64,000 bases of DNA from Microthyrium microscopicum (lineage: Eukaryota): positions 763,481-827,480 of the forward strand of contig MU004232.1 of NCBI GenBank assembly GCA_010405405.1, read 5' to 3'. A model generated the notes under the pieces. The model was not told the DNA's origin. It did not search any database and worked only from the letters and a program-made list of their open reading frames with translations. This document shows positions 1 through 64,000 of this stretch, piece after piece (within the stretch, counting starts at the first letter, position 1; the number at the start of each line of letters is the position of its first letter). The position numbers were made by a program, and so were the translations under genes.

Positions 1-196
1 GTTTGGGTACAAATTACCAGTGAGACGACCCCAGTGTCTTTTCCAATACGTTAGATACGATTAATAATAGGACCAAAAGCTTTCTACGTTTAATTGATAA
101 TTCTAATATGTGAAATGAGCAGACCGAATACTTCTTTAACCTTTACAAAGAGACCGATTGACTACAAATGTGGCCAATGTAGGCCACGGGTAATAA

Positions 197-3100
197 CTAG
201 TCTATGTTCAAGCGACCAAACTGCTGCTCAATTGACTCTGCTCGCTGCACACCTTCAACAGGTTGATGATGCGCTCCCCCTACATGCTCTCCACACTCTG
301 GACAGAGAGCTTGTTGCATTGGCATTCCGCATTCACCGACCGTAAACGGATGCCCGTTCACGCACGTATACCAATGTCTATATTGAGATTAGAGCATAGT
401 CACTAGATGTAAAAGAGAAAGGACTTACCCTGTGCCTAAGAACTCTGTACGCATGGCCTGATACACAGCGCGCATTTCATCGCTTGTCACTGGCTGGTAG
501 AACACACCGCCGTTGAGAGCTATGTTGACGGCATCGATCATTTCACGTAGACCCGATGTACTGCCAGAAATTTTCTTCATGGCCTCTTCCGCTTCTGTGA
601 TGTGTTTTTCGCCTTGACCTCGCAGCTCATTGCGCTTGTCGTTTTCCACATAGGACATCCACAGCGCAATATATTGCGCAGCGAAGATATGTCCTTCAGT
701 GAGTTGAAGTGGCATGAATGCATTTTGAGCGGCAGCAATCAGTTTTTCACAGCCCTCCACGTTGCGCTTCAGGTTTACTGATATGTCTCCCATCAGCGGA
801 TGCGCAGGACCTTCTTTTCGAACCTCCAACGTGTCTTGAATGAGAAACAGCTCACAGCGAACAAGAAGAGCATGGACTTTGACTTCCATGCCAGTCTGGA
901 TCAGCTCTGGCTGCATTTTGAGCTCGTCGACAGTTCCACCTTGAGCACGTAAGGTCTCCACTCGATCATGAACACGTTTGAAAGGCTGCTCGTCAACGGA
1001 AACTTGCTTCTTAAATCTCCAGAGCTCGCCGTGAAGCTTCAGCATGTCGGCATGTCGACGAGCACCAAACTTACGGAGCCTATTCATTTGCTGATCCGGA
1101 AGACCCTGAAGAACGATTGGGCCACTGAGATACGGTCGGACATAAGCTGTGATGTCAGAGCCGGCAGCGCTCGGAGTTTTAGCAAGATTGTCTTGTTCGT
1201 CATAATATCGTTCCATGAACCCCGCGAGTTTCGAATTGGAGTCTGAGATGAACTTCTTGGTTACTTCGTCCAGGAAGGCTCGTCGCAGAATTCGCGAATA
1301 TCGGTTGATAGTGCCAAGGAAACCACGACAGTACATGCAAGCCTTCATCTCTTTGACCGAGAAAGGTGTCGATGTAGCGAGAATAGCCTTGATGTTGTGG
1401 CCCTCAACTTCATAATGTGTGCTCATTTCCATCCAGCCGTCCAGCGTCTGCACCGTGTACAGGTGGCCGCAGGGCGCAACAATTACCGGGCTTTCTTCGA
1501 GATTGATCTCCCGGTATGTTCCATGCTCGATTTGATCTACCACTTGATCTTTGACTGTATCCTCGCTACAGACCTGGCAAAACTTCTTGCCTGGACATGG
1601 TTCAGAGCATAGAGACGGACACTGATGGCCACAGTCAAGCAGTTTATCGCATCTCTCGGAGCATGGAAGGTTGTTGCATGGCGCTGCGCAAGGCATGGAG
1701 CAATTGTTGCCATGATCACATCTGTTTGTACAGTCTTCTGCTACGCATGGTGCACATGGAGCAGAGCATGGCTTTGGGCAACGAGAATGTGAACAACGAG
1801 TCGCGCAAGGGGCCTCGCATGGCGGACAAGGAATCTCACCATGACATTTCTTGCGGCAAGAATGACCACAAGCGTAGTCGCGTCCACATACCTTGTCGCA
1901 CTGTGTATGGTCCGTTTTACCGTATTTCTTTCGACACAGGTGACATGCCTTATTGCAGGTATGGCCGCATGGGAGTGGTGTAGAGCAGCGAGCATTGCAT
2001 TTGAAGTCCTGAGCATCAAGCTTAACGTGACAATCGGTTTCGATGGAGTGTAAACAACCAGGGACGACCTTAGTCACTCTGACTTTGCACTTATATCGAT
2101 CTGGTTCTTCAGCGTATCTGCACTCCAGCGTATCGATATGATGTCCGCAAGGAAGAGCAAAATCATCCGCCATGCCGATTGGAACTTTACAGTCCTTTTC
2201 ACATGGCTGCCAGCATTGCTTGGGGCATACATGTTTGCATTTGAGTTGCTTGGGACATGGTTCTAGACATCGAACAGCGGCGTGCATCACGTCGCTATGA
2301 CAAGCTCGTACGCAGACGTGTCCGCATTCCAGGCGCTGGTGACATGGGAGTTTGCAGCCGCCCTCTGGACTAAACATAGCAAAATCTTCTGGATTGCTGA
2401 CTTGGATAGGAGTGTTTGGATGTCGTGGACAGGCAAGCTCCAAGGATGTTCCCACTAGGCCCTCCGCCTCGAGAGTTCGAAGGGTCTGATCCCAAAACGG
2501 GACTGTTCTTGCCGTTGTTGCATTTCCTATGATGTACATTCCGTGCTTCGCTCGAGATAACAAAACGTTGATGCGATTGCTAGTCCGAAGAAAACCGACT
2601 TTGCCTTCGCGGTTTGATCGTACGAGCGAGATGACGACTACTTGTGCTTCCTCACCTTGGAAGTTGTCAACCGTTGCTAGTCGTATAGCTTTGGCCATCG
2701 AGATCTTTGCAGTGGTGCTCACAGGAATCTCTTCGGAATCGCTGGTGGTAATTTCTAAACCCTTCTGGACAAGATCCTCTTCATCACGATCAGAGACAAC
2801 GATCTCGAATTGCGATTGCATACGCTCTCTGAGGCGCTGGAGTTGTCCGAGATCTATGTTATTAGCTTAGAGTGAACGCATGATCATTCTACCCGGGAAA
2901 TCACTTACAGGGCGTCAGTACAGCAAGATTTTCGCTGCTGTATGTTCCTTGCTTGATCAGATGGCTGACCAGTGCCACTGTCATATCAATTTCATGCTCG
3001 TTCCAGTGTGTCGTGGTTTGTTCATCATCTGCTCCACCTTCGAATTCTGCATGGTCAAGCCAGAAGAGTCGGCGTTTCATACCATTGACCTCTGGGTACT

Positions 3101-6100
3101 GATTGACCTGAGGTGAGTCCTGGAGAGACGGATAGAGCTCCTTCCGAATGAGGCGGGATATCGATGGATGCATTCTCCGCTGCGTCTCCAATGTAGAAAA
3201 CTTTAGCTTTACAGCGCGATAACCCTCAGTTGGCATGACTAGTCGTTCGAAGAGGGAAACATCCAGAGAATATTTCGCGCCTTGCCGGGATTCTCGACTG
3301 AGTTCGTAATTGTCGACTTTTGGTCTCAGTTGCATATGATCACCGATAAGAATGACATGCTCAACAGACGGAAGAAACGATGTGATCGTATGAGACTCAA
3401 GCAGCTCACCCGCTTCTTCGATGACAATGACCTTAGACGACAAACGACGCAGGAGCTCAAGATTGCGAGCTAAGCCCGTGCTGGTAACTCCAATGATCGT
3501 GGCTTGCTGAAGGCAGCGGAATCTCTGTTCGCTACGAAACCTATCCAGTTTTCTCCGCGCCACGACGAAGTCCTTCAAGCTGGCACATAATTTTGGTATA
3601 AGCTTCTCTTTTACTTGCATTGCCCATTGTTGACGCTGCTCTTGTCGAATAGGAGCTCTCGATAGCCATTTCTCAAAAGCCTTGTCCCTATGAATTGTCA
3701 GTGAAGATCAATCTCTGGCACCTAAACTACCAAAACCAGACATCGTACATCATGCTGCTCCGTTGCTAACGGAATTTGTTCAAAGCCAATAGTGGGTCAA
3801 CATTATTAGAGTATCCGTGGGCACTCAACCCATGAAATGGTATTAACAATAGTCCAACTTACTTATTCTTGGGCGCCCCAGCTGCTTGGAAGCCATCGTC
3901 ATCTGGAGCATTCTCCACAAGCTGAGAAAGATCTGGATATATTTGCTGTGCTAAGGCTTTCACAGAATCCCAGTAACCGGATCTGGCAAGCTTGGCTGCG
4001 AGGTGCTCCAATTTCTCCTTGTGGGCTGTAATATCCGATGTGATGCCATAGATGGTAGAATTTTCCTGCGTGGTCCTGGAACCTTGACTACGAACAACCT
4101 CATTCAAATTGAGCGGTGCCAGAAGTTCGGATTTGGATCGTGAGCCGATACGGATCATCTGCTCGACCCCAGCATGGTGAAGATGTTCCAGTAACTGGTC
4201 AAGAGCATGGTTTGTGTAGCATACAGTCACGATTGGCCCTAGCTTGGGATTGATTTCAACTGGAAGTCCATCGAGCATCACAGTCTGAAGACGGTTGTTG
4301 TCCAGCAGTGCCTTGATAATCGCGACACCACAATAGGACTTTCCCGTACCTGGAGGTCCCTGGATGCAGGCCAAGCGCGTAGTAAGAGCTGTAACAACTG
4401 CCTGTGCTTGGGCATCATCTAGAGTCGAGCGTGTCTGGAGTTCGGAAATATCAAAGGCCTGGTCTGGGAAGAGAAAAAGATCTCTATCCGGTTCGGTCGT
4501 AAGTCTGCGAAGATTGAAGCGGAACCCACGTGCGCGAGTGTATACGGGCAAGCCAGCTGATACTGCCTCTCCATTCACATTGAGGACCGGTGGTGGTGAA
4601 ATCAAGTCAGCTAAAGGCATGTCTGCAGTCTCCTTCATATTCTGGAGGGCCTTCAGCACGGGCTCGATGGTTGCAACCAGTACACCGGGAAATTCAACCA
4701 GTGAGTATGTTGACTTGGACCCTTTGAGAGGGGGGAAGTGTCGCAGGATGAAGTGAATGTCGTGCATATTTGCTGGCGAGACCAGGGACAAACGAAGTTT
4801 AACTCTATACTGGTCTTCGGGCTCCAAGGTACTTGATAATCTGGCTTGATCCTTGTCTCCTTTGTTATACAAGCGATTTGGTGATGCGACAGTGCACCAC
4901 ACAATATCGCCATCGCCTTCGGGATCAACAAGGCAGACCAAAGCATCAGGAGTCAGGCGTCGACTTTGCTCCCACCAACGTTTGCGGGCCTCTTTGGTTG
5001 AACCGGGCCTTCGGAGTTGCGGTAACTGGTCGAACGAAGTCATGATAATCATGCCATCAGTTTCAGTATACGACTCGACGCGTGGTATCTGAACGTTGTT
5101 GTATACCGTGGTCCGCGGACCAGAGTTACGCAAAGACGGTTTCTGACCAGTCTGGATCAAGCTGATGGCATTTCGGACAGCATCTCGCATACCACCAATG
5201 CTTTCTTCTCTGAGGAGACGGAATTGAAAGTCGAGCAGTCCCGCCAGAGAATCGTCTTGAATGTGCCACTGATCTGGATCCGCCAAGGGGAGATATTCTG
5301 GCCGTAGAGAACGTAATTCAGCTATGGTTGGCATGATGCTGATCTCCGAGATGTCCTCATGGTCATTATCGTGCCGGCCACCGGGTGGATCTTGGTGCAT
5401 TTTGAATCGTGGCGCGTTGCCAGCGACCTCATCGGTGACAGCGCTCTGTACGATGTTAAGCCCCAGGTGTAGACGGCGATCGATCCGCCAAAGATGCTTG
5501 TCCACCTCTGCCTGCGCAGGTTCATCAAGATTGAACGTCTTGGCCTCTGATATAGCCGCAAAGTCTCTCGCAACCCCTTTCAAGGTTTCATTTGTTGCCG
5601 CATCTTCACTACAGTCAAGGAGTTTGGACATGACCACAATAGGTGTAACAAAGGCTTCCGGTTGACCTCCATTACGAGCCTGTTCCACAACGAGGGTATA
5701 TAAGTCTGCGAATCGTATGGAGTTGTGGCCGATATAGGAATAGAGCCTGAAAGACGAATCTTCTAGAAGTGGTGAAGTTCGGACATCTTCATGTGCCAGT
5801 AGTTGGAGCAAAGGCAACACTTCATCCGAATACAACAACGGGTGACGATTGGCTGGTAGGTTTAATACTCGATCGCATAGCTCAAGGATACGTCGAAGAC
5901 CAGCTGCTTTGGCCAGGGCTGTGACTACCGCTTGTAAAGCCGCGTGATCGGCAAGACTGAGTTGAAGTGCTTCTTGAAAAAAAGGACCCAGGCGATTGTT
6001 GAGAGGCTGAATTCCGTGCATTGCTTCTGGAACAAGATTCTGCCATTGGTTTAGCCGACTATAGGTGTCACGAGGTATTTGATGCCGATGGTTGTCGCCT

Positions 6101-6298
6101 CTGGTCTGGTTGTGCTGTCCGTTACCCCCGGTGTTTTCTGAATTCTGTACGTTTTCATGTCTATATCTGCAACTGGCGCCCCGATTGCAGCCTCTCCGAG
6201 TGTTGAAGGCCCAACATATTCCTCTCCTGGTAGACGTTAGCAACCTTAGCTCATTTTGTCCAGCGGATGGGGCATCGGATTTACTGTCTGTGCGCCAT
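197..6298 (-). CDS. ZNFX1/Hrr1-like SF1 (UPF1-like) RNA helicase with N-terminal CCCH finger, NFX1-type zinc fingers and C-terminal RZ-type finger; about 5 exons
   Basis: Walker A QGPPGTGKS, CYTNHALD, IEEAGE, LIGDHMQLRP, QRRMHP and TVDNFQGEE are present. Cys-rich PCGHxC repeats follow, and the last exon has HWYTCVNGHPFTVGECGMPM..CPECG. Short exon 1 (ATG 6298) splices through GTAAAT..GCTAAC..CAG into CWAFNTRRGCNRGASCRYRH. Other introns lie near 3862-3688, 2907-2853 and 427-377. Confidence 0.9.
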
Positions 6299-6786
6299 GA
6301 GGTTGGTGTGAAGGACCTGTTCACGGGATGGTTGTGTTATTGGGTGTAGAATTAGACTGCAAGCTGCAGAGAAGCGCAGAAACGATGGAAGGCCGGAATA
6401 TACGAGATGAAAACAATCGATGAGGGTTGCTGACAGCAAGATGAGGCCGACAGAAAAGGAGGCAGAGTTGGAATCTGGAAGACTGTAGCAGCAGGAAGCA
6501 GACAATGAAGCCCATTTTGCTGACGAACTATGTCGCAATCTAACGGCTAGCTGCCGTGCAAACCAAGAGAACTAGGTAAAAGCAATCGCACGGAAGGTAA
6601 ACAGTCCCGTCGCGTGTTGATAAAAAGGGAAACGGTGCGTCGGTTAGCAACAGCAATCTGCATTGAGGCGTTAGGATGGACCGAACAGATTAGTGCTTTT
6701 CGTCGCGAGCATGAACTATTCTTGTTAATAATTGCATTCAAGATGGGAAGTTCGTGAAAGCTTATAGAAGCTCAATACCACCAAAT

Positions 6787-8978
6787 CTAGTGCGAGTACG
6801 TCCGCATCGGCTTGAATGAAAGCACCCGTTTCGCACCTGATTCTCGTCCAAGAGAGCACGCAACATCTCCTTCGCGTCCAAATCCAACGTACGCACCCAT
6901 TCCAATCTCTGACTTCTCCAGTCCATTTTCCCTCAACAGGCCATACTGTAACCGAGCAGACAATACTTCGTCGTCAGCTACACCTCCAACGCCGTTCCGC
7001 CATGGAAGATCGTCCAGGTTCCGCGTGCGGCTAGCCTGAACGATTGTTGAAAACCGCATATCATGCATGTGTCCTTCGTTCTGTACGATTGCAACTGTAC
7101 CTAGCAGTACTGCGACAATCGAAATTAGGATGGAAATCCCATACACGACCCAAAGTTGCCAAGCGCGATAGACAAACTGGTTGTAATAGCGCGATTTGAC
7201 GCAGGGGTATGTCGCTTCAGGGCCAGTGTTTGCACCGATTGTGCTTTCTTTCTTTGGATCTGCTGCCCAAGCTACACTTAAGAACTGTGGGTTTGATATC
7301 AAGGATATGATCATATTCTCGTATAGGCCTTGAATTTGATCCACTCGGTCAGAGACTGGAAGATAGGAATGCCTGTCGATGAGTGTTGTTCCAACGGCTG
7401 ATGTACTGGCGATGGGCGTAATGGTGTTTGAGAGATTGATAGTGCCATTAATGAAACTTCGCAGCACCGAACCCAATGAATGATATGCGCCTACCATGCG
7501 GTAGTTCTCAACGTCCTGGGGGAAAACATAAGCGCTTGCAGGATTGGCAGTAGTGTTATCCTTAGTACCATCATTGGACAGAACGCCGTGTGCGTACGTT
7601 GTGTTGATGATAGGACCCATGTATTCTCGTTTTAGGACAGTGGTGTTTTGTTGATTGAGCGTGTAGTTGAAGAGCACAGTATAGTTGGTCAAATGATGTT
7701 CACATGAATATATCTTTGGCACGAAGGCATCGGTCCAACGAGGGTCGCTCGAATTGTGTGGGAGTGTTGCATTTCCTGGCGCCAAAACCGATTGTCCTAT
7801 CCAGAGTAACGGCTCTGTCCTGAAGGCACCCAGATTCTTCGGATATGGAGGCTTTTGAACTGGGATACCTGCATCTCCTGCATCTATTTGTATAGGTGCA
7901 TAATCTCCCAGTGACGTTTGTGCGTAGTAACCATACTTTCCATCTGGAAGCAGATAGTTTGTGTCAAAAGGCGCCCCGATATCGGTGAGTTGTGTCGCAT
8001 TTTCATTCCGTCCACTTGCACGTTCTGTGCATTGGTATCCAGGAGCAATGAAATTGAGGGTGTAGCTGCAGTTCCAACCCGTCCCGCATACATCGCCAGC
8101 GATACTCTGGTTTGAAATGACTTTCTGCAGATACGTGCTCAACAGAGCTGTTTGCGAGAGTGCTGGGCTTGGTCCAGTGTAATAATCAAACGTGTTTGGA
8201 TCATTAGGGTCGAGGCCAGTAGTGTTCCACAACGAAAGTGATAATGTCAACATCCCAGATAGTTTAGCTCCATCGCGCCAGTTGTTAGTCGCTTCAGCAT
8301 CGGAATTTATTGTTCGAACGCTAGAACAGACAGTCTCGTTGTTCATGAGTGCGAGCTCTACCGCAAGTGTCGCTGGAGTCAAGATGACAGCAAGTGGCGT
8401 GAGCCTGTTCTCATCAGTCCCATCTTCAAGTGTATGATGTGACTGAAACGCCAAAACATTGAAGAAAGTTAAGTTACTTACCATGCAATTGCCGCCAGAA
8501 AAACTGCGATTTTGGCCTTGGAAAATATCTCCAAATTTGCCAATCCAAACGGGTCGGTTCCAGCTGAGAACAAGCTGTCAATGGCTGAGATCGATAAGGC
8601 CTTTCGGCTACAGGTAGCCCAAACTTGTTGTCGATATGCGACCAAGACAGCTGCAACGAGAGACGCTTTTGTTAAGTATGACAAGGCAGTGCCAGCACGC
8701 ACATATTTGACTTGGCCGCTTGCCTCTTTTCCGACCAGCGAAGCGTAAAGGAAATGATGGGAAAGAGCTCCCGCAATTCCAATAAAAAGAAGCGCATATA
8801 TGATGCTAAATGATCGCCATGAATGACTGACCCATTTCGGTTGATCTGATGGAATAAAGTTTCGTTCCTCAGGAGGATGGTTGAAATGTCCGGTCGTTTT
8901 TGGTGATTCAAGAGTTGGAGTAATCGCCTCTTCCGAAATCTCGGTCACAGCTGTGACTGGCACTTCAGGTTTCCCCAT
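6787..8978 (-). CDS. Fungal membrane glycoprotein of unknown function (N-terminal TM segments, large N-glycosylated domain, C-terminal TM)
   Basis: ORFs 8478-8978 and 6787-8484 are joined by a GTAAGT intron near 8480-8405, giving ..AIAW|LTPLAVILTPATL. Many NxS/T sites; hydrophobic LWVVYGISILISIVAVLLG followed by FSTIV. Confidence 0.75.
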
Positions 8979-10785
8979 GTTTTTTCTGGTTGCCGTTCAG
9001 TTTACGATTTTAGGAGTCGATTTCCAAGGACATACCGAACATCGTGCACTCTGCTGTCGACGTTGCAAGATGTCAAGGTGGAAGAGACTCCCAAGTCGAC
9101 TCCCAACAGCGGGATGCAGCTTTACCAAAAAAAAAAATTGGCCCCCATCGCCTGTAGTGAGCATGTCTAGCCTCCATGTCAAATCTGCAGATGGTGTTGC
9201 GAAATGAAAATAGTGGCGCTTTAGGCGCTCAATATTCGATGTCATTTGTCGACCACGATGTTGTGGCTCTGCAGTCTTTGACCTGCAACTTCGCTTCCAT
9301 CATCCATGGCTTTGGTTTTTCACATCTAAACAACTGGTTCCGTGATCGAACTGCCAGATACTCTGGACGTGGACATTCTTTCCAAAAATGCTGGCTTCAT
9401 ATCCCTCTCCAGGTTCGAGATCCAGTCGCTTGACCAGCCAAGCCAGCCAACCAACTCATCAAAAGGACTCATTTTCAAGGTTGTACCGACTCCCCGAACA
9501 GGTTGGGCAGACAGACTGCGTGAAACTTTGCCCGACATCGTTGTCAGGTCTACAATAGCCAGTTTTGCTACGGATAGAGCCGTTGAAGGCGCCTTGCGGG
9601 GGTTTCTTTGTCCAATATTTTATGCAATGTTCCAATCTTTTTGTCACGTCCATGATGCCACAGCTTCCATCGTCTTGAGGAGGGGAAAAGCATACTTCCA
9701 TCTGAGACCCACGGATGATAGAAGTTCATTTGCCCTGCAAGTAGTCGCATGGACTGTCTGTTCTTTGAGTTGCTCCGCAGAAGTCTTCGTTTGATGAAGT
9801 TGGAAGCAATTGGATGCGGGGAATAAGGGGGCTGAAAAACTGGCGGCTCAAAAGTGACAACAACCAGGCTCTACGGAGTAGACCATGGCCCCCCATCTAC
9901 GATATTTTTGGGGTCCAAAATACTTGTGTAAGACAAAATGATAGAACGTCTCATTATGCAACAATGTCTTCACTAAGCAACAGTAATCTGAGAGGTACCT
10001 CAAATCTTGCCATGCATCTCCTACAGACGTCATCCAATTCTTGTACTTCCAGCTTCATGTGGTTGAGTGGATGGATTCCAAAATTATGTTCCAGTTCCAA
10101 TTTCAGTAGAGCCAGTAGAGCCAGATCAAATTCCAGTGGTGTATGCCATGAAATCTATGCCATGCTGGTAAGGCTGGGCCGGTTCGTGTGAGTCTGATGA
10201 TTTCGCTTCGCAGGCGCTGACAAGGCAGCCATCAAGTAAAGACTGAGTAGAGTAGATTCTTCTAAGATTGAGATACAAATTCTTGTCATGCCCTACTAAC
10301 AACTATACTCCTCTTCTGTGATAATATGGCAACTGGATAACGTGTTGGTGGGTCAAAAGAATAGGGTTTCTTTAGTCTGCTGCATTTCATATCGCTTATC
10401 ACGATAATGGTGAGCTGGCTTTGATGACATGGCCTTCTGGATTCTTGATCGAAAACTTGTTCGTTCCATCAGAGAGAAATAAATACCCATAAACAGTTTG
10501 AAAATCGAACATGGCTTCAGATTTGGGCTCACAAGCTTGAAGTGACGATTCTCGAGGGCTTCAATTGGTAACCCATCACAATGGTGCCAATAGAACGCCC
10601 ACACCTCACCACCAATGGAGTAGAAAACACGTATTGTCCCATGATGGGCAGGTAACGAGTGAAAACTTCTCCTCGTCTGTGCCCACTGTCAATTCTTCAA
10701 TATTCCAACATCAGTTTGGAACTGCGCTTCATCAAAGAAGCTTGCAAGTGACCATCAAACCTCTCGAAACCCATACCACACCACC

Positions 10786-11515
10786 ATGAAGATCTCCATA
10801 CCACTCGTCTTCGCCGCTGTGGCAACAGCCCTTCACATCCCCACCACCCCATCCCAAACCACAACCTCCCTCGCCCGCGAGCAAACCCTCCTGGAAGAAC
10901 TCTCCAACCAAACCACCACCACCAAACCACTCCAACCCCGTGCCGCTCTCATAGGCTATGGCTGGAAATGCCACAACGACACGCGAATCAAAGACGACGA
11001 CCGCCGACATCTAGAATGGTGTATCAAAGATCTCTTCCACCGCGGAACGCTCGGCCACAAAGGACTCTGTGTCGTCTGGCACGGGGAGATGGACCCAGTA
11101 TGTGAACGCGGACCTGTCAAGGTCGCGATGCGCAAGTTGGCTATTTCGCCGCCGGATATGGGTGGTAGTTTGAGTCCTAGCTGCACGTTGATTGCGAAGA
11201 CGTTGCAGACGATTTACAATAGGTGTGGATTGAGAGGCGGGTAAGTCTAACATTTTCGTTTTGCTGTTATTTTGCGTTGTGTTTATTGTTATGTTGGTAT
11301 TATCGATGCGTACGAGATGAGAGGGAGGTGATATATACTAATGATGCTGTACTAGATCGATGGGCGCTATGCCGTGGCATTTACCTGGTCATACGCTGGA
11401 TTTGGTGGTTAGTTATGGTACTGAGTGGCCTAAAAATCCGAATCCAATTGTGGATTTTCACAACGGGGTTGTACCAAATAATGGCGAAATTCAGGGATCT
11501 ACTTGGGCCGAGTAG
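10786..11515 (+). CDS. Small secreted Cys-containing protein (effector candidate), 2 exons
   Basis: Signal peptide MKISIPLVFAAVATAL, Thr-rich pro-region ending LQPR, 6 Cys. Intron GTAAGT 11241 to TAG 11355; exon 2 is open to TAG at 11515. Confidence 0.7.
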
Positions 11516-12068
11516 TGGAAATCGGTGCTCGACTTGATTCAACCTTGAATTTGGATATAGATATATGCTTTGGGTTTTGGTACTGCAATGAAATACACTC
11601 ACACACAAAGCTATCGCATGTAGTAATTCCGCCCAACTGGCAACCACAGCACCGTAGTGAGTTGAGATAACAGAAGTGGATTCCGCCCGCTCCAGCGTCT
11701 CTTCGTAAGCAGTATGTAAGTTAGGCACATGGTAAACTCAGGAATGAATCTTATAGCATCGGACAAACTATATGGGGCAAAAGACAAGGACCAACTCAAC
11801 AGCCACCCCGGTGATATAGATTGACTCTTTATATAAGGCTGACCTGACCGACCTATCACGAGCCAGCTTATAGTCTGGTTAAACGTCAATTGGCTGCACT
11901 CTTCAACGAACATATAGTGTGTACGAGAACTTATCGAACCATCGCATTGGTCGTAAAATGAGACGGAGATATCAGCGTCGTAAACATGGGATTTTGATAT
12001 AAGTCGCGGTCCCCGCGAAGCTAATCGCCAAGTCTTCCTTGTGTGTCTGCTATCCATCTACAGTAACA

Positions 12069-13643
12069 ATGAAGGCACCCGTCTACATAGCCGTGCTGGC
12101 TCATCTGGCTACCGCCGCGACGTTGCCAAAACTCTATGAACCACTGCAGCGGCGACAGGCAGCTGCTGGCAGCGCGAATGGCACCACCACCACCACCAAG
12201 GGCGACGGAGCGACTGCGCTAGCGAGTGCTGTAGGCATAATATCCAACATGACCCAAGGCATGCTCGGAGGAACAGGAACAATCGGCGGTTTTATATCAG
12301 GATATAGCATCGCGTCCATGTTCGTCACGGCCTTGAACTGTAAGTCTCGTCCTTATACCACCACCACCACATCACATCCTGTCGACTCCAACTCACAAAC
12401 CTCCCACCAGTCCCATACGGCAAACCCTACATGTCCCCAGGCACCCTCCCAACCAAAGAGCAAGTCGCGCCCACGCACCCCGAAGTCCCCGGCTCCAAAA
12501 CCGTCAAAATGCGCTACGGACCCTACAAAGTGCCCAGCATGGGCGTAACCACCACCACACTGACCGGCAACGAGGAGGGCATGTTGTGGAATTATCCGGA
12601 TACGAATATTCAGAAACCGTGTGATGATTGTATGATTACGGGGATTGTGGCGGAGTATGAGTATTTGAATGGGACAAAGGCGAATATTGATAGTGGGCAG
12701 TGGTTGCATCATGTAAGTGCTGATGGTATGGGACATGAAGAGGGAAGAGGATTGGTGGGAAGTGGGAGGGAGTAAGGCTGACGCGGTTATAGATCGTTCT
12801 CTTGAGCTCGAATTCGCGCGCAGATCCAACGTGTGTTGGCAAAGGAACGTCGTTGCCGCATTGGGTTGTTGGGTTTAATCCTTCGTCTTCGGAACGGTTT
12901 TGGGCTTCTGGGAATGAGCGCACGCCAATCAATTTTCTGTCCTGGGGGATCAAGGATGCTGGATACAGAATGGCGAAAGGAGATGTCATGTCCATGATTG
13001 TGGATCTCATGAACATGAGCATGCAGGCCCAAACCGTCTACGTGGTCATCAAGTTTGACTACTTTGAGGGTAAACCCGCTGGTATGAGTGAAGTCAAGCC
13101 AGTCTGGCTTGATGTGGACCAGTGCGGGTTCTCAGAGGCAAAGGTTAAGAGCCAGACGGGCGCGTATAAGGTTGTCTCAATTCCGTGGAAGAGTACCATC
13201 AATGGAGAGATTTTGGGCATGGGTGGTAAGTTCCAAACAAAATCCCGAGTCTTTGGAAGGTGGTTTGCTGAAGTTTGATAGGACATATCCACGATGGCGG
13301 CACACGAGCACTCATTAAAGTCGACGGCAAAGTTGCTTGCGACAGCAAAGCCGGCTACGGCGAAAAGCCAGAATACGTTTCAGCACCAGGTGGCCATGCG
13401 ATGGGCAAGTCCAGCAAGCCGGCAGAAGGTCATTCACATGCTGAGCCAGGCAAGCCGCATATCAGTAGCATGATTGCTTGTTATCGGGGCATGGACGAGC
13501 TCAAGGAGACGAAGATGACGGTCGGACAGAGTTGGACTGTTGAAGCGCATTATGATTATTCGCAGTTTGCTGGGGCGACACATCCTAGTGGATTGCAAGA
13601 GAACGTTATGGGCATTGCGCTTATGTATGTCAGGAAGACGTAA
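12069..13643 (+). CDS. Secreted protein with PHM/copper-monooxygenase-like His/Met motifs; multi-exon
   Basis: Signal peptide MKAPVYIAVLAHLATA and LQRR. Exons are in ORFs 12039, 12431, 12802 and 13275, with GTAAGT donors at about 12340, 12713 and 13226. Motifs WLHH, GHIHDGG and ENVMG. Confidence 0.7.
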
Positions 13644-13682
13644 AGTAGCATTCAAATGCCTGCCTATTCGATTTGATGCTTC

Positions 13683-14703
13683 TCAGCGACCCTTTTTGAA
13701 ACGTTCATGCCACTTCCTATTCGAAGAGGCTGCTTTCGAGGGAGCAATGCTGAACGCAGAGCCTGATTCTCTCCACGCGATTGTGGTAGGGTCACTTTGG
13801 TTTGTGAAGGGTTTGATCAAGTCCAACGTTGCCAAAGTCTTCCACTTTTCTGGTAGAAGATCGTGCCAACTTGCCAGAAACACAGTACGGCTAAGAGACG
13901 TGCCTGGCGAGGAGCCTAGAACCACTTCTGCTAGCCATGAGGTTGTAGTTTGAGTAAGGCCCCCGTTTTGGTATATCATGCGGCACCGAATAGCTTCCAG
14001 AAACGCAGCTGGTAAACCTTCTTCTTCTGCCAATTTTTCAAAGAAGGCTGGATTGCTGGCAACCACAGCCAGATCTTGTCCTTCAGCCTCTGCTGCCATG
14101 TGTATGGCCTTCCATGCGTTCAGAATAGCGCTTGCTGTTGGCGTGTATGACCTATCTCCAACTTCGAACGCACAGAATTGACTCCATTTGTCTGTAATCT
14201 CACCATTTGAAGCGGGCAGATTGGCGAAGATAAACTCCCGGGACTGCCCTCGCGTAGTCTTGGTAGACTCGTCACCATCCCAGCGAACCAGCATTTCCTT
14301 CAAGTCTAGCCCCACATCGCTGCTATTTGCTGATAGCTCAAGTGTAGCCGGACAAGTCGCGATTGAACAAAGTCCATCTTTCAAACCGTCTTGACCGGGG
14401 ACTGGTGACTGTTGTACGATATGGAGGGAATTTGAAGTTTGTACTTGGCGGATTTGATAAGTTTTGGAGTCGGTACAAAGGACGGCGAAGGAGTTGGTTG
14501 AGGAAGATGCTTGATCGTTGTGTGTTCCCTTGGATTTAATTTGGAGACTTGGAGGGGTCAGCCATGGAGTGCAGAAGCAGGGGCGCTGCTCACGTTGGTG
14601 GATGTTCACTAGTGAGGAGAGCAAGCAGTTCGTCTGGTAATTCGAGAAGGCGAAAAGCAGCTTGCTCATGGGCCAGTGCGAAGGGGAGTTCTCGTGATTC
14701 CAT
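13683..14703 (-). CDS. DCC1: Sister chromatid cohesion protein Dcc1 (Ctf18-RFC subunit)
   Basis: Exon 1 MESRELPFALAHEQAAFRLLELPDELL, then an intron (GTGAGC..GCTGAC..AAG). Exon 2 has LQIKS..AVLCTDSKTYQIRQVQTSNSL and ends RKWHERFKKGR. Confidence 0.88.
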
Positions 14704-15531
14704 GATGGGGTATGGTGGAGGTTGAGGTGCAGAAGTTGTGGGGTTGTGCAGAAGTTGGATCCCAAAAGCTAAAAATGGAGCTTTAGACCAATGCACGCAA
14801 TGTTTTGTTTCAACGCGGCAACGCGGTTTTCGCGTCAATTTCTCAAAACAATTCAAGGCTAAACTCTAGAACCTTGCAATTTTGAGCAAGGCACGAAAAA
14901 GAGCAACACGAGATGAATGGTAATTGGCTGTAGTATAAGCCACTGAATGTGCTGTACAACTTGAACTCTCGCAATTCGCTTTCTCAAGTCAATTGCTATG
15001 ACTTGATGTTGATATATCAGGTATCACGACAAAGTTCTCGAGCGTGTCCTTGGTGTTTGTTTCTTGTTGTTTGTCGTACCTGCCTCCATTGCCTCGCTCG
15101 CTCTTGCTTGTTTGATTCGACAGCCACCCGTCCTTGCCAAATACTTGGATTCAAAGGCTGGATCCTGGAAGGTGCAGCTGTTGTACCTGCCGCTACTACC
15201 CGTTACGGAATCAATCCTTGAGTAGTCCTTGCCAAAGTCGACCTCGATACCTCGAACCTTCATTGATTCCTTCCTCCACAAGTCCAAAACACCTGGTCCT
15301 AGTCTGTTTGGAGCAGTCTCTGCACATACACAAGGCAGGCACGACTCTCCAACTCCGCACCTTCTCGTCGCCCATTCTCCCCTCTCCGCTCCATCTCCCA
15401 GTCCTGAAAACAATAACAACATCTCGACTTTCCAAGCTGTGCCTCTCACCAACGTCTTGCCTATGGACGCGACCATTATTTGCAACAATCTCCTCTTCCC
15501 CGCCTCTCCATAATCCGAACAAACCTTCAAA

Positions 15532-18500
15532 ATGGTTCTCATAAACAATCCTCCCCCAACTCTGTCTCCCGACGCCGTCTCGCTCTACTATGTCATCGAC
15601 GAACTTCTAGCCCGCTCCCCAATCCTGATCTTCTATGGCCCTACAGCTACCGCAACCGCTACTGCCAACAATTCACGTATACAAGCACATATATTCTCAC
15701 CCGCTGGCCTGGGATCGTATCCGCGTCTCACAATATCACCAAGCTCCCCTCTCTATGCCGCAGTCAATTGCCTTCCTCGCGAAGAACAAGGCGACGATAT
15801 CAGTCGAGGACTTGCTTTTTCCTTGTTCAAATACTTTGCCGAGCTACCACAACATGTCAAAGATGAATGGCAACATGATCCTAGTGCAATTGGAAAGCTT
15901 AGAGCTACACCAAACATGTTTGGCGATGCCCATGCCGCCATGCTCGCCAGTCGAATGGTCAAAGTCGAGAACGTGGGTGATGTCATTAGAGATGTCACTC
16001 AAGGATTGGCTGAACAATCGATCTCGTGGCAAGATTTGGATGTGATATTGCCTACTGGATCTATGAAAGAGTTGGATACCTCGGGTCGCGACTCCGCTGG
16101 TTCAGATCTGGGAGTGGATGCCATTGTCGACATGCGCTATGGAGAGTACGCACCATTGGTCAAGTTGTTTGGTGACTCGGCCTTCATTCCGACGTCTAGA
16201 CTCCGTCGAGCTCCTTCGAGACCAACGGGACTTAATAGATCTAGCATTTTTACGCGAAAGCAAAAAGAGAATGTTCGACGAGAAATGTGCGAACTTCTTG
16301 ACACAGAAGAAAACTATGTTAGCAAGCTTTATGACCTGCTACATAGTGTCGCCGAAGACTTTCGAGAGAAAGCCAAAGGCAAGAACCCAACAAGCTCAAG
16401 TCCAAGTGAGGAGGCTCTGAAAGGACTATTTCCACAGAGCTTGGACACAATCTTGGAAGTGAACAGCACGTTTCTTGATGCCCTGCGAAAGGTCGTTGAA
16501 GAAACCGAGAACGAAGCTATTCAGGACATTGAATCGACGAAAGACGAAGGAGTTGCGGTTTATTCGGGACCACTTTCAACTGATGTGACAGGCTCATTGG
16601 CTCTGGCGACGTGTCTACGATCCTGGTTCCCAAAATTCTCAGAGTGCTATGCTCATTACATGAAGGCTCACTCGCAATTCTCGACCTACCTGAAGATCTT
16701 CATGAAAGAGACTGGATCAAGTTTCTCGAAACGACTGGCAGAGACTGGCGAGCAACGTCTCATGTCGATGCTCATTGAGCCTGTACAGCGCCTTCCTCGC
16801 TACAATCTTTACATCGACAACATCATCAAACAGCTTCCAGCTAAGCATCCCGCCCTCAAATCCCTATTGAAAGCGCGAGACACAATTTCTGAAATCTGCT
16901 CTCAAGACTCATCAACTGTTCCCCCTTCTCGCGTAATTGAGCATCTCAAGCGCATCATTCCATCATGGCCGGCCACGCTCAAGCCCAGCAGTAGACTTAT
17001 TGCTGCGGTGGATGTTATTGAAATACCCCCGCCATATCGAATAGAAAGTGCTGGCTTGCGGGCGGTATACTGTATCATCCTCATGTTTACTGATTATCTG
17101 GTGGTTCTCAAGAAACTGTCCAAAGCCTCGATCTCCGCGCGGGGACTAGTCGCACAAATTGATGGTCAGGACGTGGCAGATTCCAGAGCAGATGAGCTCA
17201 CCTTCCGTCAAGCTCTGGAAATCAATTCATTTGATATTACTGAAGTGGATGAGCTTCGAATGATTCAGGTCTTGCCGACGCCTGCACCACCAGGACGCCC
17301 TGCATCTAGGCCATCATCGATTTCAGCTGGTACACTTGCTCAGACTTTTTACCTTGCTGGATCATACGAAGGTAGAGCAAACAAGTTCATGGAGGAACTA
17401 GTCAAAGCTCGAATCGAAGGAAGATATAGCGAAGCTGAACGAGAAAGCGCCAAATTCGAAGTCCGATCTGGAACTGGAGTTGATCTAACATTCTTTGCTG
17501 GCCTCTCTGACTCCGATTTTGACAGCGGAAAGGAAGGACGAGGTCCCCCTTCCAAGGCTCGAATTTGGATTGCTCCGCCAGGGAACCAGATTTCAACAGA
17601 AAAGTTGGCGGGCGTTGAAATATATGCTTCCGTGAACTTTACAGACAAGCCTGAGACTCCTTACAGCCTGGACTTTTATGGTCCAAACAACTATCATTGC
17701 GAAGACAACCTAAGATCTGCAGAATTTCTCCCAGTTTTAGGGAAGAGATGTAAGTACTACGCGTTTGGTAACAGGGATCAAGCTAATATCTAAACAGTTC
17801 GTGATGCGCTTCAAATGAGAAGTCAAATCAAGAATCCAGCAATCACCAAAACTCTTCTAGCACGAAATCAACACCTCTTGCAGTCTCTCAAGATTGTAAC
17901 TTCCAATCAAACAGAAGGCCCAAAGGAAAATCGATCTCGACCTCACTCTCCTGTCAAAATGCTTACTAGCCTCTTTGGTGGTGGATTGCAAAAGGAGAAC
18001 TCCTTTAGAAAAACACATTCGCAAACTTTATCACTATCGGATATTCCTCAACTTTCTCGACCCGTAACACCACGTCAAAAATCAGATGATGTGCCCATGA
18101 AGAATCCAGAGACTACGCACCAATTCACTCAGCTGGCGTCTAATGTGATTGAAAGACTGGAGGATACACTGTCCAGTTATATTCTTGCGATCCTTGCTCG
18201 AAAAGGCAATATTGTTGGAAAGTCCCTCCGCATGCGTGCCAATGCAGATGAGCTTGAGGTTAATGATCTCTATAACGCCTTGCTTAACAATTCGGCCAAC
18301 TATGAGCTCTCTGCCCAATGCTCAGTAGATGTACTCTTCTGCTCTTTCGAAAAGTTTATCAAACATGCATGGCAAGAACGAATGGGTCCAATCATTCCTG
18401 TCCAAACCTGGAATGATGTTCAAGCAAAACTACAGGGTCCTAATCCAGCGGATTTTGAAGACACATTTCGATTAAAGTTTGGCGATATGTCACCACAAAA

Positions 18501-20157
18501 CCAACGCGCTCTCAAGGCTATAATAAAACTTCTTGCGGAGTTGCTAGAGGGTGCTAGCAACGATGGTGATCGTGGTATCATGACTGCAAGTTTTGCAGAT
18601 ATTTTGGTGCCAGAAGGTAGATCTATGGAGTTGGTACATGTCCTTGATCGCTTGGTCGAAGACATAGACCACTTGCTCTCAGACGCTCAATACAGCGGAG
18701 CTGCAACTCCTATGGGAGGATCTCTAACATCAGAGAGTCGCCATCGTGCAACAAACACTGGATCGTTGACGTCGAATACCTCATCATTGCGCAAAAAGTT
18801 CGGTCTGTTAACTCGAAAGGGTAGCAAGAATCAAAATGAGAGTGAGCCCGAAACTTCCGTCTGGCGAACTCTAAGCAAAAGCAAGCATGGAACCGGAAGC
18901 GAATCCTCGAGCCTATCGAAAGGGTCCGCGAATCGAACGAAGCTTGACATGACCGGCAGTCTCAATCTGTCACCAAAACGGCCTGTCTCTAGAGATCGCC
19001 CTACAGTGCTGGGAGCCTTTGGCTTTGAAAACTCCAACTCACGACCCTTGAGTACAATTGGTGAGGGCCAAATAACGGGCCCTCCCCGAAAGAAGCGGAG
19101 AAGCTCGCTATCCGACTTGACGGCTTTGCGAGCATCTGCTAACAGTACACCAGTGTTCTCAAGTCCGCGAAGCCCACCAAAGCACAGTACTTCCATGCTG
19201 AATGTAGACTCTCCACGGACTCCTTCACCGACCAAGCAGTCATTCATCCCTCAACCAGCATCCGCCCAATCCAACTCTATCCGTGCGCCTTCGCCAAAGA
19301 AGGAAAACTCGCCTATTCGAACGCTACCTCGAGCCTTTAGTCCTCCCAAATCCCGCCCTGTCACTAGTTCCGGCGAAGACACGCCAGCTTCCACACCTCT
19401 CTCTACTCAACCACCCAATCATCGCCGCCGCAACACCAATACTGGATCCAGCATTCCGGCGCCCAAGACACTTGGTGGTTTATCTGAGCGCCCAACTTCT
19501 GGCAATGTTCGCAAACTTCCTCCCACTCCATCCGCCAGCAAGATTCCTTCGGGCGTTCCTTCTGCAACTCCAATCGAACGTCCAGCACCGCTGAATCCGG
19601 CGAATAGCAAGCTACGCATGCAAAGCCCGCAAAAACTTCGCGCTCGCCTGCAAGATGAACACAAGGCTATCAACAATGCCACTGGTTCGCTCCAAGACGA
19701 TCTTAAGCAGATCGGCGAGGAGCTCCAGCGCGCTGGGTCAACCCGCATGGCAGGTGCTCATCATACGCGAGGAAATAGTGTCTCCTCTCAGACTGATGCA
19801 AGTTCATCGGAGGCAAGAATCAAAGCCATCAGCGCCAAACACGCCATGGCGCTCAATGAGTTGAAGAAGAGAATCGATGCTCTCGGCTCTGACGTTACGA
19901 GCTCACTCGAAGTGTCAGAGAAACGGGCGGCTGCTTTGGATAAGTTGTATGCGGAAGCTGATGAAGAGAATCGATTACTGTACGCTCAGGTCAATGATTC
20001 GTTAAAGGAAGTGTTTGGACAGGTAAAAGGTGGACAGGGTGTTGCTGAATTAAAGAAGCGTGCTGAGAAGGCAGAGGATGAGGCTAGTAAGCTGAGGAAG
20101 GAGAATTGGCGGCTGAAAAGAGAGGTGGCTGGTTTGAGAGCTCAATTGAAAGATTGA
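15532..20157 (+). CDS. BUD3: Bud3-type Rho guanine-nucleotide exchange factor (DH domain, low-complexity region, C-terminal coiled coil)
   Basis: DH motifs REMCELLDTEENYVSKL and LIEPVQRLPRYNL. One intron (GTAAGT about 17750 to CAG about 17796) links the 753-aa and 780-aa ORFs. Confidence 0.8.
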
Positions 20158-20637
20158 AGCTCCTTGCAGCGCGTGATGAGTTCTCTCTGCTAGGCGGCTG
20201 TATGACTCTCCAAGCATAATTCTCATGATGGGCAGGCATAGGGTATGATTGTTTCGACTACGAGGTTTTTTTTAGCGGCATTTGTTATGGCGGTGTTGTA
20301 TAGCACTGTACTGTACTTGGGCATTGTTCGGCGAATGTATATTATTAGTGTTGTTGGAAATAACACTTCTTTGTTCGATTTGTTGCATTCCTTCGATTGA
20401 ATCTCTCCCGACACTTCGAGGGGAAACAAAGGACAAAGATGTTGACACTTATTACTGAAAGCAGCAACAAAAGGACAAAGAAACTATGTCCATCAGACTG
20501 GCACTGGGATGGGTGGGATGGGAACCTTGAGAGTGTAGGTTTTGGTATGATTGCCATTCTACTGTGTTCAATGCTCTATTGACTTGCTTGTCTACATCGA
20601 CTAACTCTGCATCCTGTAGGTGCTTTTATATGCCAAT

Positions 20638-23082
20638 ATGCCTCCGGGCTCGCCTCCTTTCCGTGTCCCCGGTCCCAGCGACAAATTTCGCAGAGATCCT
20701 TCAACAGAGACAAACTCATCACCTAGTAGGAATACAGCACCGGTGCCAAAAGGACCTATGTCTCCAAATTCCATGTCTCCGAACTCCAGCAGTTCAAAGT
20801 CCAAGCAACGGACACCCAGAATCGAAGATACCAGTACGAGGAATGCTGCACCACAACTTAAGCTGAGCATCCCTGAGAAGAAGTCTTCCATGGTAAACAG
20901 GCTGGATAGCTCACCTAGTCCAGAGCTTCCAAGGAGTAAAAAGGGAAGAGAGAGAGCAGAACGGTTGCATAGTAGCTCTTCAACCCGCAGCTCTTCGATC
21001 CGTCAAATGTCTGAATCAAAAGACAGCCCGGACTCCAAGACCCCAGCACAAGAAATACGAACCAACGCACCCTCGCCTCCAAAACATGGCAACACGAAAC
21101 CTTCAACTCCAAAATCAGTCAAACCCGCAAAGACATACCCCGAAATCGTTTACCCCAGTCCTCCCACTACCCCCGAAGACGACGAAACTCCACCTCATAC
21201 GCCAGAGACGCAATTACTTTCTCCAAGAACTGCAAGACAACAGGAACACTCTCTAGCATACCCGACATTCCTGCGTGACATGTACAAGCCACAGTCAGCA
21301 GCTAGTGTTCCCAATCTCAGCACTCCTCCACCTAGAGAGACGGCGAGTCCGGCGCTGAGTACGAGTCAATTGGATCGCGAGAATGTTATTGATATGATGC
21401 TTGATCAGGGTGATAAGAATGGGGAGGGACATGCGGACGATGGGTATTTTAGTAAGGGACAGGCATCTCTGCCCCCACAACGGCGAGAGGAACGAGAGAA
21501 GAATGAAAGTACAGGACTACATGATGAAGAAGATTCTGTTAAGCGTGTTGACTATGCGTATCTGGCTCCTCGGCAGGCTCCTCAGCCCCCAAAGAAGCGA
21601 GAGCAGAAGGACAGAATATCACGACAGGACGAAGAGTATCATCCCAAACGCGTTGACTATGCATATCCATCTCCTCAGCGGCCCCCTCAGCGGCGAGAGG
21701 AGGGAGAACAGAAAACCGGCAACTGGACTGGTGATTCTGGCCATCAACCTATGACCGCATCTCCTGAGCAAATAGCGGAGCTGACGGCGGAAGAGTTTGA
21801 GAGGCTTGTTATCGCAGAATATGAGGCTTTGGAGAAAGATATCAAACCAAAAGAATCGATATCAACTCCAGAAGGATCGCAGCAGAGGCCTCCAGGACGT
21901 ACGTCTCAAGCAGGCGTGGCTGGACTTGATTCTGAAGGTCCATCTCCGAAGCATATAGAGGATGCTCAAGCTTCCAATACGCGACTGGATCGAGCCTGGG
22001 CCAACACTAAATCATCAAGACAACGCACATCTCATCCAGTATACCAAGATCAAAACCAGCCTACACGATCCGGACCACAATACTCCCAATCTACCCTCCC
22101 TTCTATACCATCCTCATCGCAACAACAACGAACCCAAGTCCCCAACGTATCCGACGGTCCTCCTCAGCGTCGCCATCCTCCACCTCCACCGCCCCAGCGC
22201 CGCTCCTCTCGCCAAACCACCATTCCAGCCAAAACCAGGGACTCCATCCAAACAATGCTAACCCTCAACAAAATCCACTCCCAAGTCCAATCCCTCCAAG
22301 CCTCCATCAACGCCCACCTCAACCCCTCCCCCGACTCGCAACGAAACACCATCCAAAGACACCGCAACGCCCATCTCAACGCCCTCTACGAAGCCGCCGC
22401 AGAAGACACCTCCCTAATAATCTACCACAGCGCCATGAACGCCGCCCGATCCCGCGGCGACCAAGCAGCTGCAGCTGGATTCCACCGCATGTGCGATCTC
22501 AGTGTGAACATCATGCAGCGAGCGGGCTCAAAAGCTTATGAGGCTGCGAACGCTGTGTTGAAGGATAGGCCAGATGAGACGTGGGCGAAAGATGGGGAAC
22601 GGCTGAGTTGGTTCTATCTAGGCATTGCGGCGGCGTTGAGAAATCAGTATGATCTGGCACATAATTACTTGGAGAATGTGGTTAGATTGGATCCTGGGAG
22701 GTATAAAGAGGTTCAGGAGGCGAGGGATATTTTGGAGATGGGGGTGGAGAGGTATGCTTTTGAGAGGTTGAGGTTTGCGGATTTTCCGGCTCAGATTATA
22801 CAGCCTCAGGGAATGGAAAGGGGGGAGGCTGCGCAGATGGATGGTCGGCCGTATGAACAGGGCCAGCGGTATGATCAAGGTCAGCAGTATGATCAAGGTC
22901 AGCAGTATGATCAAGGTCAGCAGTATGATCAAGGTCAGCAGTATGATCAGGGCCAGTCGTACGAACAAGATCAGACGTACGATCATGAACAGACGTATGA
23001 ACAGACGGATAGGCAGAACCTCGAGGAGGAAAATGCGCAGCGTGAGCTTGATATAATAGATGAAGAGGGTGAAGAGTTTTAG
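20638..23082 (+). CDS. Hypothetical protein: long disordered Pro/Ser-rich region, helical TPR-like segment, C-terminal GQQYDQ repeats
   Basis: Uninterrupted ORF of about 814 aa from ATG 20638. FYLGIAAAL..YDLAHNYLENVVRLDP is TPR-like. Confidence 0.7.
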   Translation: MPPGSPPFRVPGPSDKFRRDPSTETNSSPSRNTAPVPKGPMSPNSMSPNSSSSKSKQRTPRIEDTSTRNAAPQLKLSIPEKKSSMVNRLDSSPSPELPRSKKGRERAERLHSSSSTRSSSIRQMSESKDSPDSKTPAQEIRTNAPSPPKHGNTKPSTPKSVKPAKTYPEIVYPSPPTTPEDDETPPHTPETQLLSPRTARQQEHSLAYPTFLRDMYKPQSAASVPNLSTPPPRETASPALSTSQLDRENVIDMMLDQGDKNGEGHADDGYFSKGQASLPPQRREEREKNESTGLHDEEDSVKRVDYAYLAPRQAPQPPKKREQKDRISRQDEEYHPKRVDYAYPSPQRPPQRREEGEQKTGNWTGDSGHQPMTASPEQIAELTAEEFERLVIAEYEALEKDIKPKESISTPEGSQQRPPGRTSQAGVAGLDSEGPSPKHIEDAQASNTRLDRAWANTKSSRQRTSHPVYQDQNQPTRSGPQYSQSTLPSIPSSSQQQRTQVPNVSDGPPQRRHPPPPPPQRRSSRQTTIPAKTRDSIQTMLTLNKIHSQVQSLQASINAHLNPSPDSQRNTIQRHRNAHLNALYEAAAEDTSLIIYHSAMNAARSRGDQAAAAGFHRMCDLSVNIMQRAGSKAYEAANAVLKDRPDETWAKDGERLSWFYLGIAAALRNQYDLAHNYLENVVRLDPGRYKEVQEARDILEMGVERYAFERLRFADFPAQIIQPQGMERGEAAQMDGRPYEQGQRYDQGQQYDQGQQYDQGQQYDQGQQYDQGQSYEQDQTYDHEQTYEQTDRQNLEEENAQRELDIIDEEGEEF
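22849..23005 (+). repeat. 18-bp coding minisatellite (ggtcagcagtatgatcaa) encoding GQQYDQ
   Basis: About four near-perfect copies plus degenerate flanking copies, read directly. Confidence 0.9.
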
Positions 23083-23199
23083 ACATATGCTTGTTATTAG
23101 TAGATGTACACAGGTATGGCAACCCTGCTTTCACATTAGCCAATGATCGTCCCGGGTTTTCAGCCTTATGTAAATGTTAGACGCGAATCTCTGCGTGAG

Positions 23200-25387
23200 C
23201 TAACGCGCTGCCAGTGATCGTAAGGTGTTGCAACAGCTGATGAAATGGCCGCTATGGATGTTCATGACAATCAAATTAGGAATTATAATTACAGCTTTGG
23301 TCGTCATTGCTTCTGGCGCTGTCTCCAAGATGGAGTGCATCAGCCCAACATTCCCAACAACTTCCCAAAATTGGGCACACCAAAGCCCGTCACGGGGTCC
23401 CAGCCTGCAGTAGCATTCCAATGTGCTCCAGGAATAACACCAGCCTATACGAAAGATTAGCCATTGTATTCACTTCATCCAGATTCAATTGCTGGAAACT
23501 TACACCAACTACGGGGGCACCTGTCTGCGTGTCGTTACCATCACAGCCATTAGCTTGCCCACTTGTAATATCAGTGAATCCCTCCGAAGCATAGAGATAA
23601 ATCAACGGATTCAAGAAACCCAGCGTGGGCTTTCCAGCGCGAAGTCTCGCATCGTTGAGGAGCGCAATGAGACTAGCAGTCATTGGTGAGGCGGCGGAAG
23701 TACCTCCACTAGGGGTAAGAACTCCGCCTTGGAAGACAGAATAGCTACAAAATCATCAGAATTAGGTTCTCAAAATGCAAGGGGTGTAGCCTTACTCTGG
23801 TGTTACGCTGTGTCCAGCTACATCGGGAAAGCCACGACCTGAGAAATTGGCGTAGTTGCCATAGTACTCTTTGGTTTCGTCGCTGACTTGATTGTCCAGA
23901 TATGAAGTGACTGCGTCTTTTTGATACCAGGCTTGTTTGAAGTAGTTGCTGAAGCCACCTGATGAACCGGACCAGGCTATTTCTGGGTCCCAGCTCACAG
24001 TGCCGCCGACTGATGTGACATATGGACATGTTGCCTGGAAGAAGTTAGCATCTGAGTATGCTCATTAGAAGGTTATGATACTTACTGGGAAGATTGGGTT
24101 GAATTGAGGCGTAACGCCATCTAATGCGAGACACGACGCGCCGACACCCTCGTCGCCAGATGAATGCAATACTGAAACGCCCCGAAGACCGAGAAGACCG
24201 ATTAGATTGCAAGTTCTTACAGCATATGACTCCGGAACCGTCTGTTCCTCGTCTCCGTATGAATTGCTGAGAACTTGCGGGAGATCATTATCGTCCTGAT
24301 ACAGATAGAATTCGTAGAACGGAACATATGGTTCGTTCTCATTAGGAGTTCCAGCTGGCTCTACCGGATCCGGAAAGTATGGCGGGCTGCCAGCTGTAAT
24401 ATACTCGGTAATGGGAAGCGGTCCTGCTAAGCCGGTAATGATTTGAACATCCAGATTTGCTTCGCCATCGTCGGCAGTATCTGGTGGTTGAGGCAAGTCT
24501 GTGGCTCCTTCATCTGGGTTGACTAGAACCACGGAGAAGTTTTGACTTGGAATTCCAAACTTCTGCTCAAATAATGCAAGGTCGGAGAAGGAGGCACTTT
24601 CGTTCAGGAATGAGCCGAATGCTATCTTGCTGCCAGAGTTGACGTCGGGGGTATATTGAACATTATACTGTTCTTTCAGGCAATTCGGGGCAAAGATTGC
24701 GTAGGTTTTGTTGTGGTAGAAAAGAGTACCATTGCAGTCAGAAGGCACTTGCCTTGGAGCCAGTAGCTGTCTTGCCAATAGTGTCTTCGCAAGAGGCTTT
24801 ACGCTCGATGCTCGAGCCACATTACGCGCTTGTGCTCGGTTTGCTCTCATTGCCTTTGATTGACCAAAATATGTCGTTGGAGCAATAAGATCAATGTGTT
24901 CAGCAAGATCATCAGGAATGGAATATTCTGTTGTCCGTACTTTCGCAACTCCAGTTGAATCACTATATGTCTTGAACGTCGTCCCAAGGAGCGCATTGGC
25001 GGTCGATACATTGGTTTGGATCCAGATACTGCTGCCTTGCGTCTTGTATGTCTTGACTCCAGAAGATTCGAGCCATGATGTGACAGCTTCGTGACTTTCG
25101 TTACTCGGACCGAAGAGTTCATTTATGGCTGCCAAATCAAGGTGTTGTCCGTATGAAGCAGACCCTGGCGTTGACACTGTTGCAAGCGTCGGTTCCAGCT
25201 GATCTAGATTTTGCAGTGATAGAGCGACTTGTAAGACTAGATTCGCCGAGTCACTTGGCGTGCCTGTGTGAGTCCAGCCGTTGGGTACGTTGGCGATCTT
25301 ATCCAAAGTCACAGCGGCGGATGCTTGAAGGACAAGAAGAGGTATCAAGCTGGCGAGCCGAAGAGTTGCCAGGGTTCCAGGAGCCAT
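23200..25387 (-). CDS. Secreted sedolisin / tripeptidyl-peptidase (family S53), multi-exon
   Basis: Signal peptide and pro-domain ([12 protein letters not shown]). Catalytic motifs [37 protein letters not shown] and a terminal WDPVTGLGVPNF. Confidence 0.92.
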
Positions 25388-27150
25388 GATGGAAGTAGTT
25401 TAAACAAGAACCAGGGGCCAGGTTAGTTTTCAGTTGATTGAAGGTCCTGCTATGTTCCTATGAGTTAAGACAAGCTTTCACGATAGAGGATTATATATCT
25501 TAGTCCTGATCACGTCTGAATCAGGTTGTAGTAAGGTATAATGACGGCAGTCATAGTTGATTGCAAGGTAGTATTGTCATGATACTAGTTCATTGACCGA
25601 AAGTTGAGAGTGGGTATGAGCGACTTCTGAGAGGCAAAGCAAGAGGAATAATAAGAAAGGCAATGGAACCTTGCAATATCCCAGATGCCGTTCCCGCAGC
25701 CAGTAAAGCGGTGGCATCTCTGGAGATCAGACCTCTTTCTGGAAGGTTGCAAGAACCTAAAAATCATCGACTATCAGAAACTGGTCTACTATTGGACAAT
25801 GCAAGTTCACAATCACTGTAGATCAGCAACCGCTTTCCAGGCGACTGGGGAGTGCGGCCGATTGGGTCCCGTTCTGGTAGGTAGATCTTAAATCATAGGT
25901 TACATTTGGTTGCGGAGAGTCCGTTTTCTTCTAGTTCTTTTACATAGATCGGGACTAAACGCAATCCATATGCATAAAACGGTAATGCGATTCACCATAA
26001 GAAAGAGAGATGGAAGATGACGACGAAAGATTTGAGTTAAGCTCGGCGGGTATTGCCACGAGAAATTGGGATTGACGAATCATGGGCATCGAATCCTTCA
26101 GCCTCATAAGCCGCTATACCCCTTTAGAACTATATCACCGACTTCCTTGCTGCGTCGCACGGCACTTGCCGTCGAACCTTACTTCAATTGTTTCCTATGT
26201 TGCTCAAGACACCACGATGTGGAAAAACGATTGATTCTTCTGTTGTATAGTGCTATAGTGCTACAAGAGCTTACTTGTCCCCCCCCCCTAAAATCGTAAA
26301 TTAGCGGATTATGCCGTAATTAGGTGGATCTTTGGGGTAGGATAAGCGTTATAGTGCAAATTTGTAGGGCGCTGCCTAGTTATAGCCTATTAGCAGCCCT
26401 TTAAAACTATCCTTCCTATATACTATATCTTGGTTGCTTTTAAAGCCATGTTAACAACGTGGATAGCAGAAGTGTAGTATTTAATTACTACTTATTCTTT
26501 ACTTTAAGATATCTTAAATAAGTAGTATTCCTACTAGTTAATAGCGTTTAAAGCTCTTTAATAGTAATTATATCTTAATGGAGATAATTAGGCTATAATC
26601 TTAAGTTAGGTTCCTAAAGATATTAAAGCTAAAGTAGGTAGAAGGGTAGTATTTTTACTAGTAGAGTTAAAGATTTAGAGTTAAAAATATTAAATAGCAT
26701 AGAAATATTAGCGTTAAGAGCTATTTTATTAGTAATTAGATCTAATAATAGTAAAGAAGCTAAAGATTTAGTACTAGTAACGCTAATAGAGTACTATTTT
26801 AAAGTTAATAAAGAAGTAAGAATAATAACTATAAGATATCCTATTAATCTAGTCTAAAATTATTAAAATATATCTATTTAATGTTATCTTACCTTTAATA
26901 ATTCCTTAATATCTTCTATATAACTTCTTATTACTATTTTAGTACTAAAACACTTCTTAATACTATAGTTTATACTTGTTAGGTCCTTAGTCCTATTTAA
27001 TTCCTAAATTGCTATATCTTAACGTATACTATAGATAAATATCACGCGCTAGTACCTAAAAAAGCTACTAGATAGTTATTTAAGATTTATATAGATATAG
27101 GTAGAATTTCTTTGCTAAAAACGCCTACGCTAGCCCTAAAGGCTTTAGCT

Positions 27151-28776
27151 ATGTCTTCTTATCTTAGAAATCTAATTCCTATATCTTATACTAAGCCTAC
27201 GCTATTATCTATTTTTTATAGTAGAGTTAATATAAATACTATTATTCTTAATTATTTACTAATATTGCTAGCTTCTTAGGTTTAACTAGATAAGTATTCT
27301 TTATAATAGGATAATAAGACTTAAGATATCTTAGAGTACGCTACTAATAGATTATATCTTTAAGATATTAATATTACTTAACCTCCTCTAGTTAAAGTAA
27401 CCTAAAATATTCCTAACGCTACTTAGGATATTGTTTATAAGTATTAATATAGCCTAGACTACGTCTAAGAGACATATTTACTTAGAACTAGTACTTAAAA
27501 CGCTATAATAGATAGCGCTTAGTATCCTAAGATATTTTTACCTAATTCTAGCGCCTTAGTTCCCTAGATTAATTCTACGCCTTTAGCTTTACTAGCGCCT
27601 AAATTTTTTCCTAAAATTACTATTATTACTAAGATCTAAAAGTAAGGAATAGCTATCGTTAAGAATAAATTTAACTATCTTCGTTAGAGTTTAGTTATAG
27701 CCTTTAAAAAGGCTTAGAAATAGCTTAATTTACGCTTAAAAGAGTAAGGAACGATATATAGTTTAACTATCTTAATATAGACATTTTTAAAGTAATAGAT
27801 AAAGAGAGGAACTAAAGATCTTTAATATAGCTTTAGTATTAATATAGGCTTAGTTAATAGAGAGCTTAATAGTATTCTTACTCTAATTTAGCGCTAAATT
27901 ACTTGCTAGTACTAGTCTAATTTCTATAATAATTCTTAATACGTTAGTAATCTTAAATAGGAGATTTTGTTTACTATTACTAAGCTAGAACGTCCTTCTT
28001 TAGCATTAGTAATAGTAATAGAGATATTAGAGTAGGTAGATCTACGCTATAAAGAATAGTAACGGCGTATTAATTTTGCTTCTTAATTTATACTATTAGT
28101 AGATAAGTATCTTTATATAAAGAAGAAATATCTAAATAACTTTAACGAAGAGTATTATTATAAAGATTCTTACAATAAATATATCTTCCTTAACGCTAAA
28201 GATATAAATAATTAGGCTTAAGCACTAGTAAAGGGTAAATATATTATTAAAATACTACTTAATATTATAATAATGAACCTATTAGAAAGCACTACTATTT
28301 AAAGAGCTTACTATTAATATTAAATAATAATAGCATTAAATTCTACTTTGCAATCTATTTATATTAATATTTATTATAATTAAGAGAGCTTGAACTTACT
28401 TAGTAAGGCCTCTAGTAGGATCTAGAGTAGCTAGAGCTAGTATATACGCTCTAGCTCTTTACTACATCGTGGTAGATTAGCTATAGCTTTAGGTTCAATC
28501 CCTAAGTTACTATTAGTCTAAAAATACTATCTAGAAGATAAATTTAATATATTTAATAGCTAGTATAATATTAATTTAGGTTTTTAATAGCGTTTAGTAT
28601 TTTTAGTAATTATTAAGGCTCTTTAGGATAGAGGATATTATTTAGGCTATGCAGTAAGTAAAGATTATGCTTAGTTTAAGTATCTTTTAGTAGGGGTTAT
28701 AATATAGAATTTTAATAACATAATTAAACTTTATAAGGAATTTATTGCTAATTTTCGTTAGTACTATATATATTAG
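27151..28776 (+). pseudogene. RIP-mutated second (cargo) ORF inside the transposon, convergent with the transposase
   Basis: ATG at 27151. Frame-1 stops are TAA/TAG, the RIP products of CAA/CAG/TGG. De-RIP reading near 28081-28260 suggests Cys/His residues followed by WAQALVKG..IEMP, then RSSSP. Confidence 0.55.
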
Positions 28777-28989
28777 ATTTCTCTTCTTAATAATACTAGT
28801 TCTAAGTTAAGCAAGTAAGATTTATAGTAGTAGTAGTTTAATATTAAAATCTTGTTATAGTATAAAGAAGTTAGGATTAGAAGTAATAATTAAAGCTATT
28901 TCCTAGATATTTCTATATAACCCTAGGCCTTAAGGGATTTTAGCGTTCTTTATAATATAATTACTATATTAAATATACCCTTTAGCTTA

Positions 28990-29990
28990 CTTCCTACTAG
29001 GTACTTCTTTACCTAAAACTTTAATTCTAATATCTAAAAACTACTTAAAAGATAGAGAATTCTTATATATATACTACTAGCAGTTATTTATCTTTAACTA
29101 GGCCTTTAAATTACTAAAAAACTCTTTAATAGGATTAAAATCTAGGTAGTATAGTAATAAGAATTCTAATTATACTCCCATAGTCCTAAATATCTTGTAG
29201 ACCTCTTTGCTATAATGAAAGAACGTATTATTTATAATAATAACACTTTAAAGAAGAGAATAAGGCTAATAGACATCTAGAAGCTTATTCTTATACTATT
29301 AGGCAAAGCTATTATTATCGTTATTAGCTTCGTAGATATCTACTAATAAGATGCTATTAACGCTATATACTAGTAGGATATTATACTATTTAGTAGTATT
29401 ATTAATATTCTTTAATTTCTACTTATTAGGCGCTAAGAAGCTTCTAACATTAGGCTTAATACCTAATTTACTCTACCCTCTTATTCTTAAGACGCTAGTG
29501 ATCCTATATTTTGCTTTATTAACGAAAATAAGCTATTTAGAAGTATATTTTAACATATAGATATAGTATTTATAATAGGCTTTAGTAGAGCGCTAGGCGG
29601 CAATAACCTTTAACTACGAGATATAAGAACGTATCCATTAGTATTACTTTATTACTAACCTTCTTTTTAGTATAATTATGCCTATTTAGGACTTAAGATA
29701 TAAGTTATTAACTTACTACTAGTCTAAATATATTAATAATAAACTTACGCATCTTAAATTATATTAAATTAGGTTAATAAAGTAGATATTTAAATAATGC
29801 GACCTATATATTATAATCTAATACTAGAAGAGGGCCTAAATATAGCTTTATAAGATTAAACGAGCTCTTAATCTTTAGTATTTAACGCTAGTATTTTATA
29901 GTATTCTTATAGCATCTAATAGCTCTAGCAATAGATATCTTGTAGTAGCTAAGCTTAATTATATCTTGTACCTATTTTTAGTAGTAGTTA
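28990..29990 (-). pseudogene. RIP-mutated DD34E transposase (boundaries approximate)
   Basis: Minus-strand codons read *LIFVNKA (de-RIP QLIFVDEA), RG*S (RGWS), NILLVYSVNSIL (NILPAYSVDGIL), SVIIINNTFFH (MDNAxFH) and EFLLLYYLDFNPIKE (LPPYxPDFNPIEE). There are 34 residues between the second D and the E. Confidence 0.85.
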
Positions 29991-30996
29991 TTAAGTTTAT
30001 ATAGTATATTAAAGACTCGTTCGTTATAGTATTAAAATACTAAAAATTAAGATATTTAGTAAAGATTTAGCTTTAGGACAGATAATATTATAATTTAGGA
30101 AGATAATAGAGTTAGTAAGATTGATCTAAGGGGCTACGCCGCTAAATTTATATACTAACGCACTCTTTAGATCTTTTTACCCTTCAATTACGCCCTAAAG
30201 CGCCATTTTATAATTTAGGGAGGGGGACAAGTAAGCTCTTGTAGCACTGTATTGGGATTAAGGTGCCCCCCCCCCTAAAAATATAAGGTGTCGAATTGCT
30301 GCTTAATTAGAGGGCGCCCAAAGCAAAGCATAGACAACTTTCAAAGCCCACCCTTTGCATTCTCTTTCTTCTTTCTTTAAGATATCGTCTCTTAAAGTCG
30401 TAATCCTTTTATATAATTATAATTATGCTAACTTAAAGGAAGCTTTATAGTAACTCTAAATTATCTTTTTCTCTATCTTATTATAAGTTTTGACGACTTA
30501 TATTATTAAGTAAAGAAAGTAGTTTCTAGGAAGGATAGTTTAAAGGGGCTACTTTGTACACTTTATGGGGTACTTCATAAAATGCCGCTAAGTAAAGGCG
30601 CTCACTTTTAGCCAATTAGACCTATGAATTCCTATTCTATATTTTTAGGGGGGGGGCACCTCAATCCCAATAGCACTGTATGGCGTGAGGTAACATTTTC
30701 AGGGGGTTTCCCGTGAACAAAGCCAACACTTTCATTCCCGGCAAACCCGGCAAACGATGCCTTGGCTGCTTATATGGTGGGGCATCATGATCGAACGACG
30801 ATTTTTCGACGGTAAAGTCGTTGACTGTACTGGCGGTTTTAAGTGATGTCAAGCTTCACCTGTAACGTGAAGTCTGAAGCAGATTGCGAAGCGTCTTGAA
30901 CTCTCTCATCAAGCCAGATCGGACATTCATCAGAACACAGTCTCAAGAGTCAAAGGTATAAACCCGAAATATCCAAGGCCATCAAGACACATCAAA

Positions 30997-32035
30997 ATGC
31001 TCATCCTCATCGTCGGAATCACAGGTAACATCGATAAACATCTAGCATCGCCGGCCTCGCAGCAGGCCATCAAATCCGCGGCCTCGCCCGGAACCCTTCC
31101 AAGCTGCCAGAGTCCATATCTTCGCAGCTCGAGTCATTCACTCAAAACTCCTCGTTTTACGACATCGCAGCTCTAGACGCAGGTTGCCACGGCGTGGATG
31201 CGGTAATATGTGCCTACTCCGCTGCGTCAGAACTAGCACTTGATGGCCAACTATACCTACTTCGAGCTGCAGAGCGCGCAGGCGTCAAGCGATTTCATGT
31301 GGCAAGCTGGAATTTGAACTGGAGTAAGCAGCCACTGGGTCTTCTGAAGACATATGATTCATATATCAGCTTTATGACCCAAGCGCGACTGTCTTCGTCT
31401 ATTAAACCGCTTTATGCGTTCATCGGGATCCTTGGACAGACGTTCTTTGCTGTTCCTGGGGCCGGGGCTCTGGAAGGTGATAAGGCGCTTTGGCAGCGGT
31501 TGGGTGGGGAGAAGAGAAGGATTAATGTTATTGGAACTGGAGAGGAGAAGATTGATGTTGCCACGGAGGCTGATGCGGCGGCTTTTTCTATTGGGTTGGT
31601 ACGTTATTCATATTCAGCATGTCAGAGCAGCATATGTGATGCTGCTATGCGTGGGCTCATTTCTGATGACAATTTCTAGGGTAGCAGCGAAAAGGCCGAG
31701 GATGGGGGATGTTTCGAGTTTCATAGTGACCGCTTCACTCTCAGGGAATTAAAAGAATGCTACGACGTGCCAAGGGAATCGAAGTAGAGTGGAACGAAAC
31801 GCCTCTCAAGTTGGATTATGTTACAGGGCTTGTGGATCAGATGCGTTCAGATGCAATCTCTAACGATCAAGTACGAGAGAGATACCGAGCCTACATCGGC
31901 TTGGTATATGTCAAGTACATGCTCAATGGCGAGATGAAGATGAATCTGAGCAAGCTTGATAACTGCTTGTTTTCCGAGATAGCTGCCAAAAGACAGACGC
32001 TCGAGCTGTATGTTACCAACAGCCCGGATGTTTGA
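30997..32035 (+). pseudogene. NmrA/isoflavone-reductase-like NAD(P)-binding oxidoreductase, frameshifted
   Basis: Starts MLILIVGITGNID (GxxGxxG with the last G changed to D). A frameshift near 31047 leads into AGLAAGHQIRGLARNPSKL..VDAVICAY..AERAGVKRF. Intron 31599-31679; second frameshift near 31763. Confidence 0.75.
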
Positions 32036-32117
32036 CAATAAGCAGATCAAATAATCGAAAGCTTTACTTGAGCCTTGCCTCACCTTTCTCTTGGCGCACA
32101 CTTCTAATGCAATCCTT

Positions 32118-33801
32118 TCACAACTTTCTCAAAATCTTGGTACTCAACATCAATCTCATGGATGCAACAAGCCCAGCAGCACCAAGCGCAAGCGACCCAG
32201 CATAGAACATAGCAGGTCGATAAGCCTGAAGTCCACTCGCCTCTCCGCCATACGCTTCAAGAATATAGCCCGCAATTGGCGCCCCCTATTCCATCCAAAT
32301 AAGTACAGAACTCAATTTGCCTGGTTACGTTGATATGACACTCACCATAAGATACCCTCCCGCCCATCCAGTAACGATCATACCCATGGCAACAGACACT
32401 CTTGCGGATCCAAAAGTATTACCAACCACAGTTGGCATACAAGAAAAGAAGCCACCATTTCCAGCACCATTGATGACCACGAATGCAGCGAGTGGAGCCA
32501 ATGTTGTAGAAGCAGGCCATAGAGCCAGCATGCTTATGGCAGTCATTAGAAAAGAGATGATTAGTGTGTTAAGAGGGCCAAGTCGGTCACATAGGAAGCC
32601 AGAGATGATTCGTCCCAGAGCAGAAGAAAAGTTGAATCCAGCTAAGAGCGCCGCTCCAGTGCTTGACGATAGACCGATTGCTTTACTATAAAGAGGCAGA
32701 AAGAAAGGTGGGACGAATAATGGAAATGTTCCTACAACACCCGCTGCGAAGATCAGTACGAATGTCGGGTTTTTGAATAGGCGCCTGTGGTATCGCGGTA
32801 TTAGTCGAAAATGTGTTGCGCGATTTGTATCCGAACACTTACCACTCGATCAACTTCGATGCTTGAATTGGTGTGCGATCTTTGACCAACCAAGCTGCTG
32901 GAAGTCCAGTAACTAGTGTCGCAATCCCGAGAAATCGATATGCCCACGCTGGTCCAAAGCTATTGATCAACTTGTCCAGGCTGAGGCTGATCACGGCTCC
33001 CCCGAGTCCACCGCCCGCAAAAACTACTCCAGTAGCGAGACCGCGTTTTCGGCTAAAGTACTGTGCTGGAGCTACCGCAGTTGTCTTTGATATGTTAATA
33101 CCAAACACCTCGCAAGCGATGTATGTTCATACCGCAAAGCATAAACTATCCCATCAAGCATTAGATTTAGCAAGCAAGTGATGCAGTTGTTATGTTTCAC
33201 TGACCTAGTTCCTAAACCCGAAAGCACTCCATTGGTGATAAACAAACCCGCAATGCTCTGCGTAGCAAAACTGCTGAGTATTGATGATAGACCCAGCGTA
33301 GTGATGCCCAAAAGTGCAGCTCGTCTGGACCCAAGCCTGCTCCTAAGACGAGCATTTGCTATTCCGAAGACACTAACAAGGACATTGGAAAGTGAACCTA
33401 CGAAGGAAAGTGTTGAGGCAGGGCCTAATTGATCTTTAACCAGAGCGGCTTGGATGACTCCCCAGCTATATGTCGTGCCTACGAACTGGAATTTTGTCAG
33501 TATAAGCTCATGATATCTTGAGATTTGCCAGTTAGCCCCAAAGTCCATAACATTCACGATGTAGACGATGTTTCATACTGAGTATACTTGGGGTACCTCG
33601 ACTTACCCACCAGCTCATAACAGCACAGGCGAAAATGACGACCCATCCGTAGCCACCGTCAGGAACACCGCTGTCTGCTAGACGAGAAGCTTCGAGGACC
33701 GGGTCAGTGTCTGATTCAGAGCCAACCCGAACATCTCGTTGAGTGAGATGACTATGAGAGTGACGTTGAAGCTCTATGCCAGTGGAAGTGGTGGAAGACA
33801 T
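32118..33801 (-). CDS. MFS monocarboxylate-porter (Mch-like) transporter, multi-exon
   Basis: PDGGYGWVVI, YSWGVIQAAL, QYFSRKRGLATGVVFAGGGLGG and GAPIAGYIL, separated by canonical introns. Confidence 0.88.
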
Positions 33802-35640
33802 TTTCACAATTAGAAGGATCCAGAGAGATAGATGACCAAGCCAAATACAAAAGCCGAATCACCGGCTAATCAGAAATCCAATTCAAACTCTCATATACCA
33901 GGTAAGTTCTGGAGGTTGTCTAAATCCACAAAATGTACAGAAAAACTCACTGCAAAGAGTAGGGCGTATGGAGTGTGAGCTGGAGCTCTGGGGCATCCCA
34001 GCTTCACAAGCTACTTGAAAGTCATCGTCCAATTTTTCAGGGCGAATCATACACATTAGAGGATTTTGCGGAGAATTCAAACAACTAAAATCAAAAACTT
34101 GAGATGAAACAGTTTATGGGTATATGGAAATTAGATGGCTAGAGTGAGCCGTGAAGAAGTTAGACTCCTTAGCAGCAACTAGGATATATACATGGAACGA
34201 GCATTTTTTTCTTGCCTAGCTTGGATTTAAAGAATTCACTTCTTGCCGTAAGTTTCAATCTAAATCCGTCGCGCGAGTAGCCGCGCTAACCCAATTCAGT
34301 TTTACCAGAAGTCACCGTACATCCAGCTACTATGGCACTATTTAATCTTTGGAACACCCACGGGTCAATCCCGTCACATCTTTTTTTTGATCATGCCATT
34401 TTTAATTGTCAAACCTATCAAGACATCGTAAGACTTATATCTCTGTCTTCTGTTTCTTTTTTGGCTGTACAAAACGTGTATTTGACGTTAGGCCATGTTC
34501 CTTTTGACACAACCTCCACTCGTCTTGTAAGAGTCATCTTCATACCCTATGTACCGGGCAAAAAGATAATCAACATACGAAGCAAAATCTTGTAAATGGC
34601 GGGCAAAAGCGAGCGCTTCGATTCTGCCTTGCGAAGCTGAGGGATGTCATACGATGTGGAGGCTGAGTGAGTAGTGCTACCGTCGAACTCAATTATGTTT
34701 CCGAAGATTTTGATATTTCAAACCTAATCTTAACTTGAGACCTTACCTACTATGGTAGCTACTTGATTAATACAAGTACCTGTTTCCAAACAAGGCTGTA
34801 TATCACTAGACCCGGGAGATGGACTAGAAATTGATAGTCATATGAAGCGTACCACGAAGTAATTTGGGAAGCTTGGAGTTTTACCGTTAATGAAGAACCA
34901 AAGTTCTGTGCACCGTCTTATGTATAAATACCAGTTGGCCCCAGTCCTGTGTCTTTTCTTCTAACAAGGATCGTGTCTGTATCAACGATGAAAAGCATGT
35001 CAATAGTCAATGATGAAAACCGAAAGATCAAATACGCTGAAGCTTCGAGTTAGCGCCAGCAACAGAAGTGATTGTCACCAAGATCAATTCGTGAAAACTG
35101 AGACTCCACACGCTTTTACATATTGAATAGCTCGACTAGCAGTTAACGCTTGAACAGAGTGAACGACACTCTCCCATATATACAATACTCCCGTCAACTC
35201 TGATGGCTGCCCCCGAGGTTTCCAAGTAAAAGGTGCTATATTTCCTAAGGTATTTGATGGCTTATTCAAGTTGGCAAAAACTTCTCATCCCCTTGTAAAG
35301 AAAAATAGGTACCTATTGTCTTATAGCTTTCTGACATTCTTCTCCACATGCTGACTTTGATGGCTTCGATAATGACGTTGGCTTAGGTTTGCTTTTGTTG
35401 TCCCTCAATACCGACCTATTCCTATAAGGTCGGGCTTTGAGCTAATGGAGGAACAATTCGGAGTAACAGAGCTGCTTCTTGGGCAATCAAGACTGTATAG
35501 TCCTGAATATTCTCGTCACAGCCTCGAATATGTTTGAAGACAAGTATATCCCGAGGTCGCCGATTTCCTTTCCCTATCCATTTATCCTATTTTATTGTAT
35601 ACTAAGGTCTAGGATCAGGCAAAACCCATTGGATTTGTGC

Positions 35641-37917
35641 TCAAAGCAAAGAAACATAACGAACTGAAGCTCTTTCATTGTCCGTCCAATCCATAGAACC
35701 ATGCACGTAGCAGTCCCCAACCACTCTGTAGCGACCCAGGTTACCTCCATACAACGGTCGTAATACTAAGGGCATAGAGATGCCGAGTATCTTGAAGACC
35801 AAATCGTCTCTCTTAAGAGAATTTGGTCCCAGACCATACAAGTCTGGACCCGCTTGGAAGAAACGGCGACCTACTGTCGCCGCTCGAATTGCATGATCAA
35901 GTTGGTGTGCTGGATCTGCAGATGCATGCATCACTGGGGGTCCAGCCTCTCGGAACTTGTCGCTTGGAAATTTACGTCCACCTTTGAAGGCTCTTCGCAT
36001 GGACTCTTTGACCCACTGACGATATATGGGTCGATCATCGTCAGTAAGTCTTCTGTATCCTGACGAGTTAGAGAAATCGCAGATAGCCCCACCGCAAATC
36101 GTTTGCCAAAAGAGATTCGAAACCTTTTCACAGCCCTTTGACAGGCTTGGGTACGACTTCTTCTTCCACGGTGGTAGTGGCCGCTTTTCAAACCAAAATG
36201 GCTCTGAGGCGTGGGCTTTAGCTTGCCACAGGGCCAATCTGTCTAGTGCAAAGTCATAAGGTTTGTTGGGATGTAAAGACTCCGAAAAGTCCGATATCAC
36301 AGCCAGCTGCATGCCCCGGACCTGCAAAATAGATCCAAGTTCACGGAAGAGAGTACTCCTATCAACGGTGGACTTGAATAATTTCGCAGCTTGTAATCTT
36401 TCTCGCTCGTAGGATGCATCAAAGTATGACCAATCTGTAATCCAAGAAGGCAAGCTTAGATTCGCAGGATATCGTTTTCTGCTTCCCAAGATTGCGTCTA
36501 ATGAACCTGTAGCTTCGAACAATGCTACGGCAGTTTCTTGAAGAACCTGGTGTAGACTTTTGTCAGCATAAACAGGTCGCAGACTAGTTCTGTTGTTGCT
36601 AACATCCTCCAATCCTAACAGAGCATACACTTTATCTCGTTGATCAGAGGCTTCTCGAGATCGTGCTGCTTGTAGGATGTCTAGTAAAGTGGCATTTGCA
36701 GTTGGTTTGGCTGCTTTCTGCCATGCCAAGGTCAGTTCAGCTCTCAGTCCTGGAGATGAGCATAGAGGTCGATCATCCGAGATGCTGGCCATCTTCCTTA
36801 TCTGCAAAAACTCTAGAATAGTTCTCGTAAACGTCGAAAGGGCGTCAGACAAAGTTTCATCAACGTTCTTTAGGAAGCCGCTACAGCAACTGTGGGCATG
36901 TAGATCGTAGCGAATTGCTGCATCTACAAACATACACCATGGTGCCTGGATAGGGCCTAGCACGACAGTTGCCTTGGTAGCTAATATGGTTTCTTGTATC
37001 ACCCAAACTCTGTTCCACCATGAACGCTCCATAAGCAGTTTCAGAGCCAATAATAGCTTGTGCTGGTCTAGATATGCCGGCACATGTTTTGTCTTGTTCA
37101 AGTGAAAGGGTATGTCTGCTGCTAAGGCACGCAGAAAGTAGAATAAATTGAGAGTTGGTTTCGATGATGGTCCTGCTGGGCGCAAAGACGATATCTGATA
37201 AAGACTCTGGACGTCTTTGGATGCTCTCCTACTGGATGAAGGAACGGTATCGACGATATTCTGCGAAGTTTCAAGGTGGCTCGACCTGGTTCGGAATTGG
37301 CCAATAGTTGAGAACACTTTTCCTAGTAACGATACCCGTGATTTGTCTAGTTCTGCTTCCAGTTTCTCCTCCGATATCTCTGGACCCAGCCAGATGATTA
37401 CCTCCTCAGCGTAGCGGTATATCTTTCGCATGAGATTGACCTGATGATGCTTTTCCGCGTCATTATTCTGGTCGATACACAATGAGTCGACCCATAGAAC
37501 TCTCTCTGATGAACTATGGCGTAGAACTATCAATGCTTCCAGGAGATTATCGGTGACTTCGATTGGACTGTCGTTGATGAACACAGTTTTGCTGCGTACA
37601 AAGTCTTTGCCATGGGTTTTCTTGCTTGCGCGTTCCTTCCAGGCATGCGATAGAGCTTTGTATGAGACTTCTTCGTTGTGGTGTGGAGCATCAAGATCTC
37701 GTATTAATATTGCACCGCGTATGGCATCACCCGGCTCGCCTGGATGAATTTTGAACAGCCTGATCTGGGCTAGCGACCGAACTAGACGTGGATATATGAT
37801 TGCTCTATTTACTGTGGTTTTGTTAGAACAGATTTCTGTGCGTATGTACGAAAATGACTTACTACGACTAAGACTGCCACTGTTGCTGACGTTAATGTCG
37901 CCATTTTGGAGTACCAT
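35641..37917 (-). CDS. Heterokaryon-incompatibility (HET) domain protein, HET-6-like
   Basis: IRLFKIHPG, YKALSHAW, LWVDSLCIDQ, EKHHQVNLMRKIY..VIIWLG, WWNRVWVIQE, ASDQRDKVYALLGL, LPSWITDW and C-terminal YRVVGDCYVHG. Confidence 0.9.
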   Translation of the reverse strand: MVLQNGDINVSNSGSLSRSKSFSYIRTEICSNKTTVNRAIIYPRLVRSLAQIRLFKIHPGEPGDAIRGAILIRDLDAPHHNEEVSYKALSHAWKERASKKTHGKDFVRSKTVFINDSPIEVTDNLLEALIVLRHSSSERVLWVDSLCIDQNNDAEKHHQVNLMRKIYRYAEEVIIWLGPEISEEKLEAELDKSRVSLLGKVFSTIGQFRTRSSHLETSQNIVDTVPSSSRRASKDVQSLYQISSLRPAGPSSKPTLNLFYFLRALAADIPFHLNKTKHVPAYLDQHKLLLALKLLMERSWWNRVWVIQETILATKATVVLGPIQAPWCMFVDAAIRYDLHAHSCCSGFLKNVDETLSDALSTFTRTILEFLQIRKMASISDDRPLCSSPGLRAELTLAWQKAAKPTANATLLDILQAARSREASDQRDKVYALLGLEDVSNNRTSLRPVYADKSLHQVLQETAVALFEATGSLDAILGSRKRYPANLSLPSWITDWSYFDASYERERLQAAKLFKSTVDRSTLFRELGSILQVRGMQLAVISDFSESLHPNKPYDFALDRLALWQAKAHASEPFWFEKRPLPPWKKKSYPSLSKGCEKVSNLFWQTICGGAICDFSNSSGYRRLTDDDRPIYRQWVKESMRRAFKGGRKFPSDKFREAGPPVMHASADPAHQLDHAIRAATVGRRFFQAGPDLYGLGPNSLKRDDLVFKILGISMPLVLRPLYGGNLGRYRVVGDCYVHGSMDWTDNERASVRYVSLL

Positions 37918-39022
37918 TCCTCAGATCAGCCTTGCCAGCCTTGCCAACCTTGTAGGTCGTTATTGGAGCTTGACTACGCGGTATACCATATCTTGGTCAT
38001 ATAGCAGTAAGTTGTAGAATGCCTAGGAATGGGGCGCATAACCCACCATGAAATATGGACAAAGGATTATGAATCAAGTACAATATCTTGTATGTATATC
38101 TCAAGGAGTCAAGGTACAATGAGAAGGAGGATGGCTAACGATCGAACCAATCACCTTCGCATGAAGTCGCTCGAGAACTTCCACCCTATTTATAGTAGGC
38201 TGTACGTTGTACCGTACCGGCCTCCAAAAGCAACTCAGATCCATCACAGCTCATTCAGAAGACGTTGGATTGGCTTGCGTGTCAACGAGGCTTCAATGCC
38301 AAGCGCTTCGCCTCACTGATGAAAAAGCCAAGCCTTCGGATTCAAGCTTTCGCTCTTCAATAGCATAGGCTGAACTTAACGAGCCCATCGCTAGCAAAAT
38401 TCCCGTGAACTGATCCAAATCGGTCCAATTCGCCCCGGATCGGGGGAAAGCCCATGTCCACTCGTCGAGCCTAGGTAGAAACAATGCCATCCGAGCAATC
38501 GTCAGGCCTAGTAACGTGATGGCTGCAAATCTTTGCTTAGACGGTCTGTGTGTAGGTTTTTGGTTGAACAGCACGAACAACAATGTTACCAGTGGATCAT
38601 AGCTCTTAGTTGGCCGACTGAGTAAGGTGCGGCCAATGAGCCTGGTTTTCACGAACTGAACTTGAAATTAGCAGGCTGGCAAATATATGTTTTTTAGACA
38701 GACTTGTAACTCCTTTGCTGAAAGTCATCCTGCGAAATCCACCCAAGCTTTCTCTGTTGTATACACAGGATATCAACGCTAAACGCGCAGATTGGTTGAC
38801 AAAAGAGTGAATTCATTAGGAAATGTCTTACATGCCACAACAGCAAAGCATCTTACAGCCGTTGGTATCGGCTACAAACCAAACCAGTCTGCGTCTTAGC
38901 CCACCAGGTATCAAGACACCAATACTTATACAACAGGCCATTCGGCCTTCCAGACATTATCGTTACTCAAAGGTACACACTCAATACCGCACCTAGCCCG
39001 ACTTCCCGCCACTCTCGTGTGG

Positions 39023-40401
39023 TCACGAAGGTCCGACAGCCGGGACATTCTTTGACGGCATACTAGCAGATGGAACACTCGTAGATGCCGCTGCATTTGT
39101 AGACGCAATCGCACCAGGCTCAGCGGACAGAAGCTGCTCCTCAGCAGCCCTCCGTTTTGCAAACATACTTTTGAAAGTGCCAAGCCAGCGAGCCAGATCA
39201 TCCTCATCTCTAGCACAGAAGCGCCAGCCGCGCTCTTCGGTGATGATCTGCATGCAGAATTGGCGTTTGGGATTTCGGGATGGAGAGTCGATTTCGACAG
39301 CGTTGATTATTGATGGGAAGGAGAGGATTAAGAGGGGAGAATACTCCTACAATGACTTGTTAGTTTATAGAGTGGGAAAAAGTGCTGAAGGTATAAATAC
39401 CTGCTCGTTGGGATAAATAGCTAGGCCTTTCGGTCGTAATACAGCCCATACAGGCTTCCACTTTTTGACACCTCCTTTGCGTTTGATCAAATAAATCTTT
39501 CCGGAGCGGAGAATGCGTTCTTGGTCCATTTCTGTCATACTAGCCGAGCGTAGTGGACCGAGAGCCTTAGGTGCGGAATCGTTGTTTGTAGGAGGGACGG
39601 AGAGTGATATTGAGGAGCCGGGGAAGTTGGCTGCGCCTATTGAAGATATGCTACTAAATGATGCTACCGATGTACCATATGGACCTGAGTTTTGGTGTGC
39701 GTTGCTCGTCTTTCTGCTGCCTGGTACTGATATTGCTTTAGACGATGTAGGTTGAGGAACAATAATGTCTTCCGATGCGTCTTCCTCTTCACTAGTACCT
39801 AGACCGCTCTCCCACTCATCTATCCGTGCCGATACACGCAGCTGATGCACCCATTCATCGGCTTCTTGTTCAGACCTTGCATCAAAGTGGAAGTTGCGAG
39901 GCGGTGTGAAGACGGTAAAAAGGCCAGGTCGTGGTCGTTTCGATTTCCGCCTGCGCGCAACAGCAGTGATCTCGGTAAGCGATATGCTATGTCGGAGCGC
40001 AGTATGTTCCTTGTCGGCGTAAAGGGATAGGCAAAGAGGCCGCAGAACGATAAAGGTGGTCTTGTACTTCTGTAGAGCTGGTTAATGGGCGCTACTCAGT
40101 TGACGGGATCAATGTCTACTTTTGTCTTGCGCCCCTTCTTGAGCAGTTCGCCGGCTCTTATCTCTCTATCGAACTCAAAACACCCCTTTTCGTTGACGGG
40201 CGAGAAGGTGGCCGCATCAATATGCGCACCACGCGAATCGCCAGGCGGCGACGAAGCTATTACGGACGCCAGCTTGACTTTCTTTGGCGATGTAGTCTGC
40301 TGGGAGGTTGCTATGGACAAGTTCTGAGCGTTCGGAAGGTTTGAGAGGGGTGAAACGGCGGAATGGGAAGTGGTAGCGTTTTGAGAGGATTGGGGGAGCA
40401 T
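39023..40401 (-). CDS. OPY1: Tandem PH-domain protein, Opy1-like
   Basis: FEFDREIRAGELLKKGRKTK|intron, then the first PH domain ending in a W-containing helix. Second PH domain: RSGKIYLIKRKGGVKKWKPVWAVLR..FCARDEDDLARWLG. Confidence 0.72.
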
Positions 40402-41250
40402 GATGGGCGCGGTATGAAACGTGAGCGGTTGAGAGATTTGGTTGAGTGGATGACGTCTATCCAGTCGTCGCAACAGAGGCGCCAATGTTGAGGCAAAGCA
40501 AAGCTGAGCTGGTTGTATGAGGAAGATCAAGACATGTCAACAAAGAAGTAGGAGACATTGACATTGACATGTTTACTCTGAAGACAGAGGCAGGAAGGGA
40601 GGAGAGGTTGAGAATTAAAGAAGGAAAGAGTGTCTGTTGGTCGCTCTTTCCTTGGTGAGCCAGCCGCACCTGCCTCCAGCTGCAATTCGAGTTGACATTT
40701 TATCTGCAGTCAGTTGTACAGTGGCAGAAAACGGGGCTAAATCGAGGTCGGGTATAATGAGAATTGCCTTGCAGGGATGGGCTAATCCGAGTGGCAAGCA
40801 CCACACGGAGGCTCCTGCAACTGACAGGGATCAGAGTTCTGCAGTTCTGAGCACGGCCCGAGATTAGATCCGCGCGGCTGTATGCCATAGCCGCCACCAA
40901 TCGCGCCTCCGTTTCAGCTTCTTTATTTTTTAAGCATTCATGTTTAACCGCAAAACTTCATCGAGATTTCGATGGTAGACAAGATTGTATGGCTTACGTA
41001 TGATGAACTGATCTTTTCACTCCAAGAAGCTACAGTGCGGCGGGACCTTAAGATCCGGCATGAGGCCCTAGCCGATGAATCACTGTGAGCTCATGCCTGT
41101 AAAAGGTACAACCTTGTGCCCAAACTCCGAAAATATCTTGTCCATCAGAAAAATCATATCCCAATCACTGCCGATTATAAATACCACCAATCCCCATAAA
41201 TCCCTTTAAACCCATCCCTTACTGTTGCAAACTACTTCCAATCGCCCGCC

Positions 41251-44200
41251 ATGCCAGTGGTATCCGCCCAAAAGCTCATTGCGCTCCAGCGTTCTCCTGA
41301 GCGCATAAGAAACATCTGCATTCTCGCCCACGTAGACCATGGCAAAACATCACTCTCTGATGCCCTCCTGGCCACAAATGGAATTATATCGCCCAAACTT
41401 GCCGGTAAAATCCGATATCTGGACTCACGGCCGGATGAACAGTTGAGGGGAATTACTATGGAGTCCAGTGCAATATCTTTATACTTTTCCATGATGCGAC
41501 GAAAGGCGGCAGAAAATGGGGCAGCAGCTGGTGAGGTAGCGCCCCAAATGGAAGAATATCTAATCAATTTGATTGATTCGCCTGGTCATATCGATTTTCA
41601 GTCAGAAGTCTCCACTGCGTCACGGCTATGCGATGGCGCTGTTGTTCTTATTGATGCAGTTGAGGGCGTGTGCAGTCAGACAGTCACGGTCTTACGGCAA
41701 ACTTGGGTTGAGAAACTAAAACCTATTCTCGTCATAAATAAGATGGACCGGCTGATTACCGAGCTGGAACTGACGCCTGCTGAAGCATACATTCATCTCA
41801 GCAAACTTCTCGAAAACGTCAATGTTGTCATGGGCAGTTTCTTTCAGGGCGAACGCATGGAGGAAGATCTTAGATGGCGAGAAAGACTGGAGGAACGCGC
41901 AAATGCTGCTGCAGCCAAGGCACAAGAAAAAGAATCACTGAACATTAGCGATACAGCCTCTGTGACGACAGATGGCCAAGATTACGAAGAGAAAGATGAT
42001 GAGGACATTTACTTTGCGCCCGAGAAGAACAATGTCGTTTTCAGCAGCGCTATTGATGGCTGGGCATTCACGGTCAAGCAATTTGCTGGAATATACGAGA
42101 AAAAGCTTGGAATCAAAAGATCTGTGCTCGAAAAAGTTCTTTGGGGTGACTTTTATCTGGATCCAAAGACAAAACGGATTCTCGGTTCGAAACATTTGAA
42201 AGGTCGCCATCTAAAGCCTATTATTGTTCAGTTGGTCTTAGACAACGTCTGGGCTGTCTATCAAGCAACTACTGGTGGGCCAAATCGCAAAGGCGATGAA
42301 GCGCTTCTCACCAAAATCCTAACATCACTCAACATTTCGATACCAACACACATTCTCAAATCTCGGAATGCTCAAAATATTCTTACTACACTCTTCGCTA
42401 AATGGCTGCCTTTGAGCACGGCAGTCTTGGTTTCTGTCATTGAGCAACTCCCATCACCTCCAACAGCTCAAGCAAAGAGAATGCCAGCTTTACTCGACTC
42501 TTCTCCTGGAGCAACAGACATTTCTTCGGAGATCCGAACAGCCACATGCGACTTTACACAGGCCGACGACCAGCCGGTGCTGGCTTTTGTCAGTAAAATG
42601 GTAGCTGTCAAAGAAAGCGAACTTCCTCGCAACAAACGGCCGGCCGGTCGCACTCTCACTGCAGAAGAAGCCCGAGAATTAGCAAGAAAGAAAAGAGCTG
42701 AGATAGCACAAGCTCAATCAACAGACGGAGCAGAGCCGGACTTGTCTAACCTCACTTCTGCTCTGGGTGCCACAGAATTAGACGACACTACAAGCAAGCC
42801 TGAAACGCAGGAGAACGAGGATCCTGAGCATCTCATCGGTTTCGCTAGACTGTACTCCGGCACATTGAAAGTCGGCGCTGAGATATATGTCATTCCTCCC
42901 AAATATTCAGCATCACATCCCGATAAGCCTGCCGCAATTGCCGTCAAGGTCGAGGGCCTATATCTCCTCATGGGCCGAGCGTTAGAAGCTTTAGACTCAG
43001 TACCAGCTGGGTCAATTTTCGGGATCTCTGGCCTAGAAAATGTCCTGCTAAAATCGGGCACTCTCAGCAGCTCACCAAGAGGAGCACCCAATTTAGCTGG
43101 CATCGCAAGTACTCAGGTCTCCCCAATTGTGCGCGTAGCTCTTGAGCCGGAACATCCTGCAGATCTGGACAAAATGATTGCGGGCCTCAAACTACTTGAG
43201 CGTTCAGATCCGTGTGCTACCTATGAGCAACTGGAGAGCGGAGAACATATCCTTGCTACAGCGGGAGAATTACATCTGGAGAGATGTCTCAAGGATCTTC
43301 GAGAGCGCTTTGCGAGATGCGAAATTACCTCATCTGAACCTATTGTTCCGTTTCGAGAGGGTATTATCAATGCCCCATCAGTCTCTGGTGAAATGGCGAT
43401 TGGTCCTCGAGGAACGGCTGAAGTCGATATCTCCAAAGGCGTAATCAATATCCGACTACGCGTCCGCCCTCTGCCGACAGAAGTCATGGAATTTCTCATC
43501 AGCCATACTTCTTGCATGAAACGCGTAGTCGCTGAACAACGAGGCCATGAGGGCCACGTCGAAGACTCCGACTCCGACTCACCCGATGTAGTAGATGTAG
43601 CTGGCGAAAAAGAAACCGGCACTGAAATGTCCACCGCCGAATTCGAGAAAGTTCTCCGCGAAACATTCGCCAGCCTTAAGGGTGACAAAGAACACTGGGC
43701 CAGCATCGTCGACAAAATCATCGCTTTTGGCCCACGAGGCGTCGGCCCAAACCTTTTTCTAGACACCACCGGCCAACTCGGCAAACCCATCTTCTCCAAC
43801 AACAACCCAACTGCAGTCTCGACCGTAGCAATTTCCGATAAAATTCGCTACGCATTCCAGCTCGCCACCTCCCAAGGGCCTCTCTGCCACGAACCAACAC
43901 AAGGTCTCGCCGTTTCCATCGAATCCATCACGACTTCAGCGACCGAGCCAAATGACACCAATAACATGACACGCCTGACATCCGAAATCATAAAATCCGT
44001 GCGCCAGTCAATCCACACCGCCATGCTAGAATTCTCCCCTCGTCTACACCTCGCGACCTACTCCTGCGAAATCTCCGCACCCACCGAATCTCTCGGCCGC
44101 GTCTATCCAGTTCTAACGCGCCGCCACGCAACCATCCTCTCCGAAACACTCCACGAAGCCTCCAACGTCTATACCATAACATCTCTCCTACCTCTTCACG

Positions 44201-44460
44201 AATCTTTTGGATTTAGCGATGAGATCCGCAAGAGAACGAGTGGTGGCGCGACGGCTCAAATGGTGTTCCATGGCTTTGAGATGTTGGATGAGGATCCGTT
44301 TTGGGTGCCGGCGACGGAGGAGGAGAAGGAGGATTTAGGAGATACGGCTGATCGGGAGAATAGGGCGAAGGCATTGGTTGATGGTATTAGGGGACGTAAA
44401 GGCCTTTTGGTGCTTGGGAAGGGGTTGGATGGGGAGAAGGGGAAGAATTTGAAACGATAG
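41251..44460 (+). CDS. RIA1: Elongation factor-like GTPase 1 (60S maturation)
   Basis: RNICILAHVDHGKTSLSD, YLDSRPDEQLRGITMESSAISL, LIDSPGHIDF, NKMD, GELHLERCLKDL and EIRKRTSG. EFL1-type C-terminus DEDPFWVPATEEE. Confidence 0.95.
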   Translation: MPVVSAQKLIALQRSPERIRNICILAHVDHGKTSLSDALLATNGIISPKLAGKIRYLDSRPDEQLRGITMESSAISLYFSMMRRKAAENGAAAGEVAPQMEEYLINLIDSPGHIDFQSEVSTASRLCDGAVVLIDAVEGVCSQTVTVLRQTWVEKLKPILVINKMDRLITELELTPAEAYIHLSKLLENVNVVMGSFFQGERMEEDLRWRERLEERANAAAAKAQEKESLNISDTASVTTDGQDYEEKDDEDIYFAPEKNNVVFSSAIDGWAFTVKQFAGIYEKKLGIKRSVLEKVLWGDFYLDPKTKRILGSKHLKGRHLKPIIVQLVLDNVWAVYQATTGGPNRKGDEALLTKILTSLNISIPTHILKSRNAQNILTTLFAKWLPLSTAVLVSVIEQLPSPPTAQAKRMPALLDSSPGATDISSEIRTATCDFTQADDQPVLAFVSKMVAVKESELPRNKRPAGRTLTAEEARELARKKRAEIAQAQSTDGAEPDLSNLTSALGATELDDTTSKPETQENEDPEHLIGFARLYSGTLKVGAEIYVIPPKYSASHPDKPAAIAVKVEGLYLLMGRALEALDSVPAGSIFGISGLENVLLKSGTLSSSPRGAPNLAGIASTQVSPIVRVALEPEHPADLDKMIAGLKLLERSDPCATYEQLESGEHILATAGELHLERCLKDLRERFARCEITSSEPIVPFREGIINAPSVSGEMAIGPRGTAEVDISKGVINIRLRVRPLPTEVMEFLISHTSCMKRVVAEQRGHEGHVEDSDSDSPDVVDVAGEKETGTEMSTAEFEKVLRETFASLKGDKEHWASIVDKIIAFGPRGVGPNLFLDTTGQLGKPIFSNNNPTAVSTVAISDKIRYAFQLATSQGPLCHEPTQGLAVSIESITTSATEPNDTNNMTRLTSEIIKSVRQSIHTAMLEFSPRLHLATYSCEISAPTESLGRVYPVLTRRHATILSETLHEASNVYTITSLLPLHESFGFSDEIRKRTSGGATAQMVFHGFEMLDEDPFWVPATEEEKEDLGDTADRENRAKALVDGIRGRKGLLVLGKGLDGEKGKNLKR

Positions 44461-44539
44461 AGAGTGATGATATATGAGAAGAAAAAATCCATGATGCATG
44501 AAATTATGTATGTCGTATATACTAGACGAATAGACGAGT

Positions 44540-45435
44540 TTAGAATTTTTCTAAAGCGGGCCTCATGTCCAACTCATGAGTCCACAAACAGGCTTCTTGC
44601 TCGTGTAGGAATAGATATGTCTTGCCTACAGCTTCCGCACTCATCCTTTTACCTGCCTTAGTATCCTCGCTGTCCTCATCACGAATGCCACCATTCGCAA
44701 TGGCATGCACAACATGGACACCTTTCTCGCTCATCTCGCGGGCTAGTGATTGCGCCAACTGGCGTACACTTGCACGACCAGCACCATACGCTCCATATCC
44801 GATGTTGCAGCGCAACGCGCCAAGTGTGCCAGTGAAAATAATGGTCTGGAACACGTCAATACTCGTAGGAACGTGAACAGAACGGGACGGAACATACCCC
44901 TTTCTTCTCCGCTCCATCAGCAAGCCTAGCCTCCCCATGATCCTCAAACAACCGCTTCAAACTCTCCTGCGCAAACGTAAACGCACCACCAACATACGTC
45001 GTCAACGAGTCCGTAAAGTCCTGTCACAATCAGCCAAAGCTCACCCATACCTTATATACTCACCTCATGCGTTTCCTCCATAAATGGCTTCTTATGTGAA
45101 TGTTTCACACTAAAAATCGCCATTCTCAGCTTCAATCCTTTGAAGGATTCATGGGCCTTGATATCCTTAAACGTTTGCGAAAGTTTTTGTGGTGTGGTGT
45201 CTGTTGGAAAAGCTTCGAAGATTGCATCAGGGACATCATTACGTAGATTCTTTGCTAGATCTTGAAGGGGGTCGGGGCGACGGGCTAGGAGTGCTACTGC
45301 CAAGTTCCCTTTCGATGCGAGGATTCGTGCTATACCTGCGCCCTGGGGATGTTAGATGAGTGTTGGTGTGGTTGGGGGTTCAATTACTGTTGTTGGACCT
45401 GCGCCGATTAAAATTGCTAGGCCTGCTGGTGCCAT
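44540..45435 (-). CDS. Short-chain dehydrogenase/reductase, multi-exon
   Basis: MAPAGLAILIGAGPTT|GAGIARILA, IIFTGTLGALR, YGAGRASVRQLAQSLAREM and WTHELDMRP. Confidence 0.8.
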
Positions 45436-46001
45436 TTTTGGAGTTTTGATCTTTAGAGGAGTAATATTAGAATGTGGCTAAACTTTTGATGCCTTCAGGA
45501 ATAGGAGATTCAGAGCTGAACTTAGAAGTCTCCAGTTCTAAGATGGAGAGAGGTCATCAGCGCCGGATATAGGGTTTAATTCTCTTGATGTCATGATGCA
45601 TTTGATCATCATACTGTGCTTTCTTAGTTCATGACTCGGTGTTTCTTCTGTCTCACGTTTTTATATGTTTACAGTGAACACTGTTCTGGTCCGAATAGTT
45701 TTCTGACTTCTCTAGCTGTGGAATAGAAATAAGGCAGTCATCAATGTGACCAGTCCACCAGCTAGAATTTCTATGATCACGACTCATGCTACTGCTTTCA
45801 AAGGTTTATTCACATTCAGGTATTTTGGATCTCTTTGGATCACTATGACACTAGGGAGCCCAAATCATGTATAGCTGACTTTGTTTGGACAGTTTTAAGG
45901 CTGGGCATACCCAATATATTATCACACTTGTAAAGAGATGGATCACGCCAAGAACCATAATGCTAGCTGACTCTATTTCAAATTCTAAAGTCCAGGCATC
46001 T

Positions 46002-46139
46002 TCAGAAGCCAAACGCCCATGAAAAGACATGGAGCATGCTGATAATTGCAAAAACAGATACAGTGAGAGGAGCTGCAGAGGTTGTTACCAGTGATTCCTC
46101 CCTATTGTTCGCTACTATAGCGATGATGGCGCCTCCCAT
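46002..46139 (-). CDS. Hydrophobic microprotein, array unit 4 (45 aa)
   Basis: MGGAIIAIVANNREESLVTTSAAPLTVSVFAIISMLHVFSWAFGF*. Confidence 0.55.
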   Translation of the reverse strand: MGGAIIAIVANNREESLVTTSAAPLTVSVFAIISMLHVFSWAFGF

Positions 46140-46171
46140 GACCAACGACGAGTTTACTTCAATTTGGAAGT

Positions 46172-46315
46172 CTACGAAAGCCACGCGCAGAGATGGACCA
46201 GGCCGAGGACTGTGATGATAGGTATAGCGAGGGGAGCGGTAGTATGTACTGCTAGCGATTCCTTGCTATTGTTCGCTAATACAGCCAAGACAGCCATGAC
46301 GGCTGCGGCTCCCAT
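46172..46315 (-). CDS. Hydrophobic microprotein, array unit 3 (47 aa)
   Basis: MGAAAVMAVLAVLANNSKESLAVHTTAPLAIPIITVLGLVHLCAWLS*. Confidence 0.55.
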   Translation of the reverse strand: MGAAAVMAVLAVLANNSKESLAVHTTAPLAIPIITVLGLVHLCAWLS

Positions 46316-46347
46316 GAGAGCGTTACGATGGCTCAGATGTAGGAAGC

Positions 46348-46509
46348 CTAGAAAGCCCACAGAAAGAGATGGACCAGGCTGAGAAGTGCGATGATAGGTA
46401 TAGTGGAAGGGATGTCAGTGGTGGTTGCCAGTGAAACCTCACGACCGTAAGATAATGCGTGTCCTCCAGACAAGGCGGCGATGATGCCACCGGCGAAGAT
46501 GACAGCCAC
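46348..46509 (-). CDS. Hydrophobic microprotein, array unit 2 (about 53 aa; no ATG, candidate AAA-GTG start)
   Basis: VAVIFAGGIIAALSGGHALSYGREVSLATTTDIPSTIPIIALLSLVHLFLWAF*; 21 of the last 28 residues are identical to unit 1. Confidence 0.5.
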   Translation of the reverse strand: MAVIFAGGIIAALSGGHALSYGREVSLATTTDIPSTIPIIALLSLVHLFLWAF

Positions 46510-46529
46510 TTTTGCTACGGTGTGGGCTT

Positions 46530-46703
46530 TCAGAAAAGCCACAAGAACAGATGGATTAGGCCGAGAAGTGTGATAATAGAGATTGTCAGTGGAACGTCCG
46601 TAGTCGTTGCCAGTGAAGTGTGACGACCAGCAAATGAGGCTCCTGATCCGGCAATTGCTGCTACTGCTCCTCCTGATCCTGCTGCGGTCGCGGCTCCCGG
46701 CAT
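46530..46703 (-). CDS. Hydrophobic microprotein, array unit 1 (57 aa)
   Basis: MPGAATAAGSGGAVAAIAGSGASFAGRHTSLATTTDVPLTISIITLLGLIHLFLWLF*; paralogous to the three downstream units, with many synonymous differences. Confidence 0.6.
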   Translation of the reverse strand: MPGAATAAGSGGAVAAIAGSGASFAGRHTSLATTTDVPLTISIITLLGLIHLFLWLF

Positions 46704-47854
46704 ATAATAGAAATGATTGCTGTAGTGAGGAAGTCTAGAGGATTTCTTAGTAGAATAATTAAGAGGATCAGAGTCTCGGGATAGGGACGTTTTCCAACGT
46801 ACTGTGATTGTCTCGATTGAAGTTTGATGTAAGTAACTTTTCGCACGAAGGTAGTATGTGTTGAAAACTGCGGTTTCGCATGACGGTAAACGAGTCACAA
46901 GATGCTACTTATAGAACAGACTTTGATATCCGCCTGAGGACCATTATCCTGTGATCATCATGAACGGCGGGACCGAACACATTCCACTGCATTGGCAGAG
47001 GTAATGGAAGCTCTTGGTACTGGACACACACTGGTAGCTACCTTTTTAGAACAGATGCTGTACCAGATTTGGCCCATCTTAGTCCAACGAAAGTATTCAA
47101 GGCAGCTTGTCAAGCTCCTGTCGGACTTGGTGTTCTCATAATACTTGTGTAAATAGTAACACGCTGACAGGCAGTTGTGCCAGCGAGATGTGAAGTGGGA
47201 ATGTTGGACACGCATTATTAAGACGAGACGCAGTTAGCTTTTATCTGTTCATACGTTCGAAAGATAAACAGATGTTACCAGCAAGGCTTCTCTTTTTCAT
47301 CGTGGAGAGCAATTTTTGGTTTTTGCAAGTCATCACGTCTTTTGGACTCCGCTGTCCACTCCAAGAGTATCTCCTCAATCTAGAAGTTTTTGCAATTCGA
47401 AAGGATACGGTCGAAATTGTTCCCGAAATCTTCCACAGCATCGGCGACATAGTTGGAAGCTTATATGTCTGAGGTCTCTGCTGAATTTGGTTGATAAACT
47501 CTTCTTCCAGCTTCATACAAGACCCTCGGCGAATCACGAAGGGAGATTGGATAAACCTACTGCAACCCTGAATGAGTGCTCAGTAAAAGCATCGGGCCAA
47601 TCGAGTAGGACGAGATGATCATATTCGACTACTGAGAAGTTAGCTGTAGCTCGTAGACGTGTGGTTTAATTAACTCCCGGGATTCCCAGATGAAGTCCAG
47701 GGCACTCTGAGTAAAAGCCAACTCGGAACACGGCAGTCAACAACAGTATATATCTGGTCAATTAACGAGTCTATCTCAACATCACCTCTCGGCTAGGAGA
47801 ACATTTGACTGCCTCTTGTCTACCTCATCAAGATCGCAGCTGTAAACCATCACG

Positions 47855-49181
47855 ATGGGTTCAATCGACCACGCAAACTTCGAGAAATTCGAAAACTTCG
47901 ATATCGATGAGAGCGCAGCAGTCAATCTCAATGACCCAGCTCAAATCTACGCCGAATACGACTATCTGCGCTCCAAATGTCCCGTCATCCATACTACAAA
48001 GTATAACGGCTACTGGTTACTCACTCGGTATCTTACCACCCACTATCCCTCAATCTCCTTTCACCACTGACAATTCTAGCCATGCCGACATCAAAGCCGC
48101 AGCCGGCGACTCAGCAACCTACATATCCTCTGTCAAAGCCGTCGTCCCCTCCGATCCCCGCGGAATCCGCCGCCCACCCCTAAACTACGACGCACCAAAC
48201 CACACGCCCTACCGCACAGCTCTCGACCGCACCCTGCACCCGCGCCGCCTAGCTCGGCTCGCCAGCATACTAGAGACGCATGCGCAGCAGGAACTTGCGC
48301 CGCTCTTGGAGAAAGGCGAAGGTGATATGTGTACGCACTTTGGTGCTCTATACAGCGCTTGGGTGGAGACGAGCTGGTTGAATCTGGATGAGGATATGGC
48401 GCCCAAGTTGGCGACAACTGCAGCGGCATGGGTGAATGCGTGGAGGAATCAAGATGCGGATGAGGTTAAGAGGCATAGTGATGTGTTGTATGATATTGCA
48501 AGGGGGGTGTTGAGGGAGAGGAGGGAGAGGCCGAGGGATCCATTGGAGGATCCGGCTAGTAGTCTGTTGTTGGAGAAGGGACCTGATGGAGAGTTTTTGA
48601 AGGAGGAGCATTTGGTGTAAGTCCTGTCATTCCCCACCGACAAAGAGCGCATCTGCTAACGATCAACATATAGAGGAGGAATCCGTCAGTGTTTAGTAGT
48701 CGCCATGATAGCACCCAGCATCCTCATGGGGGGCATCTGCAAACATCTCAGTGAAGACAAGGACCTGCAAAACAAACTCCGTTCTGAACCAGAGCTGATT
48801 CCCGCTGCGATCGAAGAGTTCATCCGCCTATACTCACCATATCGCGGGTTTTCACGCACCACTTCCAAAGACGTGGACCTCCACGGCGAAACTATCAGCC
48901 CCGGAAATCCCATTACAATGACTTACGCGGCTGCCAACCGCGACCCTGAGGTCTTCCCTGAGCCTGCGAAATTCATCCTCAACAGACCCAACATCACCGC
49001 CCATCTAGGCTTTGGACGTGGCAGACATCGGTGTGTTGGCATGCCGCTTGCGCGTCTCGCGATGCAAATTGCGCTAAAGGTCTTGCTCCAGAGCACGTCT
49101 GATTTTGAGATTAATGGAGAGTTGGAGTATGCTCGGATGCCAGAAATTGGGATAATCTCCTGTCCAGTGAAGTTTTCGTAG
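47855..49181 (+). CDS. Soluble, bacterial-type cytochrome P450 (about 405 aa, 3 exons)
   Basis: Introns 48028-48079 and 48617-48673. EEFIR (ExxR), AANRDPEVF and heme motif HLGFGRGRHRCVG. Bacterial-style LRSKCPV..GYWLLTRHADI N-terminus with no membrane anchor. Confidence 0.92.
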
Positions 49182-49609
49182 AACGGAAGAACGTGCTCCG
49201 CATCAGAATCGAAGAGTTGATTGATTTTCCAGCTATCTCGCGCCTTTGAAGATGTTATATCTGTGACTATGAACACTGAACACTGTGAAATGTTGGGCGG
49301 CACATCCGCCGTGCGACGACTGGTATCAGGCTGTGTCACATCTTGCTGTCTTCACTGAGATGTAACATTGACACGTACTCTTCATGATTCCGGGCCTGTA
49401 TTCGTGGATTTCACGTTGTTGTTGATGCATGCCAACGTCGTCGCGTGGAACATAAATGGCAGAAATGTTGATTCCAAGCTATTCCATTTCGGGTTAGCGC
49501 GATATCTCTACTCTATCTCCATCAACCTGATAACCAACTTTCTTGATACTTCAACATTCTTTCCCACAGAAATGTAATAGCGAGCTTAGCTAACTCAGAT
49601 CTCGTAACA

Positions 49610-50542
49610 ATGGTCAATGACAAGGATCAAACGAGTTCTTCCACCACAGACACCCACTTCCTCGACTCCTCCCATGGCAAACTAGAACTCAGAACTGCCC
49701 TGCCAGCTACAGGGCAACGTCATGAGGAACTACCAGTTCTCTTCATTCACGGAACCCAATGCGCAGCATCATGTTACTCAACGTTTCTCTCGCCTTTCGC
49801 TAAACAAGGCTACCCAGCATACGCGCTCTCCCTCCGGAACCATGGCAAGTCTGACAAAATAAGCTGGTTCAGCTCCATGTTTCTCACAACTATCGACTCT
49901 TTTTGCGACGACGTCGAAGTCGCAATCGAATACATTAAATCACAACACAATGGTCAAGCGCCTGTACTAGTCGCCCACTCCTTTGGAGGCGGCATAATCC
50001 AATACATGCTGTCAACACGGCAGGTAAGAGCACCTGCTCTCGTCCTACTCGCCTCATTGCCCCTGACAGGTGGGGCCTGGGAATTAATGGCAAACTGGAC
50101 AGCTGCCGAAGCACCGAACGGATATGACTGGCCCTGGAGCCGACGCTACCAGCTGAGTACTGTATCGCAAGTCAAAGCGGCCTTGTTCTCAGACGAATGT
50201 CCCGATAACGTGATTGAAGAGTGGTTGGGAGAGGATCGGACACCGTGTGAGAGTATGAGAGCTACGCTTGCTGTGTTTTACCAAATTGGTTCTGCAGAGA
50301 AGATCTTGGGCCAACTGGATGGGCTGCCAGGGACGGGACAAAAGATTCTGTGCGTTGGTGGTGGACAAGATAAGTTGATTACGAAAGATGTTGTTGCTGC
50401 CAATGTGAAGGATTATCGAGCAGTTGATGGCCGAGATGGTGTCGTGGAGGAGAAGGTGGTGGAGAAAAGCGGACATCATCTGATGCGTGATGTAGCGCAT
50501 GAAGAGTGTGCGGATGTGATTTTGAAATGGATCCAGATTTGA
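49610..50542 (+). CDS. Alpha/beta hydrolase (esterase-like)
   Basis: LFIHG, SLRNHGKS, nucleophile elbow AHSFGG, catalytic D (QDKLI) and H (SGHHLM). Confidence 0.88.
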   Translation: MVNDKDQTSSSTTDTHFLDSSHGKLELRTALPATGQRHEELPVLFIHGTQCAASCYSTFLSPFAKQGYPAYALSLRNHGKSDKISWFSSMFLTTIDSFCDDVEVAIEYIKSQHNGQAPVLVAHSFGGGIIQYMLSTRQVRAPALVLLASLPLTGGAWELMANWTAAEAPNGYDWPWSRRYQLSTVSQVKAALFSDECPDNVIEEWLGEDRTPCESMRATLAVFYQIGSAEKILGQLDGLPGTGQKILCVGGGQDKLITKDVVAANVKDYRAVDGRDGVVEEKVVEKSGHHLMRDVAHEECADVILKWIQI

Positions 50543-50998
50543 GTCGAGGCGACAAGATATGTTTTATACCCCATAGCCGCGAGAGAAAAGAATTAGCAAA
50601 GCGATCTTTTTCGAAACGTTTTACTCCAGTTGTTTTACATGGCTAGAAACCATAAATTTGGGATGCGTGGATAGTACTAATCCACTGAAAGGAGAAAAGG
50701 CTGTAAGTAGTGGATGGAAGACTATAAGGCTGATGAGCATGCTAATGTCTTTAAGGAAAGATCTAATTGTGTCAGACACCAATAGCTTGGTAATGCACGC
50801 TGCGGCGATGCTGGACTGGAGCATACTCAAGGTAAACTCTCCTAGCTGCATATGGATGCAGTATGTAGTTCTAGGCACCAGGTTCAACTGCGCCTCAATG
50901 CTACCAAAGCACCAATATATCAGCGAGCAGGTTCCCACCTTTCATTCTTATTCTTTAATGAATCTAAAACTCAACTCAACCCTCTGATTTCACTGGCA

Positions 50999-52420
50999 AT
51001 GGCTTCAGACCCAGCAGAAAACTCCAGCCCCAAACCACCTTCTCTACTCCCAGAGGACGAAGTCTCAAATCCAGACAGCGACGATGCATACCACGGATCA
51101 CCAAAGCTGCCAGGTGGCACCGTATGGACCCAGTTCCCTCCCAATGAATCCTTTCTCTCCGACCCAGAATGGTTCGATGGCATTGGAATCGACATGATCA
51201 AACGCCGCGGCATCTTCTCCTAACGTTCGAAATCAGAGCAGGTTGTTATGGCGCTTACGCTATACGACGAGATTCCAAGACGTGGGCTCCAGATCATGTT
51301 TGCTGCTGCTGTCAAGGGGAAAGCTTGGGTTATAGAGGCGCTGTTGGATATGGGCGTGACACCTCAGCCGATGCCCTCGACAGAAGATGATCAGACAGCG
51401 GTTTCTTTGCACGCCGCAGTGTTCCATGGGCGTTTGGACTGTGAGAAGCTGTTGATCGAGCAAGGAGGCGTGGATGTGAATACGAGATGTGATGTGAGTG
51501 AGATACCTTTGATGCGAGCGGCCTGGGGTCAACATCCCGAGATTGTCAGATGGTACTTGAGAATCGAGCGGATCCAATGCTGAAGCAGACGGAGGGTGAA
51601 GGGACTAATGCATTGGAGTTTGCAATTAGTGGTGGGAATATAGAGTGTGAGCAGCTGCTCTTGAAAACACAACGGCGAGGCGTAACGGGGCAGGACGGGG
51701 CTGATGTCCTTCTATCGGGGGAAGAAGCGATCACGTTGAATGCTTTGAAGGCAGCGGCAAAGTCCAGGAACGTCGAAATGCTACGACTCATACTAGAACA
51801 AGGTGGGTATCTCACGGATGACGACGCAGTCTGAAAAGGGGAGAGATTGGATGCAGAGCAGAGATATATGATTCAAAGTACTCTTCGCTACGCAGATGAC
51901 GCGCCAGCTCTTCGGATACTTTTGAGTTATATTGCTCAACCAGATGATGCTGGATTCTTCACAGTTCTCGACTTAATACAAGGGATAAAAGAACGAATCA
52001 TGGATATGCTCTTCACAGTCCTCAAAAAACCCGAACTCTTCAAGCTTATGTGCAGTGTTTCATTCAGCTCACCAGATCTGACTACAATGCAATACGAGAA
52101 TCGCAATTTTTCGAAGACCGAATACTTAAACCACCTAGTGCACAACGCAGCTCAAGAAGGTGCTTTGGAATGTGTCATGTTCATTCTCACCATACCCGGC
52201 GTATAAATCAATGTTCCTGGCCCGAGAAAGGTCGGTGCATTCTATAGAGCTGCTGAGCTCTCAAAATCAGTACCTCCGGTGGAAACTAGAAGTTTTAGCG
52301 TGGAACTGGACTTGGATGAAAGTGATGTCGACTGGCTTGCTTTTATGCAGATCCGCAAGTCTGCTTCAGAGTTGAAGCAAGATGATAGAGGAGAAAGGGG
52401 ATTGAAGGAACCAATCTGAA
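50999..52420 (+). pseudogene. Ankyrin-repeat protein pseudogene
   Basis: Ankyrin repeats SLHAAVFHGRLDCEKLLIE, PLMRAAWGQHPEIVR, ALEFAISGGNIEC and ALKAAAKSRNVEMLRLILE. In-frame stops at about 51221, 51832 and 52204 and a frameshift near 51555. Confidence 0.75.
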
Positions 52421-52497
52421 GCTCGACCTCGTGATTGGATTCGATACATTTCATTGTCATGTTATATACGATGCGAAACAAAATACTTGGTCACTGG

Positions 52498-53476
52498 TTA
52501 TTGTGCAAGGTAACCTCCTTCTACCGGCAGAATTGCACCAGTGATCCAGCTTGCATCGTCACTTGCAAGAAATACTGCTGGCCCTTCAAAATCTCCTGGT
52601 TTTCCGAGCCCTTTCAGAGGATGCACAGCATCAATTTGAGCCTTTACATCAGCGTTCGCAGCCATTGACGATATCATAGGCGTGTCTGTGACTGCACAAC
52701 ATTCAGTTGAAATCTCTTTACAATATGATAGAAGTTGAGACTTACAACCTGGCGCGATTGCATTGACATGTATACCAAGTGGCGCATAATCCAATGCAGC
52801 TGTACGTGTCATATTCACCACCGAACCTTTTGCACTCGAATAGCAAATGGTACCGCTTTTGCCAACCAAACCGAGAACTGAAGCGATGTTGATTATCCAT
52901 CCTCTGTCACCATTTGCGTAAGGTTCTTGCTTCATCATTTGCATGCCGGCATACTTGCAGCCAAGGAAGACACCAAAAGAATTGACGCGTATTGTTGAAT
53001 GAAAAGTATCTGCTGATGTTTCGTAGATAGGGGTAGGATTTTCAGCCTCAGCTGCAATACCGGCGTTATTTACCATACTGGATAGGTTGATTAGCCATAA
53101 GTACTAATACTTTGATATTCGGATCTTACATGTCGACTTTTCCAAACTCCTGCGTTGATAAATCAATCAATGTCTGAACACTTTCTTCACTTCCAACATC
53201 GGTCTCAACAAATTTGCTCCTGCCTCCATTTTGAGATATCAAGGTGTGAGTCGAAACCTCGTCCTCTATAGCGTCGGGTCGCAAGTCTGAGCAAACCACT
53301 TTGGCTCCTTCTGAAGCATATCTCAAAGCAATAGCTCGACCTAACCCACTGGATGCTCCAGTAATGATAGCGACTCGATCTTGAAGCCGACGAGAAGAAT
53401 AGAAACGATTGTTTGAATGTGTGCTATATCCGATAATCCGATGCAAGCCCTGTCTGAATGATCCCGCCATTGGCAT
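52498..53476 (-). CDS. Classical short-chain dehydrogenase/reductase, 3 exons
   Basis: TGASSGLG, VNNAGI, YSSAK (YxxxK), VNAIAPG and ASWITGAILPVEGG. Confidence 0.9.
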
Positions 53477-53619
53477 GTAAGAACATGACTTGCTTCCAGT
53501 GAGATGACCTCTAGGAATCTGTAGACTTTGTTAGGAATTGACGGTCTCCTCAAAATCTCATAACTATTTAGATTGGGTTAGCAGCGGGTTGCGATCCATG
53601 GCTAAAAGACTAAATTCTG

Positions 53620-53656
53620 CGGGTCATGATCCGCAAATATTGCGGCTGCTTATCCG
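53620..53656. promoter_or_regulatory. Two CGG-N8-CCG putative Zn2Cys6 sites in the divergent SDR/SMP-30 promoter
   Basis: CGGgtcatgatCCG (53620-53633) and CGGctgcttatCCG (53643-53656); near-match CGGgttgcgatCCA at 53585. Confidence 0.6.
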
Positions 53657-53853
53657 GAACCAGAAGCTAAGAAGATCGACTCCTTACGCTTGTGCACATG
53701 GCACTCCACGATGAGCAACCCCAGACTCCACTTCAATAATAACAAGACTTTAGACAATGTGAAATGGCGGGGTGCATAAAGGTGGCTTTGGATTATGCTT
53801 ATTGAGTCGTGCTCCAGAGTTAGCCTCGTCTACAGATTTATCAGTTTTTAACC

Positions 53854-54789
53854 ATGACGCAAAATTCCACCATAACAACACTGACTCCTGAGCCATGGGC
53901 GAAAGGCCTCTATTTTGGGGAAAGTCCTCGCTGGCACGCCGCCAGTAACACTCTTTATGTTTCCGACATGATTGGACGCAAAATCTACACCATCGACAAT
54001 GCGGGCGAGACTTCTGTGCTGCTTGAGGAGGAGAACCAGCCCAATGGCATGGCATTTATGGATAACAATACACTCATCACCTCCTCCATGTTCGATGCCA
54101 AACTCTACCGCTATCAGCTTGACACGAAGAAAACCGAGTTATATGCCGATCTTTCCGCAGTGATGACTGGATATTGCGGCGACATGGTTATCGACCATAA
54201 AGGACGTGTCTTCATCGATGACACTGGAGCTCGTGTCTTGCACGGAGAGACTCCAAGGCCTGGCCGATTACTCATGGTCGAGCCAGACACCAAAAAAGTC
54301 AGCAGTGTGGCTGAAAACATAGTCTTCCCCAATGGCATTGGCATCGACTCTACTGGCAAAAACCTATACCTCGCGGCCACTTTTACTTATCATCTTTACA
54401 AATTTTCCCTAGATGCCGATACAGGGGCATTGAACAACCAGGAGACTATCTGGGACGCACATGAGCTCGCAACTGTTGCGAACAAAGAACACACTCGGTT
54501 TTGTGGTATTGATGGAATTTGCATTGACGCGCAAGATTGCATGTGGTTGAGCATGTTGGGATACCAGATGTTCATTCGAAGAGACAAGAATGGAGCGATA
54601 ACACATCAGATTCACGTGGACGGAGATGCAACAGCATGTGCGCTTGGTGGGTCAGACGGTAAGACACTTTTCCTGGTAGTCAATAAGGTGCCGAAAGGAG
54701 AGGATCTATTCGATGCTATGGTGGGAAAGCGAACGAAATGTAGTATCATGACCGTCCGAGTTGATGTTGGAGCTGCCACAGGAGTTTAG
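53854..54789 (+). CDS. SMP-30/gluconolactonase/LRE family beta-propeller (lactonase-like), intronless
   Basis: FGESPRWH, PNGMAF, FPNGIGI, DGICIDAQ and TACALGGSDGKTLF. Confidence 0.88.
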   Translation: MTQNSTITTLTPEPWAKGLYFGESPRWHAASNTLYVSDMIGRKIYTIDNAGETSVLLEEENQPNGMAFMDNNTLITSSMFDAKLYRYQLDTKKTELYADLSAVMTGYCGDMVIDHKGRVFIDDTGARVLHGETPRPGRLLMVEPDTKKVSSVAENIVFPNGIGIDSTGKNLYLAATFTYHLYKFSLDADTGALNNQETIWDAHELATVANKEHTRFCGIDGICIDAQDCMWLSMLGYQMFIRRDKNGAITHQIHVDGDATACALGGSDGKTLFLVVNKVPKGEDLFDAMVGKRTKCSIMTVRVDVGAATGV

Positions 54790-55221
54790 AGCGATGACAG
54801 CTAGGCATTTTGCACATAACTGGAATAGCAGAAACCTATACCGTTCCATATCAATTCAGACATGTGAAGGGCTCTTTCTCTGAGCAAATCGTGATTGTCA
54901 CAAGTTAGGGATACGAGCTTTCTTTACAACAGCACCCGATTTTATGTTTTATGATGGACATAGTGAATCCGCGTCGGTTGCTGGAGGTTCGCAATCACTT
55001 TAATCATACACTCTTCTACCAGAAGGCAGGCCTAAACGCCTCCGTCTATGGTTCTTGGTCTTGCCGGATAATTTTACTATACGATATGAGCGCACTGACT
55101 TAGCGTGCGATCTTGTCCGGAAATGAATGTCGAGTGCCAGAGAAGGTCTTCACAAGATATCAACAAACGTTTGCATGAAAGTTCATGAAAGAATCATATT
55201 TAATTTTCGGCGCGTAAAGAA

Positions 55222-56232
55222 TTATTTCATACGTGCAGCCAATCTTGGAAACAGCTTCAATGCGTTGTTCCTGTTAACGTCGTCCAAGAAATTCTTGGTC
55301 TCAAATGGATACTTATCAAGACCATCAGTGTGATAAGTAATGATGCCAGGCCCAGCATAAGGATAATCACTTCCATACAAAACGTGGCCAGGTTTGGCAA
55401 ACTTCTCGATGACGAGAAGAACATTCTTGCTTCCTGCAACAGCAGTATCGTAGTACAAATTGCTTGCATCTTCGATGAAGTCCTCGGGGTTCCAGGTTTT
55501 GTCAAGATATGGAAGCACAGTTGCTGGTCGACCAACAAGATATGGAAGGGTGCCACCAGCATGAGAGAGGATGATCTTGACGTTGGGGCATCGCTTGACA
55601 GTACGAGAAGCGATGAGATCAACCGCTGCTTTGGTTGTTTCGAAAGGGTAGTCGATGACTGGTTGTGGCAAGCCAGGATTGACTAGATTCGTGTCGACAG
55701 GATGGGTCGGGTGGATGAATACAACAGCCTTGCGTCTTTCAAGTTCATCCCAGATATCTTTGAAGTCGGGATGGCCTAGGTAGTGGTTGCCTGGTCCATA
55801 GCGCGAGAACAATGTGAAGCCGTCAACTTTTAATTTGTCGTCGCAGTATGCGATTTCCTTCAATACGTTCTCTTTATCATGGAGGTTTGGCAAAGCAGCA
55901 AGAATTCCATATTTCTCTGGCTCCTTGTCACGCATTGCAGCTGCGTATTCGTTGCAGTCTCTGGCGAGTTTTGCACAAGCTGTTGGATCTTTCAGAATGC
56001 ACGCTCCTGGAGCCGTGAGAGATAAAAGACTTGTGCCAACTTCATACTTGGTTGCGAAGTTTGCATCTAGTTCGGGTGACCACTTTGGAATTTCCCAGCC
56101 AGAAGGGTCTCCACCGCTTGCTACAACAGCTGAGAGATTGTCAGTCACTGTTTCCAAAGCACAAGGGAACTTACCATTGGCATAGAAGTCAGTAACAAAG
56201 TGATGATGAACATCGATTCTGTTAGAGCCCAT
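55222..56232 (-). CDS. Amidohydrolase-2 family decarboxylase (6-methylsalicylate decarboxylase-like)
   Basis: RIDVHHH, SLTAPG, VFIHP, LSHAGGTLPY, YYDTA and LYGSDYPY; in-frame intron near 56174-56131. Confidence 0.88.
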   Translation of the reverse strand: MGSNRIDVHHHFVTDFYANGKFPCALETVTDNLSAVVASGGDPSGWEIPKWSPELDANFATKYEVGTSLLSLTAPGACILKDPTACAKLARDCNEYAAAMRDKEPEKYGILAALPNLHDKENVLKEIAYCDDKLKVDGFTLFSRYGPGNHYLGHPDFKDIWDELERRKAVVFIHPTHPVDTNLVNPGLPQPVIDYPFETTKAAVDLIASRTVKRCPNVKIILSHAGGTLPYLVGRPATVLPYLDKTWNPEDFIEDASNLYYDTAVAGSKNVLLVIEKFAKPGHVLYGSDYPYAGPGIITYHTDGLDKYPFETKNFLDDVNRNNALKLFPRLAARMK

Positions 56233-56465
56233 AATGACGAAGAATTGGGTGCGTCAGGTATGTTTTTTTTGTTGAGAATGTTCAAGTGATTGAAATGCTG
56301 GTCAGCTTGGAAATGGCAATACTAAACTGCCCCTTTTCGTCTCCAGCTTCATTCTTATTATAGCCATGATTTCCGTACCGACAAAAAACAAATAGCTCTA
56401 CTTAGTGTGCATCTTCCGCCAGTAGGACGGTCACTGACGGTGGTCGGAACTTGCGGATGGTATGG

Positions 56466-56479
56466 CGGGTCTTCATCCG
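56466..56479. promoter_or_regulatory. CGG-N8-CCG putative Zn2Cys6 site between the decarboxylase and the TF
   Basis: CGGgtcttcatCCG, about 235 bp upstream of the decarboxylase ATG. Confidence 0.6.
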
Positions 56480-57143
56480 CAACGTGCGCGTCGCCACAAA
56501 AGAGTTTTTCAAATTTACTTACGGCATAGAATTGTTCGCGGAATCGCGGTATACCACTAATTGTACTACTTCACTTTGAAGGTTTTGTGGGATTCTCTCA
56601 AGTAAGTGATCGATGAACCATTGACCGTATTCCTCATATCCTGACATGTGAACCGGACAAGAAGGAAATAATTCCATACATCAGTGGACAAGATCCTGCG
56701 ATAGTGTGAAACCTGATTATAAACGCCCCTCATCGCCCTGCAATGCTCACCAAATAATTCGTAACTGAAAACATACCTTCGTCCGTTTCTTGTGATGCTT
56801 CCATCTGAAGACTATGCTGGGAACCACAATCAACTCTAACCAATGAACGACTGGTTCAATAGCAGTCAAGCACGAACCCTACTGCATCAGTGTTGGTGCC
56901 GACAAGCGTGCTATAGTGTCAATCGCGGTCAAAATAATGTGGGGAAAGTCTGGGGCAAGTGCCGTAGCGCTCTGGGGTAACTGCAAGTAATCCAACTTCA
57001 TCTACGCGCGTACATTACCAATTACCAGGGAAAGAGTTTCCAAATCCTCCTCCTTCGCTTTGCCAAAGCTCTATATCATACCTTGGTCAGCTCGAAGTCT
57101 TCACGCAGTGAATGCCGGATGTTCGTGAAGATCAGCGGTTGAA

Positions 57144-59865
57144 ATGACAGAGCAAGATCCCAAACGAAGAAAAGTATCCCTAGCATGTGTGGAATGTAGA
57201 GAAAGAAAGCGGTAAATATGGCGTAGCTCCCAGTAAAACTACATGAGGTACTAATATCTCCCCAGGAAGTGCGATGGCACCCGTCCTGTATGTGGAGGCT
57301 GCGCTCGACGAACTCCCCAGCCGTCATGTGTATATTCCGATGATACCTTGAAACGGGGAAGTTCAAGGTAATGTTCAGGTATACCACATCAAGCATGTTT
57401 TGACTGATGAAATCTAAGTTATGTTGACTCGCTGAGGGCTAGAATCAAAGAATTGGAGGCATCTGCACATTCAGAGCCTCCAATCGTCCCGCCTTCACCA
57501 CCTATCTCGGAGATCACACGAATTGTTCAATCTGTATCGGGACAGTCTGATAATTTTTCTGCTCGCCAACTTGCGGAAAGAAGTAAGACCTACGAAGCAG
57601 GTTCTGCTGGTGCATCTGGTCCTTCATCAGCTTCACCCAAGAAGCGTTACATGACTTCCACATCCTCTAATCAAGTTCGGTACGAATCCCAAGATACGTC
57701 AAGCCTATGCTTGGATGAAGATCTAGAAGGTGGCTGTTCCGTCGCAGAAGACGAAGGGTGCATTGGAATGGGCGTCATGGGGACCTTGAGCGGAAGTGTC
57801 TGTCACGAGTGCAAGGGCTTAAGAGGCGGCCAAAGAAGTGATTATTCTGGCCCTTCTAATGTAGTCGATTTTGATCGCCAGATCCGCTATTGGACCACTC
57901 GCCCAACAGAATATCAGTATAGTACTGTTACAAGAGAGACTACTCCAAGAATATGCCACTGTGCGCCCACTCCTACGACGATCTCAGTTCCTCTCGAGAC
58001 AGAATTAAGTCTTCCTCCAAGAGCCACCGCAGACATTTTGGTCGAGAGCTATTTCGAACGAGTACATAGTCTGTACCCCTACCTTCATCAACCAACTTTT
58101 ATCGAAGCCTACACTCAACTCTGGCAACCAGCTTTGCTTGAGACTAGCAACAACACACGTAGAATCAACAACAGGCTGTCTCACTGCTTGCTAAACGCGG
58201 TTTTTGCTTTGGGTTCGCGCTTTTCACCACATCTTGATGCTCTGAAGAGGATCGCAACCAGTGAAGTATTCTACAACCGCGCTATGAAACTACTAGACTT
58301 TCGCTTGCTGGAGCGTGGAAGTCTCGAACTTGTTCAAACGTTACTACTTACTGCACAGTATCTTCAGAGTACACAGATGTGGGGATTGTGCTGGAACCTG
58401 GTTGGACTTGCAGTCAGAGTCGCTCAGCAGATAGATCTCCACATTTCTCCATCGGACATTAAGAACTACCCAGCCTCGTCCTCAGCCTTATTGGACGAAG
58501 AAATGCGAAGGAGAGTTTGGGGCGGTTGTGTAACCCTGGATCGGTATGTTATGACCTGATGAAAATCATCTATAAACTCTTCGGCTGAGCTCTAAAGCTC
58601 CCCGGAACTGATTGTATCCATGAGCACGTTCTGACTATTATGTGATCGAAACAGGGTACTATCTATGCTCTATGGAAGGCCGCAGATGCTTCATCCGAGC
58701 TCCACGCGTTATTTCATTGACTATCTACCTTCTAAGACGGACGAAGAGCTACTAGATCAACCAGAATATCAACTTGACACGCAAGCTCCGCGAATAATCG
58801 ACTTTTATGTCCACTCGCTTAGGCTTATTCACTATCTAGGCGATATTCTAGACTCACTCCACGGACAAGAAACCAACGACGATCTTCCGAGTAAACAAAA
58901 TCCTGAAGAGCAGGAAGAACAATACAATATTAGCGGTGAAAAGTTCCAAAGAATGCTGAAACTTGATTCATGTCTTGTAAACTGGCGGAAGCAAATTCCC
59001 CAACACATACGAATACCGTATGATGAGCCTCGCTCTATGTTCTGGCGACAGTCTCAAGCCTTACGAGCTCGGTATGTAAAAGATGACCCACAGCGTCACG
59101 CAAATACTAAAATCGTATAGATATCTTCACATGCGCATGTTTCTTCTTCGACCGGTTCTGCTTGCACTTTATCGACAAGCTTCACCGTCAGAATCACTTT
59201 TAGATATTGATGACTCTGCACAGCAGAGTTTAGAGGTCGACAGGCTCATCCGAGTTTCCAAAATATGTGTAACCGTAACGAGGGACTTGATAAATCTTAT
59301 TTATACAGACGTTCACCACGACCTGGATCTGGCGATTGTGTGGTGGTATGGAGTTTATTGTAAGATCTCTCACTCAAATCCACCTGTGCTGAAATAAGGC
59401 TTACCCAGTCCAAGATATATACACTTGTGCAACAATCATTCACACAGCGCGCGTTTGTAGCTCATTGCAGGATTGCTACGAAGGCAAGTCTCTGGAGGAA
59501 AGTTTCAATGAATGCCTACAGTGTCTGCATAAATATGAAGCATACGGATTGGCCCCCAGGCGGTGTCGAATTGCAATGCAAATGCTCGAGAAAAGAGCAT
59601 TTACAAATCCAGTCCGTAAGTCAAGTAGATGAATATCTCATAGCAGTTTTCACCTCAGACTAACGATCAAGATATAGCAGAAGGCCATTCATTTGCCTCC
59701 CAAGAACCCTCATTTTCTCTGGCTCAGGATCCATCTTTCAGTGTAAATGATTGGTCTGGAATAGCTTATTGGTATGAGGGGATGAACCCAGGAATGCCTA
59801 GTCTCGACATTGATAGTCTCTTTTCGATGCCGTTTATACCATTTGACGAGAACTTTGAGAGATAA
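57144..59865 (+). CDS. Zn(II)2Cys6 fungal transcription factor with fungal-specific TF domain, multi-exon
   Basis: Spliced KRRKVSLACVECRERKR|KCDGTRPVCGGC..CVY. Middle domain YFERVHSLYPYLH, LAVRVAQQIDLH, EEMRRRVWGGCVTLDR and YGRP. Confidence 0.9.
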
Positions 59866-60054
59866 AATTGCCACAGTCCGCCAAGTGTCTTTACTCGTCG
59901 ATGATATCCAAACAGCACCTGTAACAGAGTTTATGTGTAAACTTTACAAACTATCTAATACAGGCAAATCGTGGCTCACCGCTCACTGATACCTTTCTTC
60001 TTCAAAAAGTTCAAAGCCGTCATCCCGGTTCCAGTGAACATTTCACTTGTATAA

Positions 60055-61846
60055 TTAAAGCCTAGTTCTTGGCCACAGAAAAGCTCCTGCGAAAAGTACA
60101 GAACTTCCGATAAGAACACCATCCAAACTTTTCTGCAAGAAAGACGACTCCTCTACTACGCGTCCTATCTGATCAAACGCTCCTCTGGAGACCATAAAGT
60201 TCCCAGGATCTTCGATTTCGTAATTCTGCCATTGCACTTTCGACATCATTTGCTGATACTCCACCACTGTTCCACACCAGTTGTTCAAAATCCGTCCCTC
60301 GGCTGTCTTATACCAGCTTTGACACCTCGGATCGGCAAACGTACTCTTCTGTAGACGTTCCTGAAGCCATTTGTTATATGACTCGATGACAGCTGGCTTT
60401 GGGGATAATGCTAGTAAAAGACCTGCCTTCTTTGCTGCAATGACTTTCCCAATGAGTGCATTCAAATAACGAGATTGTGCTTCTATCATGAGTACGATAG
60501 AGTTGTGACCCAGGTTTGTATTGGGTCCATAGAGAATGCCAAAATTTGGCATTGACTCCACATTGACGCCTCGGAACGCTGAAGGTGCTTCTTTCCATAC
60601 ATCACTCAAGGAACGTCCTTGGGAGCCATAAATCTCCATGGGAAAGAGGAACTGTTGAGTTTTGAACCCAGTTGCAAGAATAAGACAGTCTATTTCGTGC
60701 TCATGAGATCTCTTGCCACTGGTCGATATACTTGTTCTTGTGATCTGCTCAATTGGATCGGTTTGCAGGGTGACGTTAGACCGGTTCAATGCTGGAAAGA
60801 AGTCATCTGAACAAATGACTCTTTTGCAACCAGGTGGATATACCGGCGTAAGCTTTGCTCGAAGCTCAGTGTTGGATGGGATCGATCTCGCCATCATCTC
60901 CAGACAGTCCTTTCGTATGCCATCCTTTTCCTTGGTGTCTGGCACCGAAGCTGCCTGAAAGAAGTCTTCACGCATATCCATGAGCTGCGACCGGTATCGT
61001 TTGCGAATAGCTGGGATATAATGATAAGCAGTACGCCTTGATACGCTTATTGCTGTATCGTTCCGAGGCACTACCCAGTTCGGTGTTCGTTGGAAGACTG
61101 TGAGACTTATGGCTTGTTTCGCTACCTCAGGAATGATTTGAGCTGCAGTGGCACCGTTGCCAATGATTGCTACTCGCTTGCCGTTAATAGGGTAAGTCCA
61201 GTCCCAGCGCGCAGAGTGCATGACTTTGCCGGAAAAGTTTTCTAGGCCACGAATCTCCGGGTAGTAAGGTTGATTCAGCTGGCCAACGCCAGATATGAGG
61301 AAATCTGCCTTGAGAGTGTATTGCTCTCCATATTCGGCCTCTTTTCCTGAGCCAATGTTTACCGCAATATCCCACTTCTTTCTTTCCTCGTTCCATCGGC
61401 CTTCCGAAACCGTTGAGTTGAAGCGGATATGGCGGTAAAGACCCCATTTCTCCGCCACGGAGACCATATGACGTTGGATCTCTGCTTGTGTAGGAAATTC
61501 TCTGGACCAATTCGAATTAGGCTCGAAGGAGTAGGAATATAGATGGCTTTGCACTGTGACCTGTTTAGTACTTCATACATTCAAACAATTGTCAATGGAG
61601 AACGGCTTACCATCGCAACAGCATCCTGGGTATGTGTTATCACTCCATGTCCCTCCGACTTCGAGGCCTTTCTCTAATATGACAAAATCGCGGCATTGGT
61701 TACGTTTTATCAAGTCTATGGCTGTACAAGTTCCTGTGCCAAGCACTATTAGTACTGCAACAATTTGTAGACACGCGAAACTTACCTGAGAAACCTGCGC
61801 CTATTATGGCCACCGTCGTGTTCGTTCTTCCTTGTCCATGTGCCAT
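60055..61846 (-). CDS. Flavin-dependent Baeyer-Villiger monooxygenase, multi-exon
   Basis: VAIIGAGFSG, GGTWSDNTYPGCCCD|VQSHLYSYSF, BVMO fingerprint FSGKVMHSARWD, GNGATAAQ and LATGF. Confidence 0.92.
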
Positions 61847-61984
61847 ATTGAAATTTCTGACTGTTTGGCTCCTGTATTCCAGATTCTGTTGATTGACATA
61901 AATAACTTTTCGTACATCTCAACAAAAAAAACCTTGTCCCATTCGTTGACGTGGTGCGGACAAGTACCCGCAAGCAATTTCAGG

Positions 61985-61998
61985 CGGATCTTGACCCG
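61985..61998. promoter_or_regulatory. CGG-N8-CCG putative Zn2Cys6 site upstream of the BVMO
   Basis: CGGatcttgacCCG (reverse complement CGGgtcaagatCCG), about 140 bp upstream of the ATG. Confidence 0.6.
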
Positions 61999-62478
61999 AT
62001 GAAATGAGTTTGATCACAGAAAAAACGATTTATATCATCAAATTAGAATTGAACACGGATGGATGAATAGAAAAGAGAATTCTGGATACACGCTAGAAGC
62101 ACATTTGTCGCGGAGCACTAGGTTGTGTCTGTATACGTTATGAGGCATGCAATTTCTACACTAGCGACTGTTGATTCGGGAGACGTCCAATTCCGCATGC
62201 AGAAGTTAACTTTGCGGCCACCTCTTGGGCTGTTCCAGGATGTTTATAGAGGAAAAATATGTACTAAAATCTGGTATCGAGGGTAGCAAGGGTGTCTTAA
62301 GCTTCAGCCCAGTTGTTACAACATGGGAATTGTGACCAAGAATAACGTTCCTATACACTCAACTTTCAAGACACTGTAAACAGATCTTTCGGGTCGCATC
62401 CAAATACGGTAACTAAAAGATATTTTGACTGTAAATTCATCTAACCCCGATACAAGGTGCACCTCGAAGGATGGATCG

Positions 62479-63817
62479 TCATTGTTGGGTATCTGAAATG
62501 CTGTTCCACGACAAGATAGGTTTGATAACCTGTTCACGAGAGTCAGCGAGTTAAGATTTTCACTCTGTAAGAAGTTTAACTTACAGTGCCAGCCTTCAGA
62601 TCCTCCAACGCTTGCTCAATATTTTGGACATCATAGACCTTACCAAGCTTGTCGATTGGGAAGTGACCTTGCTGATAAAGTTGTATCAATTGAGGCAAAG
62701 TCTAAAATGCAGTGTTTAATCAGTTCCTTTGACCAAATGAAACATATTGAGTAATGGAGATCTTACCTCGGGGGGATTACATTGGCCTTCTATAACTCCA
62801 ACTAGAGTCTTGGTTGACATCAAAAAATTCAGAGGATCAATATCAATCGGCATGTCGGGTCGAGGAACGCCCACCAGTGCCATCTTGCCAGCATGACTGA
62901 GGGCCTTGATTCCTTGTGCTATCAACTTTGATATCCCCGTGGTCTCAATGATATGCTCGACTCCTCCAATTGCTGCGAAAGCCGCACATATGTCATCTAC
63001 ATCGCCAGTGTTTATAGTCTCAGTTGCTCCCAAAGATCTAGCAAACTCGAGCTTGCCTGGTAAAATATCAACTGCGATTATGTGCGTTACTCCCAGAGAT
63101 TTTGCTGCCAGTAAAGCAGCACACCCTACTGCTCCCATTCCAAAAACGGCCAATCTTGTAGTAGGCGTTGGTTTTAGGACATTTAGAACTGTCCCAGCGC
63201 CCGTCTGGTAACCGCATCCCAATGGAGCCATCATGGCAAGGCTCTCTTCACTAACATCGCACGGAACAACCGAATTCTCATGCACGACTGCAAGCTTGCT
63301 GAAGGACGACTGCCCAAAGAATTGCCCACGGGCGCCTGTACCATCCAAAAGTTTGGCAGGGTGACTACCGTCTGATTTTCTTGTGCCTGCGAAGTTGATC
63401 TCCGTCGACGATGGACAATTTCCAGGTAGTCCTGAGACACAGGAAGAGCATTTTTGGCAACTGTTGAAGCTGAGTAGCACGAGCTTTCCTTTTTCAAGGG
63501 ATTTATTCTTGACAGACTTTCCAACCATTCGTATAACTCCAGCTCCTTCATGACCAAGGACTGCGGGAAAGCCGCCTACGGGCATCAAGCCATGCTGCGC
63601 AACGATGTCCTATGGCATAATATTAGTTTTTGAGGTAACTCGCTTTTCAGCATGGGATTGATACCGTATGACAGAGACCACTATATTTCATCTCCACCAG
63701 TACTTCATCATTGCGGACTTCATCCAATAATATCTCTTGCAACACAAAAGGAGACCCGGCCTTTTCAACAACTAAAGCTTGAGTGCGCATATTCTGGGAA
63801 TGGTTTTGAACAGTCAT
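62479..63817 (-). CDS. Zinc-dependent alcohol dehydrogenase (aryl-alcohol dehydrogenase-like), multi-exon
   Basis: GLCHT|D, VLGHEGAG, structural Zn site CQKCSSC..C, PLGCGYQTGAG and GMGAVG; final exon VIKPILSW. Confidence 0.9.
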
Positions 63818-63971
63818 GATCAGTCAATGGTTTGGGTTTGTTTATTTTCTGCTACGTCCTACGGTCTTTCCTAAAGGGCGATGATTTATGTCTTTGAGCA
63901 AGGGCTTGTACGAGAGCCCAGAAAATTGCCCTGGAAGAACCTCAATTGGCATCGTCATACCCAAGATTTGG

Positions 63972-63985
63972 CGGTTCTCGATCCG
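63972..63985. promoter_or_regulatory. CGG-N8-CCG putative Zn2Cys6 site upstream of the alcohol dehydrogenase
   Basis: CGGttctcgatCCG, about 155 bp upstream of the ATG. Confidence 0.55.
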
Positions 63986-64000
63986 GCATTTCAGAAGACT

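Follow-up and report, generated by a model that had tools for sequence, protein, structure and literature searches.

A tandem array of small minus-strand open reading frames in a filamentous ascomycete, possibly a family of membrane-micropeptide genes, and the antisense RNA that overlaps it

The DNA analysed here (a stretch of 64,000 nucleotides from Microthyrium microscopicum, hereafter the window) contains an intergenic array of head-to-tail, homologous units, each with a small open reading frame on the minus strand. Our preferred reading, to which we assign a probability of roughly 40%, is that the array represents an orphan family of tandemly duplicated membrane-micropeptide genes that is undergoing birth and death and is overlapped by an antisense long non-coding RNA (lncRNA). 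Observed directly were the repeat, its open frames, a number of weak signs of coding, the fact that the region is transcribed and the lack of any splice joint inside the array. An earlier reading of the same DNA, made from its letters only (the sequence-only reading), had described the array as an operon-like cassette of hydrophobic microproteins under purifying selection. Its observations turned out to be largely right; its interpretation is possible but unproven, and the sole evidence of expression points to the opposite strand.

Results

Organization of the array

The list of ORFs contained the four minus-strand units, of 57, 53, 47 and 45 codons, exactly where the sequence-only reading had placed them (Table 1). 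Each unit ended in its own stop codon (TGA, TAG, TAG and TGA, respectively), and from the stop of one unit to the start of the following one there were 20, 32 and 32 nt, as that reading had also reported. A repeat finder detected a core of 97 nt in 4 copies, spaced by 164, 176 and 182 nt and sharing 63-73% identity with the reference copy; the repeat is one of true DNA homology. Tandem Repeats Finder missed the array because the copies have diverged. A motif found in the spacers after the stops of units 2 and 3 was also present directly upstream of unit 1, and the duplicated unit therefore includes the stop and the spacer. The stops of three of the four units fall in one aligned column, that of unit 4 coming two codons later than those of units 1-3.

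Three units have an ATG of their own, at or near homologous positions. That of unit 1, which is the first minus-strand AUG downstream of the end of the RNA contig at 46789 (see below), is in a weak context, with T at -3. The context is also weak for unit 3, in which there is an additional in-frame ATG at 46297, and it is best among the four for unit 4 (G at -3 and G at +4). Unit 2, which as a protein is closest to unit 1 (57% identity), has no ATG, a point that the sequence-only reading did not mention. Its frame is open upstream to 46734, with no ATG in that stretch either, and it shows ATC where units 3 and 4 have a homologous ATG.

We also found a fifth copy that had previously been missed. 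It was detected with an E value of 0.036 by tblastn and as a match of 70-76% over 33 nt by the repeat finder (repeat family D2). This copy matches the C-terminal core only, and a frame comparable to those of the other units is not preserved in it. A possible sixth relic, further downstream (45815-45904), aligned poorly and is doubtful. Read in the minus-strand direction, the array thus shows a gradient from intact to decayed copies.

Table 1. Position of the array, of the RNA contig that covers it and of the genes nearby (coordinates of the window)
Feature	Position	Strand	Remarks
SDR gene	44540-45435	-	ATG near 45435; flanks the array
RNA contig over the array	45654..46789	unstranded	1063 nt, depth 14.2
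Intron removed in the RNA contig	45820..45892	+	73 nt, GT..AG
Fifth copy, decayed relic	~45932..46045	-	found by tblastn, repeat finder and alignment
Unit 4	46002..46139	-	ATG start, 45 codons + TGA
Unit 3	46172..46315	-	ATG start, 47 codons + TAG
Unit 2	46348..46509	-	first codon GTG, 53 codons + TAG
Unit 1	46530..46703	-	ATG start, 57 codons + TGA
P450 gene	47766-49181	+	start approximate; flanks the array
Alpha/beta hydrolase	49547-50539		beyond the P450 gene

The attribution of this DNA to a fungus, already made in the sequence-only reading, was borne out. Because HET, Fungal_trans and BUD3 domains are encoded in the window, we assign it to a filamentous ascomycete; Dcc1 and EFL1 domains were also found. 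Beyond the P450 gene, in addition to the hydrolase, we found genes for an ankyrin protein, SDRs, an SGL-family protein, an amidohydrolase, a Zn-cluster-type transcription factor, an FMO-like protein and an alcohol dehydrogenase. A HET-domain gene is present about 8 kb from the array. No RiPP-type enzyme or core synthase was detected among the 34 ORFs of the window that were scanned (E values up to 1e-5). A transposon with terminal inverted repeats was considered and rejected: the only inverted pairs were of 15-24 nt with 74-87% complementarity, which is consistent with chance.

Evidence for coding in the minus-strand frame

Several independent signals, each weak on its own, were concordant and together provide modest evidence for coding. 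The frame of the peptides is the sole one of the six that has 0 stops in all four unit bodies. Such an outcome is not rare under neutrality, the probability that all four frames would have stayed open being about 0.08-0.15 if 15-20% change per lineage is assumed. When 30 aligned codons were compared, the minimum number of changes was 26 for the first, 12 for the second and 25 for the third codon position (chi-square P 0.055). Such sparing of position 2, which sets hydrophobicity, would fit selection for a hydrophobic product. The DNA alignment showed two indels in the ORF bodies, of 9 and 18 nt, and a spacer indel of 2 nt. Pairwise identity was 63-76% in the C-terminal core, versus 40-69% in the N-terminal part and 34-69% in the spacers.

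The proposal of purifying selection had been founded on units 1 and 2. We confirmed that these two units share 21 identical residues, of which 11 are specified by differing codons, this being measured over 30 aligned codons. The dN and dS values were 0.23 and 0.91, corresponding to a dN/dS of 0.25 (Fisher P 0.004, about 0.03 when corrected for six pairs). Transversions made up 8 of the 13 third-position differences, so transition bias does not explain this low ratio. Purifying selection is thus supported for this pair, and it is not for the five other pairs, for which dN/dS ranged from 0.38 to 0.98 (P 0.05-1). The pooled dN/dS was 0.67, and some other frames do as well. RIP was rejected as a source of the divergence, since the ratio of transitions to transversions was about 1-1.6 and the spectrum was not RIP-like.

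We also counted the ATG triplets in the region. Between 46789 and 46137, the minus strand contained 4 of them, as compared with 8.1 +/- 2.2 expected from dinucleotide shuffles (P 0.047). These were the starts of units 1, 3 and 4 and the in-frame Met of unit 3. The plus strand contained 18 in the same 653 nt. Across the window, 8% of the stretches of 650 nt had 4 ATG or fewer. Within the ORF bodies, the depletion of out-of-frame ATG was not significant (2 vs 3.97 expected, P 0.18). The synonymous-codon score, which was 0.085 bits/codon for the array vs 0.042 for the genes of the window and 0.003 for open stretches in a wrong frame, was uninformative because codon bias is weak in this genome. 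We consider, all these signals being weighed together, that the frame probably codes for protein now or did so until recently.

Predicted properties of the peptides

The predicted products are hydrophobic, with GRAVY values of 1.07-1.34 for all four. Their 15-residue hydropathy maximum (2.2-2.45) lies in the C-terminal part in 4 units out of 4, and the S-L, P, H and W columns described in the sequence-only reading are indeed present in this hydrophobic part of every unit. A linker rich in Ser and Thr, with one or two charges on each of its sides, closes with an invariant Pro, after which comes a hydrophobic stretch that contains a His and a Trp, both invariant. Sequence variation is spread across the peptide, with no hypervariable core between a constant leader and a constant follower, and KR dipeptides are absent from the units (0 found).

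AlphaFold2, run with the four-sequence alignment, predicted a helix from residue 4 to 31 (pLDDT about 50-60) and another one from 38 to 56 (pLDDT about 80), in a model of low confidence overall (mean pLDDT 63, pTM 0.33). The N-terminal hydrophobic segment of unit 4 comprises only about 10 residues; therefore, a single C-terminal membrane helix is the common denominator of the four products. With fewer than 100 aa and one hydrophobic helix of about 20 residues, they have the features of predicted single-pass membrane micropeptides.

Search for relatives

At E values up to 10, no Pfam family matched unit 1, unit 2 or unit 4. PF24838 (8xMP, octameric membrane protein family) was retrieved with unit 3 only, with an E value of 0.29 and 11.4 bits vs a gathering threshold of 30, and was discarded as being at chance level. 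A profile of the four units gave 0 matches at E values up to 0.001 among 1.84 billion representative proteins, and an alignment of the units gave none at E values up to 1 among proteins of 101-2000 aa. Similarly, a word-indexed search with unit 1 among proteins of 31-100 aa found no match, and the ESM Atlas yielded no usable one. In metagenomes, an alignment of units 1 and 2 gave 333 pattern matches, and in prokaryote genomes it gave 45; 0 of these were confirmed. We also searched metagenome contigs for synteny, using the intronless EFL1-like neighbour as bait; this led to 35 pattern matches, again with 0 confirmed. Thus, the orthologous arrays that the sequence-only reading had hoped to see by homology search were not found in the protein, metagenome and prokaryote-genome searches, all of them of low power, the profile being of 48 positions and microproteins being seldom annotated.

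Gene callers had been expected to miss the array, and this appears to be so: no called product matches these ORFs in a collection of 15 billion proteins, from which the three ATG-initiated ORFs and two plus-strand ORFs that we checked are absent. The EFL1-like neighbour protein is in this collection and is alone in its 90% cluster, so the collection contains no close sister proteome. In the open-access literature, including the available portion of a review on the 'hidden genome' (PMC11413187), we found no description of a fungal tandem microprotein array.

Transcription of the region

The RNA evidence came from one public run, in the form of assembled contigs that carry no indication of strand, ends or expression level and that were compared with positions 40000-52000. 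The run was treated as RNA because the introns of the neighbouring genes were skipped. It showed that the region is transcribed, as the sequence-only reading needed it to be: one RNA contig, in which 45654-45816 is joined to 45890-46789, extends across the array, with a depth of 14 vs about 140-180 for the neighbours. From 45890 to 46789, this contig is colinear with the DNA through all four units and has no joint within the array. Upstream of the array (46817-47217), the depth was 0.24.

Read on the plus strand, the intron removed from the contig has GT..AG borders, and a CTGAC branch site precedes its 3' AG by 13 nt. No canonical minus-strand reading could be found for it at any shift within the 3-nt ambiguity. 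In the neighbouring genes, introns appeared as CT..AC in minus-strand genes and as GT..AG in a plus-strand gene, so this notation tracks the strand. The intron is the sole strand marker in the contig and is antisense to the peptides. Because it is canonical on the plus strand only, there is certainly a spliced RNA from that strand, in antisense orientation relative to the peptides. The longest ORF in this RNA is of 59 aa; being spliced and devoid of a credible ORF, it has the features of an antisense or divergent lncRNA. The sequence-only reading had postulated one transcript over the four units; an unstranded contig spans all of them colinearly, and the only intron of that contig is on the opposite strand.

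The depth in the bin 45614-46014 was 10.2, i.e. 288/401 x 14.2, which is exactly the share of the bin that this contig covers, so no other (unspliced) contig covers the intron. Therefore, a minus-strand mRNA would have to end within about 110 nt past the stop of unit 4. In a second contig (record 2), the EFL1-like gene, on the plus strand, was joined to the SDR gene, on the minus strand. The contigs are unstranded and merge overlapping transcripts of opposite strands, and a minus-strand mRNA lying over the antisense RNA would thus be allowed. Counting against the peptide reading, the whole contig can be accounted for by a single RNA of the plus strand (45654 to 46789), with no need for a second transcript.

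Discussion

A possible history of the locus

The interpretation that we favour is that a lineage-specific small-ORF gene was expanded as a unit of about 175 bp was duplicated in tandem, and that each intact unit would give rise to a peptide of 45-57 aa. In this peptide, a short N-terminal helix rich in Gly and Ala would be connected, through a polar linker of Ser and Thr that leads to the conserved Pro, to a C-terminal transmembrane helix; the latter would comprise about 20 residues and have the conserved His and Trp close to its end. It could be a membrane micropeptide of the tail-anchor-like or of the hairpin type. Ordinary scanning would suffice for unit 1, which begins at the first AUG of the putative minus-strand RNA. 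Since there is no out-of-frame AUG from the end of the RNA contig to the start of unit 4, leaky scanning or reinitiation may give access to units 3 and 4. Units 1 and 2 would have been constrained for a long time, unit 2 having since lost its AUG; units 3 and 4 would be weakly constrained or not at all, and the fifth copy would be dead. The spliced plus-strand antisense lncRNA, which overlaps the locus, would be the RNA seen in the single data set.

We infer from the above that a minus-strand mRNA may be produced and translated and that its products may insert in membranes, where they could have a function. Our guess would be that of a small membrane regulator or of an oligomerising membrane peptide. 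The gradient from intact to decayed units and the absence of out-of-frame AUGs would fit with a translation that weakens with the distance from the cap. Polycistronic translation as such, including leaky scanning or reinitiation, is unproven. We find it unlikely that the locus makes a true minus-strand polycistronic mRNA (from about 46789 to about 45900), from which three or four paralogous transmembrane microproteins, forming a family with no known relatives, would be translated by leaky scanning past AUGs in a weak context and reinitiation over the spacers of 20-32 nt, the antisense lncRNA restraining the locus.

Other explanations

The main rival explanation is that the array is a diverged non-coding tandem repeat, contained in a spliced plus-strand lncRNA of low abundance that diverges from the SDR promoter region. 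No peptide would be made, and the open frames would be coding relics or a result of composition. This is a serious possibility, to which we would nevertheless give less than even odds. It readily accounts for the plus-strand GT..AG intron with its CTGAC branch site in the very contig that continues across the array, and for a spliced plus-strand RNA with 59 aa as its longest ORF and 18 ATG in 653 nt, as expected for a non-coding RNA. It also agrees with the lack of an ATG in unit 2, with the decay of the fifth copy, with most pairwise dN/dS values being near 0.7-1 and with the absence of homologues in our searches. However, it leaves unexplained that units 1 and 2 have a dN/dS of 0.25, that codon position 2 is spared, that a single frame is free of stops in all four units, that the indels are in frame and that ATG is depleted on the minus strand. 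Furthermore, the plus-strand RNA showed no conserved fold (consensus -4.66 kcal/mol, with a covariation term of -0.06), and 0 Rfam matches were found between 45000 and 48000 at E values up to 1. An array of snoRNAs or of other structured RNAs was rejected for these last two reasons.

The best-kept part of the units is a C-terminal hydrophobic tail that follows a Ser/Thr-rich stretch, and decay increases toward one end of the array. This could suggest that the units are pseudogene debris, derived from the duplicated last exon (a transmembrane tail or a GPI-signal-like end) of a larger, decayed gene for a membrane or cell-wall protein. We hold this to be distinctly improbable: no joint enters the array from upstream, where the depth falls to 0.24 (46817-47217), so that no upstream exon was found to be spliced to the units; no convincing minus-strand coding ORF is present upstream; and an ATG of its own is present in each of three units, at homologous or nearly homologous positions. 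A parent gene was not found among the 1.84 billion representatives or among longer proteins, in searches to which a profile of 48 positions lends little power. The idea that the units are ordinary exons of one spliced gene, with the stops lying in introns, had been named in the sequence-only reading as one that would overturn it. No joint was seen inside the array in the sample studied, the contig being colinear over 45890-46789, which contradicts this idea for the sampled condition. In addition, the only GT..AG interval that would skip the stop of unit 1 is of about 28 nt, which is below the length of fungal introns. As we found no point in its support, we give it hardly any credence. Finally, small peptide genes arranged in tandem beside genes for a P450, an alpha/beta hydrolase, SDRs, an FMO-like protein and a Zn-cluster-type transcription factor bring to mind RiPP-type precursors, which the P450, hydrolase and flavin monooxygenase encoded next to them would process. 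The hallmarks of the dikaritin/ustiloxin type are a signal peptide and repeated cores separated by Kex2 sites in one ORF, with a UstYa/DUF3328 neighbour; those that we checked for dikaritin, amatoxin and borosin systems also include a prolyl oligopeptidase and a fused methyltransferase. The units contain no signal peptide with Kex2-separated cores in one ORF; they each have their own stop and lack KR dipeptides. No UstYa/DUF3328 protein, prolyl oligopeptidase or fused methyltransferase was found among the 34 ORFs (E values up to 1e-5), variation is spread over the peptide rather than concentrated in a hypervariable core, and the peptides are transmembrane-like. A role as RiPP precursors is therefore very improbable.

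Significance

If the peptides are made, the array would be a rare fungal case of head-to-tail paralogous membrane microproteins, separated by spacers too short to accommodate separate promoters. It would then be a natural system for testing how leaky scanning and reinitiation operate in filamentous fungi, and also for following the birth, duplication and loss of orphan small genes. Should the minus-strand polycistron be real, the insect pri/tal and sarcolamban loci would have in this locus a fungal counterpart that encodes membrane peptides. If no peptide is made, the array is an ordinary diverged tandem repeat in an antisense lncRNA, and serves mainly as a warning that, when ORFs are very short, open frames and a single low pairwise dN/dS provide weak evidence. 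The array also illustrates a blind spot of gene callers, as its three ATG-initiated ORFs are missing from the collection of 15 billion proteins.

Comparison with known systems

In design, the array comes closest to pri/tal, to sarcolamban and to fungal polycistronic transcripts, and it is homologous to none of them. As described in the available part of PMC11475943, the pri locus of insects (also known as tarsal-less or mille-pattes) produces a polycistronic mRNA of 1.5 kb with four smORFs encoding peptides of 11-32 aa. Both loci have paralogous small ORFs in tandem with a common motif and are covered by an RNA of about 1-1.5 kb (for the array, the unstranded contig) that gene callers would take for non-coding. 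However, the pri peptides are soluble and unstructured and share LDPTGQY, the motif given in that source, whereas those of the array are of 45-57 aa, hydrophobic and transmembrane-like, and lack this motif. Furthermore, pri is found throughout arthropods and has been shown to be translated, while the array is in a fungus, has no known relatives and its translation is only predicted.

The same source, in its available part, describes sarcolamban as bicistronic, with redundant paralogous peptides (PMC11475943). Like sarcolamban, phospholamban and sarcolipin, the predicted products of the array are very small single-pass membrane peptides, and these known peptides are encoded by RNAs that were once called non-coding. 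There is no sequence relation between them according to Pfam, and the peptides of the array have, in addition, a Gly/Ala-rich N-terminal helix.

Among fungi, Iso-Seq analysis of Fusarium graminearum revealed 914 polycistronic transcripts from 321 loci (bioRxiv 10.1101/2021.11.08.467853). The accessible part of that report, in which agaricomycetes are named as well, indicates that the RNA of an ascomycete can carry at least two ORFs, as would be the case for the array. The Fusarium cases differ in being, for 98% of them, bicistronic read-through transcripts over annotated genes, identified at a threshold of 100 aa per ORF; unlike the array, they do not consist of paralogous microproteins in a row, and translation of the polycistrons is not claimed in that part of the report.

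In Neurospora, lineage-specific genes cluster with HET-domain genes, according to the available part of PMC10684091. The ORFs of the array differ from fungal orphan genes in being far below the lengths used for gene calling, in tandem and separated by tiny spacers. They resemble such genes in being short and without homologues and in their variable neighbourhood, which includes the HET-domain gene mentioned above.

Genomic context of the small-ORF array

Comparison of the plus-strand intron, which lies antisense to the predicted hydrophobic peptides, with the neighbouring repeat units showed that its branch-site region (45872-45886) closely repeats positions 45964-45978 (87% across 15 nt), which lie within the decayed fifth unit. 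Because of this resemblance, the intron may have been born inside old repeat sequence.

The genes surrounding the array are listed in the table. The EFL1/Ria1-like and SDR genes form a convergent pair and both are spanned by a single RNA contig (record 2); therefore, their 3' ends overlap or abut. The run beyond the array comprises genes for a P450, an alpha/beta hydrolase, an ankyrin protein, an SDR, an SMP-30/gluconolactonase-like protein, an amidohydrolase_2 protein, an FMO-like protein and a Zn-ADH, and resembles a cluster of catabolic or tailoring genes; no core synthase for it was found inside the 64-kb window. An RNA contig begins at 47689, preceded by adapter letters and slightly upstream of the P450 ORF, and this start may be a fragment end near the P450 transcription start.

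Annotated features of the window
Feature	Position	Strand
Three long ORF pieces with AAA_11/AAA_12 helicase domains	428-6336	-
HET-domain (heterokaryon incompatibility) gene	35644-37920	-
EFL1/Ria1-like GTPase gene, intronless, 1069 codons	41251-44460	+
SDR gene, three introns	44540-45435	-
Enzyme gene run with fungal-specific transcription factor	47766-63609	

The helicase ORF pieces probably belong to a single large Upf1/Sen1-like helicase gene that introns or frame breaks interrupt. A short periodic repeat coding Leu/Ile/Thr (22873-22956, minus strand), antisense to a long ORF at 20620-23079, gave several overlapping tblastn matches. Roughly 8 kb separate the HET-domain gene from the array; one study reports that lineage-specific genes of Neurospora cluster with HET genes (PMC10684091).
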